From positions 1,120,717 to 1,184,716 of the forward strand of contig CBDCDO010000001.1 in assembly GCA_965215375.1 (NCBI GenBank): a stretch of 64,000 nucleotides of DNA. Reading direction: 5' to 3'. Positions 1-64,000 of the stretch are shown in pieces. The position numbers were made by a program, and so were the translations under genes. Position 1 is the first letter of the stretch; every line of letters begins with the position of its first letter. Below the pieces are notes generated by a model. It did no database searches and was not told where the DNA came from. It saw only the letters and a program-made list of their open reading frames with translations. The DNA comes from Dehalococcoidia bacterium. Its GTDB lineage: Bacteria > Chloroflexota > Dehalococcoidia > Bin125.

Positions 1-512
1 TTGAGCGTGCTGGGGATTCCGTAGTCGCCTGCGAGGAGCGGTGAGACCTTCACATCGATCGCCTGCGTCGGTGCCGGCGTGGCGGTCAAGGTGAACGTCG
101 CGTCGCCGCCTTCCGTGATGTTCGCACCCGCAGCGATGGTGACTTCAGGCGTTGGCGGCGGAGTGGTGGATGCATCGGTCGTGACTTCGAGCGTGCCAAA
201 GAACGCCGCATAGAATCTGAACTCGTGCTCCGACTCAGGCTGCAACCCTGTGGCCGTCCACGACTTCGCATCGGTAACGCTGACGTAGTCGGTTTGCTCG
301 GCCGCTTTCTGGTACCAGAAGAAGACCACCTCCCCTTCAGCGGACCAGGTCAGCGTGATCGACGTGTCCGTGGTCACGACGTCGACGGGTGGTTGTGCGA
401 CCGAGTGGTCGGTGGAGACGACCAGCCCCGCTCCAATAAGCGCGACCATCGCCAAGAGGCGCCAGCTTCGGAAGCGTTGGTGCAGGATGATCTGTGCGGC
501 GTTGCGGAACAT
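1..512 (-). CDS. Secreted FN3 + Calx-beta-like surface protein, N-terminal part (runs off window; absent from ORF track)
   Basis: Manual translation from ATG 512 (GGAG RBS upstream): MFRNAAQIILHQRFRSWRLLAMVALIGAGLVVSTDHSVAQ signal peptide, FN3-like 'TDTSITLTWS..WTATGLQPESEHEF', then 'PEVTIAAGANITEGGDATFTLTATPAP' matching the repeats of the two giant adhesins. Confidence 0.85.
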   Translation of the reverse strand, partial: MFRNAAQIILHQRFRSWRLLAMVALIGAGLVVSTDHSVAQPPVDVVTTDTSITLTWSAEGEVVFFWYQKAAEQTDYVSVTDAKSWTATGLQPESEHEFRFYAAFFGTLEVTTDASTTPPPTPEVTIAAGANITEGGDATFTLTATPAPTQAIDVKVSPLLAGDYGIPSTL

Positions 513-881
513 GATGTATCTCCAACCGCTGCGGACTCCATGTCTTCGAGCCGACGGCCTCAGGAGGGTCGCCGACCGTGTGCAAGGACATTAGCAGATA
601 AGTCACGCGTTTGCGATGTCGTGGGTGCATGGTCCATAGGAGGTCGCTGCACGCGCCGGCGCTCGCTCTGTAACAGCGGCTACAGCGACGTCCCATGACG
701 CCGCGATCCAGTCGCGTCGTCGTAGGTTTCGACGTGTCGAAAGAGATTGTGAAACTTGTACTTAAGTCGGCCGCGCGGCGCGGGGGAGCGGCCGGTCGGC
801 TGGCCAAGGGACAGCTGAATCGAGGATCGGGGGTCCGAGAACACAGTGCAAGGCTGAGGAAATCGCCCCCAAGTACCGCCT

Positions 882-3398
882 ATGAGACTGTCTCACTTGG
901 CGGCCATGGCAACACTCGTCGCGCTGCTGGGCGCGATGTTCGTGGCTCTCCCCTCGGCGGGTGCGCAGACGGCTGATCCGCCAATGTGTGGCGCATCAAT
1001 GACGCTCATGCTCGAGCACGACACGAACGGTGATGACACGATTCAAGACACTGAGCCGCAGAACGAGACATGCACGGTCGCCAAGACTTCAAGTGCGATC
1101 GATGCCGCGGACGATGTCGACATCACTCTCGAGACCGGAACCGCGGGCGTTGCGACCTTTGTGTCTTCGGCGCCAGCTAACAACACAGCGACAGTGACAT
1201 TCACAGCAGCCATGAAGGGGACTGCCACCTTCAAGGTCGCGATCGTTCGTGCAGGGGTGTTGTCCAATGTCAGCACGCACAAGATCACTGTGACCGAGTA
1301 CACCGCCGACGAGGCGCCTGACACGTCGGCGATTTCGCCGGACTTCAAGATCACTTTCATTGGGGACTCGGACAACATCGTCGCCGCTGGTACATCGGTC
1401 GACCTGAAGGTCGAAGAGACGAATGCGACGTTGACCAGGATTACGGTCTCGGGCGGTCTGAGCTTTTTCCAGCGCACCGAAGAGTACCGATACCTCGCTG
1501 ACAACACGAACAAGCCTGACGATGACGACGAACTGCTTGACTTGAGCACGACCGCAACGGTGTGGCGCAACGTGATCGGAACGATCGTGCCGACGCATCA
1601 GGTGCATTTGGCCACAAGTCCGGGAGCCGGGACCATCTACGAGACTGCTGGCGAAACTCGCTTCCGACAGCCGAAGCGGGCCGATCAGGACGGGACCGTC
1701 ACGCCTGAAGTGGGTGCCACGCCAGATGAGAGTGACACCTTGCGAGAAACAACGCTCGAACTCCACGTCCCTGTCGGGACTACGCCGGGTGAGTACACCG
1801 TCACCGCGATCGGTACCTACAACCGCGATGGACGTGATCACGTTCTGGTGAAGCCCGCGATTTTGACCGTTGGTGACACCTCCGAGGTCGAAAGCGTCTC
1901 CTTCGGTCTGAGTAGCCCGCGTCGGATCAATCTCACTTCCTACGTGCCAGGTGCAGCTCCCGCGGTGATCAACGCCAAGGCCATGGACAAGGTCGGCGGC
2001 GGCGCCAAGGGCGACATGCCCGACGGTTACGACGACGACGTCTCGACCAAGGAACGCTCCAGCATCTCGGTTGGCTCCGCAAACACGACCGAGCTCACGC
2101 TGAGCATCCTTAACCTAAGCGGCAAGCCGAGTGAGGCTGACGCGATCACCTCGATCGTAATCAGCACCACCGGTGGCAGCCTGAGCGCCAACGCCGGCTC
2201 GACCGAGACCTACCGCTGTGACTCGGTCCAGCGCACGCGTGCGTGTGAGATTGACATCTCCAGCTACGCCGACGCCGGCGACCCGCTGCCAGCGAAGATT
2301 CGTTTGCTGCTGAACGCACCTGAAACGCCTGGAACCGCTGAGGTGACCGCAGTTGTGGTCGCTGGTGGTGAAGTCTTCACCCCAGACGCCGTGACCGTGA
2401 CCTTCTACGGTCCGCTGGACGCACTGGACCTGGGCGACGCATCGGGCACCGTGCTTGGCTACGACGTAGTCGGCGGTGACAAGGATGCCGGCATGGACGG
2501 CGAGTCGGCCGAGGACAAGGGTGACGCTGACAAGGGCTCCGACAAGCGCGACCAGATCACCTTCTCGGTCGGCGCGATGGACGCCAACGGTAACACGATC
2601 CGCACGCCAGACTTGACCGTCAAGATCAGCGACCCCGATGGTGTCACGGTCTCCCCGTCCAAGTACGAGAAGGCCCAGACCGGCGCGCTGAACAACACCC
2701 TCCACATCGATGTCGACACTGCCGCTACTGCAGCACTGGCTGCGGGCACCTACACCCTCGAGGTGAGCAAGGGCGCCAAGAAAGCCAGCGTCGAGTTCGA
2801 TGTGGTCCACACTGCCGATGGCATCGAGGCGGAAGCCTCTGAGATGAACCCGTCCGAGATCGGCGACACGGTGACCGTAAGCGTGGAAGTCAGCTCAGAC
2901 GGCACAGCCGTCGCGGATGGCACGCCAGTGACGTTCCGAGCATCGGACAAGGCGGGCGACACGGACTCGATCCTGATCGCGACGACCACGGAGACTCCGA
3001 TGACCAAGGGCGGAATGGCCCAGGTGACCTACGTGACCGTCGGCAATGGAGCCGCTGTTGTGACGGCGACGGTCGCTGATGACACCACCCCGGTCAACGC
3101 CGTGCTGGTCATTCAGAGCACCGCTGGTGCTCCGGAGCCGGTGGTTGAGCCGGAGCCCGAGCCTGAGGTGGCCTCGGTGGATTGTCTCAGCAACTTGAGT
3201 GGGTTCTCCACTTGGACCTGCGGTGTTGACGCTGATGTGTCCGAGATCTTCACTATGGTCTCGGAGCGTGGCGTGACTGCTATCCACCTGTGGAACGGCA
3301 CCAACTGGGTGCGCTACTCAGTAGTGGGCGGCTCTGAGGTACCGGGCTCGAGTGACTTCATGGTCACCAAGACCGACATCCTCTACATCAGCCAATAG
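882..3398 (+). CDS. Large secreted Ig-like-domain surface protein (candidate S-layer protein)
   Basis: Signal peptide ending AGA-Q; T/D/A/V-rich beta-strand composition; Big_1-like segment 'TVTVSVEVSSDGTAVADGTPVTF..TKGGMAQVTY'; PE linker then a ~70-aa Cys/Trp-containing C-terminal domain. Confidence 0.75.
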   Translation: MRLSHLAAMATLVALLGAMFVALPSAGAQTADPPMCGASMTLMLEHDTNGDDTIQDTEPQNETCTVAKTSSAIDAADDVDITLETGTAGVATFVSSAPANNTATVTFTAAMKGTATFKVAIVRAGVLSNVSTHKITVTEYTADEAPDTSAISPDFKITFIGDSDNIVAAGTSVDLKVEETNATLTRITVSGGLSFFQRTEEYRYLADNTNKPDDDDELLDLSTTATVWRNVIGTIVPTHQVHLATSPGAGTIYETAGETRFRQPKRADQDGTVTPEVGATPDESDTLRETTLELHVPVGTTPGEYTVTAIGTYNRDGRDHVLVKPAILTVGDTSEVESVSFGLSSPRRINLTSYVPGAAPAVINAKAMDKVGGGAKGDMPDGYDDDVSTKERSSISVGSANTTELTLSILNLSGKPSEADAITSIVISTTGGSLSANAGSTETYRCDSVQRTRACEIDISSYADAGDPLPAKIRLLLNAPETPGTAEVTAVVVAGGEVFTPDAVTVTFYGPLDALDLGDASGTVLGYDVVGGDKDAGMDGESAEDKGDADKGSDKRDQITFSVGAMDANGNTIRTPDLTVKISDPDGVTVSPSKYEKAQTGALNNTLHIDVDTAATAALAAGTYTLEVSKGAKKASVEFDVVHTADGIEAEASEMNPSEIGDTVTVSVEVSSDGTAVADGTPVTFRASDKAGDTDSILIATTTETPMTKGGMAQVTYVTVGNGAAVVTATVADDTTPVNAVLVIQSTAGAPEPVVEPEPEPEVASVDCLSNLSGFSTWTCGVDADVSEIFTMVSERGVTAIHLWNGTNWVRYSVVGGSEVPGSSDFMVTKTDILYISQ

Positions 3399-3409
3399 GG
3401 GAACTGAAC

Positions 3410-3438
3410 CCTCACCCCTCGCCTGTCGAGGGGTGAGG
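3410..3438 (+). terminator. Hairpin after the surface-protein gene
   Basis: cctcacccctcg-cctgt-cgaggggtgagg inverted repeat just after the stop. Confidence 0.5.
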
Positions 3439-3451
3439 CGACCCCAAAGCA

Positions 3452-3476
3452 GGTCTCCGATCAAGTCGGGGACTGG
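3452..3476. repeat. REP-like palindrome family B (gtccccga-tcaag-tcggggac)
   Basis: Copies at ~3452, 4272, 25224, 25258, 25293, 25495, 25528, 25563, 52237, 52552 and 52893. Confidence 0.85.
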
Positions 3477-3499
3477 ACTCTGGAGAAAGGAATGCTGAG

Positions 3500-4144
3500 A
3501 TGAAACAGCACAGACTGATGTCGAGGTTGACGGCGTTGGCGCTTGGACTTGCGGTGGCGATTGCGTCGCTGAGTCTGGCCAGTGCGCAGCAGGAGCCGCC
3601 GTTTCGCTATCACGGCGAGGGCACCGATGGCGACATGATTGTCGCCCACGATGCCGAGGGTATGGAACTCGGCATGGCGACGGTTGCCAATGGCGTTTGG
3701 TTCATCGATGTCGACCGCGATGAGGCGGACGGCGCCACCTTCACGCTCAACGGCGAAGCTACCACGGTCGAGCTGAGCTCAGAGACGAGCGACTCGGCCA
3801 AGGTCGCGCTGACGGTCGTTATGGAGGAAGACGACTCCATGATGGATGAAGGCGACGACGGTGAGATGTCCGAGGACGACGAGACCATGATGGAAGAGGA
3901 CGGCGAGATGTCCGAAGACGGCGACTCCATGATGGATGAGGATTCCATGGAAGACGGCCATATGGACGACTCGATGGAAGACGACCAAATGGACGAGTCG
4001 ATGGCGGACAACGGTTACCCGGCGACGGGTTCCGGTGGTCTCGCTACTGATGGTGTGTCGGCGGGCCTGGTGGGCCTGCTGATTGCGCTTGGTGCGGCGG
4101 CGATCGCTGGGATTGGTGTTCGTCGGGTGCGGAATCGGGCGTAG
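3500..4144 (+). CDS. Secreted acidic Met-rich protein with C-terminal sortase-type sorting signal
   Basis: Signal peptide (ASA-Q), D/E/M-rich low-complexity tract, YPATG + hydrophobic helix + RRVRNRA tail; AAGGA RBS. Confidence 0.8.
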   Translation: MKQHRLMSRLTALALGLAVAIASLSLASAQQEPPFRYHGEGTDGDMIVAHDAEGMELGMATVANGVWFIDVDRDEADGATFTLNGEATTVELSSETSDSAKVALTVVMEEDDSMMDEGDDGEMSEDDETMMEEDGEMSEDGDSMMDEDSMEDGHMDDSMEDDQMDESMADNGYPATGSGGLATDGVSAGLVGLLIALGAAAIAGIGVRRVRNRA

Positions 4145-4165
4145 TTTTCCTGCGGAAGCGGGGAG

Positions 4166-4207
4166 CCCCCTCCGCCCCTTCGGGGCATCTCCCCCAGAGG
4201 GGGAGGT
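4166..4207. repeat. REP-like element family C (cccctcc/ccctcacc..ctccc..gggag type)
   Basis: Related copies at ~49869, 50157, 50468, 59975 (reverse) and 63527. Confidence 0.7.
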
Positions 4208-4220
4208 CTTGAGAGGGAAT

Positions 4221-4256
4221 CAAGAGGCGGGGTCGCAAGGCCCCGCCTCTTGTTGT
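4221..4256 (+). terminator. Rho-independent terminator
   Basis: caagaggcggggtc-gcaa-ggccccgcctcttg hairpin followed by T-rich bases. Confidence 0.7.
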
Positions 4257-4502
4257 GTCTGCGGCCCGAGCAGGTCCCCGATCAAGTCGGGGACGGGAGT
4301 TTTCGAAGCGCGGGCTGGTGTCATTGGGGTTAGCGGGACTTTTGAGACAGTCTCAGTGGGTACTCACTTCTCATTTGCCCGCATTTTGGCAGTATTGGAC
4401 GCCGATAGGGAGCGCGATACGCCGATCCGGCGGAAAACCGTGCTGGTGCTATCTTTCGCGGTGGTTGCTGAGGTTGGTAATCGGCTAGGACAGGTGCATT
4501 CC

Positions 4503-7500
4503 ATGGAGCGTTCGCAGATCGGTGTTCGGTTGGTGGGTTTGACAGGCTTGGTCGCTGCGGCGCTCTTGTTTGCAACACTCGTTTGGAACGGTGGGGGGGG
4601 GTAATCCCTAACCCCTTTGCGCGTGTCGAAGCGCAAACGGCCACGGTTGATGCCGAGCTGCGCATCGCTGCACAACGACTTGAGGATGGCGGACTTCAGT
4701 TTGGATTGCGGGTGCGGGACGAGTCGGGGAGTTGGGCGGAGCCGGCAGAACCACGTGTCAACTCGTTCGATCCAGCAAACGTTCGCACCGGACGCTGGCT
4801 CTCCAGTTCGTCGCTGATTCTGGAAGTTGACCAGTCAGGCGTCGGACGGCTGGTCCGCACCGAGGATTCTCAGCCTTCACCACCGACCGAAACGACGCTG
4901 ATCACCGGTGTTGAGGGATGGGATGGCGACATTCGCTATTCCGCCTGGAATGACGCCGACGGCGATCTGATCACAACGGTGTCGATCTACAGCGGATCAG
5001 CCGGTGCGCCCGACGGAGAATTGCGGACGACCATTACCTGCCGAGAGCGTGAAATCTCGGTCGTAGTCGGCGGGTTGTCTGCCGACACTACTCCGAGCGA
5101 CGACGATTCCAGTGCGGTCGATGTCAGTTGGAGCGTTGACCGCGGGGCGGCACTCTCGGAACAACGAGCCGTCTGGCCGATTGAAGGTGGAGTCGAACTG
5201 ATCGGATTGACGGAGAGCGACCTGGGAGCTTCGCTGCTCAGCGGCGGCTCTACGCTGGCGCTCTCCCTCGCGACGACTCCGCCGCTTCGGAGCTCGATCG
5301 ACCTCGACGCGCTCTCGGAGTTGCCGGTATACGACAATCTGGTCCAGTGTGCTGGTGACAGTTCGGCCTCCGAGCTCAAGTCGGGCCAGACGGAACTGCG
5401 CATCCAGGCGCAAGTTCGCGATGACGAACGCGTCGAGTTTGCTGTCCAGCAACGCACCGACGATGGCTGGAGCGAACAGATCTTGCCCGACTCGCGATCG
5501 ATGCGGGCGTTCGGAGACCCGACAAATTGGCTGTCGTCTTCAACGATCTCCGTGGCCGTGGATGTCGAACCGTCCCATGTGATCGTCTCGCCGGACCCGG
5601 TGCAACGCAGTGTGTCGCCGCCTATCAACCCGATCTTACGCAGCGGATGGGTCACTGGCTTGCTCGGGTATGCCGCTGAACTGGACTCTGCAGGGCGGCT
5701 GAACTCGATCGTTGCTGCTCACAGCGAGCAAGAATGGCAGTTGCAGGTCGGCTGTTTCAACGGCACAAGCGGAGTACAACTTGCTGGTATTCCTAATGAC
5801 GCGACAGGCGCGATGGCGCTTACGCTCGATGACATGCAATCGGCAGTGAATTGGCGTGTGGTGACAGAGGACGACACCTCCGTGCTGCGCCCCGCCGATA
5901 CTGCGCGTCTGATCGAGCGACTGCGCGGCACGGAGACGGTCACTGTTAGTGTGAATCAGACGGAGCCCGCGACGTTTGAGTTGACCGGAATGTTCGAGAC
6001 GCCGATCCAGGCCAATCTCGACCAATGCGGCAACTACACGGATCAGGCTTGGGAGCCGGTGACCGAGTTACAGGAAGGCAGAACCGAAGAAGGCGTGTTC
6101 TACAGGGTCTCGTATCCTGACTGGAACGACGGAGAGCGGTTTACGTCCGTCTCGATTGCTGCTAGCGGCGAGGGTCGATCAGGGCGGGGAGATCCGACGC
6201 GGTTGCATTTCCATTGCAATGGTGGCCGGAATTTCAACACATTTGTGTCAGGGTTGCCAATAGACCCCGGCGATCAAGTTGTTCGCAGCCGCCTTGCCGA
6301 CGGTGATTGGGTCGAGGAACGCTGGAGTACCCGGCCCGACGGCAGCGGCGACACCGTAGCCGACGTCGGAACCATCCAGGGCGACTATGACCGGTTGCGC
6401 GAAGCTCAGACCCTGGAATTGGAGTTCCCCAGTACACCTGTGATGAGACGATCCTTCGATCTGACCGCTCTCTTCGATACTCCGGTCCAGACGAACATTG
6501 ACAATTGCGGTACTCCGTTGTGGACACAGGAGACCGCCTACGTGCCGATCCTGGCGCGAGGCCAGTCGTCAGCATCTGTTTCTTACTCGGCTCAAGTGGA
6601 AGAAGACCGCGGCATCTACAGCGTGGTGACCAATAGGGTCTCCCTCCCTGCCATTCCCGGCCTGCGCGGCGATCGTTTGGAGTTGGAAATCGCATGCTTT
6701 ACGTTTGGAGTCCAGAACGTTCGATTCAAGTGGTTTGGGGTATCCGAGGCCGACACGCGGGACGTGACACTGGAGATTGACGGGCATGAGTATGAAGCCG
6801 AGCCGTGGCGGGCCTTCGACTGGATGAGCGGCTCCGACCACTGGTTCGGCGTCGATAGTCGAGATGCTTCACGCGTAATCGCTCGGCTGCGCGGCGCGTC
6901 GTCCTTGAAGGTCACGATTCACGGCGCCAATCTGCCGACGACGACGTTCGATGTGACCGGCATGTTCGACACGCCGATCCAGGAGAACATCGACGAGTGT
7001 GGTTTCTATCAGCCGGGCGAGACGCGTGAGCCGCCGCCTGGGCTGAACGCCTCCGGCACGACCCAGGGCATCAACGGCGATGAGACGACGATCTCATGGT
7101 TCCGCGAGCAAGGACCGGGCGTGATTCTAAGTACGACGATCCGAGAACTGTTACCGAGTGTTTCAGGTACATCTTCCATAGAGTTGCAAGCATATTGCGG
7201 TGTGGGTGGTTTGACGCTCATTGTCTTTGGGACGCAACTCGCCGACTTGAGCGGAGAAGAAGCATCTGTGGAATGGAGCGTTGATGACACGCCCCCAGTT
7301 AGCGAGTTGTGGACCGTAACCCACATTGGACAGGTCGGAGTACTTGCTCCAGCAAATCAACCGTCAGTGTTAGCAACGTGGCGTAAGGGCTCCGTACTCA
7401 ACGTCACGATCGGCGGAGCGCAGCCAATCCAGCAGCGCTTCGATCTTGGCGCCATCTTCAGCGTCCCTGTCATCTATACGTTTGACGAGTGTCTATCCAG

Positions 7501-8005
7501 AGCTCTGCCGATATGGATCTCGCCTGTGCAGGATGTCCCGCGGACCACCGAAAGCAACGTAAACTACCGGACAACTGGTGCTTACTCGTCCTGGGCAGCA
7601 ACGCAATTGCAGTTGCAAGTGCCTAGTGATACCGCTCCTGAATGGGCACGTTACAGTTCTCAACTGGACGTTATCTGCGGCGTTGAGGGTATTGGTGTCC
7701 GTGTCACGCATATCGGTAATGCGCGAGGGGTGTTCATCTCGGGAGACACGGTGGAAGTGACTTGGCGAGTTGGAGACGGGCTCCCACAGACCGAGACCTG
7801 GGATGCTTGGTTGTCGCCGTTCTGGCGCTCGTACTCGATCTCGCCGCCGGACGATGCAGCGTTCTTTGCTGCCATCCGCGATGCCGATTCCCTCAGCATC
7901 AGCGTCGCCTCTGATCCGGTCTTCACCGAGACCTACGACCTCTCGGGCAACGGCTTCTGGGACACGCCAGTCCAACCGAATCTGGACGCCTGCGGCGGTC
8001 CCTAG
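4503..8005 (+). CDS. Large secreted six-repeat protein, frameshifted at a G9 tract (4593-4601)
   Basis: Signal peptide MERSQIGVRLVGLTGLVAAALLFATLVWNGGGG stops at TAA 4602-4604; the body (ORF 4583..8005) is in another frame; G10 or G7 fuses them. Two 'LRI.AQ...D..(Q/E)F' domains and six repeats ending 'FDL.G.F.TP.Q.N.D.CG'. Confidence 0.8.
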
Positions 8006-8110
8006 TCGGCTCGCCGCACACCCACCGACATCTCCAACCCGGCGAGGCCCCGCCCTGGGCACGATGCCCTTGAAGCAGTACAGGAGGGGGCCTCGTCCTG
8101 GACGTCCCGG

Positions 8111-8139
8111 TTGACATCTTGGTTTCGGATCGGCATACT
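8111..8139 (+). promoter_or_regulatory. sigma70-type promoter of the ABC operon
   Basis: TTGACA-17 nt-CATACT about 60 nt upstream of ATG 8200. Confidence 0.6.
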
Positions 8140-8199
8140 GCCCGAAATCCGAGCGCATCTCCTCTTACCACAGGGGATGCCAGTGAGAAAGAGATTGCC

Positions 8200-10008
8200 A
8201 TGCCGGACCGGAACTATTGGACCAGGATGAAACGAAATCAAATGTCGCGACGCGGGTTGCTGGCAGCTAGCGCTCGGGCAGGTGTCGGCGCTGCCGGACT
8301 GGCACTCGTCGGTTGCGGCGATGACGACGACGACCAGCAAGCTGCCGCTCAGGATCAGGTCGAGCAGCAGGCGGACCAGCAAGCAGATCAACAGCAATCG
8401 CAGACCGCCACCACCGACGAACAGCAAGAACAACAAGCCGCCACCGCCCAAGCCGCTGCCGATGGCGACCCCAAGCATGGCGGCACTCTGCGAATCGTTA
8501 TGTCCGACGGCGGCATCTTCGATCCAGCCATCGCGATCCACGGCGGCACCTTCGCCGGCGTTCATCAAATCTACGACTGGCTCAACTACCTCGATGAGGG
8601 CTTCGTGATCACCTCGGGCATGGCTGAGCTGCCGGAGGTCGTTGACGAGCTCAACTTCATCTACACCATCAAGCCCAATGTCTACTGGCACGACAAGCCA
8701 CCCCTGGATGGTCGCCAATTCACCGCTGAGGACGCCGTGTTCGGACTGGAACGGTTCGGCTTCGACAATCCCGAGTTCGTCTTCAAGGACCGCTTCTCAC
8801 TGGTCGACAAATTTGAAGCGGCAGACCAATTCACCATGACCGTCAAGGCCGGGGAGGCATTCTCACCGCTTCTGAGTGCAATCTCCGAAGACAACATGTT
8901 GATGGTCTCGCGCGACGCGGTGGAGGCGTTCGGCGACGAAGCGATCTCGACAGATTTTGAGGCCCAAATCGGCACCGGGGCGATGGTGGGCGTGTCGCGG
9001 GAGGCGGAAGTCGAGCTGAATATGACCCGCAACCAGAACTACTACAAAGAAGGCCTACCGTACTTCGACGGTTACAAGGGCATCAATCTGAGCGACGACG
9101 CGATTCGGATTGCAGCATTTGTAAATGGTCAGACCGACTTCCTCAACTATCAGTGGTTCGGACGACCGGTCGATTTCGATGCCGCCGTTACCGAGATGGG
9201 CGAAGAGGCGGTCACCGGGGTTCCAAATCCTGTGACCTACGGGATGGCAACACACATTCATACCGAAGTCGAACCGTACACGGATCCGCGTGTACGAACT
9301 GCAGTCCATCTCGCCGCTGATCGCGAGCAACTCATAGCCCTTTCCCTCGGAGAACTGGTGATCGGCGGCCCGATCGCCGTTGCAATCGCTCCATATGGAA
9401 GAACGGAAGATGAGCTGCGACAGCTTCCCGGTTATCGCTCGGGCGATCTGCGGCAAGAAGACCTAGCGGAAGCAAGGAGACTGCTGGAAGCCAGTGGCGC
9501 TGACCTTGACAACATCCCGCCAATGGAGATTTGGGCGCCGGATGCATCGGACTATGCGCAGGTGTTGCAGCAAAACCTCGGCGAGGTGGACTTCAATTTG
9601 GACATCCTCGAGTTAACCACCGCTGATGCCTTGGCCGCGCGACAGAATCGCGAGTTCTCGATGATCATGCTTGGTCAGCAGGGCGCCTCCGATCCGGATC
9701 TGCTCTACAACGATCTGCACACAACTGGAGGCCAGAACTACGGCAACTTCTCCCACCCAGACTTTGACGCGCTGGTCGAAAAGGGGCGGTCGGTCTTCGA
9801 CGTCGAGGAACGCAAGGCGATCTACGACGAGACGCAAGAGCGGCTGCTGAACGAGTGGAACCCGCGACTGTACTGGTCCTGGAGCACCGTTGTCATTGCC
9901 TTCCGTTCGTATCTCAAAGGCTTCCGTCCGACACCAGGAGTGACCGCATCGAACGCGGTCCTTTGGGGAATGTGGTTCGATGAGATTCCTGAGGGCGCGC
10001 AGTCTTGA
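8200..10008 (+). CDS. Peptide/nickel-type ABC substrate-binding protein (family 5), Tat lipoprotein
   Basis: MSRRGLL twin-arginine motif, LVGC lipobox, Q-rich linker, 'GGTLRI', 'WHDKPPLDGRQFTAEDAVF', 'PYTDPRVRTAV'. Confidence 0.92.
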   Translation: MPDRNYWTRMKRNQMSRRGLLAASARAGVGAAGLALVGCGDDDDDQQAAAQDQVEQQADQQADQQQSQTATTDEQQEQQAATAQAAADGDPKHGGTLRIVMSDGGIFDPAIAIHGGTFAGVHQIYDWLNYLDEGFVITSGMAELPEVVDELNFIYTIKPNVYWHDKPPLDGRQFTAEDAVFGLERFGFDNPEFVFKDRFSLVDKFEAADQFTMTVKAGEAFSPLLSAISEDNMLMVSRDAVEAFGDEAISTDFEAQIGTGAMVGVSREAEVELNMTRNQNYYKEGLPYFDGYKGINLSDDAIRIAAFVNGQTDFLNYQWFGRPVDFDAAVTEMGEEAVTGVPNPVTYGMATHIHTEVEPYTDPRVRTAVHLAADREQLIALSLGELVIGGPIAVAIAPYGRTEDELRQLPGYRSGDLRQEDLAEARRLLEASGADLDNIPPMEIWAPDASDYAQVLQQNLGEVDFNLDILELTTADALAARQNREFSMIMLGQQGASDPDLLYNDLHTTGGQNYGNFSHPDFDALVEKGRSVFDVEERKAIYDETQERLLNEWNPRLYWSWSTVVIAFRSYLKGFRPTPGVTASNAVLWGMWFDEIPEGAQS

Positions 10009-10059
10009 TCGCAACCGCGTGAGATTAGTCAACGGACGCTGCGATAAGAATCAACGCTG

Positions 10060-11016
10060 ATGCGCAACTACATCTTTCGTCGATTGCTGCTACTGCCGAT
10101 CACGTTGCTGTTCCTCTCGATCTTCGTGTTCGCAATGATACGTCAGGTGCCGGGGTCGGTGATCGACGCACGACTTTCGGCGGGGTTTCCGGGTACCGCC
10201 AACGCGGACGACCGTGCCAAGCTGGAGGCGCATTTCGGTCTCGATGACCCGTTGCATGTCCAGTATGTCAATTGGATAGGTCAGGTGTTCACGGGGGATT
10301 TTGGTACATCGTGGCTGACCAAAGAGGACATCCTCGATAACTTCGGCCGTCGCATGCCGGTCACGATGGAGCTGTTGCTCCTCACGTTGCTAATCTATGT
10401 GCCGCTCGGCATAGGAACGGGGGTGTGGTCGGCTGTTCGCCAGAACCGAACTGACGACTACATTATTCGTTCGTTCACGATTCTCTTTCTCGCAATACCC
10501 AACTTTTGGTTGGCGACGCTAGCAATCGTTATTCCACTGGTGCTCTGGGGCTACGCCCCGCCGGTGCCGTATTCGCAGCTGTGGGAGGATCCCGCGAGGA
10601 ACATCGTGCAGATGATCGTGCCCGCGATCATCTCGGCGCTGGCCGGGGCTGCAGTACTCGGTCGGGTGGCGCGCTCGGAAATGCTGGAAGTACTTCGCCA
10701 GGACTACGTTCGCACGGCCTATGCCAAAGGCTTGACTGGGTACGTAGTAGTGATCCGTCACGCATTGCGAAACACGATGATTCCGCTGATCACGTTAATC
10801 GGACTCGTGTTTGCGACGGGCATCGCTGGTTCGGTGATCGTCGAGCAGATATTCGCGATACCAGGCATGGGTCGCTACTTCGTGCAGGCGGTGCTGACGA
10901 ACGATCTACCGGTCGTGCAGGTGTGGACCTTAGTCTTCGGCGCGGCGTTCATTCTGCTCAATCTACTGGTCGACATTAGCTACGGATTCTTTGACCCGAG
11001 GATTCGTGTCCAATGA
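10060..11016 (+). CDS. ABC permease, DppB/OppB family
   Basis: 'YIFRRLL', 'GLDDPLHVQYVNW..GDFGTS', 'RSEMLEVLRQDYVRTAYAKGL', 'DPRIR'. Confidence 0.95.
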   Translation: MRNYIFRRLLLLPITLLFLSIFVFAMIRQVPGSVIDARLSAGFPGTANADDRAKLEAHFGLDDPLHVQYVNWIGQVFTGDFGTSWLTKEDILDNFGRRMPVTMELLLLTLLIYVPLGIGTGVWSAVRQNRTDDYIIRSFTILFLAIPNFWLATLAIVIPLVLWGYAPPVPYSQLWEDPARNIVQMIVPAIISALAGAAVLGRVARSEMLEVLRQDYVRTAYAKGLTGYVVVIRHALRNTMIPLITLIGLVFATGIAGSVIVEQIFAIPGMGRYFVQAVLTNDLPVVQVWTLVFGAAFILLNLLVDISYGFFDPRIRVQ

Positions 11017-11903
11017 GTCAAGCGCAGCCCAACACAATCGTGTTCGATGAGTTCGGCATTGCCGAGAAGCCGCCCCGCAGCGTGCGCGCGCGTCGCCTTT
11101 TGCGACAGCATCCGCTGGGTGCCTTTGGTCTATTGCTTGTAGTCGTCGTGGTGTTTCTGGCTGCCTTCGGTCCATTGTTCGCCGGCGACGCCGACACGAT
11201 TTCGCCTGATATCCTCTACGGAATCAGCGGAGAGTATTGGTTCGGAACGGACCGGCTCGGTCGCGACTATCTGGCGCGAGTGGTCGCTGGGGCGCGGCTC
11301 TCGATGTCCTTGGCATTGGGCGCAATGGCAATCGGCGTGGGCACGGCGCTGGTTTGGGGAATGCTCTCGGCATACGCTCAGAAAACGTTCGACCTGCTCT
11401 CGCAGCGGGTGATCGACATGCTGCTCGCGTTTCCCGGTCTTGTCCTGCTGCTTCTATTGACGCAGGTGATCGGTCGGGGTTGGCAGTCTGTGGCACTCGG
11501 GATGGGAATCATCTTCGCAGTGAGCATGGTGCGGATCGTGCGTGCGAGCGCGCTCGCAACGCTCGCTGAAGCATATGTCGATTCTGCGCGCGTGGTAGGG
11601 GCGACACCGTATCGGATTCTGTGGCGGCACGTTCTGCCGAACATGGGACCGCCGTTGCTAATCTACGTGACGACACTACTCGGCGCGGCAATCCTGTTCG
11701 AGGGCGCGCTGTCCTTCCTTGGCCTCGGCGTGCCGCCGCCAGAGCCGTCGTGGGGACGCATGTTGGCTGAATCTCGGTCGCTTTGGAAGTGGCCGCACCT
11801 TAGCATTTTCCCCGGAGTCGCTATGACGATCGCGGTGCTTGGCTTCAACTTGGTTGGCGACTCGATCCGAGATATCTTCGACCCGCGCCTGCGTGGCGCT
11901 TAG
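11013..11903 (+). CDS. ABC permease, DppC/OppC family
   Basis: 'WFGTDRLGRD', 'YVDSARVVGA', 'LSFLGLGVPPPEPSWGRML', 'GDSIRDIFDPR'; ATGA overlap with the upstream permease. Confidence 0.95.
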   Translation: MSQAQPNTIVFDEFGIAEKPPRSVRARRLLRQHPLGAFGLLLVVVVVFLAAFGPLFAGDADTISPDILYGISGEYWFGTDRLGRDYLARVVAGARLSMSLALGAMAIGVGTALVWGMLSAYAQKTFDLLSQRVIDMLLAFPGLVLLLLLTQVIGRGWQSVALGMGIIFAVSMVRIVRASALATLAEAYVDSARVVGATPYRILWRHVLPNMGPPLLIYVTTLLGAAILFEGALSFLGLGVPPPEPSWGRMLAESRSLWKWPHLSIFPGVAMTIAVLGFNLVGDSIRDIFDPRLRGA

Positions 11904-12376
11904 GACAATCTCCGGCATCCGCGGAAGGGCCACCTTGCATGAACGACCGTCGTGTGACACTTATCCACCGTGGTGCGATAGCTATGCGTCGAGCCAAGCT
12001 GCGTTCAGTTGGTCGGGCGCGAGGTGCACCCTTTTGGCGCAGTAGGTGTAGAGCAGCTTGAAGACATTGGCCCGACGAACCCGCACGCCGTACGGCAGGC
12101 AGGATTCAACGCAGGCGGCATATCGACGTTGAGCTCGAGCGGGTTCTCCTCGCTATAGCTAGCCGCCGATAGCAACGCCAATGCCTGTTTCGGACGGTGT
12201 TGCTGAGCTTCTCCCAGTTCATCCTCTTAGGGCCATTCGCGTAGTCCGCTGGGCGATGTTCCAGAGTCGCGGAAGAAGGTCCAGTTACATCCAGCGAAGC
12301 AACACCGTCGTACCTCAATGCCGCCAGGTTGCGTCGATGTAGTGCCGTGCGTACACGGAAGTCGGCGAATGGGCCG

Positions 12377-12800
12377 TCAGTTAAGGAACAGAACGTGAAG
12401 TGCGGGCCGCCCTAGAGATTCGGTGGGGCGACCTGCTGGGCGTCCGTCCGAGAGCTTCAGTTCGAAGGGGCCGCTGCTAACCGACCGTTGCGTCAGGTCG
12501 AGATGCTGTGAATGGTAAGGCTCAATGCGCTCGACGGACTCATAGGCTGGCGCCTGACGACGTCCCGGCTCCACCAAAACTGCATATGACGATGCCACAT
12601 CGCCTGCGTCAAGCGTTCTGCCATCGGACGAGCGCAATGCTCATCACCCCAGCTCCGCCGGCGTATGCCGATCGAAGGACGTGTCTCCTGGCGAGTTGGA
12701 CATCGAGGGCCGAGCGCTGTTTTGTGCGCAGGTCAATCCATTCGACTTCAGTTCAGCGCACGCCGGCTTGCTCCGATAGTACAACGATATCCATCGTACG
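12377..12800 (-). pseudogene. Degraded remnant of a Tat-exported family-5 substrate-binding protein
   Basis: 'LARRHVLRSAYAGGAGVMSIALV' (Tat-like) followed in another frame by 'DGRTLDAGDVASSY..YESVERIE'; stops and frameshifts. Confidence 0.4.
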
Positions 12801-13194
12801 TTACGCGACGCTTATGGGCAACCGATGTAGACATAGCATTGCTAACCTCAATGCGTGAGTGTGCGCTCAACGACTACTTCGCAGAGGGTTCAACTCTCGG
12901 CTGAAGTGCCAAGCAGTCCCTTTGGTGCAGGCAGGCCAAGGCGACGAATACCGCTTGTCACGCAAGGTGCGCAGCACAATTGGACGGCGATGACCAGCGA
13001 TTAGGGTTCGGACTGCAGGTGGGCACATCGTGTCGTACCTTCGGATGCCAGTGTTGGTCAGATAGCGGGAGCGCACCTACCCCTTGAGCTCCTTCGCATC
13101 CTATTGCGCCAGAGAGGTGTACCCTATGAGCTGACTGACCAGCAGCGGCACGTCGAAGGCGGCATCTTTGGAAGCATGACGAAGAGACCATCAC

Positions 13195-14565
13195 ATGCTG
13201 GATACAAACAGCCTTTTGGGACGGCATCGCCTGATGCTATACGGGGTGGCGTCAGCGCTGCTGGTATTCCTCGTCATGTTTGGACAGACGGTCGCGGATG
13301 GTTCTCCATTGTCCCTGCAGGTGCGAGCCAGCCATGAGGTTTGCACCGCAGACTCCTTGACCGAAGTGACCTGGGACATCAACGGTGGCTCGGCGCCGTA
13401 TGTCCTCGCTGTGGACGGCAATAGAATTCCTAGCGGCCATACTAGTGCTAGCGTCAAATGCGGCCCGTTGCCTCCAGTCAAGCCGGGCGAGACGCCGACT
13501 AGGACCATCAACGCCCTGGTGACCGACGCTGGCGGCCAATTCGTTCGTCCCACCGTGCGAGTTGCCGTTGCTCCAGCGCTGAGCGCACCTCGGCTGGCCA
13601 CCCATCATATCTTTCAGCACACCCTCGTCCACGTCATTTACACGCAAGCCTTTTCGACCTGGACCCGCGGTGTGTCCAGCAACCAACTTGAACGGGAAGC
13701 ACCCTTCTACCTAGGCCGCTGGCGCATCGTGGGAACCGAATCCTGGAGCTACCAGCTCCTTCGCGTCGATTACCAGTCTTGGCATCCTATGCCGGAGATC
13801 CAAACTGAGTTCCCTGTGTTGAATCTGGAACCGTGGACCAAGATTGAAATGGGCGTAGCAGCCCTGCGGTCCGCTGTCGAGCAACAGGCGCCAGACGTGT
13901 TGCCCTGGTCTCAGACGCTCATGCTCACCACTTTGCAAACGCCGCAGAACGTGCAGGTCAGCGCCAGCCATGACACGGTCACGGTGAGTTGGGATGCGCA
14001 GCCGGACGAAACATTGTGGGACCTCCAGATCAGGGGTCCCGATGGAGAACGGTATGAGAGCCTGCTCGTCGAGCAGGGCAGCACCGGACAACACACCTAC
14101 ACTTTCAGGGGCCTACCAAGTCAAACTACGTATACCGTGCGAGTCAACAACAGCGAGCCGTTGGCCGAAACCCTGCCTCCGGGAACATTAGGCTACGTCG
14201 AACAGGAAGTACAAACCGGGACAGCTCCGCCGGGAACCAAGCCGCTGCCGAGAGGTCCGCAAAACGTTCGGATACGTGCGCTTGGCGATGCGATCCGAGT
14301 GACCTGGGATCGGCCGCACGACATAGATGAAGGTGATTTTCTTGTTAGCTTGGTCCTCGACGGCCGCCGCATAGATTCCGAATTCATCCCTTTTGATTGT
14401 CCCACGACAGTCACATTCAGCGGCTTGCAGCCTCAGACCGCCTACCGAGTCACGGTCCATCAAGGTGGGATCGTGGTGAAACAAGTGGTGCGAAATGTGC
14501 GAACGGCTGCCAGCGATCAGGCTCGGCTGCAAAGCGGTGAGGTGCCGTTCCCTGTTCGTTGGTAA
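13195..14565 (+). CDS. Secreted fibronectin type III domain protein
   Basis: N-terminal hydrophobic segment; 'PQNVQVSASHDTVTVSWD..FRGLPSQTTYTVRV' and 'PQNVRIRALGDAIRVTWD..FSGLQPQTAYRVTV'. Confidence 0.85.
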   Translation: MLDTNSLLGRHRLMLYGVASALLVFLVMFGQTVADGSPLSLQVRASHEVCTADSLTEVTWDINGGSAPYVLAVDGNRIPSGHTSASVKCGPLPPVKPGETPTRTINALVTDAGGQFVRPTVRVAVAPALSAPRLATHHIFQHTLVHVIYTQAFSTWTRGVSSNQLEREAPFYLGRWRIVGTESWSYQLLRVDYQSWHPMPEIQTEFPVLNLEPWTKIEMGVAALRSAVEQQAPDVLPWSQTLMLTTLQTPQNVQVSASHDTVTVSWDAQPDETLWDLQIRGPDGERYESLLVEQGSTGQHTYTFRGLPSQTTYTVRVNNSEPLAETLPPGTLGYVEQEVQTGTAPPGTKPLPRGPQNVRIRALGDAIRVTWDRPHDIDEGDFLVSLVLDGRRIDSEFIPFDCPTTVTFSGLQPQTAYRVTVHQGGIVVKQVVRNVRTAASDQARLQSGEVPFPVRW

Positions 14566-15522
14566 TCCACCGGCGTTTTGAGTTGCCAATCACCATAAGT
14601 GAACCGTATATCCACACGGTGGACCTTTGGGCGTGCCGCGCAGGAACAACTGAACAGCGCTTTCATGCTGCCCTCGATATCGGAAGACATCACAAGCATA
14701 CGCCTACCCTCACGTTCGGTGTGATCCTGTTTCCTCTGCTACCGATGTGAAATGTTGCTCAACCATAACCTCGCCTGCACGCGTGGCATTAACGAGTCTA
14801 GTGGAGGCACAGGTTGAGAGGGAAACGCACCTGCGGCAGAGCATTACAAGCATTGGACGACTCAACATCGAGCCTCATTTGGCTGGCGCGAGTGCCTTGG
14901 CAGCTCTTGGCTCTCATATGGCTCTTACTGGTAGAACAATGCAAATGGTCTCGTGGTCTCGGTATCACTCTCGAGGTCTGAGGAGACATGGCGTGAGCTG
15001 ACCGAATCCATGTCGCGGCCGAGTAAGGACCTGAGAACCATGCGGGAATCGTTGGGCTACGTGGGTGCGGGTGGAAGCTAAACCATTCGAAACCTTCAGC
15101 GTAGCTTAGATTCCCACGGCAGCAGCGTATACTTTAGTCCCAGCGTGGAACAGTATACCTATCCGAGTCTAGCGAGGCAGTAGATCCTGAGTAGGAATCG
15201 CCTCAGGAAGCTGGAACACTGATCAGTACCGAAGTCGTGATAGCAACACTGATTCTTTTGGTGATTAAGTGGGCTCCTCACCTCTTCGCCAAAGAAACTG
15301 GTCGCTTTGTAGGGTGGTTAGTCGAGCTGCTGATTGAGTGGACTTAGCGTTCGACTTGAGCGATGCCAAACTGACTTGAGTCCGGCTACACACTGGGTCG
15401 AGATAGCCTTTAGCAGCCCACCAGCTCACCCGCCTTGCCAGACCCGTGTCGTCCGCCTCGTAACTGAGCCGCGCGGGCGCGTTCTCAGTAGTCGGAACTG
15501 TGCTCAATGCTCACAACCTTCG

Positions 15523-15560
15523 GCACTCGTGATTCCGGCGTTTGCCGGAATCACGAGTGC
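15523..15560 (-). terminator. Perfect 17-bp-arm hairpin (REP-like/terminator) after the giant adhesin
   Basis: gcactcgtgattccggc-gttt-gccggaatcacgagtgc. Confidence 0.7.
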
Positions 15561-15593
15561 TAACGCTGTAACGACGAGTCATGTCAATACTGC

Positions 15594-18500
15594 CTAGTCG
15601 TCGTCGGTGATGGTCATGGTTGCTTTGCCCTGGACGATGCTTCCTCCCTCGGGATTCGACAGTTTCACTAGGAACGTTTCATCCGGCTCGGTATACTGGT
15701 CATCGTTCAGATATACCTCTGCCCATTTGCTGGTTTCACCGGGGGCAAAGACGAGCCAACCATTCATTCCCCAGAACTCGACTGCTTCCAGCGCCGGGTG
15801 GTTGGCGTTGAAGTCAAACCCGGTTTCCCACCGTACCTTTACTTCGTGGTCAACCGCCTGGGACAAGGTGACCTCGAATAACACTTCTCTGCCTTCTTGT
15901 CCCGATGCGCCTGCAATGGAGATACCGACCTCAGCTGGGGGAGCCGGGTCATCATCATCGGCCACCGCCGCTGTGGCTGCGCTGTTAGATGAGGACACGG
16001 TGTAGCCTGTCACGGTGTTCAGGGTGACTGTTACCGAACCGTCGGTCTCGTCCATGCTGTCGTCGCTGGTGGCGACGGACAGCGTGTAACTACCTGAAGT
16101 CGGGATGGTTACGGTTCGCGTGCCGGTGGTTACACCGTAGTCGCCGTTTCGTGAGACGTGCACGCTTACCGACTGGGCCGCGTACGGCGTCGGGTTGGCG
16201 GTGATGGTGAAGCTGGCGTTGCTGCCCTCTGTTATGTTGCCATCGCTGGCGATGCTGATTTCTGGCACATCGTTGTCGGACACTGCCGCTGTGGCTGCGC
16301 TGTTAGATGAGGACACGGTGTAGCCCGTCCCGGTGTTCAGGGTGACTGTTACCGAACCGTCGGTCTCGTCCGTGCTGTCGTCGCTGGTGGCGACGGTTAG
16401 CGTGTAACTGCCTGAAGTCGGGATGGTTGCCGTTCGCGCGCCAGTCGTAACACCGAAGTCGCCGCTTTGCGACACGTTCACAGTGACCGTCAAGGCCGCG
16501 TGAGGCGCTGGGCTGGCGGTGATGGTGAAACTGGCCGCGCTGCCTTCGTTGACGTCGCCATTGCTGGCGATGCTGACTTTTGGCGTAGGCGGCGTGGCCG
16601 GTTTGGCCGGCGGAGGCGGCGGAGCAGGCTCATCGCACTTCGCCCAGGCTTCCAGGGTTCGGGCTGTTCGATCCCAGCGGGTGTTCTTGAGCCAGTTGGA
16701 GACGGCGTTTGCCTGCTCCACAGTCATCGCTGTTTCGCCGGTGTCCTCGCCCAATGCAGCCAGGACGCGGTTCCAGCGCTTGATGCCCGCGGCGGCTTTT
16801 GAGGGGTCGAGGGCGTCTCGCCAGCCGGTGATCTCTGCCACCGAGATGGCGTCCGAAGGTAGGTTGCAGGATTGCTCAGGCTGCTTGGCCGGCGGATCGT
16901 CGTTGTCGGACACGGCCGCTGTGGCTGCGCCGTTGGACGAGGATACGGTGTAACCCGTGCCGGTGTTTAGTGTGGCCGTTACCGAACCGTCGGCTTCGTC
17001 CGCGCTGTCGTCGCTGGTGGCGACAGTGAGCGTGTACGTTCCGCTGGTCGGGATGGTTACTGTCCGTAGACCGGTGGTTACACCGTAGTCGCCGGTTTGC
17101 GAGACGTTCACGCTTACCGACAGGGCCGCGTACGGCGTCGGGTTGGCGGTGATGGTGAAGCTGGCGTTGCTGCCTTCGGTTATGTTGCCGCCGCTGGCGA
17201 TGCTGATTTGTGGTACGTCGTTATCGGACACGTCCGCTGTGGCTGCGCCGTTGCTCGAGGAGACGGTGTAGCCCGTTCCAGTGTTGACCGTTGCCGTTAC
17301 CGAACCGTCGGCTTCGTCCGCGCTGTCGTCGCTGGTGGCGACGGTCAGTGTGTAACTTCCTGAAGTCGGGATGGTTACCGTTCGCGCGCCAGTCGTAACA
17401 CCGAAGTCGCCGCTTTGCGACACGTTCACAGTGACCGTCAAGGCCGCGTGAGGCGTCGGGCTGGCGGTGATGGTGAAGCTGGCAGCGTTGCCTTCAGTCA
17501 CCTCGCCATTGCTGGCGATGCTGATTTCTGGCGTGGACGGCGTGGCTGGCGGATGCGGCGGAGCGGGTTCGTCGCACTGGGCCAAGGCTTCCAGTGTTCG
17601 GGCTGTTCGATCCCAGCGGGTGTTCTTGAGCCAGTTGGAGACGGCGTTTGCCTGCTCCGCGGTCATCGCTGTTTCGCCTGTGTTCTCGCCCAATGCGGCC
17701 AGGACGCGGTTCCAGCGTTTGATGCCCGCGGCCGCTTTGGTGGGATCGAGGGCGTCGTGCCAGCCGGTGATCTCGGCCACCGTTATGGCGTCGTCCGGCA
17801 AATCGCAGGTTTGCTCTGCCGCCTGGGCGCTGTCCGACCCCACGGACAATGTCGCCGTGCCGGCCAGGTTGGTCAACGTTTGCGTCTGGCCGTCGCCGTC
17901 CACGTATTCCGGCGTGACGGTGACCGTCAACGTTACGGCTTCCTGGGCGTTGTGCTGGATGGTTGCCGAGGTGTCCGTCACGCTCGGCACGATGCCGGTG
18001 TTGCTGTTCTGCGAACCGACGCTATCCCAGGACACTATGTAGGACGTCGCGTGCGGCACTGCGTCCCAAGAGACGCTGACGCTGGCAGCATCTACCGTTG
18101 CGAGCTGCACGTTCGAGACGGCAGTCGTGGGTATGGACAGCGGCTCGCTTTGCTGCGGCATGGGATCATCCACGTTGCCCACGGCGCCAGTCTGTAAACC
18201 GATCGCTTCGAAAATGTCCATTGCGGTGAACTTCAGGGGGTCAGGCAACCTTGCCCATCCGCCATCCGGCCAATCCCGACACCACGGACTCTTCTTGTCC
18301 TCGGTGACGCCTTCGCCGACCGCGATCCGGCGCTGCCTGCAGTCCAAGTCATCCCACCAATTTTCCGGCGTTGACAGATCCACCGTCTTTTCTGCGCCAC
18401 TCCGTTCGGCGTCCACCAGTTCACCGACTAACGCTCCCGCTCGGGCCCGGTTCTCCGCGCGCATCTTCGCGAAGGGCTTCGAGACTGACTGAGACAGCAG

Positions 18501-21500
18501 ATGCTCCCAGTCAGAGCCGGCGGCGACATCGCTGACCATACGCATCCGCGCCTGCTGGGACAGTCCGTCCCACCAGCCACTAGCAACCGCATACGTGGCA
18601 TCGTCCACGATCACGATTTCCGCAAACGTGGTCTCGCCCTCTTTCACCTTGAGCGTTGGCCACTCGGCGGCGGTGGTGTCTATCACGATGCGGAAGCGCT
18701 CGTTTTCGTCGTCAGTATCATTCCGCACTCCGATAGAGCCGGACCCTGAGGTTTCGCCTGCCAGCACCTCAACCAGCCAAGGTTTCTCGGGGTGGGGAGG
18801 TAGGATATCCGAGTGATCCATAATTCCCGCATACCCGGGACCAAGCATTGACTTATGCGGCACCAAATCTGGCCCGCATCGCTCAGTGCCATTATGGTCC
18901 CAGCAGTCGCTTTCATCGGCGGTGATGAATTGCAGATCAATCGGAATCTTCACGGTCTCAGGCAGCGGCTCTGACAGATGAATAGTGAAATTCACCCAAC
19001 CACCTTCGACCCAGGCGCTGTCCGCAGAAATGCTGACCCGAGGCTTGTTGTTGTTGCCGTCGTTGTCCTGGATGGTCCCGGTGGCGGTGGATTCACCCGT
19101 TGAGAGCACGGCTCCAACCGGGTCGGACAGCTCCACGAGGAACGTTTCGTCGTTCTCTTCCACGGCGTCGTCGGTGGTCTGGACTGAGACCTTGGCCATG
19201 CGCTGTCCGGCAGGTATGGTCACGATTTGAGCCGTGGTGACGGCGGTGTAGTCAGTACCGGCGGTCGCCCCTGTCGGAGGGGTAGCGTTGGCTGCTGCCG
19301 TATCGTCGGTGGTGCTCCACTTGAAGGTGACATCTTCCAGGGGCGTGTCCGACAGGTTGACGTTGAACAGGACGACGTTCTTTTCTACCGCCTTGCCATC
19401 CTCAATGGACAGCGTGGGGTAGTCGTCATTACCAATGGCGATGACCGCCACTGCCGTGTTGCCCGGCAGGTGAACGGTGCTGGCGCCCGCGCCCTGGAAG
19501 TTGAACGTCACTTCGCTCGTGCTTCCGGTCATCCCTTCGGTGAAGCTGAGCAGGAAGGTCTCGGCAGCCTCGAATTGTTCGTCCTCGGTGGTCGAGATGG
19601 TGAACGATTGGGCCGATCCGGTGGTTCCCGCAGTCCCCTCTGGCCAGGTGATGGCCGTGGGAGTCTCGGAAGGGGTGTAGTCAGTAGCATCGGCCCGGTT
19701 GGCGCCCTTCGTATCCTCTGCGGTGGCCCACTTCAGCGAAACCGGGGTCGTCTGGATGAACCTCGGCTGAAGCGTTACCTGAATGTCCTCACCCTCGACA
19801 GCCCCGTAGGGGCGCTGGTTCGGATCGGCGTGACAACAGCGACTGATGCTGACGTCGATCTCCGCGAATTTGATGTCGGTTACCGTTACCTGTACGCCTT
19901 GGGTGGCCGTGTTGCCGTCCTCGTCGATGACTCGCACATGCGTCTTGTAAGTGTTGTCTATACCCTGGTCGGCGGGATACTCGAAGTCTTGGGCCGACAG
20001 CGCCAGAACGCCCGTATCGGGATCGATGGTAAAGAGCGACGCGTCCTCTTTTTCCACCGACCAGGTCACGTCGCCGGCCGGGTCGCTGGCCGCAGTGAGC
20101 GCGGGAGTGATCGTCCAGTCGCTGCTCTCCTCCACTGTGGAGGCGGCAATTGGCTCGAGCGACACGGAATGGACATCGTCATCCCGAATGGAGATCAGCG
20201 TCAGCTTTCCGCCGGGCTGGCCGCGTGTTCGCCCGTCGAACCGGGGCTCGAGCTCTTCAGAATTGTGCCATTCTACTGATATGCCGATGTACTCGTCGTT
20301 TTCGACGATCGTGTCCTCGGTCGTGCTGATCGTGGCGGTGAGACTGGTATCGCCGGGCGATACTTCTAGCTCAATTGAATCGTCGAAGCTGGTGTAGTCA
20401 ACACCGGCGGTCGCCTCTGCCAGCGGCCACGTGTTCTCGGGGTAGACGTACAATTTACTGGCCCAAAGTGTATCGTCCGGGATCGGTGGGTCGAACTCGA
20501 AATGCAGCGTGACGTCGTCTCCCTCGTTCACCACCTGGTCGCGGATGATGAGACGGGGACGGCTATCGGTAATGGACTCCGTAATAGTAACGGTACCGAC
20601 GCCGCCCGCGGGGTGGACGTTAAGACCGTCGGACGGCTCGGAGAGCACGACGGTGAAGGTTTCAGTCCCTTCCTCCTCGGCGTCATCAATGATGGGCACG
20701 CTGATGGTTGCCTCGGTGGCGCCGGCAGGGAATTCCACCTTGTGTTTGAACTGTGGCCGGTAGTCCTGCCAGGCGATGGCGGTTCCGTCCTCCATCGACA
20801 CGAGAACCGTGTGATGCTTGGAAGCTGGCTCGCTCAAGCTCAGGGTTAGTTCGGCGGATCCGACGCTCTCATCCACGCTGATGTCGCTGATGGAGACCTG
20901 CGGGGTGTCATCGTCCACGATGGTCATGGTGATGTACTTAAACTTCCGCGACTCCGGGTCCAGGAACCAGCGTGAGTAATGGTTGAATCCTGTTGACTCC
21001 AGCAGGAACGTAAAGGTCTCGTTCTTTTCGGGACGGTTGTCGCCCATGATCGTCAGGTCGAAGCTCAGTTCGTACTGCTCCTTTTCGAACATCTCGAGCG
21101 TAAAGTCAGCACCATCGCCTCTGTTGTGGCACACAGGTAGGCGGTCTTTGCCGTAGGCCACGTCCCCCGGAACGTCTGCGGTGCTGCGGTAGTCCTCGAC
21201 ATTTGGTATTGCGAGCAGGGGCCAAATGTCATGTATCTCGGTGATGAAGCAGCCAATATAGGTGAAATGTGTGTGGAATCTCGGATCCTGTTGGCTCTCA
21301 ATCGGAGATGCGTCGGTGCGCTTCAGCTTGACGGTGACTCTCTTGTTCACATCGCCCTCCATCACGTAGGTGGGTGTTGAGTCGTCAATCCAGATGCTGT
21401 ACGCGTCATCGTCTTCGATGGTCGCGTATGCAGTGGAACGGAGCAGCGTGATGTCGGTATTTGAAGTGGTGATGACGACGCTGAAGTTTTCGTCCATTTC

Positions 21501-24500
21501 CGCTGCAGTGTCGTCCAGGATGTTGGTGGAGACTTGCTTTACGGTTTCGCCCGGGGCGAACGTGACTGCAGTTCGGCCCACTGCCGTGTAGTCTTTCTCA
21601 CCGTCCGCGGTCAGACCGCCGCTCTTGGCAACGTAATCATCCCCACCCGTTCCGTCCATCGTCTGCCAATGGATAGTTACTGGAGTGCTTTGGGCGGGAG
21701 TCATCGTGATAGTGAAAGTAGCCTGGGCCGTATCGCCTGCTGTCTCGGTGACGGTTGGTGCGTCTGCGATGGTGATGACGGCTCCGTCGTCGTCAGTAAT
21801 ATGGCCGACGGCGGTGGCGGTTTGCACCCTGGCGCCGTGAGCGCCCGTCAACTGCACTCGGAAGGACTCCTGGGCCTCCGGTTCATTGTCCGTCAGTGTT
21901 TGCACCGAAATCGACTGTTCCTTCACGCCCGGCAAGAATGTTACGACTTGCAGTCGATCTACTTCTCGGTAGTCCAGTCCATGGACGGCGGTACCATCCT
22001 CGGTTACCCAGTTGACGGTGACGGTTCGTTCCGTTGCTCCGGACATGGTGACCAGGAACCTCAGTTCGTCCCCTTCGTCCGCCTCGGCATCGGTAATGGA
22101 GAGGGTTGGACGCGGGTCATCGTCGCGGATGATTCCCACCGCGGCTTCCTCGTCCACTGTTACACCGGTGACGTCTTCCAGTAGAACGGTGAACTTGTGA
22201 TTCGGCTCGTCCACTTGGTCTTGGTGGGTGGCGATAGTGAAGGTGCCACCGTCGGTCTGGCCGGCGGGGATGGTGACCTTCTTGGGTGTCAGCGCCGTGT
22301 AATCGCTGCCGGCGGCGGCAATGGCAGCCCCTTCCGCGCCTTCGGCGCCGTCCACGCTCTTGACGGTGAATGTAACGTCCTGCGTCGTCGGCTCGCTTAA
22401 GGCCACGTGGAAGTCCAGGGAGTTGCCCTCGCCAACGCTTTCCCGCGCCGCCGTTACGGAGATGACCGGCCCGTCGAGGATGTACGCCGTGGAGAGGGGT
22501 ATTCGGGCCGCCGCGGTCTCTGGGAAGAGTGTCTGACCGAAAATCTTTGATCCGTATAAGGCATGGATAGTTGAATTGCCTAGCAACACTCTGTCGAACT
22601 CCAGGATCACCGTCTCGGCGCCTTCGCCGGAAACATTGTCGGCCAGCGTGGGCACAGTGAGGGTTCCCTCGGTCTGGCCGGGCTCAATTGTCAGACCTAG
22701 TCCGAAAAAGGCGGTATCTTTGTAGTCCACGCCTATCGTTGCCGTTCCGCCGAGTCCTGAAATGGTCGACATGCTCAAGGGGTAGGGAACGGGATTGGAG
22801 AGTATCGCCCGGAAGACGATGTCCTCCCCTTCGCGAACCCGGTCGTCGTCTGGCTCGATGGTAATCGTCAGGTTCTGGTCGTCGTTGAGGATGGTGCCAC
22901 GAACAGAGATGGCGCTGCCGGGCCCGCAGCGGGGAAGCAGACAGGCGTTGACGGCGTTGCTGAACTTGACGTACACCCGCTCGTCAGGCTCCTCGATGAA
23001 GTCGCCTTTGATCTCGACCTCAACGTATTTCAGCATCTCACCTGGCATGAAGGTCAGCGTGCCCGGCGTGATGGGGGTGAAGTCCTCACCGGAGGTGGCG
23101 TTGAGCGTCGGGTCGATACCTCCGCCGCCGTGCGCATAGTCCACCGTCACCGTACGGCTGCTGGGAGAGGTCAGGCTGACCGGGTAGCGCAGCATGGCGG
23201 TGTCGGAGGTGGGATTCTCACGCCACAACGGGTCCGGCTCTGCCACTTCCGGGTGCCCGTAGCGCAGTTCCGGCATCTTGTCGTCATCAGTAATTGTAAT
23301 CCGGGAAAGTAGCAGGTTGGGGATAACTCGGTTCGTCTGGTCGGACTGTGCGCGGAACTTGATGCCGTGGCTGGCCAGCAGCGTGGCGTAGAAGCATTCG
23401 TTGTCTTCGTGCAGGTCATCGGGCGAGGTAGGCACGGGGATTGTAACGCTCCGATCCCCTTCTCGCATTATGTATTCGACGTATTCGAAGGTTTGATAGT
23501 CAACGTTCTTCTGCGCGAAGTCGTTCTGTCCGCTCTGGCACGCGCTAACTAGGTTAGGCTGGGATCCCTGGACCGCCGCGTTGAACGCTACTGTCTCTTC
23601 CCTCTTCAGCGCCCGCTCCAGGGTAACGGTAAGTTGGGCGTCGCCGCCCTCTGTTACGCTGACGTCCGGCGCGTCCGCCCAGAGTTCTCCATCGTTGTTC
23701 TCGATGATTGCGGTGGAAGTGCGGCTGCCGGCAATGGACAGGTCGCCCGTGGCATTGAAGAGCTCCAGGACGATGGTGTCGTTTCCTTCGACCAACGAAT
23801 CCTTGATGGTGTTGAACGAAATCGTATGGGACTTGCCGTTTTCCTTGCGGCCGTCGAAATCCAGCTTGCCTGTAAGGCCGTCATTGGTGGTGTAGTCGCC
23901 GCGCACGACGCCTCCGCCGAGAGCAGTGATTGGTTCGGCGGTACTGGTGTCTCTGACCTTATATTCAACAGTCCCTTTTCCGTTGCCTTCCAGGTTCACC
24001 TTGAATTCCAGGCCGTCGCCCTCTTCGACCAGGTACTGGACACTCTCGAAGGAAACGGTGGACGGTTCTCGGTCGAGGATGGTGACCTTGTACTTGAGAA
24101 CCGTAGGGTCACTAGGCCCCCCACCGAAGGTCACGCCATTACCTTCAATTTTGAACTCCACTTCGAACGTCTCATCCCCTTCCTTCAGCTTATCTTTCCT
24201 GATCGGGACGTGTACATCGACGGTTTGATCCTTTTTCGCCTGAAATCCACTCTTGGTTCTGGTTAGGGTCCCGCCGGAAGTCTCGGGGTAGCCATAGTCC
24301 TTAAACAACTCGGCAGTGCCTCCTATCGTTTTCGCCGTTATCGCAGCCGTCTGCCGGGTCCCGCTGTGCAAGGTGAACTTGAAGGAAGCCCGCGCCCCCG
24401 GATCCTCAAGCAGTGTGAGGTTGGCAGGAGTGACGACAACTTGGATGTTGTCAGTCTGTATCCCTTGGGCCTCCGCATGGGGCGGAAGCACCGTGAACGC

Positions 24501-24635
24501 CGCCAGGCCCAGCAGTGCGATGCTGAGTACGGCGGCGCCGAGAAATACGAGCCGAATACGAAGGCTCGCGACCGTGAGCGAGCGCGGTCCGATTGACATG
24601 TCCAGTCCTCCACCTGTCTTGCCATGTTCACTCAT
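15594..24635 (-). CDS. Giant Calx-beta repeat surface protein/adhesin (3013 aa) with cadherin-like and FN3-like domains and helical inserts
   Basis: Signal peptide (AEA-Q); many 'EG..F.V.LS..V...T.DGTA..G.DY..D..E..E.F.V.L..I.DDD' Calx-beta motifs; cadherin-like 'DASLFTIDPDTGVL..DFEYPADQGIDNTY'; start may be ATG 24599. Confidence 0.9.
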   Translation of the reverse strand: MSEHGKTGGGLDMSIGPRSLTVASLRIRLVFLGAAVLSIALLGLAAFTVLPPHAEAQGIQTDNIQVVVTPANLTLLEDPGARASFKFTLHSGTRQTAAITAKTIGGTAELFKDYGYPETSGGTLTRTKSGFQAKKDQTVDVHVPIRKDKLKEGDETFEVEFKIEGNGVTFGGGPSDPTVLKYKVTILDREPSTVSFESVQYLVEEGDGLEFKVNLEGNGKGTVEYKVRDTSTAEPITALGGGVVRGDYTTNDGLTGKLDFDGRKENGKSHTISFNTIKDSLVEGNDTIVLELFNATGDLSIAGSRTSTAIIENNDGELWADAPDVSVTEGGDAQLTVTLERALKREETVAFNAAVQGSQPNLVSACQSGQNDFAQKNVDYQTFEYVEYIMREGDRSVTIPVPTSPDDLHEDNECFYATLLASHGIKFRAQSDQTNRVIPNLLLSRITITDDDKMPELRYGHPEVAEPDPLWRENPTSDTAMLRYPVSLTSPSSRTVTVDYAHGGGGIDPTLNATSGEDFTPITPGTLTFMPGEMLKYVEVEIKGDFIEEPDERVYVKFSNAVNACLLPRCGPGSAISVRGTILNDDQNLTITIEPDDDRVREGEDIVFRAILSNPVPYPLSMSTISGLGGTATIGVDYKDTAFFGLGLTIEPGQTEGTLTVPTLADNVSGEGAETVILEFDRVLLGNSTIHALYGSKIFGQTLFPETAAARIPLSTAYILDGPVISVTAARESVGEGNSLDFHVALSEPTTQDVTFTVKSVDGAEGAEGAAIAAAGSDYTALTPKKVTIPAGQTDGGTFTIATHQDQVDEPNHKFTVLLEDVTGVTVDEEAAVGIIRDDDPRPTLSITDAEADEGDELRFLVTMSGATERTVTVNWVTEDGTAVHGLDYREVDRLQVVTFLPGVKEQSISVQTLTDNEPEAQESFRVQLTGAHGARVQTATAVGHITDDDGAVITIADAPTVTETAGDTAQATFTITMTPAQSTPVTIHWQTMDGTGGDDYVAKSGGLTADGEKDYTAVGRTAVTFAPGETVKQVSTNILDDTAAEMDENFSVVITTSNTDITLLRSTAYATIEDDDAYSIWIDDSTPTYVMEGDVNKRVTVKLKRTDASPIESQQDPRFHTHFTYIGCFITEIHDIWPLLAIPNVEDYRSTADVPGDVAYGKDRLPVCHNRGDGADFTLEMFEKEQYELSFDLTIMGDNRPEKNETFTFLLESTGFNHYSRWFLDPESRKFKYITMTIVDDDTPQVSISDISVDESVGSAELTLSLSEPASKHHTVLVSMEDGTAIAWQDYRPQFKHKVEFPAGATEATISVPIIDDAEEEGTETFTVVLSEPSDGLNVHPAGGVGTVTITESITDSRPRLIIRDQVVNEGDDVTLHFEFDPPIPDDTLWASKLYVYPENTWPLAEATAGVDYTSFDDSIELEVSPGDTSLTATISTTEDTIVENDEYIGISVEWHNSEELEPRFDGRTRGQPGGKLTLISIRDDDVHSVSLEPIAASTVEESSDWTITPALTAASDPAGDVTWSVEKEDASLFTIDPDTGVLALSAQDFEYPADQGIDNTYKTHVRVIDEDGNTATQGVQVTVTDIKFAEIDVSISRCCHADPNQRPYGAVEGEDIQVTLQPRFIQTTPVSLKWATAEDTKGANRADATDYTPSETPTAITWPEGTAGTTGSAQSFTISTTEDEQFEAAETFLLSFTEGMTGSTSEVTFNFQGAGASTVHLPGNTAVAVIAIGNDDYPTLSIEDGKAVEKNVVLFNVNLSDTPLEDVTFKWSTTDDTAAANATPPTGATAGTDYTAVTTAQIVTIPAGQRMAKVSVQTTDDAVEENDETFLVELSDPVGAVLSTGESTATGTIQDNDGNNNKPRVSISADSAWVEGGWVNFTIHLSEPLPETVKIPIDLQFITADESDCWDHNGTERCGPDLVPHKSMLGPGYAGIMDHSDILPPHPEKPWLVEVLAGETSGSGSIGVRNDTDDENERFRIVIDTTAAEWPTLKVKEGETTFAEIVIVDDATYAVASGWWDGLSQQARMRMVSDVAAGSDWEHLLSQSVSKPFAKMRAENRARAGALVGELVDAERSGAEKTVDLSTPENWWDDLDCRQRRIAVGEGVTEDKKSPWCRDWPDGGWARLPDPLKFTAMDIFEAIGLQTGAVGNVDDPMPQQSEPLSIPTTAVSNVQLATVDAASVSVSWDAVPHATSYIVSWDSVGSQNSNTGIVPSVTDTSATIQHNAQEAVTLTVTVTPEYVDGDGQTQTLTNLAGTATLSVGSDSAQAAEQTCDLPDDAITVAEITGWHDALDPTKAAAGIKRWNRVLAALGENTGETAMTAEQANAVSNWLKNTRWDRTARTLEALAQCDEPAPPHPPATPSTPEISIASNGEVTEGNAASFTITASPTPHAALTVTVNVSQSGDFGVTTGARTVTIPTSGSYTLTVATSDDSADEADGSVTATVNTGTGYTVSSSNGAATADVSDNDVPQISIASGGNITEGSNASFTITANPTPYAALSVSVNVSQTGDYGVTTGLRTVTIPTSGTYTLTVATSDDSADEADGSVTATLNTGTGYTVSSSNGAATAAVSDNDDPPAKQPEQSCNLPSDAISVAEITGWRDALDPSKAAAGIKRWNRVLAALGEDTGETAMTVEQANAVSNWLKNTRWDRTARTLEAWAKCDEPAPPPPPAKPATPPTPKVSIASNGDVNEGSAASFTITASPAPHAALTVTVNVSQSGDFGVTTGARTATIPTSGSYTLTVATSDDSTDETDGSVTVTLNTGTGYTVSSSNSAATAAVSDNDVPEISIASDGNITEGSNASFTITANPTPYAAQSVSVHVSRNGDYGVTTGTRTVTIPTSGSYTLSVATSDDSMDETDGSVTVTLNTVTGYTVSSSNSAATAAVADDDDPAPPAEVGISIAGASGQEGREVLFEVTLSQAVDHEVKVRWETGFDFNANHPALEAVEFWGMNGWLVFAPGETSKWAEVYLNDDQYTEPDETFLVKLSNPEGGSIVQGKATMTITDDD

Positions 24636-25119
24636 GGCTGTGCATTCGATGCTTCCGCATCAGGAGGATTAGCATTCTATGCAGTCACAGAATGGTCAAT
24701 GACGGCAGGCACACTGGGTGCAATCGCATTGGGACCGATTCGTGTCGGTCATTACACCGAAAGGGTGTAGCCACATACTTGATACGTGGGAAGAATCCAG
24801 TGGTCTCGGGTCTACCAGATATGGCAAGTGCTGTTGCCTCGGCGACAGGAGGCATCCGGAGGCGCTCGGGGATCCTCGGTCTTGCTCGAGAGGAACCGGG
24901 ACGCATCGCTCAGCCCGTTGATGCGTCAGCGCCTCCAGGAAGGAGGACAGGGTGTGGCGTGAGAGGCCACTTGATCCGCCTATCTCAGCGGCGAGAAACG
25001 GATAGCGCGCCTGGCCTTTGTGACCTGCGACGAGTGTCTAGATGTCCAGTGCCTATTGAGCTACCTCGTAGTCACGTCTTGTCGGAGGCGCGTCCAAGAG
25101 CCTGTCGAGGTGGTTGATG

Positions 25120-25490
25120 AGGAGCTGAGCGAGTTCCTGCTCACCTTCGTTCAGCGCATTGAAGTGAATCCAGTTCGTGCCGAGATTCGGTACACCATCG
25201 CCATACCAACTGACAGCCCGAGCGGGTCCCCGATCAAGTCGGGGACGGGGGACTTTGGGTCCCCGACTAGGTTGGGGGCGGAGGGGGCTTATGGTGCCCG
25301 ATCAAGCCGGGGCCGGACGGTTTTGGGGCAATAGCGGGTGTCTTTGGGGAGTTGAGCGAGTTCGTGCTCACCAGCGCGCTTACCGAGACTTGTGCTTTCT
25401 CGTGCGCGTTCATCCAGCGCTTCGAGGTGATGCCAGGCTTTTCGGTGATTTGCTACACCATGCCCATGCCCATGCCCATGCCCGAGGACA
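25120..25490 (+). pseudogene. Two tandem remnants of a large serine recombinase C-terminus, interleaved with REP-B clusters
   Basis: 'ELSEFLLTFVQRIEVNPVRAEIRYTIAIPTDS' and 'ELSEFVLTSALTETCAFSCAFIQRFEVMPGFSVICYTMPMP..ED' are homologous to each other and resemble the 'FV..I.V.P....I.YTIPMP' tail of integrase-type serine recombinases; next to a tRNA 3' end. Confidence 0.55.
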
Positions 25491-25626
25491 AAGCGGGTCC
25501 CCGATCAAGTCGGGGACGGGAGGCTTTGGGTCCCCAATTTGAGTCGGGGACGGGGTACTTTTGGTTCCCGACTAGGTTGGGGACGGGTGGGTTTGGGGTT
25601 AGTGGGGCTTTTGAGACGCTTTAGGG

Positions 25627-25702
25627 TGGTGGCCCCAACGGGATTCGAACCCGTGCTACCAGCTTGAAAGGCTGGCGTCCTAGGCCTCTAGACGATAGGG
25701 CC
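25627..25702 (-). tRNA. tRNA-Glu (TTC)
   Basis: GGCCCTATCGTCTAGAGGCCTAGGACGCCAGC-CTTTCAA-GCTGGTAGCACGGGTTCGAATCCCGTTGGGGCCACCA cloverleaf with encoded CCA. Confidence 0.97.
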
Positions 25703-25727
25703 CACCTGGGATCAGCTTACACGTCGA

Positions 25728-26912
25728 TCACGCAGTGAGCTCGGCGATGGCGGCGGCAAATCCGGGTGCGGCGCCTTCGAGCTCTCGCTGTTCGACGCAG
25801 TAGGAGATGCGGAAGTAACCCGGCATTCCGAAGCCTCGGCCAGGCACGACGAGAACGCCTTGTCGCTGGAGCGCTTGGACGAGCTGCATTTCGTCGGCGA
25901 CGGGCGACTTGGGGAACATGTAGAACGCGCCCTCGGGCTTGCGGACTTCGTAGCCGGCGGTGGTGAGCACGTCGTACAGGTCGTCGCGCTTGCGCTGGTA
26001 GTCGGTGGTGTCGATGGTCACGGTTTGGAGATTGCGGACGAGGTGCTGCATGATCGCGGGCGCGTTGACGAATCCGAGCACGCGATTGCAGAAGATCAGG
26101 GCGTCCATCATCTGTCCGCCGTCGTCGTAGTCGGGGTGCAGCGCGATGTAGCCGATGCGATCGCCGGGCAGGGCGAGGTCCTTGGCGTGTGAGGTGACGG
26201 TGATGGTCCGCTCGTAGGAGTTCTGTGGGAACGGGTAGGTGTGCTCGTCGAAGAGGATTTTGCGATACGGCTCGTCGCTGACGAGGAAAATCTCGGTGCC
26301 GAACTCGCTCGACTTTGCCCGCAGGAGCTCGGCCAGTGCAGCGATGAACGGCGCGGGATACATCGCCCCGGACGGGTTGTTGGGTGAGTTTAGGATGACG
26401 ATCTTGGTGCGATTGGAGAGTTTGCTCTCGAGTTCGTCGAGGTCGGGGATGAAGTCATCGTCGCACCCGACGACGACGGGTCGAGCGGCGTGATTGGTGG
26501 CGTAGAAGAGGTACTCGGCGAAGTAGGGGGCGAGGATGATGACCTCGTCGTCGCGATCGCAGAGGGCATGGACCACGACGTTGAGCGCCGCCGCCGCTCC
26601 GGCGGTCATGACGATGTGGTTGGGTCCGTACGTGAGGCCGGTTTCGTCGGAGAGTGCGTCGGCGACGGCTTGTCGGGTTTCGACGTAGCCCGCGTTGGGC
26701 ATGTATCGGTGGACGCCTTGTGCGTCGTTGTCGGCGAAGTTGCGGAGTTCGTCGAAGAACTGAGCTGGCGGCTCGACGACTGGGTTGCCGAGCGAGAGGT
26801 CAAAGACGTTCTCGGCACCGCGCTCTTGTCGGAGTTGGATGCCGAGCTCAAACATCCGTCGAATCCAGGAGCTGTCTTCCATGGCTCGCTGGATATCAGT
26901 GGCAATCGCCAT
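25728..26912 (-). CDS. PLP-dependent aminotransferase class I/II (aspartate aminotransferase-like)
   Basis: 'FDLSLGNP', 'LNSPNNPSG', 'SDEPY', 'SHAKDLALPGDRIGY', 'RISYC'. Confidence 0.93.
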   Translation of the reverse strand: MAIATDIQRAMEDSSWIRRMFELGIQLRQERGAENVFDLSLGNPVVEPPAQFFDELRNFADNDAQGVHRYMPNAGYVETRQAVADALSDETGLTYGPNHIVMTAGAAAALNVVVHALCDRDDEVIILAPYFAEYLFYATNHAARPVVVGCDDDFIPDLDELESKLSNRTKIVILNSPNNPSGAMYPAPFIAALAELLRAKSSEFGTEIFLVSDEPYRKILFDEHTYPFPQNSYERTITVTSHAKDLALPGDRIGYIALHPDYDDGGQMMDALIFCNRVLGFVNAPAIMQHLVRNLQTVTIDTTDYQRKRDDLYDVLTTAGYEVRKPEGAFYMFPKSPVADEMQLVQALQRQGVLVVPGRGFGMPGYFRISYCVEQRELEGAAPGFAAAIAELTA

Positions 26913-26950
26913 TTGTTCGCCTCCAGGTTGCTGCTGCCGTCGTCCGCAGG

Positions 26951-27382
26951 CTACTCCAGCTCTCTGTTGAGCAGTTGTCGGATCTCGTCGCCGATTTGGT
27001 CACGGATGCGTCGGAAGAGTTGTGTGAGTTCGGCATCAGTGAGGTCGGGAGCGTCTGGATCCTGGAAGGAGCGGTGCAGCGTTCGTTGTGCGCCGAGGAA
27101 GACGGGGCAGGACTCCTTGGCCGCGTCGCAGACGGTGAGCACGAGGTCGAAGTGGTCGTTCACGTAGCGGTCGACGTGGTCTGAGGTGTGGTTGGAGATG
27201 TCGATCCCGACTTCCGACATGACTCGGATGGCGAGCGGGTGAACGCCCTTCGGATGAGTGCCGGCGCTGGCTACTTCGACGCGATCGCCGCCGATGTGCT
27301 TCAGCCATCCGTGTGCCATCTGTGATCTCGCACGGTTGCCGGTGCAGATGACGAGGATGCGGAATCGTTCGGTTCCGCTCAT
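26951..27382 (-). CDS. arsC: Arsenate reductase, LMW-PTP family
   Basis: 'CTGNRARSQMA' P-loop, 'SAGT.P..VHPLA', 'TVCD.AKESCPVF', 'DP'; ATG 27382 with GGAG RBS. Confidence 0.88.
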   Translation of the reverse strand: MSGTERFRILVICTGNRARSQMAHGWLKHIGGDRVEVASAGTHPKGVHPLAIRVMSEVGIDISNHTSDHVDRYVNDHFDLVLTVCDAAKESCPVFLGAQRTLHRSFQDPDAPDLTDAELTQLFRRIRDQIGDEIRQLLNRELE

Positions 27383-27470
27383 GATGGTCGCTCCTTCCGC
27401 ACTCTCTTCGGGCTCCATTTTCGATGGGTCGAGACGTACCATATGAGATGCGTCGCAGGGAGGATTGTGG

Positions 27471-28895
27471 ATGAGCCAGCAGCGCGGCTATCGTCGGCGG
27501 CCCGGGGATGTGGTCTTGCGACGGGTCCGTCTGCAGCCGGAGCGTGTCCGAGGGAAGCGGCAGCGACGTCTTCGCATTGCGCCGCGCTCGTGGATGGTCG
27601 TGGCGGTGTTCGCGCTGGTGATGTTGATTGGCGGCGCGATCCTGCATTTGCCGCAGGCGTCGGCGAGCGGTGAGTCCGTACCGTTTCTGGACGCTCTGTT
27701 CACATCGGTCTCGGCAGTGAGCGTGACGGGGCTGACCCGATTCGACACTGAGGAGACGTTTTCGCACTTTGGCGAGTTTGTCACCTTAGCGCTGTTTCAG
27801 CTCGGTGGGTTGGGCGTGACGATCTACGCGGGCGTGCTGATCGTCCTGGCGGGCCAGCGACTGGGGATGCGCGGGCGGGCGTTTTTCGGGCTGGAGTTGA
27901 TGACCGCTGGAGTTGACGGCTCGGGCGCGTCGGTGCTGCTGCGTCGGGTGATGATCTATACGGCGATTGTTGAGCTGGTGACGTTTGGTCTGCTTCTGCC
28001 GTGGTTCTTGATTGAGCTGCCGGGGGACATCTCCAGCCGACGGGCGGTCTGGTTGGCTGGCTATCACGCGATTTCGGCGTTCAACAACGCGGGCCTCGAC
28101 CTGATGGGCGGGAGTCGCAGCTTCGTCGGGCAGGCTCACGACGCTTGGCCGATGGTCGTGATGGGGATTTCGGCATTTCTGGGGTCGCTGTCGTTTCTCA
28201 CGGTGTTCAATCTCCGACAGCCGCGTCGACGCTGGACGCTCGATACCAAGATGGTGATCACGGGGATGTTCGGGTTGCTCGTGGTCGGCATGGTGTTTTT
28301 CCTTGTTGCCGATTGGTCGAGGATGTTTGCCGACCAGAGCATTGGTGCGAAGGTCACGAACTCGCTATTTCTCTCGGTCAACCGGACGACGGGGATGACG
28401 ACGGTGCCGCTCGATCAGGCGAGCGACGATACCTCGCTGGCGATGATCATCCTGATGTTTATTGGTGGGGCATCGACGTCAACCGCGTCGGGGATCAAGA
28501 TTGGCTCATTCATGGTGGTCACGTTTGGTGTGCTATCGGCGTTGGTTGGCGCGCCGCGGGTGATCGCGTTTGGGCGAGAGATTGCGCCGTCGGTGGTGCT
28601 GCGGGCGAATGCGCTCGTATTGATCGCGCTCAGTGGTTATGTCTTCGGTTTGCTGTTCTTCATCGCGGTCGACCCTCACATCGACCTGCTGCCGGCGGCG
28701 TTCGATGTGATGTCGGCGCTGGCGAACTGTGGCTGGTCGCAGGGCGCAGCGCAGTCGGCGACACAGTCGGGGGCGAATATCCTGATCTTGATGATGTTTG
28801 TGGGTCGAATGGGACCGCTGGTGATCACTGCGATGATTCCCGATCGTCCGCGCGAACGATTCCGCTATCCCGCCGAAGCAGTGAGAATCGGTTAG
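27471..28895 (+). CDS. trkH: Trk/Ktr potassium uptake membrane subunit
   Basis: 'DALFTSVSAVSVTGL', 'QLGGLG', 'ISAFNNAG', 'MFIGG..STASGIK', 'MFVGRMGP'. Confidence 0.92.
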   Translation: MSQQRGYRRRPGDVVLRRVRLQPERVRGKRQRRLRIAPRSWMVVAVFALVMLIGGAILHLPQASASGESVPFLDALFTSVSAVSVTGLTRFDTEETFSHFGEFVTLALFQLGGLGVTIYAGVLIVLAGQRLGMRGRAFFGLELMTAGVDGSGASVLLRRVMIYTAIVELVTFGLLLPWFLIELPGDISSRRAVWLAGYHAISAFNNAGLDLMGGSRSFVGQAHDAWPMVVMGISAFLGSLSFLTVFNLRQPRRRWTLDTKMVITGMFGLLVVGMVFFLVADWSRMFADQSIGAKVTNSLFLSVNRTTGMTTVPLDQASDDTSLAMIILMFIGGASTSTASGIKIGSFMVVTFGVLSALVGAPRVIAFGREIAPSVVLRANALVLIALSGYVFGLLFFIAVDPHIDLLPAAFDVMSALANCGWSQGAAQSATQSGANILILMMFVGRMGPLVITAMIPDRPRERFRYPAEAVRIG

Positions 28896-28903
28896 GAGTC
28901 GAA

Positions 28904-29548
28904 ATGCAGGTCGCGATCCTGGGGCTGGGACGATTTGGCTCGCACTTGGCCGAGGCGCTGGACGATTTGGGCCACGAGGTGCTGGCGATCGACCTCGATG
29001 AGAGCCATGTACACGAGCTCGCCGCCAAGGTGACAGACGCGCGGATTGCGGACATCACCGATATTGACGCGCTCCGAGCGCTGTCGCTTGGCGAAGTCGA
29101 CGTTGCGGTCGTGGCGACGGCCGATCTTGAAGCGTCGGTGCTGGCGCTCATGAATCTGAAACAGTTGAAGGTCGAGATTGTGTATGCGAAGGCATCGTCG
29201 GACCGTCATCAACGGATTTTGCGGTTGCTCGGCGCGCATCGGGTGATTCGACCGGAGCGTGATGGCGCGGAGCGATTTGCGCACATCATCCAGGTTGCGG
29301 GAGCGACGGATTTTCTGCCGCTCACCCCGAGCTATGGGATCGGCGTGTTTCCGATTCCGGCGCCGTGGGTTAGCCAGACGATCGAGTGGGCGTTGGAGCG
29401 GGCGGGGAGTCGGCGTCTGATCGCGGTGGTCCGAGGCGATGAGGTGTTGTTGAACCCGGTGATGTCGGAGCGGGTGCTGCTGAACGACAAGTTCGTGTTC
29501 TCGGCGTTTGATCAAGAGCTGGGCAAGCAGCTGGACGGTCGGTTCTAG
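28904..29548 (+). CDS. trkA: Trk/Ktr potassium uptake NAD-binding (RCK) subunit
   Basis: 'MQVAILGLGRFG..GHEVLAID', 'LGAHRVIRPE'; AGGAG RBS; true start lies inside ORF 28145..29548. Confidence 0.92.
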   Translation: MQVAILGLGRFGSHLAEALDDLGHEVLAIDLDESHVHELAAKVTDARIADITDIDALRALSLGEVDVAVVATADLEASVLALMNLKQLKVEIVYAKASSDRHQRILRLLGAHRVIRPERDGAERFAHIIQVAGATDFLPLTPSYGIGVFPIPAPWVSQTIEWALERAGSRRLIAVVRGDEVLLNPVMSERVLLNDKFVFSAFDQELGKQLDGRF

Positions 29549-29595
29549 GGTTGCTGGCGGTCGGTTGGGGAATACAAGCAGAGCGGGGGCAAACG

Positions 29596-29631
29596 ACAAA
29601 GCGGCCGATCTGTGGTGATCGACCGCTTTGT
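29596..29631. terminator. Hairpin between convergent trkA and tRNA-fMet
   Basis: acaaagcggccgatc-tgtggt-gatcgaccgctttgt. Confidence 0.6.
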
Positions 29632-29639
29632 GACGGGTT

Positions 29640-29714
<75 letters not shown>

Positions 29715-29818
29715 ACGGGAGGGATTAGTGAAGAGATGCGTACGCGTGTAGTTGACGCTTGCCTGATGACTGTTTGCTGCGTTGCGCTGCACTGGGAGTG
29801 CTGCGCGTGGCGCAGGGC

Positions 29819-32813
<2,995 letters not shown>

Positions 32814-33178
32814 TGCGCTACGCCACGCGCTGCACTGGTGAACGAGCGTCAGTCCCCGAGGTAGTTGCAGCCTCGAGGCCCTCGTTCGGTGTTGCGCGCC
32901 GCGCTGTTTCCCCGACCCATGTCGGGACTCAGCGCAGTCATCTTGCATGTCATCAGAACCACACACGTACCTCCCGCGTTCGCCCGGCCGTCCAAGCGGC
33001 CGTCGACGCGAGAGTTTCCCGCAGCCCCCCTGATGTCGATGGAGACCGACGCCGTCGCCGATTTCCGGGGGGATGCTGTGGACGCATCTCAATCACTATG
33101 TCCCTTGTCAAGGCGCACTCTGTTTTCGGTTGGCCCTGCGCTCTGGCGGGGTCAGGTGAACCAGTGGTGCGAAACACA

Positions 33179-33208
33179 ATCATACCCACGTGTGTGAGCC
33201 GATGTCAA
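33179..33208 (-). promoter_or_regulatory. Putative promoter of the stand-alone 23S unit
   Basis: TTGACA-18 nt-TATGAT on the minus strand about 370 nt upstream of 23S. Confidence 0.65.
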
Positions 33209-33252
33209 CAAGTGGTTTACACAGTGGCTGGCAGATCGGGGGATTTCGGCCG

Positions 33253-33603
33253 TCAGTTAGCAACTTCGGCGGCTTCTGCTGACGCTCCGACTTCGAACGC
33301 GTCCAGCTCAGCTTCCGCGAGCTCCGGCAATCGCTTGATGTCCAGGTTGCCGACTCGCTCTTCGGCGAGTGCGAGGTCGTGGGCGGTCTGCATCCGCATC
33401 CACGCCTCTGGCGTGCTTCCGAACGCCTTCGACACTTGCACAGCCATTTCAGCGGTGATTGGAGCTCGCTCGAGGCACACTTCGGATAACTCGACAGCGT
33501 CCAAGCCCATTTGCTCGGCCGCTGTCTCGATCGTCGAGCCGGTCCCAGGCAAGCAGAATTCGATGAACATGCCGCCCGGGTGGGGTGGACGCTTCATCGA
33601 CAT
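33253..33603 (-). CDS. higA: HigA family antitoxin (HTH)
   Basis: 'MKRPPHPG', 'AAEQMGL', 'ITAEMA..SKAFGSTPEAWMRMQTAHDL'. Confidence 0.92.
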   Translation of the reverse strand: MSMKRPPHPGGMFIEFCLPGTGSTIETAAEQMGLDAVELSEVCLERAPITAEMAVQVSKAFGSTPEAWMRMQTAHDLALAEERVGNLDIKRLPELAEAELDAFEVGASAEAAEVAN

Positions 33604-33909
33604 GCCGGACCTCGCTCACAGCGCCTGTGGCAATCCACGTAGTCGATCTCATACATGACATCGCCGTCGGCGCGGAACGTGATTCGCCAGTTGGCGCTGA
33701 CGCGGATTGACCAGGTGCCCGCGCGCTCGCCTCTGAACTGATGCAAGTGGAAGCCAGGCAGATTCAGCTCGGTCGGATACGTGATCGGCTTGAGCCATTC
33801 GCGCGAGAATCAGCTCGATCCGCTTGACGTATCTCGGATCAATCCGGCCGCGATCGCCGCGCTCGAACAGGGCTCGCAGGCTGCGAGAGCGGAATCGAAG
33901 CTCGGCCAC
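33594..33909 (-). pseudogene. higB: HigB family toxin, frameshifted
   Basis: 'FRSRSLRALFERGD' N-half; C-half 'ELNLPGFHLHQFRGERAGTWSIRVSANWRITF' in another frame; 4-bp tandem duplication tcggtcgg at 33769-33776. Confidence 0.88.
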
Positions 33910-33913
33910 TGAA

Positions 33914-34735
33914 TCAGAACCGATCTTGGTAGGACCTTGACAGGGACTCCGAGGGGTCGGCCTGGATTCCTAGCGGTGGGATTGGGTAGCGCAGCCCGTT
34001 TCGGGAGAGCTTGTCGAGCCCGTCGAGGAGTTTGGGCAGGTAGCGCGGTGGGATTGCCATGAGCAGCTCGTCGTCCTGGACGCCGCCGAAGCGACGCTCG
34101 GCGTAGCAGGGAATGCTGAGCGATGGCTCGCCGGTGCGCAGGGCCCGACCCCAACTGTCGGCGCAGGCTGACTCGCCGACGGAGGCGAACTCGAACTTCT
34201 TAAAGCCTGAGAACTGGAGTCCGTTGATCAGGATGATCATCTGGCCGGGCGTGCCGTAGAGCAGCACGACGTCGGGTGGATCGAGTCGGCCGGTTGCGAT
34301 TGGGGAGAGCGCCAGTGCTCGGTAGCGGCCCGAGGGCAGCACGTCCATCGCTTGCTGATGGAGGATCGCGTCTTCGTCGGTCTCGAACCAGACGTTGGTC
34401 ATGGTCGTGCGGAGTCGCCATTCTCCGTCGTCTTCGTTGGGGTGCAGACCGACAGGCGCTCCACATTGGGCGCCGATCAGGTCGTCCATGGTTACGCCGA
34501 GGGTGAAGTTGAGCCATCGCGCTTGGGCGACGAGTTGGTCGAGGGCGTGCTTGAACTGCGGCCGGCGGATGCGCTCGATCTCTTGCATCTCCTCGACGGT
34601 CTCGAACATTTTCATCCCGACCGGCGTGGCGGTGAGGCGGAGATATCTCTGCAATCCAGCGACGATCTCGGGCCAGTCGTAGCTGTCGGGCTCGGGTGGT
34701 GCGTCGGCGGCGACGCCGACAGGAGCGGTGGTCAT
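33914..34735 (-). CDS. DUF169 family protein
   Basis: 'LRL.ATPVGMK', 'PDVVLLYGTPGQM', 'GESACADSWG', 'SIPCYAERRFGGVQDDEL'; ATG 34735 with GGAG RBS. Confidence 0.85.
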   Translation of the reverse strand: MTTAPVGVAADAPPEPDSYDWPEIVAGLQRYLRLTATPVGMKMFETVEEMQEIERIRRPQFKHALDQLVAQARWLNFTLGVTMDDLIGAQCGAPVGLHPNEDDGEWRLRTTMTNVWFETDEDAILHQQAMDVLPSGRYRALALSPIATGRLDPPDVVLLYGTPGQMIILINGLQFSGFKKFEFASVGESACADSWGRALRTGEPSLSIPCYAERRFGGVQDDELLMAIPPRYLPKLLDGLDKLSRNGLRYPIPPLGIQADPSESLSRSYQDRF

Positions 34736-34894
34736 TCTTGAACTCCATCCTGTGCTCTGGTTGGACTCTCGCATGGTACGCCCGACGGTGCGGCGACGAC
34801 CACACCTCGTCACCTCGTCCGGCCGTCCTAATATGTGTGCGGCGGGTCAGGCAGTTGGATTAACTGGCACAGAGGCTCGAGGGGGAGCGTCGAT

Positions 34895-36121
34895 ATGGGA
34901 CTCAATGGGCGAACACGAATCTTGGTCTTGGGGTTGATTGTCGCGACGGTGGTGGCGACCACGGTGGTCAATCAGTTCGCGTTTGGACCAGCGGAGGCGG
35001 ACTCGGAAGAGCACACGACGCTGGCGCTGCGAATCGCTGCACAACGACTTGAGGATGGTCGGGTGGAGTTCGCGCTCCAAGGCCAAGGAGACGACGGTGG
35101 GTGGGGGCAGCGGATTGAGCCTCGGCAGCGAATGTTCCCTGTGGACGCTGAGGTGGGTCGCTGGCTGTATAGCTCTCCTGTCGAGTTCGCGGCGCCGATC
35201 CCCTTGTCTCCTCCGTTGCCGACGATCTGCGTCGTTGCCGATGGCGACCCGGACTCGCACTTCTGGCAGATGCTTGAGTTTCACACCAAACGCGGTGCGG
35301 ACAACTTGGGTCTCGACGTGACGTATTCCTCGCATCCCGATGTCGATGACCGTATCGCCGCGATCGAGGAGTGTGTTGATGACGACGCGCCGATGCTCCT
35401 GGCCTCGTTGGCGGATGCAGATGATGTGATTCCGTCGTTGCACGCGGCTGCGGCGGCGGGAGTCAAGATTGCGACGTTCGGCGCAGGCGAGCGTCACGCG
35501 GATCGGGCCGGGTCGCTGATCCACGTGTCGTTCAACGAATCGGCGGCTGGACGACGAGCCGTGGAGCAGTTTACGTCGCGAGATGTGAGCGGTCTGGTGC
35601 TCTGTCTGTACAAGGAAGGCAATCCTCAGGGACGTACGGGTATCTGCGACGTGGTCGACGAACTGTATGAGGGCGGCGACGTGGAACAGGTTGAGCTGAC
35701 TCCGAGCGATCGCGCCTCTCAGATTGTGCAGATCCTCAACGACCACCAAGACGCGGCGGGGCTGCTCGTGGTCGAGGGCGACCTGCTGCCGCCGGCGATT
35801 GCGGCCATCCAGGAATCGGGGGTCTCACCCGTGTTGGGCTCGGTTGGCGAGTATCAGCTCAGCAGACTGAGCTTTGCCGAGCGCGACCTGATTGCGTTCA
35901 TGGTGATGGATCTCGCGCGGGTGGAAACGCTTCTGCCGATGGCGGCATTGCACTACATGTATCGCTACCACCCGAACGCGCGATTCTTCGAGGGCGCGAT
36001 GCTGTTTGGTGGCGAGCCCAACACTCACGTCGGCGGAGCCCTCGGTGGACACGGCCGACCGGCGCCTGAGGGCGAATCTGACGACGACAGTGACGATGAA
36101 CACGATGACCATGATCACTAG
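34895..36121 (+). CDS. Sugar-type periplasmic binding protein fused to an N-terminal 'LRIAAQRLEDGRVEF' domain; Asp/His-rich tail
   Basis: Signal peptide (AEA-D); 'ICVVADGDPDSHFW..GADNLGLDV', 'AAAAGVKIATF', 'SFNESAAGRRA' typical of type I PBP fold. Confidence 0.8.
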   Translation: MGLNGRTRILVLGLIVATVVATTVVNQFAFGPAEADSEEHTTLALRIAAQRLEDGRVEFALQGQGDDGGWGQRIEPRQRMFPVDAEVGRWLYSSPVEFAAPIPLSPPLPTICVVADGDPDSHFWQMLEFHTKRGADNLGLDVTYSSHPDVDDRIAAIEECVDDDAPMLLASLADADDVIPSLHAAAAAGVKIATFGAGERHADRAGSLIHVSFNESAAGRRAVEQFTSRDVSGLVLCLYKEGNPQGRTGICDVVDELYEGGDVEQVELTPSDRASQIVQILNDHQDAAGLLVVEGDLLPPAIAAIQESGVSPVLGSVGEYQLSRLSFAERDLIAFMVMDLARVETLLPMAALHYMYRYHPNARFFEGAMLFGGEPNTHVGGALGGHGRPAPEGESDDDSDDEHDDHDH

Positions 36122-36182
36122 CGCAGGAAACGCGTAGCCTGATGGTGGTTGCCGCGAGACGCGGCGCGGAAAGGATCAACTG

Positions 36183-37403
36183 ATGCCAGCTCTTGACGGA
36201 CTCCGAGTCCTTGATATGACCCAATACGAGGCAGGGACCTCCTGCACGCAGGCACTGGCGTGGCATGGCGCCGATGTGGTCAAGATTGAACAGCCTGGTG
36301 TTGGCGATCCGGGACGGGGCGTGGGCAACGCCTCGGATGTCGACTCGCACTACTTCATCAACTGGAACTCCAACAAGCGCTCGGTCACGATCAATCTGCG
36401 AGACGAGCGTGGTCGGGCGTTGCTTTTCGAGATGTTGCCGCACTACGACGTCTTCGTCGAGAACTACGGCCCTGGCGTGATGGAGAAGCTCGGGCTGACC
36501 TATGAGGCGCTGAAGGAGGTCCATCCGTCGATCATCTACGCGCGGCTCAAGGGGTTCGGCCTGTCGGGGCCGTTTGCCGGCTTCAAGAGTTTTGATCCCG
36601 TCGCTCAGAACGCCGCCGGGGCGTTTTCGGTCACGGGCGAGCATGACGGTCCGCCGATGCGGCCTGGCGCGTGCGTCGGCGATAGCGGGACAGGGATGCA
36701 GCTCGCGTTTGCGATCACTTCGGCGTACGTGCAAAAGCTGCGCACAGGCGAGGGCCAACACATCGAGATCTCGATGCAGGAGGCGATGACCTACTACGTG
36801 CGCACGCCGGTCGCTGGAACACAGAGTTGGGGCGATGTCGCCGCGGAGCGTCGCGGAAACGGCTGGAGCGGCCCGACCGATCTGTATCCGTGCAAGCCTA
36901 TGCCCGGCTCAAACGGCGCCGATGACTACCTGTACATCATTGCGCTCACGACTCGGATGTGGGACACCTTCTGCGCGGCGATGGGACGTCCGGACATGGT
37001 CGTCGACCCGCGATTCTGCGATGAGCAGGCGAGAATCGACCACAACGACGAGCTCAAGGCGGAGATTCGCGCGTGGACGATCCAGCACGACAAGTGGGAG
37101 GCGATGCAGATTCTCGGCGAGGCTGGCGTGCCTTGCTCGGCGACGCACAGCACCTACGACCTCTTCCACAATCCCCACTTCGACGAGCGCGGCTTCATTC
37201 AGGACATCGAGCATCCGCAGCACGGGCCAATCCGTCTGTTGGGTTGGGCGCCCAAGATGGAGAAGAGCGATGTACCGATGACGGCCGCGCCACTGCTCGG
37301 CGAGCACACCCGCGAGGTGCTCGGCGACGACCTCGGGATCGAAGGGTCGGAGTTCGCAAGGCTCGAGTCGGAGGGAATCGTCAGCTGTCGCAACGGGATG
37401 TGA
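36183..37403 (+). CDS. CoA-transferase family III (formyl-CoA transferase/CaiB-like)
   Basis: 'LDGLRVLDMTQYEAG', 'GADVVKIEQPG.GD', 'NSNKRSV', 'DVFVENYGPG', 'GDSGTG', 'APLLGEHT'. Confidence 0.93.
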   Translation: MPALDGLRVLDMTQYEAGTSCTQALAWHGADVVKIEQPGVGDPGRGVGNASDVDSHYFINWNSNKRSVTINLRDERGRALLFEMLPHYDVFVENYGPGVMEKLGLTYEALKEVHPSIIYARLKGFGLSGPFAGFKSFDPVAQNAAGAFSVTGEHDGPPMRPGACVGDSGTGMQLAFAITSAYVQKLRTGEGQHIEISMQEAMTYYVRTPVAGTQSWGDVAAERRGNGWSGPTDLYPCKPMPGSNGADDYLYIIALTTRMWDTFCAAMGRPDMVVDPRFCDEQARIDHNDELKAEIRAWTIQHDKWEAMQILGEAGVPCSATHSTYDLFHNPHFDERGFIQDIEHPQHGPIRLLGWAPKMEKSDVPMTAAPLLGEHTREVLGDDLGIEGSEFARLESEGIVSCRNGM

Positions 37404-37463
37404 AGGGAGGGCGGAGTCTAGCAACGTCGGCCTACTCGAACTTGAGAGAGGCCGGTCCTGGAC

Positions 37464-37500
37464 TCAGCGAGATTCCCGCGCCCCGCCGCGGGTATGACGA
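37464..37500. repeat. REP-like palindrome family A (gtcatacccgcg..cgcgggtatctcg / gagattcccgcg..gcgggtatgacg)
   Basis: Single arm here; inverted pairs at 52088-52210, 52402-52524 and 52717-52840; partial at ~52930. Confidence 0.8.
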
Positions 37501-37708
37501 ATGCTCTCGGAGGCATCCTCGGCGGTGCGGTGTCATTGACCATTTGTGGGCGTCGGCCGAGCGGACCCCCGCATTCGCAGGGGAATTGGATTCGCACTCT
37601 CGGGGGAGTTGGATTGCGGGTGCTCAGTACCTGTTGTGAGCGAACTGGAAGATGGGTGAGTTTTCGGATGTTGCGGACTTGGTGATATACCAATAGACGC
37701 TGCCTGAT

Positions 37709-38959
37709 TTGAGAATTTCTTCACGAAGGACGACTCTGTTGCCGCGTTTGAGATGTCCGCTCTGGCTGGTTGGGATGCTTCTTGGTGTCCTGTTTGGGCT
37801 GGCAGCGATCGTGGTGGCTTGTGGCGAGGACGAGGTGTCGCAACCGCTTATCCAACAGTCGGAGCAGCAGCGCGAGTCAGACTCCCAGCCCGAGGAAGCT
37901 GAGTCCACTCAGCGAGAACCTACCGAGGCGCAGCAAGATCAGGCACCTTCCGGACAACAGGACGAACAGCCGAACGAAGCGACGACCGCTTTAGCGACCG
38001 AACAGCAAGCGCAGGAGCAATCGACTGCCTCGGATCAGTCGCAAGCACAATCCGTACCTCAGCAGCAGGAGTCGGCAGCGCAGGATCAGCAGAGCCAGCA
38101 GTCGGCGCCTGAGGAAGCGGTGCCGGAGGGCACTCGGTTGATTACGCTCTTCGGCGACATGACCGAGGTCGTGTATGCGCTCGGCGCGGAGGACTTCCTG
38201 GTCGCGCGGGATACGAGCTCCATCTATCCGCCGGTGGCGGAAGCGCTGCCCAACCTTGGGTTTGCGGGCGCGCTCAATGCCGAGGCGATTCTCGACTTCG
38301 AGCCAACGCTGATCATCGGTTCGCCGATGGCTGGTCCGCCGGAAGTGCTCGAGCAGCTGCATCAGGCCGGGGTGGAGGTGCTGATCATCGAGGACCTGAT
38401 CCGACTTGACGCGCCACAGATCAAGATTCGAGCAATTGGCGAGGCGCTCGGCATTCCGAAGCGCGCGGAGGCAGTCGCGCTCGACGTTGAGAAGCGATTG
38501 GAAACGGTTCTCGCAACGACCGACAACGAACAACCCGTTCGGGTGATGCACGTCTACCTTCGCCGGGGCGGTCTGCAATTGGTATCGGGCTCGGGCAATG
38601 AGGCTGAGTTGATCATTGAGGCAGCCGGCGGTGTCGATGCGGCAGCGGAGGTCGGTATCGTGGGGTGGCAACCGCTGAGTCCCGAGGCACTCGTTTCTGC
38701 TGATCCGGATGTTTACTTGGTCATGGATCGAGGTCTTGAAGTGGTCGGTGGTGTTGAGGGACTGCTGGAGATTCCTGGGATGGCCCAGACCAGGGCGGGA
38801 AAGGGACCGTACGTGATCTCAATGGCCGACATCTATCTGCTCGGCTTTGGTCCTCGCTTGCCTGAGGCGATCGCCGATTTGGCGCAGTTTCTCCGCGAGG
38901 TTCGGTCTGAGATCGGCGAAGACGACATCGAGCAGCGCAGCGGTGACAGCGAAGAGTAG
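37709..38959 (+). CDS. hmuT: Heme/hemin-type ABC substrate-binding lipoprotein (start may be ATG 37775)
   Basis: VVAC lipobox, Q/E-rich linker, 'TEVVYALGA..LVARDTSSIYP', 'LSPEALVSADPD', 'LLGFGPR'. Confidence 0.8.
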   Translation: MRISSRRTTLLPRLRCPLWLVGMLLGVLFGLAAIVVACGEDEVSQPLIQQSEQQRESDSQPEEAESTQREPTEAQQDQAPSGQQDEQPNEATTALATEQQAQEQSTASDQSQAQSVPQQQESAAQDQQSQQSAPEEAVPEGTRLITLFGDMTEVVYALGAEDFLVARDTSSIYPPVAEALPNLGFAGALNAEAILDFEPTLIIGSPMAGPPEVLEQLHQAGVEVLIIEDLIRLDAPQIKIRAIGEALGIPKRAEAVALDVEKRLETVLATTDNEQPVRVMHVYLRRGGLQLVSGSGNEAELIIEAAGGVDAAAEVGIVGWQPLSPEALVSADPDVYLVMDRGLEVVGGVEGLLEIPGMAQTRAGKGPYVISMADIYLLGFGPRLPEAIADLAQFLREVRSEIGEDDIEQRSGDSEE

Positions 38960-40062
38960 TGGTCAATCGTCCTCTGGCCCAGCTTCGGGAGCGTCGTCCT
39001 GAATGGGCGGACATCGGCGAGGCGCCGCTGCCGGGGCTGTTGGGAGTTCTCGCTTGGGCAACGTTGTCGGCTGCGTTACTGGCGTTGATTGCTGCCAACC
39101 TGATTCTGGGCGCGTTTGACGTCGAGATTCTCCGCATCGTGGGGTTGATCTTCGACAAGGCTGGCATCGACCTCGGGATCGAGTACACCAGTCGCGAGGA
39201 GGCGGTGGTCTGGGTGATCCGTCTTCCGCGCATGATCATGGCAGCGCTGGTCGGCGCTGGACTGGGCGTCTCGGGAGCGGCGCTACAGGGACTCTTCCGC
39301 AATCCGCTTGCTGATCCAGGATTGATCGGCGTGTCGAGCGGCGCGGCGTTTGCAGTTGCGATATCGATTGTGCTCGGTATCACCGCGTGGGGGGCGTTCG
39401 TACAACCGCTGGCTGCGTTTAGTGGTGGCCTCACGCTGACATTTCTGATCTATGCGTTCGCCCGTCGCGGCGGACGCCAACAGATGGCGACGATGTTGCT
39501 GGTTGGCATCGCCGTGAATGCATTGCTCGGAGCGGCGTTGAGTTTCATCCTTTCGTTCTCGGACGATGCACAGTTGCGAGACATCGTGTTCTGGACGTTA
39601 GGCAGCCTGGCGGGATCGATCTGGAGCTACGTACTCGCTGCGGCGCCTCTGATCTTGTTCGCGATCGTCGTCCTGATCCGTCAGTCGGGAGCGCTGAACC
39701 TGTTGTCGTTGGGCGATGCCGAGGCTCGGCACCTCGGGCTCCGAGTGCAGCGCGCGCAACTATTGATTGTCGCCGCGGCGGCGATGGCGACGGGCGCCGG
39801 CGTGGCTGTCGCTGGAGTGGTGGGATTTGTCGGCCTGATCGCGCCACATATGGTGCGCCTCGCGGTCGGACCCGACCACCGTCGATTGATGCCAGCGAGC
39901 GCGATGGCGGGTGCGATCCTCGTGTTGGGCGCAGACCTCGCAGCGCGGACGATCGCCGATCCGGCCGAGCTGCCATTGGGTGTGCTCACGGCGCTGATCG
40001 GTACGCCCGTGTTCTTGTATCTGATCGACCGCTCGCGGCGCAGCCTAGCTTCGGGTTTCTAG
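38959..40062 (+). CDS. hmuU: FecCD/HmuU family iron-chelate ABC permease
   Basis: 'IRLPR', 'SGAALQGLFRNPLADPGLIGVSSGA', 'LGDAEARHLG', 'GFVGLIAPH', 'ELPLGVLT'. Confidence 0.88.
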   Translation: MVNRPLAQLRERRPEWADIGEAPLPGLLGVLAWATLSAALLALIAANLILGAFDVEILRIVGLIFDKAGIDLGIEYTSREEAVVWVIRLPRMIMAALVGAGLGVSGAALQGLFRNPLADPGLIGVSSGAAFAVAISIVLGITAWGAFVQPLAAFSGGLTLTFLIYAFARRGGRQQMATMLLVGIAVNALLGAALSFILSFSDDAQLRDIVFWTLGSLAGSIWSYVLAAAPLILFAIVVLIRQSGALNLLSLGDAEARHLGLRVQRAQLLIVAAAAMATGAGVAVAGVVGFVGLIAPHMVRLAVGPDHRRLMPASAMAGAILVLGADLAARTIADPAELPLGVLTALIGTPVFLYLIDRSRRSLASGF

Positions 40063-40155
40063 CGTGGTTGCGGACGGGTTCGGCGCACGACATTGCCAGA
40101 GGTATTGAGCGGCAACCTCTATAATGTTGCGAAGTTTTCACTAAAGGAGTACCCG

Positions 40156-43100
40156 ATGCGCGATCGCGCCAGGTCCTCATTGTCTTCCGACCGCAGTCGA
40201 CGCGTCGGCGGCTTCACGCTGCTGTTGGCGGCGCTCGCAGCAGTCCTGATCCTCACCATGGGCGGCGAAGCTTGGGCAGCCCGGCAATCCGCGCCAACGC
40301 AACCGCAATCTGAGAGCCTATCCAGCAGCGGACTCGCGCTGGACGTTTCGGCCACACGTCTGCGCGTCGTCGAGGGTGGCTCGGCGGCGACGTATACGAT
40401 CCGTCCCAGCACGGTTCCTGTGCAGACGATCAGCATCGCCATCGGTAACCCGGATACGACGGCGTTCACCGTCTCGCCGCCCACGCTCAGTTTCAACACC
40501 AGCAACTGGCAAACCGCTCAACCGGTGACCATCACCCCGCTGCAGGATGACGATTCCGACCACGAAGTCGTCAGTCTCACCCATACCGCCTCTGGCTTTG
40601 CGGATCCCGATATCAAAGTATACGTCTCGGACGACGATGCGACTGATCCTCCGCCCGTTCCCGACGATGCTGGTGGCCTATACGGCACGCTGGCGCAAGC
40701 CTCGAAGGCACTCGTTAAGGTCAACGAAGGCCACTTCGAACACGTCGACACCTACACACTTCATCTGACATCTGATCCAGGACAGAACGTCACGCTCACC
40801 GTGAACAACCCTGCTCCGGAACAACTCGCAATCTCGCCCACTTCGCTTACGTTCACAGCAGGTGGAAGTGGTAACTGGAATGCTCCACAGACCGTGACAG
40901 TCACTGGTCAGTCTGACAGTGACAACCGGAACGATGGCCTCTACCCGCTGTACTTCATCCACAGCAGCGGCGCGTTCTTCGGCCCGCCGGTGCTGGTCCA
41001 CACACGAGACATTAGCGGCGTCGGTGACAATACCGTCGTCTATGGGATGGAATACGTCTACGTCACCGAACGCGGCGCGACAGCGACGTACAGCGTGCGC
41101 ATGGCTGGCGCCCCTGCGAATTACCTCCGCGTCAACATCTCCAGTACGATTCCTAAATCGGTGCTTGTCGAACCAGATACGGTGGACTTCGATCAAGCAA
41201 ACTGGGATGATCCACAGTTCATTACGATCACCGCGCGTGATGACCTCGACTCCATCAGCCAACGGGGCATGATTACGCACCGATATCAAGAGGCAAGCCA
41301 CACCAACTGGGACAACGTGATCATGTTCAGGGACGGCAAGTCGCTGCCGATCATCACCACAGACGGCTGGAGCGGAGACCCAATCTTCGAACAGAACGGC
41401 GATGCGATCGCTAACGTTCTCACCTACGATGGCAAGGAGCCCACCTACACGGTACGCCTCGCCAACGACCCTGAGCAGGACGTCACCCTGGACCTGCAAC
41501 ACGATGACAGGTTCACTGCCCATCCCAACCAACTCACCTTCACCGGCGGCTCAAGCGGCAACTGGGCCACACCGCAAACCGTCACCCTCCACGTTGGGTT
41601 AGACAGTGACACCGACAACGAAGAAATCGTAATCGATCACGTGTACGATGGCTTTGTCGAAGCGACACTGCCCGTGACGATCATCGACAGCGATCCGAAA
41701 TCAATGATCGTCTACGTCTATCCCAGCACCAGCACGATGAATGAGGGTGAGACCATTCAGTGCTACTTCGTAGCCCTGGCAGACGATCCCGGCGGCGAAG
41801 TCACGATGACGCTGACCTCCTCTTTGCCGGGCTCGCTGACGATTTCGCCCACGACGTTGACATTCAACAGCGACAACTATCGGGATATGCAGCCGATCAC
41901 CCTCACCGCCGTCGAGGATATCAACGCCAACGACGAAACCGTTGCTATCCTCCACGAGCTGCCCGGATACCGCCAGGTCACCCTGAGCATCGACATCACA
42001 GACAATGACCCAGGCGGCATTACGATTGCACCGCGTAACGAATTCACCCTTCCGGAAGGGCCCGGCAACTACTCGTATCGCGTCCACTTGACGCGAGACC
42101 CTGGCGTCGGCAAGACAGTCGCCGTTGAGCGCAGTGGCAATACAGGCGGCATAACGTTCTACACTGCCAACCTTTACGGGAGACTCACATTCACCGGTGG
42201 CCCCGATGGCACATGGGCCATCCCTCAGAGATACGATTTCGGCGTCGATCGAGACTCTGACAACGTCGACAACACATATGTCGCCACACATACCACGACC
42301 ATTGATGGCTTCACTAGCAACAGCGACGTGATCCTGCACGTAGTTGAGACTCATCCCAACACTCGCCAGCGCGCACGCCCCGTCGTGTACACCGGCGCGG
42401 ACATGATCGTCGAAATCCCCGAGCCAGTCGACTGCGAGGACGACCCCGACCACGAAGATTGCGAAGAGCCCGATCCCAACCACTTCCCGCTGCCGACGGT
42501 CGCACCGTCACGGCTCCACGTCGTCGAAGGCAGTTCAGCTCGCAGCTACAGCGTCTTCTTCACAGAAGATCCGATGACAGACATCACGGTCACCATCACC
42601 ACAGAAAGCGCCAATTCAACGCTCGCTAGTTGGTCGGTCGCACCGTTGACGTTAACCTTTACCGGCGGTGAGAACGGCAACTGGCAGACCCCACAGTGGG
42701 TCGCCGTCAGCGGGGTCGCCGATAGTGATACCGACGACGATCTGCTCACTATCGTTCACCGAGCGACTAGCTACGCCCAGGATGGCACCGTAGCCCGCCA
42801 GGAGTATGGCGACTCGGTCATTGCCAACCTGTATGACAACAACACTGACGCGGTAACCATCAGCGACATCGCGCTCGCCATCAGGGAAGGAGCAACGGCG
42901 ACGTACACAGTCTCGCTGGCAAGCGACCCCGGAGGAACCGCAACCGTTACTCCGACAAGCAGCAATACTACCTCCGTGACAATCTCTCCCGCTTTGCTCA
43001 CATTTACATCATCCGATTGGATGAGCCCCCAAACGGTAACGGTACAAGCAGTACAGGATCCCGATGGCGACCACGAGACCGCTACCATTTCGCACACCGT

Positions 43101-46100
43101 TTCTGGCTACACCACGGCGACACCACCTGCCAGTGTGAGCGTCGATGTCACCGATGACGAAGCTCCGACAGTCAGCGTCACGCCCGGCAGCGCCGTCACT
43201 GAAGGCGCGGCTGCTAGCTTCACAGTCTCCGCAAGCCCAGCGCAGACATCACCCTTGTCGGTATCCATCACCGTCGCCCAGAACGGAGAATACGCCGCTG
43301 ATGCCGATATCGGTACAAAGACTGTCAGCATTCCGACTAGTGGCAACCTGATGTATACCGTCGATACCACGGCCGACGATCAGGACGAACCCGATGGTGA
43401 CATTACGGTCACCTTGAACGCCGGCGACCCCTACACAGTGTCTCCGACCGAAGGAACAGCCATGGTAGCGGTCTCGGACGATGATGATCCACCTGAATGC
43501 ACGGTCCAGTTGCCTTCCGACGCCATTACGGTCGCCGAGGTCAAGGTATGGCGGGACGAATTCACAGCTTCAACCCATGTCCTGCGTTGGAACAAGGTGC
43601 TCGCGGCCCTAGGTGAGAGTACTGGCGAGTCGGCCATGACTGCCGCCGAGTCTCGGGACATTAAGAGTAGGATCAACAATAGTCGCTGGGATCGCACGAC
43701 CCGCACGTTAGAGGCAATGGCCAAGTGCGGCACGACACCGCCAGTGATACCTGAGCTGTCGATTACCGCGGGTAGCGACGTTGCGGAGGGTAGTGATGCA
43801 ATCTTCACAATCACAGCGACTCCGGCTCCTACGAAGACTCTACTCGTGTGGCTTTCCATCGCTGAGGTAGGTGATTTCAACGTCGATCCAAGCGGGGTGT
43901 ACTCCGTCAACATGACGACCAGCGGGTCATACACGTTGGAGTTGGAAACGACAGGTGACAATGTCAATGAAGCCGATGGCTCAGCTAAGGTGGCAATCAG
44001 TGCCCGCCCAACGTACACCGTCTCGACAACTGCTGGTGCGGCTACCGTCGCGATTGCTGACGACGATGTGCCTGAGATCAGTATTGCATCTGTCTCCGAC
44101 ATCATTGAGGGCGCTAATGCGATGTTCACCCTTACTGCGATTCCGGCTCCAGCGATTCCGCTGGCTGTCGAAGTGGAAGTGACGCAGAGCGCCGACTTCG
44201 GTGCGGCCACTGGCATGCATACAGTGACAATCCCGACATCGGGCACCAAGACGTTCCAGGTCGCCACAAACGATGACCGTGCCGACGATGCGGACGGTCC
44301 AGTTACTGTCACTATCAGCACTGGCACAGGCTATACAGTGTCCGCCGGCTCTGGTTCCGCAGAGGTAAACGTGTCTGACAACGACCCTCCCGCGGGTACC
44401 TCTATCATTAGTATTGTTGCCGGGTCTGATATCAAGGAGGGTGCCGACGCAACGTTCACGGTCACTGCCAATCCTCCACCGTCTGCCGACTTGGCGGTCT
44501 CGGTAACTATCTCCCAAACGGGCGAGTTTGTTGCGGCAACAGGTTCCCAGACCTTCACTATCCCGCCGACCGGCACGTACATGTTCACGGTCGCGATCGA
44601 CGACGATGACGTGTACGAAGAGGATGGCTCCGTTACGGTGACGGTCGGCACCAACACCAATAACCCAGGTTCCTATGCTGCATCGCCCACGGATAGTTCG
44701 GCAACGGTGCAAGTGTCTGACGACGAAAAGTCTAACCCCTGCGTGCAGGTTGTGACGGCTAGTGGCACCATCGAAGCGCAATGGACGAGCAGGTGCGATT
44801 CTCATGCCCGCTGGCAGCGCTATAGTCAGTTCTACACGTTCGAAGTCTCCCAGGAGAGCAAGATTACCATTGACTTGGTATCGGTCGCCGATCCCTACCT
44901 GTATCTGCGTGCAGGGCAAGGCACAGACCGAGGCGCATCGGTAGAAACCAACGACGACGGCGGTCCTGGCAGGAATGCGCGAATCGTGAGACAGCTCGAT
45001 GCTGGATGGTACACGATCGAAGCAACCACATACTATCGACGTGCTGAGGACAAGTTCCAACTTACGATCGGTGGACTGCCGACTGCGACATCGCCGAAAG
45101 CGCAGCAGGCGCAAACTACTGAACCAGAGATTACGATCGTCGCTGGTGCCGATGTCACTGAAGGCAGCGACGCGACCTTCACGATCACGGCGTCTCCGAC
45201 TCCGGCGGTAGACCTTGACGTGACAATTGCAGTCACACAAAGCGGCGATTACGTCACGACGGGCCCTCACACGGTGACGATCCCTACTTCCGGTAGCCGG
45301 ACCCTCACGATATCCACAACGAATGATAGCGATGACGAACCTGATGGCTCGGTCACGGCGACCTTGTCTACGGGTCCGGGTTACACCGTCTCGGGAACGA
45401 GTAATGCTGCGACCGTTGGGGTTTCGGATGATGATGATCCTCCCGTTGTTACTCCAGTGACTAGTATTACGGCCGACAATGGGATTACTGAGGGCGGGAA
45501 TGCCAGCTTTACCGTGACGGCGAGCCCCAATCCGACCTCGGTGCTCACCGTAACATTGGCAATCTCGCAGAATGGTAGCTTTGGTGTTTCGATTGGCTCT
45601 CGGACGATTACAGTTCCCACAACTGGTAGCATCACATTCACCGTTGCTACAACGGACGACAGTACTGACGAGCCTGATGGCTCGGTCACGGCGACGATTA
45701 GTAGTGGTACCGGGTACACGGTGTCGCAGACTTCTGGTGCGGCCAGCGTTGCGATCTCGGACGACGATGATACTTGTACTCCCACCTTGCCGTCGGACGC
45801 TGTTACTATCTCAGAGATTACCGGCTGGCGCGATGCGCTCAGCAATGCTGCTGGGATCAAGCGATTCAATCGTGTGCTGGCAACGCTTGGTGTGGACACC
45901 GGCGAAACTGCAATGCCTGCGGAGCTTGCCCAACAAGTCGCGGATTGGCTCGGCAACACGCGCTGGGATCGCATTGCGCGCACACTAGCGGCAATGGAGC
46001 AGTCGCAATGCGAAGCGCCGCCCACCGAGCCCGAGATTAGTATCACCGCTGGCAGCGGGATTACTGAGGGTGGGAACGCTAGCTTTACCGTGACGGCGAG

Positions 46101-47370
46101 TCCGAATCCGACTTCGGCGTTGACCGTCAATGTGACGATTTCGCAGAGTGGTAACTTTGGTGCGACTACTGGTTCTCGGACGGTCACTATTCCGACGACT
46201 GGCAGCAGAACCTTCACCGTTGGTACGATGAACGACAGTGTTGACGAGCCTGATGGATCCGTTACGGCGACGTTGTCCACGGGTACGGGTTACACTGTGT
46301 CGGGAACGAGCAATGCGGCGACGGTTGCGGTGTCTGATGATGATGATCCGCCCGCTGTTACTCCAGTGATTAGCATTGCGGCTGGCAGCGGGATTACTGA
46401 GGGTGGGAACGCTAGCTTTACCGTGACGGCGAATCCGAATCCGACCTCGGCGTTGACCGTCAATGTGACGATTTCGCAGAGTGGTAGCTTTGTTGCGACT
46501 ATTGGATCTCGGACGGTCACTATTCCGGCGACTGGTAGCAGATCGTTCACCGTTGGTACGACGAACGACAGTGTTGACGAGCCTGATGGTTCGGTCACGG
46601 CGACGTTGTCCACGGGAACGGGTTACACTGTGTCGGGAACGGGCAATGCGGCGACTGTTGCGGTTTCGGATGATGATCCTCCCGCTGTTACTCCAGTGAT
46701 TAGCATTGCGGCTGGCAGCGGGATTACTGAGGGTGGGTACGCTAGCTTTACCGTGACGGCGAGTCCGAACCCGACCTCGGCGTTGACCGTCAATGTGACA
46801 ATCTCGCAGAGTGGTAGCTTTGCTGCGACTACTGGATCTCGGACAGTCACTATTCCGACGACTGGCAGCAAAACGTTTACCGTTGGTACGACGAACGACA
46901 GTACTGACGAGTCTGACGGTTCTGTGACGGCGACTCTGAATGCTGGCACGGGTTACACCGTGTCGGGTTCGAGCAATGCTGCGACGGTGGCCGTTTCGGA
47001 TGATGACGATGCACCGCCACCTCCTCTGACGACCGGTCCGCCGACGGTGAGCGTGAGCGATGCTTCCGCAAGTGAAGGAACGGGACGCGTGCCCTTCGTC
47101 ATTAGACTTTCGCACGCGCACTCGAGGAGCATCACGTTCCGATATGGCGGGTTTGGCCAGAACGCAGGACTGGGGCAAGACTTCCACATCGTGTACGAAG
47201 CGTATACGCTTGCCGCGGGTGATACGGAAATCGAGATTGGTGTACCAATTGTCGATGATACTGAGGTGGAATCGGATGAGACGTTCAGAGTGTACTTCTA
47301 TGCTAGGAGCGGAATCACGATCCCAGGATACTTCCTCTATGTGGATGGCACGATCATTGACGATGACTAG
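40156..47370 (+). CDS. Giant Calx-beta-like repeat surface protein (~2400 aa) with a PPC-like domain and helical inserts
   Basis: AAGGAG RBS, ATG 40156, signal peptide (AWA); repeats 'EG..ATYTV.L..P..LTF..NW.TPQTVT'; PPC-like 'YTFEV..ITIDL..DPYLYL..NDDGG..NARI..LDAGWYTIEAT'; terminal Calx-beta. Confidence 0.9.
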   Translation: MRDRARSSLSSDRSRRVGGFTLLLAALAAVLILTMGGEAWAARQSAPTQPQSESLSSSGLALDVSATRLRVVEGGSAATYTIRPSTVPVQTISIAIGNPDTTAFTVSPPTLSFNTSNWQTAQPVTITPLQDDDSDHEVVSLTHTASGFADPDIKVYVSDDDATDPPPVPDDAGGLYGTLAQASKALVKVNEGHFEHVDTYTLHLTSDPGQNVTLTVNNPAPEQLAISPTSLTFTAGGSGNWNAPQTVTVTGQSDSDNRNDGLYPLYFIHSSGAFFGPPVLVHTRDISGVGDNTVVYGMEYVYVTERGATATYSVRMAGAPANYLRVNISSTIPKSVLVEPDTVDFDQANWDDPQFITITARDDLDSISQRGMITHRYQEASHTNWDNVIMFRDGKSLPIITTDGWSGDPIFEQNGDAIANVLTYDGKEPTYTVRLANDPEQDVTLDLQHDDRFTAHPNQLTFTGGSSGNWATPQTVTLHVGLDSDTDNEEIVIDHVYDGFVEATLPVTIIDSDPKSMIVYVYPSTSTMNEGETIQCYFVALADDPGGEVTMTLTSSLPGSLTISPTTLTFNSDNYRDMQPITLTAVEDINANDETVAILHELPGYRQVTLSIDITDNDPGGITIAPRNEFTLPEGPGNYSYRVHLTRDPGVGKTVAVERSGNTGGITFYTANLYGRLTFTGGPDGTWAIPQRYDFGVDRDSDNVDNTYVATHTTTIDGFTSNSDVILHVVETHPNTRQRARPVVYTGADMIVEIPEPVDCEDDPDHEDCEEPDPNHFPLPTVAPSRLHVVEGSSARSYSVFFTEDPMTDITVTITTESANSTLASWSVAPLTLTFTGGENGNWQTPQWVAVSGVADSDTDDDLLTIVHRATSYAQDGTVARQEYGDSVIANLYDNNTDAVTISDIALAIREGATATYTVSLASDPGGTATVTPTSSNTTSVTISPALLTFTSSDWMSPQTVTVQAVQDPDGDHETATISHTVSGYTTATPPASVSVDVTDDEAPTVSVTPGSAVTEGAAASFTVSASPAQTSPLSVSITVAQNGEYAADADIGTKTVSIPTSGNLMYTVDTTADDQDEPDGDITVTLNAGDPYTVSPTEGTAMVAVSDDDDPPECTVQLPSDAITVAEVKVWRDEFTASTHVLRWNKVLAALGESTGESAMTAAESRDIKSRINNSRWDRTTRTLEAMAKCGTTPPVIPELSITAGSDVAEGSDAIFTITATPAPTKTLLVWLSIAEVGDFNVDPSGVYSVNMTTSGSYTLELETTGDNVNEADGSAKVAISARPTYTVSTTAGAATVAIADDDVPEISIASVSDIIEGANAMFTLTAIPAPAIPLAVEVEVTQSADFGAATGMHTVTIPTSGTKTFQVATNDDRADDADGPVTVTISTGTGYTVSAGSGSAEVNVSDNDPPAGTSIISIVAGSDIKEGADATFTVTANPPPSADLAVSVTISQTGEFVAATGSQTFTIPPTGTYMFTVAIDDDDVYEEDGSVTVTVGTNTNNPGSYAASPTDSSATVQVSDDEKSNPCVQVVTASGTIEAQWTSRCDSHARWQRYSQFYTFEVSQESKITIDLVSVADPYLYLRAGQGTDRGASVETNDDGGPGRNARIVRQLDAGWYTIEATTYYRRAEDKFQLTIGGLPTATSPKAQQAQTTEPEITIVAGADVTEGSDATFTITASPTPAVDLDVTIAVTQSGDYVTTGPHTVTIPTSGSRTLTISTTNDSDDEPDGSVTATLSTGPGYTVSGTSNAATVGVSDDDDPPVVTPVTSITADNGITEGGNASFTVTASPNPTSVLTVTLAISQNGSFGVSIGSRTITVPTTGSITFTVATTDDSTDEPDGSVTATISSGTGYTVSQTSGAASVAISDDDDTCTPTLPSDAVTISEITGWRDALSNAAGIKRFNRVLATLGVDTGETAMPAELAQQVADWLGNTRWDRIARTLAAMEQSQCEAPPTEPEISITAGSGITEGGNASFTVTASPNPTSALTVNVTISQSGNFGATTGSRTVTIPTTGSRTFTVGTMNDSVDEPDGSVTATLSTGTGYTVSGTSNAATVAVSDDDDPPAVTPVISIAAGSGITEGGNASFTVTANPNPTSALTVNVTISQSGSFVATIGSRTVTIPATGSRSFTVGTTNDSVDEPDGSVTATLSTGTGYTVSGTGNAATVAVSDDDPPAVTPVISIAAGSGITEGGYASFTVTASPNPTSALTVNVTISQSGSFAATTGSRTVTIPTTGSKTFTVGTTNDSTDESDGSVTATLNAGTGYTVSGSSNAATVAVSDDDDAPPPPLTTGPPTVSVSDASASEGTGRVPFVIRLSHAHSRSITFRYGGFGQNAGLGQDFHIVYEAYTLAAGDTEIEIGVPIVDDTEVESDETFRVYFYARSGITIPGYFLYVDGTIIDDD
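46030..47010 (+). repeat. Three near-identical ~330-bp intragenic tandem repeats
   Basis: 'ISI.AGSGITEGG.ASFTVTA.PNPTSALTVNVTISQSG.F.AT.GSRTVTIP' repeated with DNA-level identity; more diverged copies at ~45120-45770. Confidence 0.9.
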
Positions 47371-47477
47371 CGGTTGTTCTTCGGGGATGCTGTTCTTATG
47401 AGGAGCGTCTCGGACGCGCAACCGTGTGCTAGCGGTCTGGTGCCGTTAGTCTGTAACTGGACTGAGGGAGATGCGAC

Positions 47478-48668
47478 ATGACCACACCATTGCTTGACGG
47501 GATTCGGGTGCTTGATTTCACGCAGTTTCAACAAGGGCCTTCCGCGACCGTGTTGATGTCTGACCTTGGCGCCGAGGTGATCAAGGTGGAGCGGCTAGGC
47601 GTTGGCGATCCGTCGCGGCATGTTGGGAAGAATGCTGAGGGGTTCTCGCAGTACTTCCACACGCATCACCGGGGCAAGCGCAGCATCGCGGTCGACTTGC
47701 GCTCGGGCAGCGGGCGGGAGCTGATCTACGAGTTAGTTCAGCAGGTCGATGTGGTGACGGAGAACTTCAAGCCGGGCGTGATGGATCGATTGGGACTTGG
47801 TTGGGACGATCTGCGGGAACGCAATCCTCGGCTGGTGTACGCGAGCGCCAGCGGATTTGGTCCGGAGGGTCCGCGAGCGAAGTCGACCTCGTGGGCATCG
47901 GTCGCGGGAGCGGCTGGCGGCGGGATGTGGGCGAATGGCGTGAAGGACGGCGAGCCGTACGGCAACGTCGCCGCGCCCGATCCTGACCAGACGGGCGGGA
48001 TGATCTTCGCGTTTGCGATTGCCAGCGCGCTGGTTGCGCGGGAGCGCAGCGGCGAAGGTCAGTTCGTCCAGACGTCGCTCTATGGGAGCCAGATTTGGGG
48101 CCGAGCGCCTGCGATCAACGCGATCGCGAATGGCAATACCGTGCCATCGGCGCGGAACATGCCGATTTCCAACATGTTCACGCTGCAGGCGCAGGGCTCG
48201 GATGGCGAGTGGCTGTTTGTTGGCTTCATCACCGACCGCTGGGTGCCGATGTGTCGGGCGTTGGAGCGGTCGGACCTGCTCAGCGACCCGCGGTTCGCCG
48301 ATTTGGCGGATCGCAATGCGAACATGGACCTGCTCCGCGAGGAGGTCGCCGTGACGATTGCGACGCGCCCTGCGTCGGAGTGGCCTCACCGCTTTGATGC
48401 GGAAGAGGTGCCGAGCACGCTGATTCAGGACTACGCGATGATCGCCGCCGATGAACAGGCCGCGGCGAATGAGTACATGGTGACGTTCGAGGACGAGCGA
48501 GTCGGGGCACTGCGGATTGTCGGTTCGCCGGTGCGCGCGAACGGTGAGCAGGGACAGATTTGCGGGCTCGGACCTGAGCTCGGGCAGGACACCGACGCGT
48601 TGCTTGCGGCGCTGGGTCGCTCGGCCGAGCAGATCGCTGGGCTTCGCGAGGCTGGTGTTGTCGCGTAG
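47478..48668 (+). CDS. CoA-transferase family III
   Basis: 'LDGIRVLDFTQFQQGP', 'LGAEVIKVE', 'RGKRSIAVDL', 'ENFKPGVMDRLGLG', 'PELGQDTD'. Confidence 0.93.
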   Translation: MTTPLLDGIRVLDFTQFQQGPSATVLMSDLGAEVIKVERLGVGDPSRHVGKNAEGFSQYFHTHHRGKRSIAVDLRSGSGRELIYELVQQVDVVTENFKPGVMDRLGLGWDDLRERNPRLVYASASGFGPEGPRAKSTSWASVAGAAGGGMWANGVKDGEPYGNVAAPDPDQTGGMIFAFAIASALVARERSGEGQFVQTSLYGSQIWGRAPAINAIANGNTVPSARNMPISNMFTLQAQGSDGEWLFVGFITDRWVPMCRALERSDLLSDPRFADLADRNANMDLLREEVAVTIATRPASEWPHRFDAEEVPSTLIQDYAMIAADEQAAANEYMVTFEDERVGALRIVGSPVRANGEQGQICGLGPELGQDTDALLAALGRSAEQIAGLREAGVVA

Positions 48669-48711
48669 CCCGCGCTTCGGGCAGAACTCTCGCAGCAGGA
48701 AAGGAACGGCT

Positions 48712-49839
48712 ATGTCGGAGCGACGCACGGGATGGGTGTATCACGAGTCGTACATGTGGCACGACACTGGCCGCACGCGGGCGTTCGACCCGGTGCTGCG
48801 ACGGTGGATGCAGGCCTGGGAACACTGGGAGAATCCCGACACCAAGCGGCGGTGGAACAATCTGCTGGAGGTCTCGGATTTCTCGGAGCAGCTTGTCCAG
48901 CTCAAGCCGCGCTCGGCGAACTTGGAGCAGGTGCTGCGATTCCACACACCCGATTATGTCGACCGCGTGCGGGAGTTGTCGGCGGTCGACGGCGGTGACG
49001 CGGGCGAAGGGGCGCCGTTCTCGCACGGGGGCTACGAGATTGCGTTGCTCTCGGCCGGCGGCACGATCACGGCGGTTGATGCTGTGCTCGATGGCGATGT
49101 CGACAACGCGTATGCGCTCGTTCGTCCGCCTGGGCATCATGCCGAGCGTGACCGGGGTCGGGGATTTTGTGTGTTTGGCAATGTCGCAATTGCGGCCATG
49201 CACGCGCTGGCAGAACGTGGCATCGACCGAGTGGCGACGCTCGATTGGGATGTCCATCACGGCAATGGCACGCAGCAAGCGTTCTACGAGCGCAGCGATG
49301 TGCTGACGATGTCGATTCATCAGGATCAGTGGTATCCGCGCGACAGTGGTCGGATGGAGGAACGCGGCGAGGGAGCGGGCGAGGGCTACAACATCAACAT
49401 CCCGCTGCCGCCGGGAAGCGGTCATGGCGCGTATGTGGAGACGATCCGACAGGTGGTCGTGCCGGCAATGCAGGTGTTTCAGCCTGACTTGATTCTGGTG
49501 CCGTCGGGGTTTGATGGCAGTATGTATGACCCGTTGGGTCGGATGATGGCGTACTCGGAGACGTTCCGCGAGATGACTCGGCTTCTCATGGAGGCGGCGG
49601 ATGAGTTGTGCTCGGGACGGCTGGTACTGAGTCATGAGGGCGGGTACAGCCCGACGTATGTGCCGTTTTGTGGGCTCGCGGTGGTCGAGGAGCTGAGCGG
49701 GAGGCGGTCGATCGCTGGCGATCCGTTCGAGGACAACTCGGCGACGGCTGGCGGTCAGGAGATTCAGCCGCATCAACAGTCGGTGCTCGACGATGCGAAG
49801 TCGCTGGTGGACGATCTGCGTCGGCTTGAGGGGGTGTGA
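48712..49839 (+). CDS. Class II histone deacetylase-family amidohydrolase
   Basis: 'RPPGHHA', 'GFCVFGN', 'DWDVHHGNGTQ', 'GFD..DPLG', 'HEGGY'; AAGGA RBS. Confidence 0.95.
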   Translation: MSERRTGWVYHESYMWHDTGRTRAFDPVLRRWMQAWEHWENPDTKRRWNNLLEVSDFSEQLVQLKPRSANLEQVLRFHTPDYVDRVRELSAVDGGDAGEGAPFSHGGYEIALLSAGGTITAVDAVLDGDVDNAYALVRPPGHHAERDRGRGFCVFGNVAIAAMHALAERGIDRVATLDWDVHHGNGTQQAFYERSDVLTMSIHQDQWYPRDSGRMEERGEGAGEGYNINIPLPPGSGHGAYVETIRQVVVPAMQVFQPDLILVPSGFDGSMYDPLGRMMAYSETFREMTRLLMEAADELCSGRLVLSHEGGYSPTYVPFCGLAVVEELSGRRSIAGDPFEDNSATAGGQEIQPHQQSVLDDAKSLVDDLRRLEGV

Positions 49840-49909
49840 GCGGTTGGTGGGGATGCGCCTTGGGGAGGCCTTCACCCTAACCCTCTCCCAGAAGGAGAGG
49901 GGATCAGAT

Positions 49910-50511
49910 TGGTGCTCAGTCATGAGGGAGCATGCAGCCCGACGTTTGTGCCGTTCTGTGGGTTCGCGGTAGTGGAGGAGCTGAGGGGGAACCGGTCCAT
50001 CGCTGGCGATCCGTTCGAGGACAACTCGGCGACGGCTGGCGGTCAGAAGATTCAGCCGCATCAGCAGTCGGTGCTCGACGATGCGAAGTCGCTGGTGGAT
50101 GTTCTGCGTCGGCTTGAGGGGGTGTGAGGGGTTGGTAGGGATGAGGCTGGGAGAGGCCCTCACCCCCCGCTTACGCGGGGGCAGGCTCTCACCCTCTCCC
50201 AGAGGGAAAGGGGATCAGATTGGTGCTGAGTCATGAGGGCGGGTACAGCCCGACGTATGTGCCGTTTTGTGGGCTCGCGGTGGTCGAGGAGCTGAGGGGG
50301 AACCGGTCCATCGCTGGCGATCCGTTCGAGGACAACTCGGCGACGGCTGGCGGTCAGGAGATTCAGCCGCATCAACAGTCGGTGCTCGACGATGCGAAGT
50401 CGCTGGTGGATGATCTGCGTCGGCTTGAGGGGGTGTGAGGGGTTGGTGAGGCTGCGGCTGGGGGAGGCCCTCACCCTAACCCTCTCCCAGAGGGAGAGGG
50501 GATCAGATTGG
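49910..50511 (+). repeat. Two extra tandem copies of the deacetylase 3' end (72 codons), each followed by REP-C
   Basis: Units start at 49622 (in gene), 49910 and 50221; each ends in 'ccctctccc..ggggatcagattgg'. Confidence 0.95.
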
Positions 50512-50654
50512 GGATTTGGGAAGGAGCTCTTCCATGGGGAAGGGATTTGGTGAGAGGATTGGGGGGCGAGGGGTTCAGAGGGGAGAGGAGACCCGAAGGG
50601 AAACTTGGGCAAGCTTCCACTCAGAGAGGGAGGAGCGTTGTGCGTTGGGCTCGT

Positions 50655-52016
50655 TTAGAGCTCAAAGAGGGTGATTGTGTCGTTGGGGGCCAACTGGTCC
50701 CCGGTTGGCTCGGCTCAACAGAACCAGTCTTCGGTGAGGCCGGGTCGGTGGACGTGGGGTGCGGGGACGTCGGGCCAAGGTTCGGCTTCGAGGAGTCGGC
50801 AGGCTGTGGCTTTGATTTGCGGGAACGATGCTTGTTGCTCTGCGAGGCGTGCGATCTCAGCTTGGAGAGTGTCCATCCGAGGTTCGGCGTGGCGCCAGTT
50901 CCAGGTGAGGCCGTCGGGATCGTAAGTCGTGAGCGCGCCCATGTCTCGCATTGGCTGGACGAGCGGCGAATCGGACGGTGCGAGGAGGCGGAGGCCGAGC
51001 TGCACCGGCGGGGTGAGGTCGACGAGCCGGCGGGTCTCGATGAACTGGAGCAGGTCGAGGAGATCGCCCGCTGAGGTCCAGGGCGTGAAGGGAAGCCAGG
51101 TCGGGCGGAGCGCGATTCCCACTCGTTCGGTGAGATCGAGGACGCGGTCGAGGTCGGCGGCGGTGTGTCCCTTGTCCAGAATGTCGAGGAGCTGGTTGTC
51201 GACCGACTCGAACGCTGAGGTGATGAAGGTGACGCCGCGTTCGGCGATTTCGGGCAGAAGCGCCTGGTGCTCCAGCAGGTGCTCGACTTTGATGGTCGCG
51301 TCGAAGGTGAGCTGGGGGTGCGATGCCGATGCTCGGCGGAGCAGGTGCATTGCGAGATCGGGCGCGTTGAGGAAGTCTGGATCGCCGAAGGTGATGTGTT
51401 CCGCGCCGGCTTCGACTTGCTGGTCGATGTCGGCGAGGACGGTCTCGGCGCCGTTGAGACGCAGTCGTCCGGCGTAGATCGGCGTGAGGGGGCAGTGGGT
51501 GCATCGGTGCGCGCAGCCGCGTGTGGATTCGACGTATCCGGCAAGATGCGCGGCGCCGCTCGGGTCGCGGTACTGGGCGTACTGGTCGAGCGGGGGCAGC
51601 AGCGAGCGGTCGGGAACGAGTCGCGCCTCGCGGTCGAAGTGGGGCACGTCCGCGGCGGTCGCGCCATTCGCGACTTGGACGAGTTGGAGGTCGGTGTCGC
51701 CGCTGATGGTGCGTCCGAGACCGAGGTCACCAAGCGAGTTTGCGGCGAGTCCGTAGAAAACGATCTTGTCGCGGTGGTCGTGGAGCTGTCGGGCGATGCG
51801 GATGCCGAGTCGGGCGGCAGTGTGCATCGGCGTGGAGATGGCGACGAGGTCAGCGTCGGAGGCGGCAGCCGCGAGGTGGTCCGAGCTGACTGACTGGACT
51901 GCGAGGTCGAAGGCTGAGACGTGGTGTCCAGCGTCGACCAGGGCAGCGGTCGGAGCGGCGACGCCAAGCGGCTGGTGTCCTTGCTCATAGGTGGATATCA
52001 GGAGGACGCGCGCCAT
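50655..52016 (-). CDS. CUAEP/CCAEP-tail B12-binding-like radical SAM selenoprotein (UGA 50715-50717 = Sec; 453 aa)
   Basis: 'STRGCAHRCTHCP' CxxxCxxC; readthrough gives ..TEDWFC-U-AEPTGDQLAPNDTITLFEL-TAA; hairpin just 3' of the UGA. Confidence 0.88.
50689..50709 (-). promoter_or_regulatory. Candidate bacterial SECIS hairpin
   Basis: GCCAAC-C-GG-GGA-CC-A-GTTGGC starting 5 nt after the UGA. Confidence 0.55.
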
Positions 52017-52087
52017 GATCTCAGGGTATCGCTAAGGTCGGGTGAGGTTGGGTCTGTGGGGGGATCTCGCGGGGCACTTGGCGTTCT

Positions 52088-52960
52088 CGTCATACCCGCG
52101 CTTGTCGCGGGTATCTCGCTGAGGGCAGCACCGGTGTCGACGGGTCCAGGTGAGCACGTCGGCCTTGCACTACGGATCGAGATTCCCGCGGCGGAGGGCG
52201 GGTATGACGGAGGTGTGTCGCGGCATCGGGCCGAGCGGGTCCCCGATTAAGTCGGGGACGGGGAATGGGGTGAATCTCCCGTGGCGAGGCGGTCTCAGCT
52301 GATTGGCTCGTCTGCGAGGTCGAAGGCTGAGATGTGGTGGTCAGCGTCGATCAGGGCAGCGGTCGGAGCGGCGATGGCGAGCGGCGGGGGCTATGAGTTA
52401 TTCGTCATACCCGCGCTTGTCGCGGGTATCTCGCTGAGGCCAGCACCAGGGTCGATGCGTCCGTGTGAGCGCGTCGGCCTTGCTCGACGGATCGAGATTC
52501 CCGCGGCGGTGCGCGGGTATGACGGAGGTGTGTCGCGGCTTCGGGCCGCGCAGGTCCTCGATCAAGTCGGGGACGGGGAATGGGGTGAGTTTCCCGCGGC
52601 GAGGCGGTCTGAGCTGACTGACCGGACTGCGAGATCGAAGGCTGAGACCTGGTGGCCGGCGTCGATCAGGGCAGCGGTCGGAGCGGCGATGGCGAGCGGC
52701 GGGGGCTCCGAGTTGTTCGTCCTACCCGCGCTTGTCGTGGGTATTTCGCTGAGGACAGCACCGGTGTCGATGCGCCTTGGTGAGCACGTCGGCCTTGCAC
52801 TACGGATCGAGATTCCCGCGGCGGTACGCGGGTATGACGGGGTTGTGGCGGAGCAGGGGAATGACGGAGGTGTGGCTCGGTATGGGGCCGAGCGGGTCCC
52901 CGATCACGTCGGGGACTGGAAACAGGGGCGGGATTCCCGCAGCGGAGTGCGGGGATGACG
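52088..52960. repeat. ~315-bp tandem composite repeat: REP-A pair + REP-B + captured fragment of the radical SAM gene
   Basis: Fragment 51871-51972 recurs at ~52283-52385 and ~52598-52700 between REP blocks. Confidence 0.92.
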
Positions 52961-53009
52961 GCATTTGTGGGCTGTGGAGACCTTTAGGGGGCGGTCCTGC
53001 TTTGGGTTG

Positions 53010-53618
53010 CTATTTCTTTGAGGGTTTGTAGTAGGGGTTGTCGCCGGATTGGTGGTCGGTGATGTCGATGAGTTCGTCGATCTCGGGGAGTTGTTCCTTG
53101 ACCGCGACCTCGATGCCTTGCTTGAGCGTGACGTTGGCCATGCCACAGCCTTGGCATCCGCCACCCATTTCGATGTAGGCCTTGCTGCCCCGCACTTCGA
53201 GGAGCTGCACGTAGCCTCCGTGAGCGGCGATTTGGGGATTGACCTGCTCGTCGAAGATGGCCTGAATTCTGTGTGCGATGGGGTCGCGCCAGACGGGGTT
53301 CGGGTTGTGGAACTCGAGACCGGAGACGTTGGGGCCTTTGAACTCGTAGTGGACCGCGGTGCCGCGCAGGTCGTCGATTCGGTCGCCCTCGATGTAGAGA
53401 CGGAAGTCTGGATACTCGGCCGTGGCGTCGCCGTCGGGCTCGAAACCCTTTTCGACGATGGTGAGCACGTGCTCGAAACCCTCGGACGTTTTGCCGGTGA
53501 TCTTGAGTCGGAGTCCGGCGACTTCCTCGGGATAACCGGTCAAGACCTCGACCAATTTCGAGCGTGCGACGTCTGAGAAGGTGATACCGAGTTCGCCAAT
53601 TTTCGTGTCGGTGGTCAT
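53010..53618 (-). CDS. nfuA: Fe-S cluster biogenesis protein NfuA
   Basis: Degenerate A-type N-domain ('GLRL.I', 'F.NPN') plus NifU-C 'VNPQIAAHGG..MGGGCQGC..TLKQGIE..DITDH.SGDNPYY'. Confidence 0.92.
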   Translation of the reverse strand: MTTDTKIGELGITFSDVARSKLVEVLTGYPEEVAGLRLKITGKTSEGFEHVLTIVEKGFEPDGDATAEYPDFRLYIEGDRIDDLRGTAVHYEFKGPNVSGLEFHNPNPVWRDPIAHRIQAIFDEQVNPQIAAHGGYVQLLEVRGSKAYIEMGGGCQGCGMANVTLKQGIEVAVKEQLPEIDELIDITDHQSGDNPYYKPSKK

Positions 53619-53661
53619 CGATTGCCCCATTCCAAGCCTCGTTTCTTAGCATAGCTGTCGG

Positions 53662-55455
53662 ATGGGTCAATTGGTGCAACTTGAATCGGAGAATGCCGTG
53701 GGTGTCGAGCAAGTATTGGTACAGAAGAATCTTGAAATCCCGATGCGCGACGGGATCATCTTGCGGGCTGATCTGTATCGGCCGGTTGACGCGGATCAGC
53801 CTGGTCAGGCGGTGCCAGGGGTCGTGACGCGGACGCCGTACGACAAGGAGCAGTCCGGAGCGGGCGTGGTAGCGGTGATGCCGAACGCGCTCAAGCTGGC
53901 CGAGCGCGGGTACGCGGTCGTGGTGTGCGATTGTCGCGGTCGGTACGAGTCGGAGGGTGAGTTCCGGCCGTTCCACCAGGAGGGCGAGGACGGTTACGAC
54001 ACGCTCGAATGGGTAGCGGCGCAGGATTGGTGCGACGGCAACACGGCGATCTATGGGCCGTCGTATGTCGGGGCGACGACGATGCTGGCGGCTCGGGAGC
54101 GTCCGCCGTCGCTGCGATGCGCGGTACCGATTATCACTGCGGATGACTACTACGACGGCTGGACGTATCAGGGTGGTGCCTTTCAGCTCGGTTTCGTTGG
54201 CTTGTGGGGGAGCGGTCTGGCGGCGACGGGCTATCTGCAGCAGGGGCATTCGCGTCCGATGGAGGCGGCTGAGCAAGTGACCGACGCGGTGATGGGCAAC
54301 GGCTTTCGGCTGTTGGGTAGCCGTCCGCTGAACTCGATGCCTGGGATATCGCAGGATGGCGTTGCGCCGTACTGGCACGAGTGGCTGGAGCACGAGACCA
54401 GGGATGAGTATTGGGAATCGGTGCGGCACTCGGCCGATTACTCACGATTTCAGGTGCCGATGCTGCATATCGGCGGATGGTTCGACATCTTTGGCATTGG
54501 CACGGTGCGGAATTTCCGTGGCATCTCGGCGGAGGGCAACGGCGACCAGCACCTGATTATGGGTCCTTGGGCGCATACCAACTACGACCGCTGGCTCGGT
54601 GAGTTGGAGTTTGGACCGACTGGCGCTGCGGCGGCGGCGAACGTGATTGCCGATATCAACGTGTTCCTCGATCGCCATCTCAAGGGACGAGATCGCGAGC
54701 TGGCACCGGTGCGCTGGTTTCTGATGGGTGCGAATGAGTGGCGCACGGATGAGTCCTGGCCTCCTCCGAATGCGGAGGCGCGGTCGCTGTACCTCGCCTC
54801 CGACGGAGGCGGCACGTTGCACTATGGCGACGGTCGGTTGGTCGATGAGTGTCCGGCAGATGATCTGCGCTGGGATGAGTATTCGTACGTCGGCTGCAAG
54901 CCGGTGATCACTGAGGGCGGATCTACGTTGCAGCAGGCGATCGGGCTGCCCGGTCCGCGGGATCAATCGCGCGTCGAGAGTCGTGACGATGTCTTGTGTT
55001 ACACGAGTGAGGTGCTGACGGAGTCGGTGGATGTCGCGGGACCGGTTGAGGTGGACGTGTGGTTCTCGAGCAGTCAGCCGGATACGGACATCACGGCCAA
55101 GCTGGTGGATGTCCATCCTGATGGCAAGCCGGTGTCGCTGGTCGACGGGATTCTGCGGGCGCGATTCCGCGAGGGATTCGACCGCGAGGTGCTGTTGGAG
55201 CCTGGCGAGGTGGTCAAGGTGACCATCGATTTGGCGTCTGTGGGGCATCGCTTCGACGTCGGGCATCGGATCCGCCTGGAGATATCAAGTAGCAACTACC
55301 CTCGGTTCATGGCGAATTCGAATGATGGCGGATCTGTCAACTCAGCGACCGAGATGCAGACGGCGATCAATCGGATTCGTCGAGGCGGGAAGTATCCATC
55401 CGCGCTACGGTTCTATGAGCTGAGGGACGACATGACCGAAAGGAACGACCAATGA
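53662..55455 (+). CDS. CocE/NonD family hydrolase
   Basis: 'IPMRDG..LRADLYRP', 'RTPYDK', 'G.SYVG', 'GGWFD', 'GPWAH', 'GHRIRLEISSSNYPRF'. Confidence 0.93.
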   Translation: MGQLVQLESENAVGVEQVLVQKNLEIPMRDGIILRADLYRPVDADQPGQAVPGVVTRTPYDKEQSGAGVVAVMPNALKLAERGYAVVVCDCRGRYESEGEFRPFHQEGEDGYDTLEWVAAQDWCDGNTAIYGPSYVGATTMLAARERPPSLRCAVPIITADDYYDGWTYQGGAFQLGFVGLWGSGLAATGYLQQGHSRPMEAAEQVTDAVMGNGFRLLGSRPLNSMPGISQDGVAPYWHEWLEHETRDEYWESVRHSADYSRFQVPMLHIGGWFDIFGIGTVRNFRGISAEGNGDQHLIMGPWAHTNYDRWLGELEFGPTGAAAAANVIADINVFLDRHLKGRDRELAPVRWFLMGANEWRTDESWPPPNAEARSLYLASDGGGTLHYGDGRLVDECPADDLRWDEYSYVGCKPVITEGGSTLQQAIGLPGPRDQSRVESRDDVLCYTSEVLTESVDVAGPVEVDVWFSSSQPDTDITAKLVDVHPDGKPVSLVDGILRARFREGFDREVLLEPGEVVKVTIDLASVGHRFDVGHRIRLEISSSNYPRFMANSNDGGSVNSATEMQTAINRIRRGGKYPSALRFYELRDDMTERNDQ

Positions 55456-55778
55456 TCTACGAACTGCGAATCTACACGGCGCATCCGGGCAAGATGGGCT
55501 CGCTGATGAAGCGTTTCCGCGACCATACGATGGAGTTGTTCGAGCGTCACGGGATTCACAACGTGGGCTACTGGACGAACTCGGTGGGCGGTCGCTCGGA
55601 CGAGCTGTGGTACATCGTCAGCTTCGAGAGTCACGGTCAGCGGGAAGAGGCGTGGAAGAACTTCGCGTCGGATCCTGAGTGGCAGGCAGCGCGCGCGGCG
55701 TCGGAGGAGAATGGTCCGCTGGTGCACCACATCGAGAATCGGATTCTGCAGCCAACAGAGTGGTCGCCGATGCCATAG
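55452..55778 (+). CDS. NIPSNAP family protein
   Basis: 'MIYELRIY..PGKM..RF..LFERHGI..VGYW..AWKNF.SDPEW..L.PT.WSP'. Confidence 0.92.
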   Translation: MIYELRIYTAHPGKMGSLMKRFRDHTMELFERHGIHNVGYWTNSVGGRSDELWYIVSFESHGQREEAWKNFASDPEWQAARAASEENGPLVHHIENRILQPTEWSPMP

Positions 55779-55783
55779 GCGGT
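55647..55783 (+). repeat. 137-bp direct repeat, copy 1 (NIPSNAP 3' end)
   Basis: Matches 57277-57413 with 7 mismatches by manual alignment. Confidence 0.95.
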
Positions 55784-55935
55784 GGGGATCATATACATGA
55801 CTTGACAACGACATCGCAGAAAGGAATTTGGCGACTTCTGTAAAGAAGTTTACAAATCCTATTGCCATTCGACCTCCTGAGGTCAAGAATGGTCATTCGG
55901 GACGGCGTTACGCACGCAGTGACCGAATATGGAGG

Positions 55936-56008
55936 CGGCCCCGGTGAGACTTGAACTCACAACCCCCGCTACGCAAAAACGGTGCTCTTTCCATTGAGCT
56001 ACGGAGCC
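55936..56008 (-). tRNA. Atypical tRNA-like gene, anticodon TGC (Ala)
   Basis: GGCTCCG TA GCTC AATGGAAA GAGC A CCGTT TTTGCGT AGCGG GGGTT GTGAG TTCAAGT CTCAC CGGGGCC G; lacks G3:U70. Confidence 0.75.
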
Positions 56009-56040
56009 GCCTCCCAGCCTACAGGAGCAGGAGAACGGAA

Positions 56041-56124
56041 ATGCCACGCCAACCGATGATCCCGCCGACAACCAAGACGCCGGAGCAGCTCGCCAAAGCG
56101 CTGCTCAAGAATCCAAAGGGGTGA
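56041..56124 (+). CDS. Small 27-aa ORF MPRQPMIPPTTKTPEQLAKALLKNPKG
   Basis: AGGAG RBS, ATG..TGA, fits between the two tRNA-like genes on the opposite strand. Confidence 0.45.
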   Translation: MPRQPMIPPTTKTPEQLAKALLKNPKG

Positions 56125-56127
56125 GAG

Positions 56128-56200
56128 TGCCCTCGATGGGACTCGAACCCATGACTTTACCCGTGGCAGGGGTACGCTCTCTCCGCTGAGCTACGAGGGC
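56128..56200 (-). tRNA. Atypical tRNA gene, anticodon GCC (Gly)
   Basis: GCCCTCG TA GCTC AGCGGAGA GAGC G TACCC CTGCCAC GGGTA AAGTC ATGGG TTCGAGT CCCAT CGAGGGC A; all stems fully paired; no encoded CCA. Confidence 0.85.
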
Positions 56201-56210
56201 GTAACCAGTT

Positions 56211-56238
56211 TAGCCCCCGGCCAATTGGCCGGGGGCTA
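56211..56238. repeat. Perfect 28-bp palindrome
   Basis: tagcccccggccaattggccgggggcta. Confidence 0.9.
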
Positions 56239-56275
56239 TCCAATTCATCAAATCAGCTCCACATGAGGAATCGAA

Positions 56276-56977
56276 TTGCCAATGACTGTGACGATCTCTC
56301 GAACGCACGTAATCACCGGCCTATTGGTCGCCGTAATCGTGGCTCTGGCCGCTGTCCTGGTGTTGAGCGGAGGGGGTGAGCAAGTCTCTCAGACTGCTGA
56401 TCGTGAGACCGCGATCCCTGTTGAACAGCAGTCAGCGTCTGTTGAACAACAGTCAGTTCCTGTTGAACAACAGTCAGTTCCTGTTGAACAACAGTCAGTT
56501 CCTGTTGAACAGCAGTCAGCGTCTGTTGAACAGCAGTCAGTTCCTGTTGAACAACAGTCAGTTCCTGTTGAACAGCAGTCAGCGTCTGTTGAACAGCAGT
56601 CAGCGTCTGTTGAAGACGACACCGTTGCGAACCTCGTTATCGCTATGGCTCCATTGATGGCGAATGTCGAACGGTGCGAACAAGTATCGTGGGAATACAA
56701 TGCCAATATTCGAGTTATGACGGAGAAGGGCGCAGACAACCTTACGCGCACAGATGCTCAAATCCTTGAATCTGGGGCTAGCAGAGTGTTCGACTGCCTT
56801 GATGAGATCGAGACTCAAGTGGCGCAGTTGGAGATTGATTTTCCTGTTTCGGTGAGATCGGATGAATTTAGGGGAACTAGGCAAGCGTGGGGGAGAGCTA
56901 CTGATGTCAAGAGTGTTTTCGAGCAATCGTGGGCAGAATTGAGGTCCACTCTTGTGGGTCGTGGATTGTTGGACTAG
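56276..56977 (+). CDS. Membrane-anchored hypothetical protein with 9 heptad repeats (VEQQSVP/VEQQSAS)
   Basis: N-terminal TM helix; 21-bp tandem repeat 56420-56608; helical C-domain with two Cys. Confidence 0.8.
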   Translation: MPMTVTISRTHVITGLLVAVIVALAAVLVLSGGGEQVSQTADRETAIPVEQQSASVEQQSVPVEQQSVPVEQQSVPVEQQSASVEQQSVPVEQQSVPVEQQSASVEQQSASVEDDTVANLVIAMAPLMANVERCEQVSWEYNANIRVMTEKGADNLTRTDAQILESGASRVFDCLDEIETQVAQLEIDFPVSVRSDEFRGTRQAWGRATDVKSVFEQSWAELRSTLVGRGLLD

Positions 56978-56984
56978 GGATGCG

Positions 56985-57276
56985 TTACGCCCCTTTGAGT
57001 TCTTGGTAGGTCAAACGTCGGCCCACTGAGCGCTGGACGATCTCGCCCATGATGTCGATGGTGTCGAGGTCGCGCATTGTGGCGCGGCAAGCAAACTCGT
57101 TTGCGTATCGCTGAGTGTGCTTGGCTGACCAGTGGTGGAACGTGCCGATGAATCCGCGCTTGAGCATCGACCAAAACGACTCGATTCCCTGTGTGTGAAA
57201 CGGGCCTTTGACGTATTGGCGAGCGCTGTGCTGAACTGATCGGTGCTTGAACCCGAAGTCCTCGAGGTCCTGATAC
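56985..57276 (-). pseudogene. IS1595-family (ISXO2-like) transposase, C-terminal remnant
   Basis: 'H.SV.HSARQYVKG..HTQGIESFWSMLKRG..GTFHHWSAKH..RY..EF..R..GRRLTYQEL'; 5' part missing, cut at the direct-repeat junction. Confidence 0.9.
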
Positions 57277-57413
57277 GAGGCGTGGAAGAACTTCGCATCC
57301 GATCCTGAGTGGCAGGCAGCGCGCGCGGCGTCGGAGGAGAATGGTCCGCTGGTACACCACATCGAGAACCGGCTGCTCCAGCCAACAGAGTGGTCGCCGA
57401 TGCCATAGGCGGT
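57277..57413 (+). repeat. 137-bp direct repeat, copy 2 (orphan NIPSNAP 3' end)
   Basis: Diverged duplicate of 55647-55783. Confidence 0.95.
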
Positions 57414-57459
57414 CGGGCGAGCGTCGTTGGCGATATTCTGAACGGGTGAGGGTATCGCC

Positions 57460-57794
57460 GTGACAACGCAGCAGAATCAGAGCGGGGCGCTACTCGGCAC
57501 GGTGATGTCGATGGACGAGATCCGCGAGCGGGGGGGGGGATGCCGTTCGAGGAATTCTGTGCCTCTCATCCTTGGTGGGAGTGGACTGAGGCACGGCTCG
57601 GCCGTCGGATGATTGACTCTCAAGGTCGCGCGTGGGTCGCGATGTGGGATACCGAGTATGGGGTCGGGATTAGCTACGAGCCTGAACTCACTCCTCAAGC
57701 GGAAGTGTTCATCGCTGAGCTTGCACGGCGAGCTCGGGAAGAGATTCTCGCTGGTGGGGGTGACGTGTTCGATTATGACGCTCCGGATGACTAG
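57460..57794 (+). CDS. Putative antitoxin (acidic small protein upstream of RelE); possibly split at G10 (57530-57539)
   Basis: GTG 57460 has a GAGG RBS but is out of frame with ORF 57540..57794; G11 or G8 fuses them; 5 nt upstream of the toxin gene. Confidence 0.5.
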
Positions 57795-57799
57795 AGCCG

Positions 57800-58084
57800 A
57801 TGCGATATCGGGACCGTCGCACGGGGGAGGCGATTGAACAGTTTCGTGGGCTATCTCCATACCCAAAGGGTCAGGTAAAGGAAGCGCTCCGTAGGCTGGA
57901 ACTCGATCCTTACGGCCCCGCGAGCCTTCGACTCAAGACTCAAGAATCTACATACCGAGTTCGTACGGGAAATTACCGGGTGCTGTACAACCCGGGACCG
58001 GGCGATATGGAGATTACCGTCTTTCGGATCGCATTGCGGGACGTGGCTTATGAGGGATTTGCACATCCCGACAGTCGGCCGTGA
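57800..58084 (+). CDS. RelE/ParE family toxin
   Basis: 'ALRRLELDPYGP..LRLK..TYRVRTGNYRVLY..ITVFRIALRDVAY'. Confidence 0.85.
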   Translation: MRYRDRRTGEAIEQFRGLSPYPKGQVKEALRRLELDPYGPASLRLKTQESTYRVRTGNYRVLYNPGPGDMEITVFRIALRDVAYEGFAHPDSRP

Positions 58085-58089
58085 TCTGG

Positions 58090-58905
58090 TTAGGCTCGAT
58101 GTCGTAGCCGGGCGACCATGACGGGTGGGATGTTTGGGAGATGATCCCAGCTGAGGCGACCTTCGGCGTCTCCTTTGCCTCCGTCGGTGATGGCGGGTTC
58201 GCGGATTCCGTCGAGGACCCAACCTCGATCGAAGGCGGTTCCGAATAGTTCGGTCAGCGTGCGGTCGAAGTAGGGCTGGATGGCCGGTTGGCCGACGATG
58301 GCGATGCCGTGACCCACTCCTCTGTTGAGGTAGCTCGTGATGCGTATGCCCGACTCTTCGATGAACTGGCCGTCTGGGGTCTCGGTCCGCTCGCGGTAGA
58401 GCTTCACATGGGGTCCGGGCGTGAAGGCTGGATGCAGGACGGAGAACACGAACGGCGCGCCATCGGCGAGGGCGAGGGGGAGCACTTCTAGGAGCGGCGA
58501 GATCTCGGCGATGTCCATGAGAGCCATGTTGCACACCACGGCTCCGAAGGGCGCGCCATCGGCGCCGGCGAGCGCGGCTAGGGCGTCTCGATCGGTGGCG
58601 TCGAGTTGGAGCCACCTGATCCGATCGCTCTCTGAGCGTTGCTTGGCGTTGTTGAGCTGTGCGTCCGAGCCGTCGGTTGCGGTGACGGTGACGCCTCGCT
58701 TGGCGAGCTGTCGCGCGAAGTTGCCGTTGCCGCAGGCGATTTCTAGGACGGTCGCGGGTAGGGGCTCGAGAAGCTCGATCGTGCTGGGGAACACGAGCAC
58801 GCGCTGCCAGTAGTTGCCGTCGTCGCCCTGTGCTTCGTCCCAGAAATCGGCGTTGACATCCCAGGCGGCGAGCGACTCGGTGTTGGTGTCGGGGTAGTCG
58901 ACCAT
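58090..58905 (-). CDS. Class I SAM-dependent methyltransferase
   Basis: 'VLEIACGNG', 'VTATDGS', 'LDATD', 'VVCNMALMDI', 'FVFSVLHP'. Confidence 0.9.
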   Translation of the reverse strand: MVDYPDTNTESLAAWDVNADFWDEAQGDDGNYWQRVLVFPSTIELLEPLPATVLEIACGNGNFARQLAKRGVTVTATDGSDAQLNNAKQRSESDRIRWLQLDATDRDALAALAGADGAPFGAVVCNMALMDIAEISPLLEVLPLALADGAPFVFSVLHPAFTPGPHVKLYRERTETPDGQFIEESGIRITSYLNRGVGHGIAIVGQPAIQPYFDRTLTELFGTAFDRGWVLDGIREPAITDGGKGDAEGRLSWDHLPNIPPVMVARLRHRA

Positions 58906-58985
58906 CTCAGTTGCGACCTCGTTGCTACCGTTACTGCATAGCTGTTGAGACCACCGTAACCCGAGTGAGGCTGTTGGAGGATCTG

Positions 58986-59945
58986 ATGAGTGCTCCGTTA
59001 CCTGTGATTGTGCAAGGTCTGGGACCGATCGGACTGCGAATTGTCGAGGCTGCGCTGAACGACCCGTTTCTGGAGGTGGTGGGCGCGGTGGAGATCAACC
59101 CTGAGATGGTCGGACGGCCGCTGTCGGAATTTATCGATGGTGCGCCGGAGATCGTGATTCGGCAATCGGTCGCGGCGGCGCGTGTGGACTCGCGGTCGGA
59201 CGGTGGGATTCTGGTGCAGTGCACGGGCTCGTACCTCGACAAAGTGTCGGCCCAGATTGAGGAGGCGCTACGACAGGACCTACATGTCGTGTCGACCTGC
59301 GAGGAGCTTGCGTTCGCACATGCTCGGCATCCAGAGATTGCGGCAGGCCTTGATGTGCTGGCGCGTCGGGCGGAGCGGACGGTCGTGGGCACAGGGGTCA
59401 ATCCAGGCTTCCTGATGGACGCGCTGCCGGCATCGCTTTCGTCGATCTCGCACAGCATCAAGTCGGTGTCGGTGAAGCGGGTGCAGGATCCGTCTCGTCG
59501 GCGGATTCCGTTTCAGGAGAAAGTGGGGATGGGTATCTCTGTCGGAGAGTGGGAGAAGCGGCGCGATGCTGGCGGGTTTGGACACGTCGGGCTGGAGGAG
59601 TCAGCGCGACTGCTCGCCTATGCGTTGGGTTGGAAGCTGATCGATTGGCGGCATGACATGGTTCCGTGCGAGGTGCCAGGACAGGAGCTTGTCGCGGGGA
59701 CATTGGAGACGCTGGAGGGTTCCACGTTCGACGGGCATTCGGTTCGTCTGCACTTTGAGGCGAATGCGTCGGTTGCGGAGGAATACGACGAGATCGTAGT
59801 CGATGGGACGCCGCCGCTGAAGCTGCGATTTGAGGGTGGGGTGTTCGGCGATGACGCGACGGCGGCCTCGGTCCTACGTGCGGCCCGGGTGATTCCTCAC
59901 ACTCGGAGAGGGTTGATGACGGTGCTTGATCTCCCGCTGCGTTAA
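58986..59945 (+). CDS. NAD(P)-dependent dehydrogenase, dihydrodipicolinate reductase/2,4-diaminopentanoate dehydrogenase-like
   Basis: 'VQGLGPIG', 'VVSTCEEL', 'GTGVNPGFLMD', 'KVGMG', 'GHVGL.ES', 'GD.ATA'; GGAGG RBS. Confidence 0.85.
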   Translation: MSAPLPVIVQGLGPIGLRIVEAALNDPFLEVVGAVEINPEMVGRPLSEFIDGAPEIVIRQSVAAARVDSRSDGGILVQCTGSYLDKVSAQIEEALRQDLHVVSTCEELAFAHARHPEIAAGLDVLARRAERTVVGTGVNPGFLMDALPASLSSISHSIKSVSVKRVQDPSRRRIPFQEKVGMGISVGEWEKRRDAGGFGHVGLEESARLLAYALGWKLIDWRHDMVPCEVPGQELVAGTLETLEGSTFDGHSVRLHFEANASVAEEYDEIVVDGTPPLKLRFEGGVFGDDATAASVLRAARVIPHTRRGLMTVLDLPLR

Positions 59946-60084
59946 CCTGGTTCTGCGGCGCCTATCGATTGAGCGCTCCCCGCTCACTTGGGGGAGCTGT
60001 CACGACGTGACTGAGGGGGCCCTGTTGCCGCCGCGCGGCACCTTCCCAGTTGGGGAGGTCTGAGATGTGGAATGGAGGATCGCC

Positions 60085-60594
60085 ATGGACTTCGACGACC
60101 GAGACTTTCGCAATGCATTAGGGATGTTTCCGAGTGGTGTCACCGTGATCACGACGGGGACGGAGCCGAACTTTGTCGGCATGACTGCGCAGTCGTTCTC
60201 GTCGTTGTCGCTCGATCCGCCGCTTGTGCTGGTCTGCGTGGATAAGGGCGCGAGCGTGCTGCCGCTGCTCAAGGAGACTGGCGCGTACACCGTCAACATT
60301 TTGCCCGACTCGGCGATGGATACGTCGAACTTCTTCGCGAGCAGCAAGCGACCGGCGCCGCCTCATCAGTTCGACGAGCACGAGCATACGCTCGGGGAGA
60401 CCGGTCAGCCGCGACTCGCCAACGCGACGATGGTTTTCGACTGCGAGATTGATTCGGTGCTCGACGGTGGTGATCATGAGATCATCGTGGGCGCGGTGAA
60501 GGCATTCGAGAAGCAGTCGGACGAAGAGCCGATCCTGTTCTATGGCGGCAACTATCGGAAGATGGGTCCACCCGATCCGTCGATGAGCTGGTAG
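60085..60594 (+). CDS. Flavin reductase family protein
   Basis: 'FRNALG.FPSGVTVIT', 'SFSSLSLDPPLVLVC', 'GGDH.IIVG.V', 'P.LFYGGNY'. Confidence 0.93.
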   Translation: MDFDDRDFRNALGMFPSGVTVITTGTEPNFVGMTAQSFSSLSLDPPLVLVCVDKGASVLPLLKETGAYTVNILPDSAMDTSNFFASSKRPAPPHQFDEHEHTLGETGQPRLANATMVFDCEIDSVLDGGDHEIIVGAVKAFEKQSDEEPILFYGGNYRKMGPPDPSMSW

Positions 60595-60613
60595 TCGCGC
60601 TGCGACTTGCTTC

Positions 60614-61171
60614 ATGTGCGTACTAGATACAGGCGATCGGCCGCTCTTGGCGACAGATCCGCCGATTCCCGCGGATGACTTCGTTCCCGCGCTGTGGGTG
60701 CCGCTGACGCGTGCGCTGCGTGCGCGACGTCGGCTGGTTCAGATGGTCGAGACACTGCCATTGAGTGCCTGGCTGGAGCGCTCGGCCGCACCGTCGTGGT
60801 CACGTCGGGATGTGTTGGCGCACGTGGCGGCGTCGGATCGTCGGGTTCACGATGTGCTGATCGCGGTGCTGAATGGGTCGCCGTTGGAGGAGTGGCAGCC
60901 AGATCCCTGGGTGCCGAGCGCCGCGTTGGATCGGGCGAATGCGTTGGGGACGGAGCGGTATGTCGGGAGATCGGTTCCGGAGCTCGGCGAGCAGCTCCGC
61001 GCTGGCGGGGTGAAGTCGACGATGTACTTCGCGGCGCTGACGGAGGATCAGGTGTTGATGCGGATGGGATTCGCGGCGAACGGGTTGTCGCTTTTGGAAG
61101 CCTGGGCCTCGCACGACAACGATCACGCGGACGACATCATCAACGGTCCGACGATGATGCGGACGTTGTGA
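60614..61171 (+). CDS. DinB/maleylpyruvate-isomerase N-terminal family protein
   Basis: 'WSRRDVLAHVAASD' and C-terminal 'HDNDHADDI' metal-binding His pattern. Confidence 0.75.
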   Translation: MCVLDTGDRPLLATDPPIPADDFVPALWVPLTRALRARRRLVQMVETLPLSAWLERSAAPSWSRRDVLAHVAASDRRVHDVLIAVLNGSPLEEWQPDPWVPSAALDRANALGTERYVGRSVPELGEQLRAGGVKSTMYFAALTEDQVLMRMGFAANGLSLLEAWASHDNDHADDIINGPTMMRTL

Positions 61172-61271
61172 GCGGTACGTGGGGTCGCTGATCGTCTCCT
61201 TGCTGCGACCTGTCTGATCCTCGGCGCGAGACAGGCAGACCCCCGCTTTCGCGGGGGCATGCCCGATTCAG

Positions 61272-62099
61272 CTACTTCGAGATTCGTAGTCGCGTTTCCA
61301 GCAGGCGTTCCGTCTTGGCGACTTCGAGTCGGTCGATGAACGCGTCGACGAGGGCGTTGGCGACGGAGTCGGCACCTTGGGTCATGAGCATTTGCAGTAT
61401 TCCGCGCTTGGGGCGGACGAGCGTGGTGCGTTCCTCGATACCGGCGGCGTCGGCTGCCCACTCGATTGCGTCGTTGAGGTCGCCCAGTCGGTCGACCAGG
61501 CCGAGCTCGTATGCCTCGGCGCCGGTGTGGATTTCACCAGAGGCGAGCGAAGCGACCTGTTCTCGGGAGAAGTCGGGTCGACCTTCGGCGACGATGTCGA
61601 CGAATCGCTCGTAAACGGATGTGATCAAGGCGTCGAGTTTCGCGTCTTCCTCGGGCGTGGAGTCGCGGAAGAGTGAGCCCATGTCTTTGTACTCGCCAGC
61701 GGCGCGGGTGCGCATTTTGACGCCGACGCGGTCGAGGGCTTCGGAGATCATCGGGGCGGTCCAGATCACGCCGATTGATCCGACGACCGAGGTCGGCAGG
61801 GCGAAGATCGGGTTGGCGGCGCAGGCGATCATGTATCCGCCGGAGGCTCCGACACCGCGAATAGCGGCAGCGACGGGTTTCTTGTCGGAGAGTCGCTTTG
61901 CTGCGAGGTAGAGCGCCTCGGACGCGGCTGCACCACCGCCTGGCGAGTCGATGTCGAGCACGACCGCGGGATAGCGGGGATTGTTGGCGATGCTGTTGAA
62001 GGTGCGAGCGAGTTCGCGCGGATTGATTCGGGTACCGATCTGTCCGGCAACCTCAACGATGGCGATCCGGGGCGGGAAAAGGTATTGTTCAACATCCAT
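61272..62099 (-). CDS. sppA: Signal peptide peptidase SppA (S49)
   Basis: 'IDSPGG', 'ASGGYMIA', 'VGSIGV', 'AGEYKD', 'GLVDRLG'; likely start ATG 62099. Confidence 0.92.
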   Translation of the reverse strand: MDVEQYLFPPRIAIVEVAGQIGTRINPRELARTFNSIANNPRYPAVVLDIDSPGGGAAASEALYLAAKRLSDKKPVAAAIRGVGASGGYMIACAANPIFALPTSVVGSIGVIWTAPMISEALDRVGVKMRTRAAGEYKDMGSLFRDSTPEEDAKLDALITSVYERFVDIVAEGRPDFSREQVASLASGEIHTGAEAYELGLVDRLGDLNDAIEWAADAAGIEERTTLVRPKRGILQMLMTQGADSVANALVDAFIDRLEVAKTERLLETRLRISK

Positions 62100-62224
62100 G
62101 TCGGCGAGTCCGTTCCACAAGTTCTTGGTTTCAGTGTATGCGTAGGGAGCGTATTCGTTGACTCTGTCAGGTATGGGCGCGATGATCTGTGACACGGAGC
62201 ACAACGCAATCGAGGGAGGCTCAC

Positions 62225-62602
62225 GTGGCTGAAACAGTCGTCTGTCCATTGTCGGAGTTGCGACCTGGTGAAGTGACTGCGGCTGACGTCGACGGAACGC
62301 GGGTCTGCGTGGCCAACGTTCACGGCGAGATTTTCGCAGTGCAGGACAAGTGTCCGCATCTGTTCGCGCCGCTCTCGGTGGGCGAGCTCAAGAACGCACA
62401 CATTGTCTGTCCGTGGCACGACTCGGAGTTTGACATGCGGACGGGCAAGACGAAGTCGTGGCTGCCGAACGGCATCTGGAACGTGATTCACAAGATGATG
62501 CCGCCGCCACCGCCGTTCATCAAGAACAAGATTGAGCCCGAGTCCATCCAGACGTTCAAGACTCGGGTTGCGGATGGGCAGATCTACGTCTCGGACGAGT
62601 GA
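62225..62602 (+). CDS. Rieske [2Fe-2S] ferredoxin
   Basis: 'CPHL..LS.G..IVCPWH.S.FD.RTG'; GGAGG RBS, GTG start. Confidence 0.92.
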   Translation: MAETVVCPLSELRPGEVTAADVDGTRVCVANVHGEIFAVQDKCPHLFAPLSVGELKNAHIVCPWHDSEFDMRTGKTKSWLPNGIWNVIHKMMPPPPPFIKNKIEPESIQTFKTRVADGQIYVSDE

Positions 62603-62620
62603 CTGTCTACTGTTTGACAA

Positions 62621-63388
62621 TCAGTCGGCGCGTTCTTGTAGACGCCGCAGCTCGGCTTCCAGCTCCGCCACTCGAGCCTCCGCGCGCTGCGCCTGCTGCT
62701 GAGCGCTCTGCGCCTGCTGCTGAGCGCTCTGCGCTCGGAGCTCGGCTTCGATGCGACCTGCGCGCTCTTGCTCGAAGGTCGAGGCCGGTCGGCCGGTTGT
62801 GGGCTCGACCCAGTAGAGATCGCCGTCTTCCCAGCGGAGGATCATGTCGAGGACTTCGCTGTAGCCCTCGAGGATTCCGGGCGCAGGTTGCTTGACCGGG
62901 AGCGGTTCGTAACGGCCGTTGACCAATCGATCTCCACCGAGTCGGGCGCCGTGGGACTTGCCGTCGGGATCGAATCGCCAGTACTCGAGGATTCCCCAGT
63001 ACTCGTAGTCGTCGCGCTTGGAACCGATGTCACGCTCGCCGGTGCTCGGTGACGCGACTTCTAGGACGAAGTCGGGCGGTTTGCCTTGCTCGGTGATGAC
63101 GTATCCGTTGCTGGCCTTGTAGGCCGCTGGGTCGACGTGGAAGGCGACGAGCAAGTCTGGATAACGGGCGCGGTCGACGAAGGTGGAAAAGTCCTCGACG
63201 ATCCACTTGTCGGCGGACATCAGGGTCGTGTTGCGGTCGGCGCCGCGGATGAAGAGATGTTGGAGGAGATGGTGCGAGTTGCCGTCGTGAAACAGATGAT
63301 CGTACTGGGTCACTTCGTCTTCGTGCCGTTTCGGGATTTCTGGTAGCTCTGGGCGCACAGAGACAGGGGCGGGTTTGAGCGTGGTCAT
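62621..63388 (-). CDS. Uma2/DUF820 family putative endonuclease with coiled-coil tail
   Basis: 'PDLLVAF', 'GKPPDFVLEVASPSTG.RD..KR.DY..GI.EYWRFDP'; AQSAQQQ repeated (21 bp). Confidence 0.9.
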   Translation of the reverse strand: MTTLKPAPVSVRPELPEIPKRHEDEVTQYDHLFHDGNSHHLLQHLFIRGADRNTTLMSADKWIVEDFSTFVDRARYPDLLVAFHVDPAAYKASNGYVITEQGKPPDFVLEVASPSTGERDIGSKRDDYEYWGILEYWRFDPDGKSHGARLGGDRLVNGRYEPLPVKQPAPGILEGYSEVLDMILRWEDGDLYWVEPTTGRPASTFEQERAGRIEAELRAQSAQQQAQSAQQQAQRAEARVAELEAELRRLQERAD

Positions 63389-63736
63389 GGTCGTCCTCTG
63401 AGGCTCATGTTAGCTGCGAGATGAGCGAGCGGGAGCTGTTCCCTGTTCAAGTCAGCACAGGCCGCGGAGCGACTGAGGGACCTCGCCTGATGGCGCGGGT
63501 ACCAGAAAGGACTTGGTGGAGCAGGACCCCCTCCGCCTTTGGCACCTCCCCCTGCAAGGGGGAGGAAAGGGATTATGCAAAGGTCTCCCTTCGCGGGGAC
63601 AGGCTCTGCAGGGGGAGGAAAGGAACAGTTATGCAAAAGTCTCCGCTGCACGCAGGAACGATGGATCGGCGCGGGTACGGCGAGACGCAGAAGGCCTCGA
63701 TTGCGTCGGGCAACTGTGGCGTGGCGATCTAGCGGT

Positions 63737-64000
63737 TTAGAAGCCTTGGAAGTTTGGCTCTCTCTTCTCGGCGAAGGCTCTTGGGCCCTCTTTGGCGTCC
63801 TCGGTTGAGCGGGCGATGACCATGGCGTGGTCGGCCATTTCGAGCGACTCGTGCAGGCCGGTCTCGGCCGAGCGGTAGGCGAGTCGTTTGATCATCTGGA
63901 CCGAGACGGCGGGCATCTTCGTGATTTGTCCGGCGAGCTCGTAGGTCTCACTGAGCAGGTCGTCGTGGGGGACGACGTTAGAGACGTAGCCCATGGCGAG
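63737..64000 (-). CDS. Enoyl-CoA hydratase/isomerase family protein, C-terminal part
   Basis: 'G.VSNVVP', 'STEDAKEGPRAFAEKREPNFQG'. Confidence 0.92.
   Translation of the reverse strand, partial: LAMGYVSNVVPHDDLLSETYELAGQITKMPAVSVQMIKRLAYRSAETGLHESLEMADHAMVIARSTEDAKEGPRAFAEKREPNFQGF

What the first reader, a model, noticed from the sequence alone, without database searches (positions are those of the whole stretch)
50655..52016. Hidden selenoprotein: radical SAM enzyme with a C-U-A-E-P tail
Seen: the ORF track stops at WFC-TGA, but the frame continues GCC GAG CCA (AEP) for 19 codons to TAA, with a G-loop hairpin 5 nt after the UGA. Known: a CUAEP/CCAEP-tail radical SAM family exists in which this position is Sec or Cys; it is related to the Cys-tailed arsenic enzyme ArsL and, as far as I know, its function is uncharacterised. 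Inference: a vicinal Cys-Sec pair binds a metal(loid) substrate. nfuA lies just upstream on the same strand and arsC is in the window.
Basis: partly seen in the sequence, partly recalled or inferred. Interest (0 to 1): 0.72.

Follow-up and report, generated by a model that had tools for sequence, protein, structure and literature searches.

The report
Selenocysteine-tailed radical SAM enzyme
A stop-like codon near the end of this bacterial iron-sulfur enzyme gene is very likely read as selenocysteine, making it one more example of a catalogued but still uncharacterised relative of the arsenic-antibiotic enzyme ArsL, which almost always occurs together with an amino-acid ligase and likely makes a small molecule that nobody has identified.

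Summary
Confirmed: the frame 52016-50655 (-) reads WFC-UGA-AEP plus 16 codons to TAA. Read-through as selenocysteine is well supported: selA, selB, selD and tRNA-Sec are present; the site is TGA in 60 and Cys in 21 of 81 homologues; codons +1 to +4 show 55 synonymous, 0 replacement differences in 35 close relatives. The protein matches NF040546 end to end, 30 bits under cut-off; that family is in print as uncharacterised. An L-amino-acid ligase co-occurs in 81 of 83 genomes, but lies 218 kb away here. The arsenic hint fails: no ars gene in 160 loci, no arsM or acr3 in this genome. Best mechanism (0.35): ArsL-like aminocarboxypropyl transfer onto a tail-held sulfur or selenium atom, then ligation; arsenic acceptor 0.2. 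ArsL clusters also carry a ligase (4 of 5). This scan noted the same module before in at least 12 other genomes. Known kind, open function.

The parts
50655..52016 (-). Radical SAM gene, 453 aa when the internal UGA is read as Sec; N-terminal Rossmann-like domain, radical SAM core, C-U-A-E-P tail
   Evidence: AlphaFold model pLDDT 95.6
50715..50717 (-). In-frame TGA, codon 434, inferred selenocysteine, next to Cys433
   Evidence: TGA in 60, TGY in 21 of 81 sequences; one TGA in 12 of 12 same-genus genomes searched
50655..50714 (-). 19 codons after the UGA and the true stop TAA (50657-50655); only the first 10 codons are conserved
50686..50702 (-). Likely bacterial SECIS: GGGGACC-AGUU-GGCCCC, loop AGUU at 50695-50692, 19 nt after the UGA; family consensus is a 7-bp stem with loop AGUUN
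   Evidence: consensus model in PMC13188914
51492..51515 (-). CxxxCxxC cluster-binding motif (C168 A H R C172 T H C175)
   Evidence: invariant in 71 of 71 aligned CUAEP rows
51762..52004 (-). N-terminal Rossmann-like domain with a weak B12-binding match (29.1 bits, cut-off 32.1); cobalamin binding not shown
   Evidence: PMC12931638 says AprD4 and ArsL homologues do not bind cobalamin
53010..53618 (-). nfuA-like Fe-S carrier gene, conserved upstream partner
52087..52927 (.). Three 315-nt tandem units between nfuA and the radical SAM gene, holding genome-wide palindromic repeats and two decayed copies of the radical SAM 5' region; lineage-specific, not part of the module

Best explanation
The gene at 52016-50655 (-) encodes a 453-residue radical SAM enzyme whose internal UGA is very likely read as selenocysteine, giving a Cys-Sec tail that likely holds an acceptor atom onto which the enzyme would transfer the aminocarboxypropyl (ACP) group of SAM as ArsL does, after which a co-inherited L-amino-acid ligase would likely join the product to a second amino acid. 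Steps: (1) SelB binds the hairpin at 50702-50686 and Sec enters codon 434 (machinery, codon alternation, tail selection and hairpin covariation shown; insertion itself inferred, about 0.97). (2) NfuA loads or repairs the [4Fe-4S] cluster on C168/C172/C175 (motif and gene linkage shown; role inferred). (3) The reduced cluster cleaves the C-gamma-S bond of SAM to give methylthioadenosine and ACP (inferred from ArsL only, about 0.55). (4) The vicinal Cys-Sec pair, at the place of ArsL's Cys-Cys but without ArsL's third Cys, presents the acceptor; I commit to sulfur or selenium, giving a homocysteine- or methionine-like amino acid, because the module sits with Fe-S upkeep genes and never with ars genes (inferred). 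(5) The ATP-grasp ligase (here at G000:C1:951963-953183, invariant Cys293 six residues after the catalytic-motif Arg) forms a dipeptide that serves Fe-S or soft-metal homeostasis (genetic link shown, about 0.9; reaction inferred).
For: Sec: tRNA-Sec, selA, selB, selD over their cut-offs in this 97.9% complete genome; selA matched in 29 of 29 genomes with the TGA form and 17 of 21 with the Cys form, 50 of 80 loci's genomes searched; at least 6 Sec/Cys switches on a 53-row tree built without the site; hairpin 83.3% paired, covariation 0.288, 0 of 500 shuffles in TGA forms against 45.7%, 268 of 500 in Cys forms, repeated in two further sets: 78% vs 53% (15 and 15 loci) and 86% vs 49% (44 and 31 matches); CAGU..G in 60 of 60 TGA and 2 of 21 Cys forms; Leu after Gln is TTR in 47 of 47 TGA forms, 1 of 11 Cys forms, 15% genome-wide. 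ArsL kinship: NF040542 250 bits, next family 43; 47 of 88 family-conserved positions identical in 3 of 3 ArsL proteins, and the CC pairs align. ArsL chemistry: ACP transfer, tail needed for product (10.1101/2024.02.01.577332); ACP also captured by sulfur from dithionite. Ligase link: 81 of 83 Chloroflexota genomes with the enzyme hold the ligase, 20 of 218 without; adjacent in 51 of 80 and 38 of 80 loci from several phyla; one fused protein, P0085; nearest solved relative BL00235 by profile and fold (E 1e-66; TM 0.85), which makes Met-Gly and Met-Met (PMC6920838); ArsL itself sits with an ATP-grasp ligase in 4 of 5 plasmid loci inspected. Fe-S context: nfuA or yggX in 54 of 80 and 33 of 80 loci.
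Against: No residue known to decide ACP versus 5'-dA cleavage was found in the papers read, so step 3 is analogy at 32-34% identity; 16 conserved positions are fixed differently in ArsL. The nearest solved folds are OxsB and AprD4, not ACP transferases. No sulfur- or selenium-delivery gene is a regular neighbour (single cases only: a class-V aminotransferase beside Fe-S assembly genes in L077, ThiF-rhodanese in cluster c46). 20 of 101 genomes hold the ligase with no radical SAM match, and 19 of those 20 keep nfuA or yggX beside the ligase, so NfuA is not there only to serve this enzyme and the ligase can be kept without it. BL00235 is only 25% identical and its Pro85 position is not conserved in the ligase family (Pro in 6 of 28). 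The ArsL-linked ligases are 22% identical to this ligase and lack its Cys. In this genome the ligase lies 218 kb from the enzyme. The fusion is a single sequence on one contig.
Confidence: 0.35

Rival explanations
1. Arsenic version: the Cys-Sec pair binds As(III) or methylarsenite, the enzyme makes hydroxyarsinothricin or arsinothricin as ArsL does, and the ligase caps it as a peptide (detoxification or a pro-antibiotic).
For: ArsL is the only characterised close relative; ArsL accepts methylated arsenic and a variant named MCCA was the most efficient on methylarsenate (PMC13598754; I read the name as Cys-Cys-Ala, which is my inference), so two ligands may suffice; ArsL clusters in Priestia, Alicyclobacillus and Pantoea also carry an ATP-grasp ligase; one homologue is fused to a MerB-like domain (P0015, single contig); Haft and Gwadz link CU motifs to heavy-metal binding.
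Against: ArsL binds arsenite with three cysteines (10.64898/2026.04.29.721666) and this family has two. arsM, arsC and 15 proteins from ArsL clusters match 0 of 160 loci, whereas 5 of 5 ArsL loci hold ars genes. arsM is in 35 of 83 genomes with the enzyme and 134 of 218 without. This genome has no arsM over cut-off, no acr3, no arsB or arsQ match.
Confidence: 0.2
2. Canonical radical SAM chemistry: the enzyme makes the 5'-deoxyadenosyl radical for an unknown organic or protein substrate, and the Cys-Sec tail is a redox or metal shuttle (as in the tails of thioredoxin reductase or MerA, recalled), working with the ligase in an Fe-S-related pathway.
For: Nearly all CxxxCxxC enzymes do this; nearest solved folds are OxsB and AprD4; family-specific motifs PMHTA, GDPDF, KVEH, KGH differ from ArsL; neighbours are Fe-S genes.
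Against: The family is far closer to ArsL than to any canonical family (250 vs 43 bits); its CC aligns with ArsL's substrate-binding CC; both branches pair with an amino-acid ligase, which fits an amino-acid product.
Confidence: 0.3
3. The UGA is an ordinary stop and the protein ends at WFC (433 aa).
For: The hairpin in this one sequence is not more stable than shuffles; public collections list many homologues ending in WFC or WYC; no RNA or protein data were available.
Against: 55 synonymous and 0 replacement differences at codons +1 to +4 in 35 relatives; Cys codons at the same site in 21 of 81; hairpin covariation limited to TGA forms; full Sec machinery.
Confidence: 0.02

Closest known systems
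CUAEP/CCAEP-tail radical SAM (seleno)protein, NCBIfam NF040546 (named as uncharacterised in 10.1101/2022.07.06.499078)
   Same: Match over profile positions 1-467 of 468, E 7e-141; CxxxCxHCP motif; WFC-U-AEP tail; Sec/Cys alternation.
   Different: 470 bits against a curated cut-off of 500; two genus relatives also fall short (459, 486) while a relative outside the genus passes (578). Family-conserved His221 (68 of 74) is Leu here.
ArsL, RCCLKC-tail radical SAM of arsinothricin biosynthesis, NCBIfam NF040542
   Same: Same two-domain layout, 32-34% identity, C-terminal vicinal pair at the aligned place, 47 of 88 conserved positions shared; 4 of 5 ArsL loci inspected also carry an ATP-grasp ligase.
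   Different: 250 bits against cut-off 450; no third tail Cys; Sec in place of the second Cys; no arsM, arsQ, arsN1 or ArsR context; whether ArsL arose inside the CUAEP family is unresolved (AU p 0.374).
L-amino acid ligase BL00235 (PDB 3VOT), for the partner ligase
   Same: Best profile and fold match of the partner (E 1e-66, TM 0.85); ATP-grasp_4 plus LAL_C2 domains.
   Different: 25% identity; the partner family has an invariant Cys in R-x-I-G-G-x-C (28 of 28) that BL00235 lacks; substrates untested.
AprD4 and OxsB (solved radical SAM structures)
   Same: Top Foldseek matches of the model, TM 0.63-0.67; N-terminal Rossmann-like domain plus radical SAM core.
   Different: 14-16% identity; no Cys-Sec tail; different chemistry.

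Membership tests
Bacterial selenoprotein | In-frame UGA aligned with Cys in homologues, homology continuing past it | tested here: met
Bacterial selenoprotein | selA, selB, selC, selD in the genome | tested here: met
Bacterial selenoprotein | SECIS: G in the first two loop positions, 16-37 nt after UGA, at most -7.5 kcal/mol | tested here: met
   loop AGUU at 19 nt, -9.8 kcal/mol; covariation; model from PMC13188914. bSECISearch itself was not available.
Bacterial selenoprotein | Selenium shown in the protein | not testable with these tools
   needs MS or 75Se
NF040546 CUAEP/CCAEP-tail radical SAM | Radical SAM core with CxxxCxxC | tested here: met
NF040546 CUAEP/CCAEP-tail radical SAM | C-U/C-A-E-P tail and full-length match, best family | tested here: met
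NF040546 CUAEP/CCAEP-tail radical SAM | Curated score of 500 bits | tested here: not met
   470.1 bits; so filed as a sub-threshold orthologue of the same kind, not as a formal member
ArsL (NF040542) | RCCLKC tail with three As-binding cysteines | tested here: not met
ArsL (NF040542) | Curated score of 450 bits | tested here: not met
   249.9 bits
ArsL (NF040542) | ars gene context (arsM, exporter, ArsR) | tested here: not met
ArsL (NF040542) | SAM cleaved to methylthioadenosine and ACP; C-As bond formed | not testable with these tools
   needs an enzyme assay
Cobalamin-dependent radical SAM | B12-binding domain that binds cobalamin | tested here: inconclusive
   PF02310 29.1 bits under cut-off 32.1; PMC12931638 says ArsL homologues and AprD4 do not bind cobalamin

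The most novel reading that the evidence does not exclude
The CUAEP enzymes are the widespread, arsenic-independent kin of ArsL: selenoenzymes that put SAM's aminocarboxypropyl group on a sulfur or selenium atom held by a Cys-Sec tail, and with their Cys-bearing ligase make an undescribed small thiol or selenol peptide that stands in for glutathione in Fe-S upkeep across Chloroflexota, Acidobacteriota and Actinomycetota; arsinothricin clusters that carry a ligase would be the arsenic offshoot and would make arsinothricin peptides.
Probability: 0.2. Interest if true: 0.85.

Novelty: new member of a known kind. Interest (0 to 1): 0.45.

Why it matters
The protein kind is curated and in print, so the selenoprotein call is not new, and this scan has noted the enzyme-ligase-NfuA module in at least 12 other genomes. 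It still marks an open question: a gene in 83 of 301 Chloroflexota genomes sampled and in several other phyla has no known reaction, and its only characterised relative does rare ACP-radical chemistry. Natural Cys-Cys homologues make the assay simple. This genus scores under the curated cut-off and is cut at the UGA by standard gene callers, so it is missed twice by automatic annotation.

Tried and rejected
arsC as context: rejected. Sec in the ligase: the motif Cys was TGY in 110 of 110 and 31 of 31 motif hits; not found here. BL00235 Pro85 as a shared methionine-pocket residue: not conserved. 'ArsL arose inside the CUAEP family': suggested by two quick trees (sister to the CCAEP protein P0110) but CUAEP monophyly is not rejected (p-AU 0.374), with very distant outgroups; the careful tree did not finish. 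Solved-structure search by sequence gave only weak MiaB hits. The model's coordinates cannot be read here, so the tail's distance to the cluster is unknown (tail residues 421-440 have pLDDT 86-89). No RNA holder listed; DNA contigs of related strains cover the gene but say nothing on expression. Promoter and terminator scan: nothing on the minus strand. yggX: no match in this genome. Thermomicrobium roseum plasmid copy has none of the partner genes within 7 kb. Literature search on YggX and glutathione gave a listing only; the YggX-glutathione overlap is recalled, not read.

Full report
Observation. The ORF 50715..52016 (-) is 433 codons and ends TEDWFC-TGA. Read with TGA=U it is 453 residues, ending WFC-U-AEPTGDQLAPNDTITLFEL and TAA at 50657-50655. 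The window lies in a 3.39-Mb, 97.9% complete genome (G000:C1:1120717-1184716); its closest homologues are 70-81% identical and come from Dehalococcoidia/Chloroflexota records.

Is the UGA selenocysteine? The genome has tRNA-Sec(UCA) and selA, selB and selD over their curated cut-offs; selD itself has an in-frame TGA in RCGG-U-GSK. Of 257 confirmed relatives in the genome collection the best 80 were fetched; with the window, 60 of 81 have TGA and 21 a Cys codon at the site, and all continue with A/S-E-P. In 35 close relatives, codons +1 to +4 show 55 synonymous and 0 replacement differences from the window, codons +1 to +10 show 87 and 18, and alignment is lost after +10. A 53-row tree built without the site needs 6 Sec/Cys changes. 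selA was searched in 50 of the 80 source genomes (all 21 Cys forms, 29 of 59 TGA forms): matched in 29 of 29 TGA genomes (one partial, under cut-off) and 17 of 21 Cys genomes; these are incomplete, related genomes, so this is consistent rather than decisive. All 12 same-genus genomes searched carry the gene with one TGA.

The SECIS. Aligned without gaps, the TGA forms support a stem at positions 16-22/28-34 with loop AGUUN: 83.3% of cells paired, 6 of 7 pairs with changes on both sides, covariation 0.288, 0 of 500 shuffles, and every slid control lower; RNAalifold picks the same register. In the Cys forms the same pairs are at chance (45.7%, 268 of 500). CAGU..G is present in 60 of 60 TGA and 2 of 21 Cys forms, and the Leu codon after Gln is TTR in 47 of 47 TGA forms against 1 of 11 Cys forms and 15% genome-wide. 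Two further sets repeat the contrast: the 30 best-scoring loci of the phylum search (78% vs 53% paired, 15 each) and the best 80 of 372 metagenome loci found with a distant query (44 TGA, 30 Cys, 6 without tail; 86% vs 49%).

What the protein is. NF040546 (CUAEP/CCAEP-tail radical SAM) matches end to end at 470 bits, cut-off 500; ArsL NF040542 at 250, cut-off 450; the next family at 43. Two genus relatives also fall short (459, 486) and one outside the genus passes (578), so I file it as a sub-threshold orthologue. The family is named once in the library, as uncharacterised (10.1101/2022.07.06.499078, passages); a 2026 review of prokaryotic selenoproteins does not contain CUAEP, CCAEP or NF040546 in its main text. 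The model is confident (pLDDT 95.6; residues 421-440 at 86-89) and its nearest solved folds are OxsB and AprD4. The N-terminal domain has only a sub-threshold B12-binding match, and PMC12931638 (passages) states that AprD4 and ArsL homologues do not bind cobalamin. Of 88 positions conserved in at least 80% of 74 CUAEP rows, 47 are identical in 3 of 3 ArsL proteins and 16 are fixed differently; the tail CC aligns with ArsL's CC. Quick trees place ArsL next to a CCAEP protein, but CUAEP monophyly is not rejected.

What ArsL does. It cleaves SAM to methylthioadenosine and an ACP species and needs its RCCLKC tail to form hydroxyarsinothricin (10.1101/2024.02.01.577332, whole main text); all three tail cysteines bind arsenite and an Fe-ACP intermediate forms (10.64898/2026.04.29.721666, parts 1-3 of 5); it also takes methylated arsenic, and the MCCA variant was the most efficient (PMC13598754, passages). 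arsQML is an arsenite-induced operon (PMC8552651, passages). The supplements of the bioRxiv papers, which hold ArsL alignments, were not seen.

Partners. Genes were called with a hexamer model of my own and clustered. By tblastn, nfuA is in 53 of 80 and 11 of 80 loci, an ATP-grasp L-amino-acid ligase in 51 and 38, yggX in 1 and 22, DUF169 in 7 and 4 (many metagenome contigs are short). The first set is dominated by one genus, but the ligase is adjacent in Chloroflexota, Actinomycetota and other lineages in changing order and orientation. In 301 Chloroflexota genomes at least 90% complete, 83 have the enzyme, 101 the ligase, 81 both (kin are not independent; G313 among them is unpublished). Of the 20 ligase-only genomes, 18 keep nfuA and 1 yggX beside the ligase, and one has an enzyme fragment at a contig end. 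In this genome the ligase (89% identical to that of L007) has moved with an MFS gene and a copA-like gene to C1:951963-953183, 218 kb away. Its nearest solved relative is BL00235, which makes Met-Gly and Met-Met (PMC6920838, passages), and it has an invariant Cys293 (28 of 28). One protein fuses ligase and enzyme (P0085) and one adds a MerB-like domain (P0015); each is a single sequence on one contig, so both are weak.

Arsenic test. arsM and the window's arsC match 0 of 160 loci, as do 15 proteins taken from ArsL clusters. arsM is in 35 of 83 genomes with the enzyme and 134 of 218 without. This genome has no arsM over cut-off, no acr3, arsB, arsQ or arsH match; its arsC-like gene is under cut-off and sits beside potassium-transport-like genes (that naming of the neighbours is from their sequence, not a family call). 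As a positive control, 5 of 5 ArsL loci inspected, out of 36 plasmid records with an ArsL-type match, hold ars genes, and 4 of the 5 also hold an ATP-grasp gene (two of the four are Priestia). Those ligases are 34-64% identical to each other, 22% to this ligase, score 81-138 bits on its profile against 229 for BL00235, and lack the motif Cys. So pairing with a ligase is shared by both branches, though not with the same ligase family.

Mechanism. Shown: sequence, Sec signals, family kinship, genetic linkage to ligase and Fe-S helpers, lack of ars linkage. Inferred: Sec insertion (0.97), a shared pathway with the ligase (0.9), ACP-type SAM cleavage (0.55), and the acceptor. I commit to a sulfur or selenium acceptor held by the Cys-Sec pair, giving a homocysteine- or methionine-like amino acid that the ligase turns into a dipeptide for Fe-S or soft-metal homeostasis (0.35 for the whole route). 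That lineages can lose the enzyme yet keep ligase plus NfuA fits a ligase substrate that cells can also get elsewhere, but this is an argument, not a test. Rivals: canonical radical chemistry with a redox tail (0.3), an arsenic acceptor (0.2), UGA as stop (0.02); the rest is unassigned.

Verdict. Real selenoprotein signal, known kind, unknown reaction. The same module was noted by this scan in at least 12 other genomes; I had found nfuA and the ligase before reading those notes. Interest 0.45.

Noticed in passing
L254:3738-4961, L255:2436-3668, L257:7572-8777, L258:2483-3706: ArsL (RCCLKC) clusters of Priestia, Alicyclobacillus and Pantoea plasmids carry an ATP-grasp amino-acid ligase and a small CMD-like protein ending in Cys-Cys; this hints at arsinothricin-containing peptides. 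One search found no paper on it.
   Followed up: partly
window 52087-52927 and 49622-50511: Tandem duplications flank the gene: three 315-nt units upstream with two decayed copies of the enzyme's 5' region, and three ~300-nt copies of the 3' end of the neighbouring deacetylase-like gene downstream. Both contain short palindromic repeats with 63-115 matches in the genome; related strains skip one unit. nfuA-to-enzyme spacing is 993 nt here and at most 130 nt in 33 of 45 related loci.
   Followed up: partly
G000:C1:949906-955495 (L087:5907-11508): MFS gene, ligase and copA-like ATPase form a block that lies just downstream of the enzyme in close relatives and has moved 218 kb in this genome.
   Followed up: yes
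L149-L168: 20 Chloroflexota genomes hold the ligase without a match to the enzyme; 19 keep nfuA or yggX next to it, so ligase plus Fe-S helper may be the tighter unit.
   Followed up: partly
G000:C1:8179, 1478069, 1478997, 1479746, 560065, 791943, 1610193; C2:400664, 1025047, 1026155: Other in-frame TGA candidates from a crude genome scan: four U-x-x-C thioredoxin-like, one TY-U-QGG, two U-G-S-C, one GG-U-MYG, two CFY-U-T. Not validated.
   Followed up: no
P0015, P0085, P0110: A CCAEP enzyme fused to a MerB-like domain; one fused to the ligase; and a CCAEP-tail protein (7 cluster members) that scores 363 bits on NF040546 and 333 on ArsL and may be an intermediate.
   Followed up: partly
window 51354-51356 (codon 221): His221, conserved in 68 of 74 family rows, is Leu in this protein and in many genus relatives.
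   Followed up: no
window 33914-34735; G000:C1:1355471-1356172: A DUF169 gene lies in the window, but the copy closest to the DUF169 found beside the enzyme in other phyla (56% to L065's) is elsewhere on the contig.
   Followed up: partly
window 15594-24635 and 40093-47370: Two very long ORFs (3013 and 2425 aa); the second has repeated surface-protein-like units.
   Followed up: no

Follow-up and report, generated by a model that had tools for sequence, protein, structure and literature searches.

The window analysed here, a stretch of 64,000 nucleotides from the genome of a Dehalococcoidia bacterium, contains a compact cluster of genes directly downstream of an intact NIPSNAP-family gene. The palindrome, both tRNA genes, the 27-codon open reading frame (ORF) and the convergent membrane-protein gene named in the initial annotation of this region are all present, and the cluster is flanked by 2 direct repeats (130/137 identical) that were absent from that annotation. 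The features are, in order of position:

55452-55778, + strand: NIPSNAP-family gene, intact (Pfam PF07978, 93.8 bits)
55647-55783: direct repeat copy 1, comprising the last 132 nt of the NIPSNAP-family gene plus 5 nt and ending with TAGGCGGT
55784-55805: terminal inverted repeat GGGGATCATATACATGACTTGA, outer end at 55784
55934-56008, - strand: passenger tRNA gene, anticodon UGC (ARAGORN; Rfam RF00005, 60.2 bits at 55936-56008)
56041-56124, + strand: 27-codon gene MPRQPMIPPTTKTPEQLAKALLKNPKG, part of the insertion sequence backbone, converging on tRNA(GCC), whose end is 2 nt away
56127-56200, - strand: passenger tRNA gene, anticodon GCC (ARAGORN; Rfam RF00005, 69.0 bits)
56211-56238: perfect 28-bp palindrome with 100% complementary arms, 56211-56224 and 56225-56238
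56276-56977, + strand: membrane-protein passenger of 233 aa, convergent with the transposase frame
56985-57276, - strand: transposase remnant, cut at 57276/57277 and covering positions 85-151 of 153 of the Pfam profile PF12762
57277-57413: direct repeat copy 2, in which the NIPSNAP 3' end recurs in slightly altered form; the original downstream flank comes after it

The segment 55784-57276 is recognizable from its sequence as the right-hand part (1,493 bp) of a "transporter" insertion sequence (IS) of the IS1595 family, that is, one carrying passenger genes, of which the window copy has decayed. The transposase matches PF12762 with 65.9 bits (cut-off 27), which upholds its earlier assignment to the IS1595 type, but what had been described as a transposase is only a C-terminal fragment, consisting of the last 97 of 309 codons with the N-terminal two thirds absent; codons 1-28 of the ORF listed in the transposase frame, 56985-57362 on the - strand, are the antisense of duplicated neighbour-gene sequence. 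The IS end tentatively placed at 55784 proved to be the exact first base of the terminal repeat, which matches the left repeat of a complete sister copy at 20/22 bases and fits the motif GGGRMTTATATAC derived from the ends of related elements of the clade. This is the only terminal repeat of the window copy, the opposite end being replaced at 57277; with a single end, the copy is therefore a relic of an IS1595 member rather than an intact member. With its left repeat and the N-terminal two thirds of the transposase replaced, it is unable to move by itself, and the "mobile cassette" of the initial annotation is, at this locus, a dead relic. The backbone of the module consists of the transposase and the 27-codon gene near the right end, and its passengers are a membrane-anchored repeat protein and the 2 tRNA genes.

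The sister copy, located in the same genome (G000:C1:779550-781639), is bounded by inverted repeats of 22 nt that are 91% complementary and by an 8-bp target duplication, ATGAGATG, on both sides. It encodes a transposase of 309 aa (PF12762, 131.1 bits; NCBIfam NF033547, 188.4 bits, cut-off 75), to which the window remnant is 87% identical at the DNA level, and its gene order is that of the window, namely, transposase, a paralogous membrane protein (195 aa), palindrome, tRNA(GCC) and small ORF. The tRNA(GCC) of this copy lies between the 22-nt repeats and the flanking duplication, which places the tRNA inside the true IS boundary, as had been proposed. Between the 2 copies, tRNA(GCC) is the best-conserved segment, with 71/74 identical nucleotides (96%) versus 57-93% identity in the other shared segments; at 14% divergence, the probability of 3 or fewer changes in this gene is 0.005. 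One change is compensatory, converting the pair U27:A43 into C27:G43, and the anticodon stem is perfect in both copies. The window tRNA genes are evidently cargo of the IS lineage and not host genes, and we consider it probable that the locus as a whole is best explained as a decayed IS1595-family transporter IS with 2 tRNA genes as true cargo.

The "transporter" ISs of the IS1595 family are introduced in PMC3129680, with reference to Siguier, Gagnevin and Chandler (2009), as copies with passenger genes. The element described here resembles them in its family transposase, short inverted repeats, 8-bp duplication and transposition-unrelated genes between the repeats, but differs from the transporters as described in that its passengers include tRNA genes. 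A literature search, with ISfinder entries outside its scope, found no paper describing tRNA passengers in the IS1595 family, and tRNA genes appear, within the literature so covered, not to be a described kind of cargo for IS1595-type elements.

Both passenger genes display the features of canonical elongator tRNAs, with full cloverleaves in which all 4 stems are perfect (0 mismatches), 7-nt anticodon loops containing U33 (CUGCCAC in tRNA(GCC) and UUUGCGU in tRNA(UGC)), GG in the D loop and the T loops UUCGAGU and UUCAAGU, respectively. The 48 tRNA matches of the genome range from 49.4 to 75.5 bits (RF00005 gathering score, 29), and both window tRNAs score within this range. Canonical Gly-GCC and Ala-UGC genes are also present in the host genome, and the anticodon loops of the window tRNAs differ from those of the host isoacceptors. 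The host Gly tRNAs have an encoded CCA together with U73, G1:C72, C2:G71 and G3:C70, which we take to be the identity set of GlyRS. tRNA(GCC) has G1:C72, C2:G71, C35 and C36, but it carries A73 and C3:G70 and no encoded CCA, and is thus not a host-type tRNA-Gly. Similarly, all 3 host Ala tRNAs have G3:U70 and A73, whereas tRNA(UGC) has C3:G70, U4:G69 and G73, again with no encoded CCA; it should not be named tRNA-Ala from its anticodon alone, and its acceptor helix extends, in the predicted fold, into the flanks. CCA is encoded in 46/51 ARAGORN predictions of the genome, the exceptions being the 3 IS-borne tRNAs, tRNA-Glu(CUC) and one doubtful prediction. The mismatched identity elements mentioned in the initial annotation are accordingly real, with position 73, pair 3:70 and the missing CCA all differing from the host Gly and Ala tRNAs.

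The 5'-half motifs of the passenger tRNAs are of the Arg type: tRNA-Arg makes up 63/69 and 4/5 of the viral-contig tRNAs with these motifs, and the tRNA(GCC) of the sister copy shares 79-82% identity with canonical tRNA-Arg(GCG) genes from related genomes. Neither window gene is a member of tRNA-Arg, however, as the Arg-type bodies are combined with the anticodons GCC and UGC rather than NCG or YCU; in our own reading of the sequences, tRNA(GCC) differs from the tRNA-Arg(GCG) of the family at anticodon position 36 as well as at positions 37 and 38. Its A20 and C35 could presumably invite ArgRS. In similarity, tRNA(UGC) comes closest to the IS-associated tRNAs of L091 (0.82) and L027 (0.81), compared to 0.71 for the best host tRNA.

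Searches with ARAGORN at default settings and with an nhmmer profile built from host tRNAs (the ARAGORN 85% threshold was dropped, yielding mostly noise) revealed 5 further bounded IS1595 elements, from other bacteria, with tRNA genes inside their repeats, namely, L007, L027, L035, L157/L158 and L168. A script identified tRNA cargo in 3/61 (approximately 5%) elements bounded by repeats and an 8-bp duplication; L035 and L157/L158 were added by hand, having been missed because the repeat match ran into the flank in the former and the tRNA lies >400 nt upstream of the transposase in the latter. The bounded elements span 1.4-4.6 kb, with median lengths of approximately 2.4-2.65 kb across 2 large collections and 56/61 exceeding 1.6 kb, and their ends begin with GGGGATTAT...; both the end motif and the lengths fit what we take to be the ISNwi1 subgroup of IS1595. 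The module order in L091 is the same as in the window, with the anticodon being GUC in L091 versus GCC in the window. The nearest transposase relatives of the sister copy, L085 and L086, carry no tRNA, and since elements with a tRNA lie dispersed over the transposase tree (7 rows requiring 7 changes, n = 158), a single inherited cargo is not demonstrated. In L027, L035 and L168, the tRNA is encoded on the strand opposite to the transposase. Many related elements carry defence cargo, with DNA methylases accompanied by HNH, GIY-YIG, HaeIII, MvaI/BcnI or GmrSD-type nucleases (Pfam, 69 passenger ORFs). Anticodon stems are imperfect in 7/13 IS-associated tRNAs versus 2/39 host tRNAs, and the acceptor and T stems are intact in 13/13 and the D stems in 12/13 of the parsed IS-associated tRNAs, a comparison that is detection-biased because ARAGORN finds only genes with the other stems intact. 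None of the approximately 11 distinct IS-associated tRNAs has kept an Arg anticodon.

As RNA, the palindrome forms a G+C-rich stem of 12 bp with a 4-nt loop. It is located 9-10 nt upstream of the 5' end of tRNA(GCC), between this gene and the start of the membrane-protein gene, and is retained in the sister copy by virtue of a paired extra base in both arms. Such a hairpin precedes 2/2 IS-borne tRNA(GCC) genes and 0 of the other 49 tRNA genes predicted in the genome (n = 51). Hairpins of unrelated sequence are found 9-12 nt upstream of IS-associated tRNAs in L007 (twice) and L091, with the hairpin-tRNA pairs of L007 lying 3' of the transposase stop on the same strand. The predicted fold of the upstream 55 nt reaches -24 kcal/mol or lower for 7/14 IS-associated tRNAs, with a host mean of -14.1 (sd 4.8).

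Supernumerary tRNA genes and tRNA arrays occur on phages, plasmids and integrative elements. The window genes are comparable in being extra tRNA genes that deviate from the host isoacceptors and travel on mobile DNA, but only 1 or 2 genes are carried, on an IS of 2-3 kb rather than as an array on a large element, and they combine Arg-type bodies with non-Arg anticodons and an upstream hairpin at a fixed distance. In Escherichia coli, a single anticodon mutation reportedly sufficed to turn an arginine tRNA into a threonine tRNA, a process referred to as tRNA gene recruitment. The passenger tRNAs likewise have a body of one identity with the anticodon of another; unlike in the E. coli example, the combination arose naturally and sits on a mobile element, with several anticodons on related bodies. 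PMC9897764 describes partial tRNA genes located where integrated elements are attached, fragments resulting from site-specific integration into a tRNA gene. These similarly represent non-canonical tRNA predictions tied to mobile DNA, whereas the window genes are full cloverleaves inside a transposon with target duplication.

We propose that the "hairpin, 9 nt, tRNA" unit would be transcribed from the transposase strand, that RNase P would cut at the 5' end of the tRNA, so that the upstream RNA would terminate in a hairpin at its 3' end, and that the tRNA would then be trimmed and completed with CCA by a host nucleotidyltransferase. It seems fairly likely that the tRNA RNAs are made and processed along this route of RNase P cleavage, trimming and CCA addition. 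The host genome contains 2 PolyA_pol-family genes, but since it has no RNase Z above the family cut-off, the 3' maturation of the CCA-less precursors is unaccounted for. A promoter and terminator scan identified neither a promoter-like site that would serve the tRNAs nor any terminator-like site, the sole promoter-like site being on the + strand and no more than in shuffles. A search for RNA runs containing the stretch found none. That tRNA(GCC) is subsequently charged, most plausibly by the host dimeric GlyRS (496.9 bits; glyQ is absent from the host genome), and used as an extra GGC/GGU decoder is conceivable, albeit doubtful. Its A73 and C3:G70 depart from the host Gly tRNAs and would count against a Gly decoder, and both the anticodon-stem defects (7/13) and the GCC/GUC anticodon change between modules of the same order argue against a conserved decoding role. 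The IS-borne tRNAs may function as expressed tRNA-shaped RNAs or as extra decoders, or may be hitchhikers.

One alternative, which we regard as somewhat unlikely, is that the tRNA shape is solely an RNA-processing signal, with RNase P cleavage providing the IS transcripts with a hairpin-protected 3' end and the tRNA having no role in translation. Of the roles put forward in the initial annotation (decoy or replacement tRNAs, mistranslation, RNA-processing signals and integration sites), processing is the only one to which the conserved upstream hairpin lends indirect support. In animals, mascRNA behind MALAT1 is a tRNA-like 3'-end processing module. In the IS-borne units, as in MALAT1/mascRNA, a tRNA shape comes after a stable structure, an arrangement from which RNase P would generate a protected 3' end; the IS-borne units differ in belonging to another domain of life and in containing near-canonical tRNAs instead of mimics. 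The placement of the hairpin 9-12 nt upstream in the window, the sister copy, L007 and L091, its absence at the other 49 predicted genes, and the position of the L007 pairs behind the transposase stop on the same strand are all consistent with such a device, as is the preservation of the acceptor, T and D stems in tRNAs whose anticodon stems are often defective, although this last pattern may partly reflect detectability by ARAGORN. The perfect anticodon stem of the window and sister copies, preserved by a compensatory change, does not conform to a pure processing signal, nor does the orientation of the tRNA opposite to the transposase strand in L027, L035 and L168. If the tRNA shape is indeed a processing signal, it would represent a bacterial counterpart of tRNA-like 3'-end formation and a new means for an IS to control its transcripts irrespective of the insertion site.

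The tRNAs could also be dead hitchhikers, an explanation that we consider unlikely. A tRNA-Arg gene would have been swept up through the use of a more distant right end, and its copies would have drifted since, so that the identity features and anticodons would reflect decay. Such drift is difficult to reconcile with the status of tRNA(GCC) as the best-conserved segment between the copies (96% vs 57-93%), with a compensatory pair among only 3 changes, with the perfect stems of both window tRNAs, or with the recurrence of a structured hairpin of different sequence at a fixed distance in L007 and L091. Simple drift would also have left some Arg anticodons unchanged, and none is found among the approximately 11 distinct IS-associated tRNAs. 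Nevertheless, broken anticodon stems in 7/13 IS-associated tRNAs, the absence of encoded CCA from the window genes, the promoter scan devoid of promoter-like sites for the tRNAs, the variation of anticodons among related modules, the restriction of tRNA cargo to approximately 5% of bounded elements (3/61) and the tRNA-free nearest transposase relatives of the sister copy (L085 and L086) are what decaying hitchhikers would be expected to display.

The idea put forward in the initial annotation, that the tRNAs act as replacements or decoys protecting the host against anticodon nucleases or other tRNA-targeting toxins, appears improbable. The related elements often carry defence cargo (methylases and nucleases), the anticodon loops are unlike those of the host isoacceptors, and PMC11464382 reports that phages carry tRNAs which neutralise a defence system that cuts tRNA. 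However, the tRNA-bearing elements examined and their immediate surroundings yielded no gene for a tRNA-targeting nuclease, the neighbouring ParE-like locus is a weak match (Pfam E 0.0022, below the cut-off) belonging to the host flank, and a varying anticodon does not fit the replacement of one targeted isoacceptor.

More speculatively, IS1595-type elements might spread, between phyla, hairpin-preceded, Arg-derived tRNAs with a re-written anticodon arm, which would be made by the cell and either change decoding or punctuate transcripts. Under this tentative scenario, in which the anticodons include GCC, UGC, GAC, GUC, ACC, GCU and others, the tRNAs might be GNN decoders, Arg-charged mistranslators that have kept C35, or a built-in RNase P punctuation device. 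Insertion sequences are usually regarded as carriers of a few protein genes at most. Should small DNA transposons also transfer tRNA genes from genome to genome and from phylum to phylum, altered decoders would have a cheap route by which to spread, with implications for the beginnings of codon reassignments and anticodon shifts, for mistranslation in nature, and for the conflicts between mobile elements and defence systems over tRNA. At a practical level, IS-borne tRNA genes inflate and distort genome-predicted tRNA sets; the 2 window genes would be annotated as tRNA-Gly and tRNA-Ala despite neither having the host identity features.

The arrangement around the relic suggests how it formed. 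The element would have inserted 5 nt past the stop codon of the NIPSNAP-family gene; later, through an illegitimate join, a second allele of the NIPSNAP 3' end would have taken the place of the left repeat and of the initial two thirds of the transposase gene. The presumed 8-bp target site TAGGCGGT lies in front of the terminal repeat (55784) and is found again at 57406-57413, ahead of the old flank, an arrangement that loss of the left end after insertion would be expected to leave. As read from the alignment, the 7 differences between the copies of the direct repeat alter one residue only (I to L). At 9/9 congener loci, there is no match to window 55784-57276; in the 6 of these with alignable downstream sequence, the flanks are directly adjacent without an IS. 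The flank is single-copy in 36/36 congeners, and no cargo match of at least 90% was found among the 64 other genomes of the order. Thus, the tRNAs are not ordinary chromosomal genes of the relatives, which was one of 3 refuting conditions named in the initial annotation, none of them borne out. That annotation had also noted an adjacent RelE-type locus. A ParE-like locus does lie next to the element, but it is part of the host flank: in G032 and G010, both of which lack the IS, the NIPSNAP gene is followed by a homologue of window 57277-57727, and the locus was hence rejected as a component of the element.

Public community contigs (4 runs from one study) start or change flank at 55783/55784, and the contig pieces covering 55784-56446 contain 3 differing letters in 663 aligned bases and have 3 different flanks. 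Contigs of all 4 runs continue past 57284 into the missing part of the transposase gene, giving a full-length transposase, and none among those listed bridges 55783/55784 in the NIPSNAP context or 57276/57277; the exact shape of the relic is therefore the one given by the assembly alone. These observations would also be made if the assembly had joined 2 strain haplotypes at 57276/57277, creating the direct repeat, with a complete element at the real locus, and the 7 differing sites with their single residue change resemble 2 alleles of a functional gene. We nonetheless judge such a chimera to have a low probability: the genome is assembled in 2 contigs with 97.9% completeness, the depth across 57247-57353 is non-zero in every run, and the similarity at the junction is, in our own reading, only 2-5 nt, so that a graph-based mis-join is not expected there. 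Genuine recombination between strains would look identical. The last possibility, that the tRNAs are ordinary chromosomal genes merely beside an IS scar, has next to no likelihood even though tRNA genes often adjoin mobile elements and a canonical tRNA lies just outside the IS in L177 and L047, given the tRNA(GCC) module within the repeats and target duplication of the sister copy, the absence of cargo matches at the congener loci and in the other genomes of the order, and the host's own Gly-GCC and Ala-UGC genes.

The protein-coding genes of the element were compared using non-overlapping downstream ORFs, all-against-all clustering being confounded by alternative-frame ORFs inside the transposase gene. 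Searches of NCBIfam returned nothing above the cut-off for the 27-codon ORF or for an 82-aa ORF. Nevertheless, the possibility that the 27-codon ORF is noise was rejected, because it recurs with mostly synonymous changes, including in elements without tRNA. It is identical to its counterpart in the sister copy at 72/84 nt, with only 2 residues altered in our reading of the translations, and its motif TPE[EQ]..K/R.LL is found at 9 other loci with such transposases and at 3 places in its own genome; it is also present in tRNA-less elements of G010 and G001 and in L091. The membrane protein has no family above the cut-off in Pfam (one sub-threshold match) or NCBIfam, and its C-terminal domain, which has no assigned family, yielded no usable match in the protein atlas. 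A link by family between the tRNAs and the membrane proteins was rejected, as BLAST revealed no similarity among those of L007, L027, L035 and the window, and passengers with a signal or membrane anchor are likewise carried by tRNA-less elements. The 233-aa protein has an N-terminal membrane span, being hydrophobic from residue 5, and its gene contains 10 tandem repeats of 21 nt, spaced by 21 nt and each encoding 7 aa (VEQQS..).

The initial annotation had placed two tRNA genes, a 27-codon antisense ORF, a palindrome and a membrane-protein gene at 55784-57276, and ARAGORN, Rfam, Pfam and a listing of ORFs and repeats recovered all of them. The transposase assigned to the same element matches the IS1595 type (PF12762), but is a fragment.

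Features of the window element
55934-56008, minus strand: tRNA gene, anticodon UGC (ARAGORN; Rfam, 60.2 bits)
56041-56124, plus strand: 27-codon ORF between the two tRNA genes
56127-56200, minus strand: tRNA gene, anticodon GCC (ARAGORN; Rfam, 69.0 bits)
56211-56238: exact 28-bp palindrome upstream of tRNA(GCC)
56276-56977, plus strand: 233-codon ORF; membrane span at the N terminus, ten tandem repeats of 21 nt

Convergent with the 233-codon ORF is the transposase ORF, the last 97 codons of which align within the C-terminal portion of PF12762, the IS1595 transposase domain (positions 85-151 of 153). Both tRNA scores fall inside the range of the 48 Rfam tRNA matches in the genome (49.4-75.5 bits). 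The ten tandem units of the membrane-protein passenger (56376-56656) each encode 7 aa, VEQQS[AV][SP]; the membrane protein of the sister copy has one or two such units (alignment read by eye). Joints in public contigs lie within this region, and the repeat number therefore probably varies.

The source genome (G000; contigs C1 and C2, 3.39 Mb) contains only two matches to the transposase family, the window fragment and a complete sister copy of 2,090 bp at G000:C1:779550-781639. The sister copy has 22-nt inverted repeats (GGGGATTATATACGTGACTTGA and its partner, 91% complementary, the best of 67 pairs), is flanked on either side by the 8-bp duplication ATGAGATG, as read from the sequence, and encodes a 309-aa transposase (NF033547, 188.4 bits). 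Its passengers keep the window order, with a 195-aa membrane-protein paralogue, the palindrome, tRNA(GCC) and the 27-codon ORF, and an 82-codon ORF at the position occupied by tRNA(UGC) in the window. The window sequence from 55784 (GGGGATCATATACATGACTTGA) shares 20 of 22 bases with the sister-copy repeat, so the start coordinate proposed initially is the true outer IS end. On the other side, transposase homology ends at 57276-57284, and from 57277 the final 132 nt of the adjoining NIPSNAP gene occur a second time. The copies of this direct repeat (55647-55783 and 57277-57413) are identical at 130 of 137 positions; the 7 differences change one residue only (alignment read by eye), as is typical of alleles of a functioning gene and not of a fragment in decay. 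TAGGCGGT closes each copy, with the IS repeat behind the first and the old flank behind the second, which fits an insertion of the IS behind the NIPSNAP gene that would have created an 8-bp duplication. Later, the inside of the transposase gene would have been joined illegitimately to another allele of the NIPSNAP gene, the two sharing 2-5 nt at the joint (by eye), with loss of the left repeat and about 212 transposase codons. Thus, of the mobile tRNA cassette originally proposed, one part holds, in that the tRNA genes belong to the cargo of an IS1595-family element of which intact copies exist, but the window copy itself is an immobile relic.

All 36 congeners carry a single copy of the NIPSNAP flank. 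None of the 9 congener loci compared matches 55784-57276, which argues against the two tRNAs being ordinary chromosomal genes of relatives, and among 65 genomes of the order none except G000 has the cargo at ≥90% identity. At 6 of the 9 loci the downstream window sequence aligns directly behind the NIPSNAP gene, the alignment taking in the sequence after 57413 at 2 loci and the methyltransferase gene (from about 58091) at 4; no alignment to it was found at the other 3. Because this sequence adjoins the NIPSNAP gene in IS-free loci, the ParE-like pair downstream (weak Pfam match, E 0.0022) is host flank outside the element; the RelE-type locus reported beside the element belongs to this flank. 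At 57528-57539 the window has a run of G that exceeds its counterpart in the contigs of all four public runs by two bases (57532-57534); with two bases dropped, ORFs 57460-57612 and 57540-57794 would share one frame. A homopolymer error or a genuine slippage variant therefore probably splits the antitoxin-like gene that lies upstream next to the ParE-like ORF (57800-58084). Upstream of the element, 51921-53031 holds several long ORFs, overlapping and on both strands, with repeated peptides (IPALVAGISLR.AP.S, GYDGGVSR), which suggests a tandemly repeated DNA segment.

Most of the stretch is also covered by four public runs from one study, all as contigs and none on record as RNA, which we compared over 55000-58200. 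Pieces covering 55784-56446, which spans the IS repeat, tRNA(UGC), the small ORF, tRNA(GCC) and the palindrome, are close to the window (e.g., 3 other letters in 663 aligned bases of a 693-nt contig), and in three runs they are preceded by three different, unrelated flanks. In all four runs, pieces ending at 57284 extend into sequence that, read on the opposite strand, continues the transposase in the manner of the complete copy. We read this as intact copies of the same tRNA-bearing element at several community sites, which the contigs cannot tie to one organism. A joint of 55780 to 58077 in three runs represents forms without the IS and without the sequence from the IS to 58077. The shape of the relic rests on the assembly, as none of the listed community pieces spans either of its two junctions.

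Transposase scans retrieved 79 loci from species genomes and 80 from metagenomes, distributed over many phyla, all with transposases ≤56% identical. A script seeking end repeats and an 8-bp duplication, run over 178 loci (L numbers), bounded 61 elements, the ends of which have GGGRMTTATATAC in common. Their median length is about 2.4-2.65 kb (two large collections) and 56 of the 61 exceed 1.6 kb; passengers are thus the rule in this IS clade. A Pfam scan of 69 downstream ORFs of ≥100 aa revealed many restriction-modification modules, with N6/N4 or C5 methylases and HNH, GIY-YIG, HaeIII, MvaI/BcnI or GmrSD-type partners, as well as HTH proteins; many other ORFs matched no family, and several of these bear a signal or membrane anchor. 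The elements carrying restriction-modification genes (L020-L022, L031, L032, L036, L037, L042, L043, L045, L048, L059, L064, L067, L069 and L076; type I M/S pieces were also seen) are small transposons moving defence genes. The motif of the 27-codon ORF recurs in 9 other loci, including methylase-carrying elements, and a 1.7-kb element of the related genome G010 contains nothing but the transposase and this ORF; the ORF is part of the IS backbone. The ORF occurs a third time in G000 (MPRKPMIPPTTKSPEQVAKAILRKPMV), at G000:C2:1013127-1013185 (L301, about 3060-3150), where neither a transposase match nor an end-repeat motif lies within 3 kb; this copy may mark a further IS scar.

The check for tRNA cargo in other IS1595 elements was positive, with tRNA genes lying within the bounds of five.

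Bounded elements with tRNA cargo and their duplications
L007: two tRNA genes, AAGCTCTG
L027: tRNA, AAGCACTT
L035: tRNA, GATCGATC (added by hand)
L168: tRNA, GTTGCGAG
L157/L158: tRNA, CTTTTTTC (added by hand)

The script thus found such cargo in 3 of 61 bounded elements, L035 and L157/L158 being manual additions. Transposase-adjacent tRNA genes at loci with both ends not defined occur in L081 (two), L091, L026 and L159. L091, from another genus of the window's family, keeps the module order of the window.

Module order in L091
705-791, plus strand: small ORF
798-873, minus strand: tRNA, anticodon GUC
883-910: hairpin
1069-1431, plus strand: membrane-anchored ORF
2366-1428, minus strand: transposase

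On a FastTree phylogeny of 158 transposases, the 7 tRNA-bearing rows require 7 changes, which indicates a scattered cargo, either through repeated gain or through exchange and loss. Canonical tRNAs are found immediately outside the IS in L177 and L047. Metagenome contig L133 presents the reverse of the window arrangement, with a bounded IS1595-family element (2649-4596, duplication CAAATTTT) inside an array of 21 predicted tRNA genes of unusual sequence (686-7047). It is well known that phages, plasmids and integrative elements can carry tRNA genes. Passenger-bearing IS1595 elements, the 'transporter IS', have been described (PMC3129680). Full-text literature searches found no description of tRNA genes as passengers in this IS family; within that scope we regard such passengers as new, though not categorically so.

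The window tRNAs are foreign in type. The host retains its own Gly-GCC and Ala-UGC genes. At positions relevant to the synthetases (e.g., 73 and 3:70), host Gly tRNAs have GCGG..CCGC-U73 and the IS tRNA(GCC) GCCCUCG..CGAGGGC-A73 with C3:G70; the three host Ala tRNAs have G3:U70 and A73, and the IS tRNA(UGC) C3:G70, U4:G69 and G73. The acceptor helix of tRNA(UGC) runs on into the flanks, where GGGAGGC on the 5' side pairs with GCCUCC on the 3' side (by eye). A CCA end is encoded in 46 of 51 ARAGORN predictions in the genome, the five without it being the three IS-borne genes, one doubtful prediction and tRNA-Glu(CUC) (G000:C2:1513939-1514013), the sole such well-formed host tRNA. Given this host gene, the cell must have some way to complete CCA-less precursors, though no RNase Z scored above the family cut-off; the CCA-adding enzyme could be among two PolyA_pol-family genes.

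The tRNA(GCC) of the sister copy is 79-82% identical to canonical tRNA-Arg(GCG) of related genomes. An Arg isoacceptor is the closest host tRNA for 7 of the 11 IS-associated tRNAs compared, and in IMG/VR, 63 of 69 tRNAs starting with one of the two 5'-half motifs, and 4 of 5 starting with the other, belong to tRNA-Arg. The window tRNA(UGC) is nearest to the IS-associated tRNAs of L091 (0.82) and L027 (0.81; best host tRNA, 0.71), and the L035 tRNA, with a different D arm, is an exception in body type. Not one IS-associated tRNA carries an anticodon for arginine. The anticodon variability that was proposed as a check is evident (GCC, UGC, ACC, GAC twice, UAC, GUC, GCU, UGU twice, CGU and UAA), and one further tRNA has an 8-nt anticodon loop, read by ARAGORN as CGCA. 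In 13 parsed IS-associated tRNAs, the acceptor and T stems have 0 mismatches and the D stems a single one; 7 of these tRNAs have an imperfect anticodon stem (10 mismatches in total), versus 2 of 39 host tRNAs, a comparison biased by ARAGORN requirements. In the window and sister copies alike, tRNA(GCC) is preceded at a distance of 9 nt by a perfect hairpin with a 4-nt loop; the remaining 49 tRNA genes predicted in the genome have no such hairpin upstream. Hairpins of unrelated sequence precede the tRNAs of L007a and L091 by 9 nt and of L007b by 12 nt, and strong ones are also found in L035 and L081b. The upstream 55 nt fold at ≤−24 kcal/mol in 7 of 14 IS-associated tRNAs (host mean −14.1, sd 4.8, n = 48).

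Identity between the window and sister copies
tRNA(GCC): 71/74, 96%
Palindrome: 26/28, 93%
Leader, palindrome to tRNA: 9/10, 90%
Small ORF: 72/84, 86%
Membrane gene, 5' part: 137/165, 83%
Spacer, palindrome to membrane gene: 21/37, 57%

The transposase remnant is 87% identical. One additional base per arm of the sister-copy palindrome forms a matched insertion pair, and of the three tRNA(GCC) differences, two make up a compensatory change (U27:A43 to C27:G43) and one lies in the variable loop. The probability of ≤3 changes in 74 positions at 14% divergence is 0.005; with a single pair of sequences, this is only suggestive of selection on tRNA(GCC).

We consider it fairly probable that the hairpin-tRNA unit works as an RNA-level module: its transcript, from the same strand as the transposase, would undergo RNase P cleavage at the 5' end of the tRNA and then receive CCA. 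A working GGC/GGU decoder, perhaps accepted by the dimeric-type GlyRS of the host, in the genome of which glyQ is absent, would fit the perfect cloverleaf, canonical loop (U33, A37) and kept anticodon stem of tRNA(GCC). Among relatives, anticodons vary and anticodon stems are damaged, which would favour a role needing tRNA shape alone, or decay. Arginine charging, and hence mistranslation, is conceivable, since tRNA(GCC) keeps A20 and C35, which are identity positions for it.

The serine anticodon GCU also occurs on class I tRNAs with arginine-type bodies in the viral contig L292 and in L026, in the latter 4 kb from an IS1595 transposase; these two would be additional mobile-DNA cases of an arginine-type tRNA with a switched anticodon.
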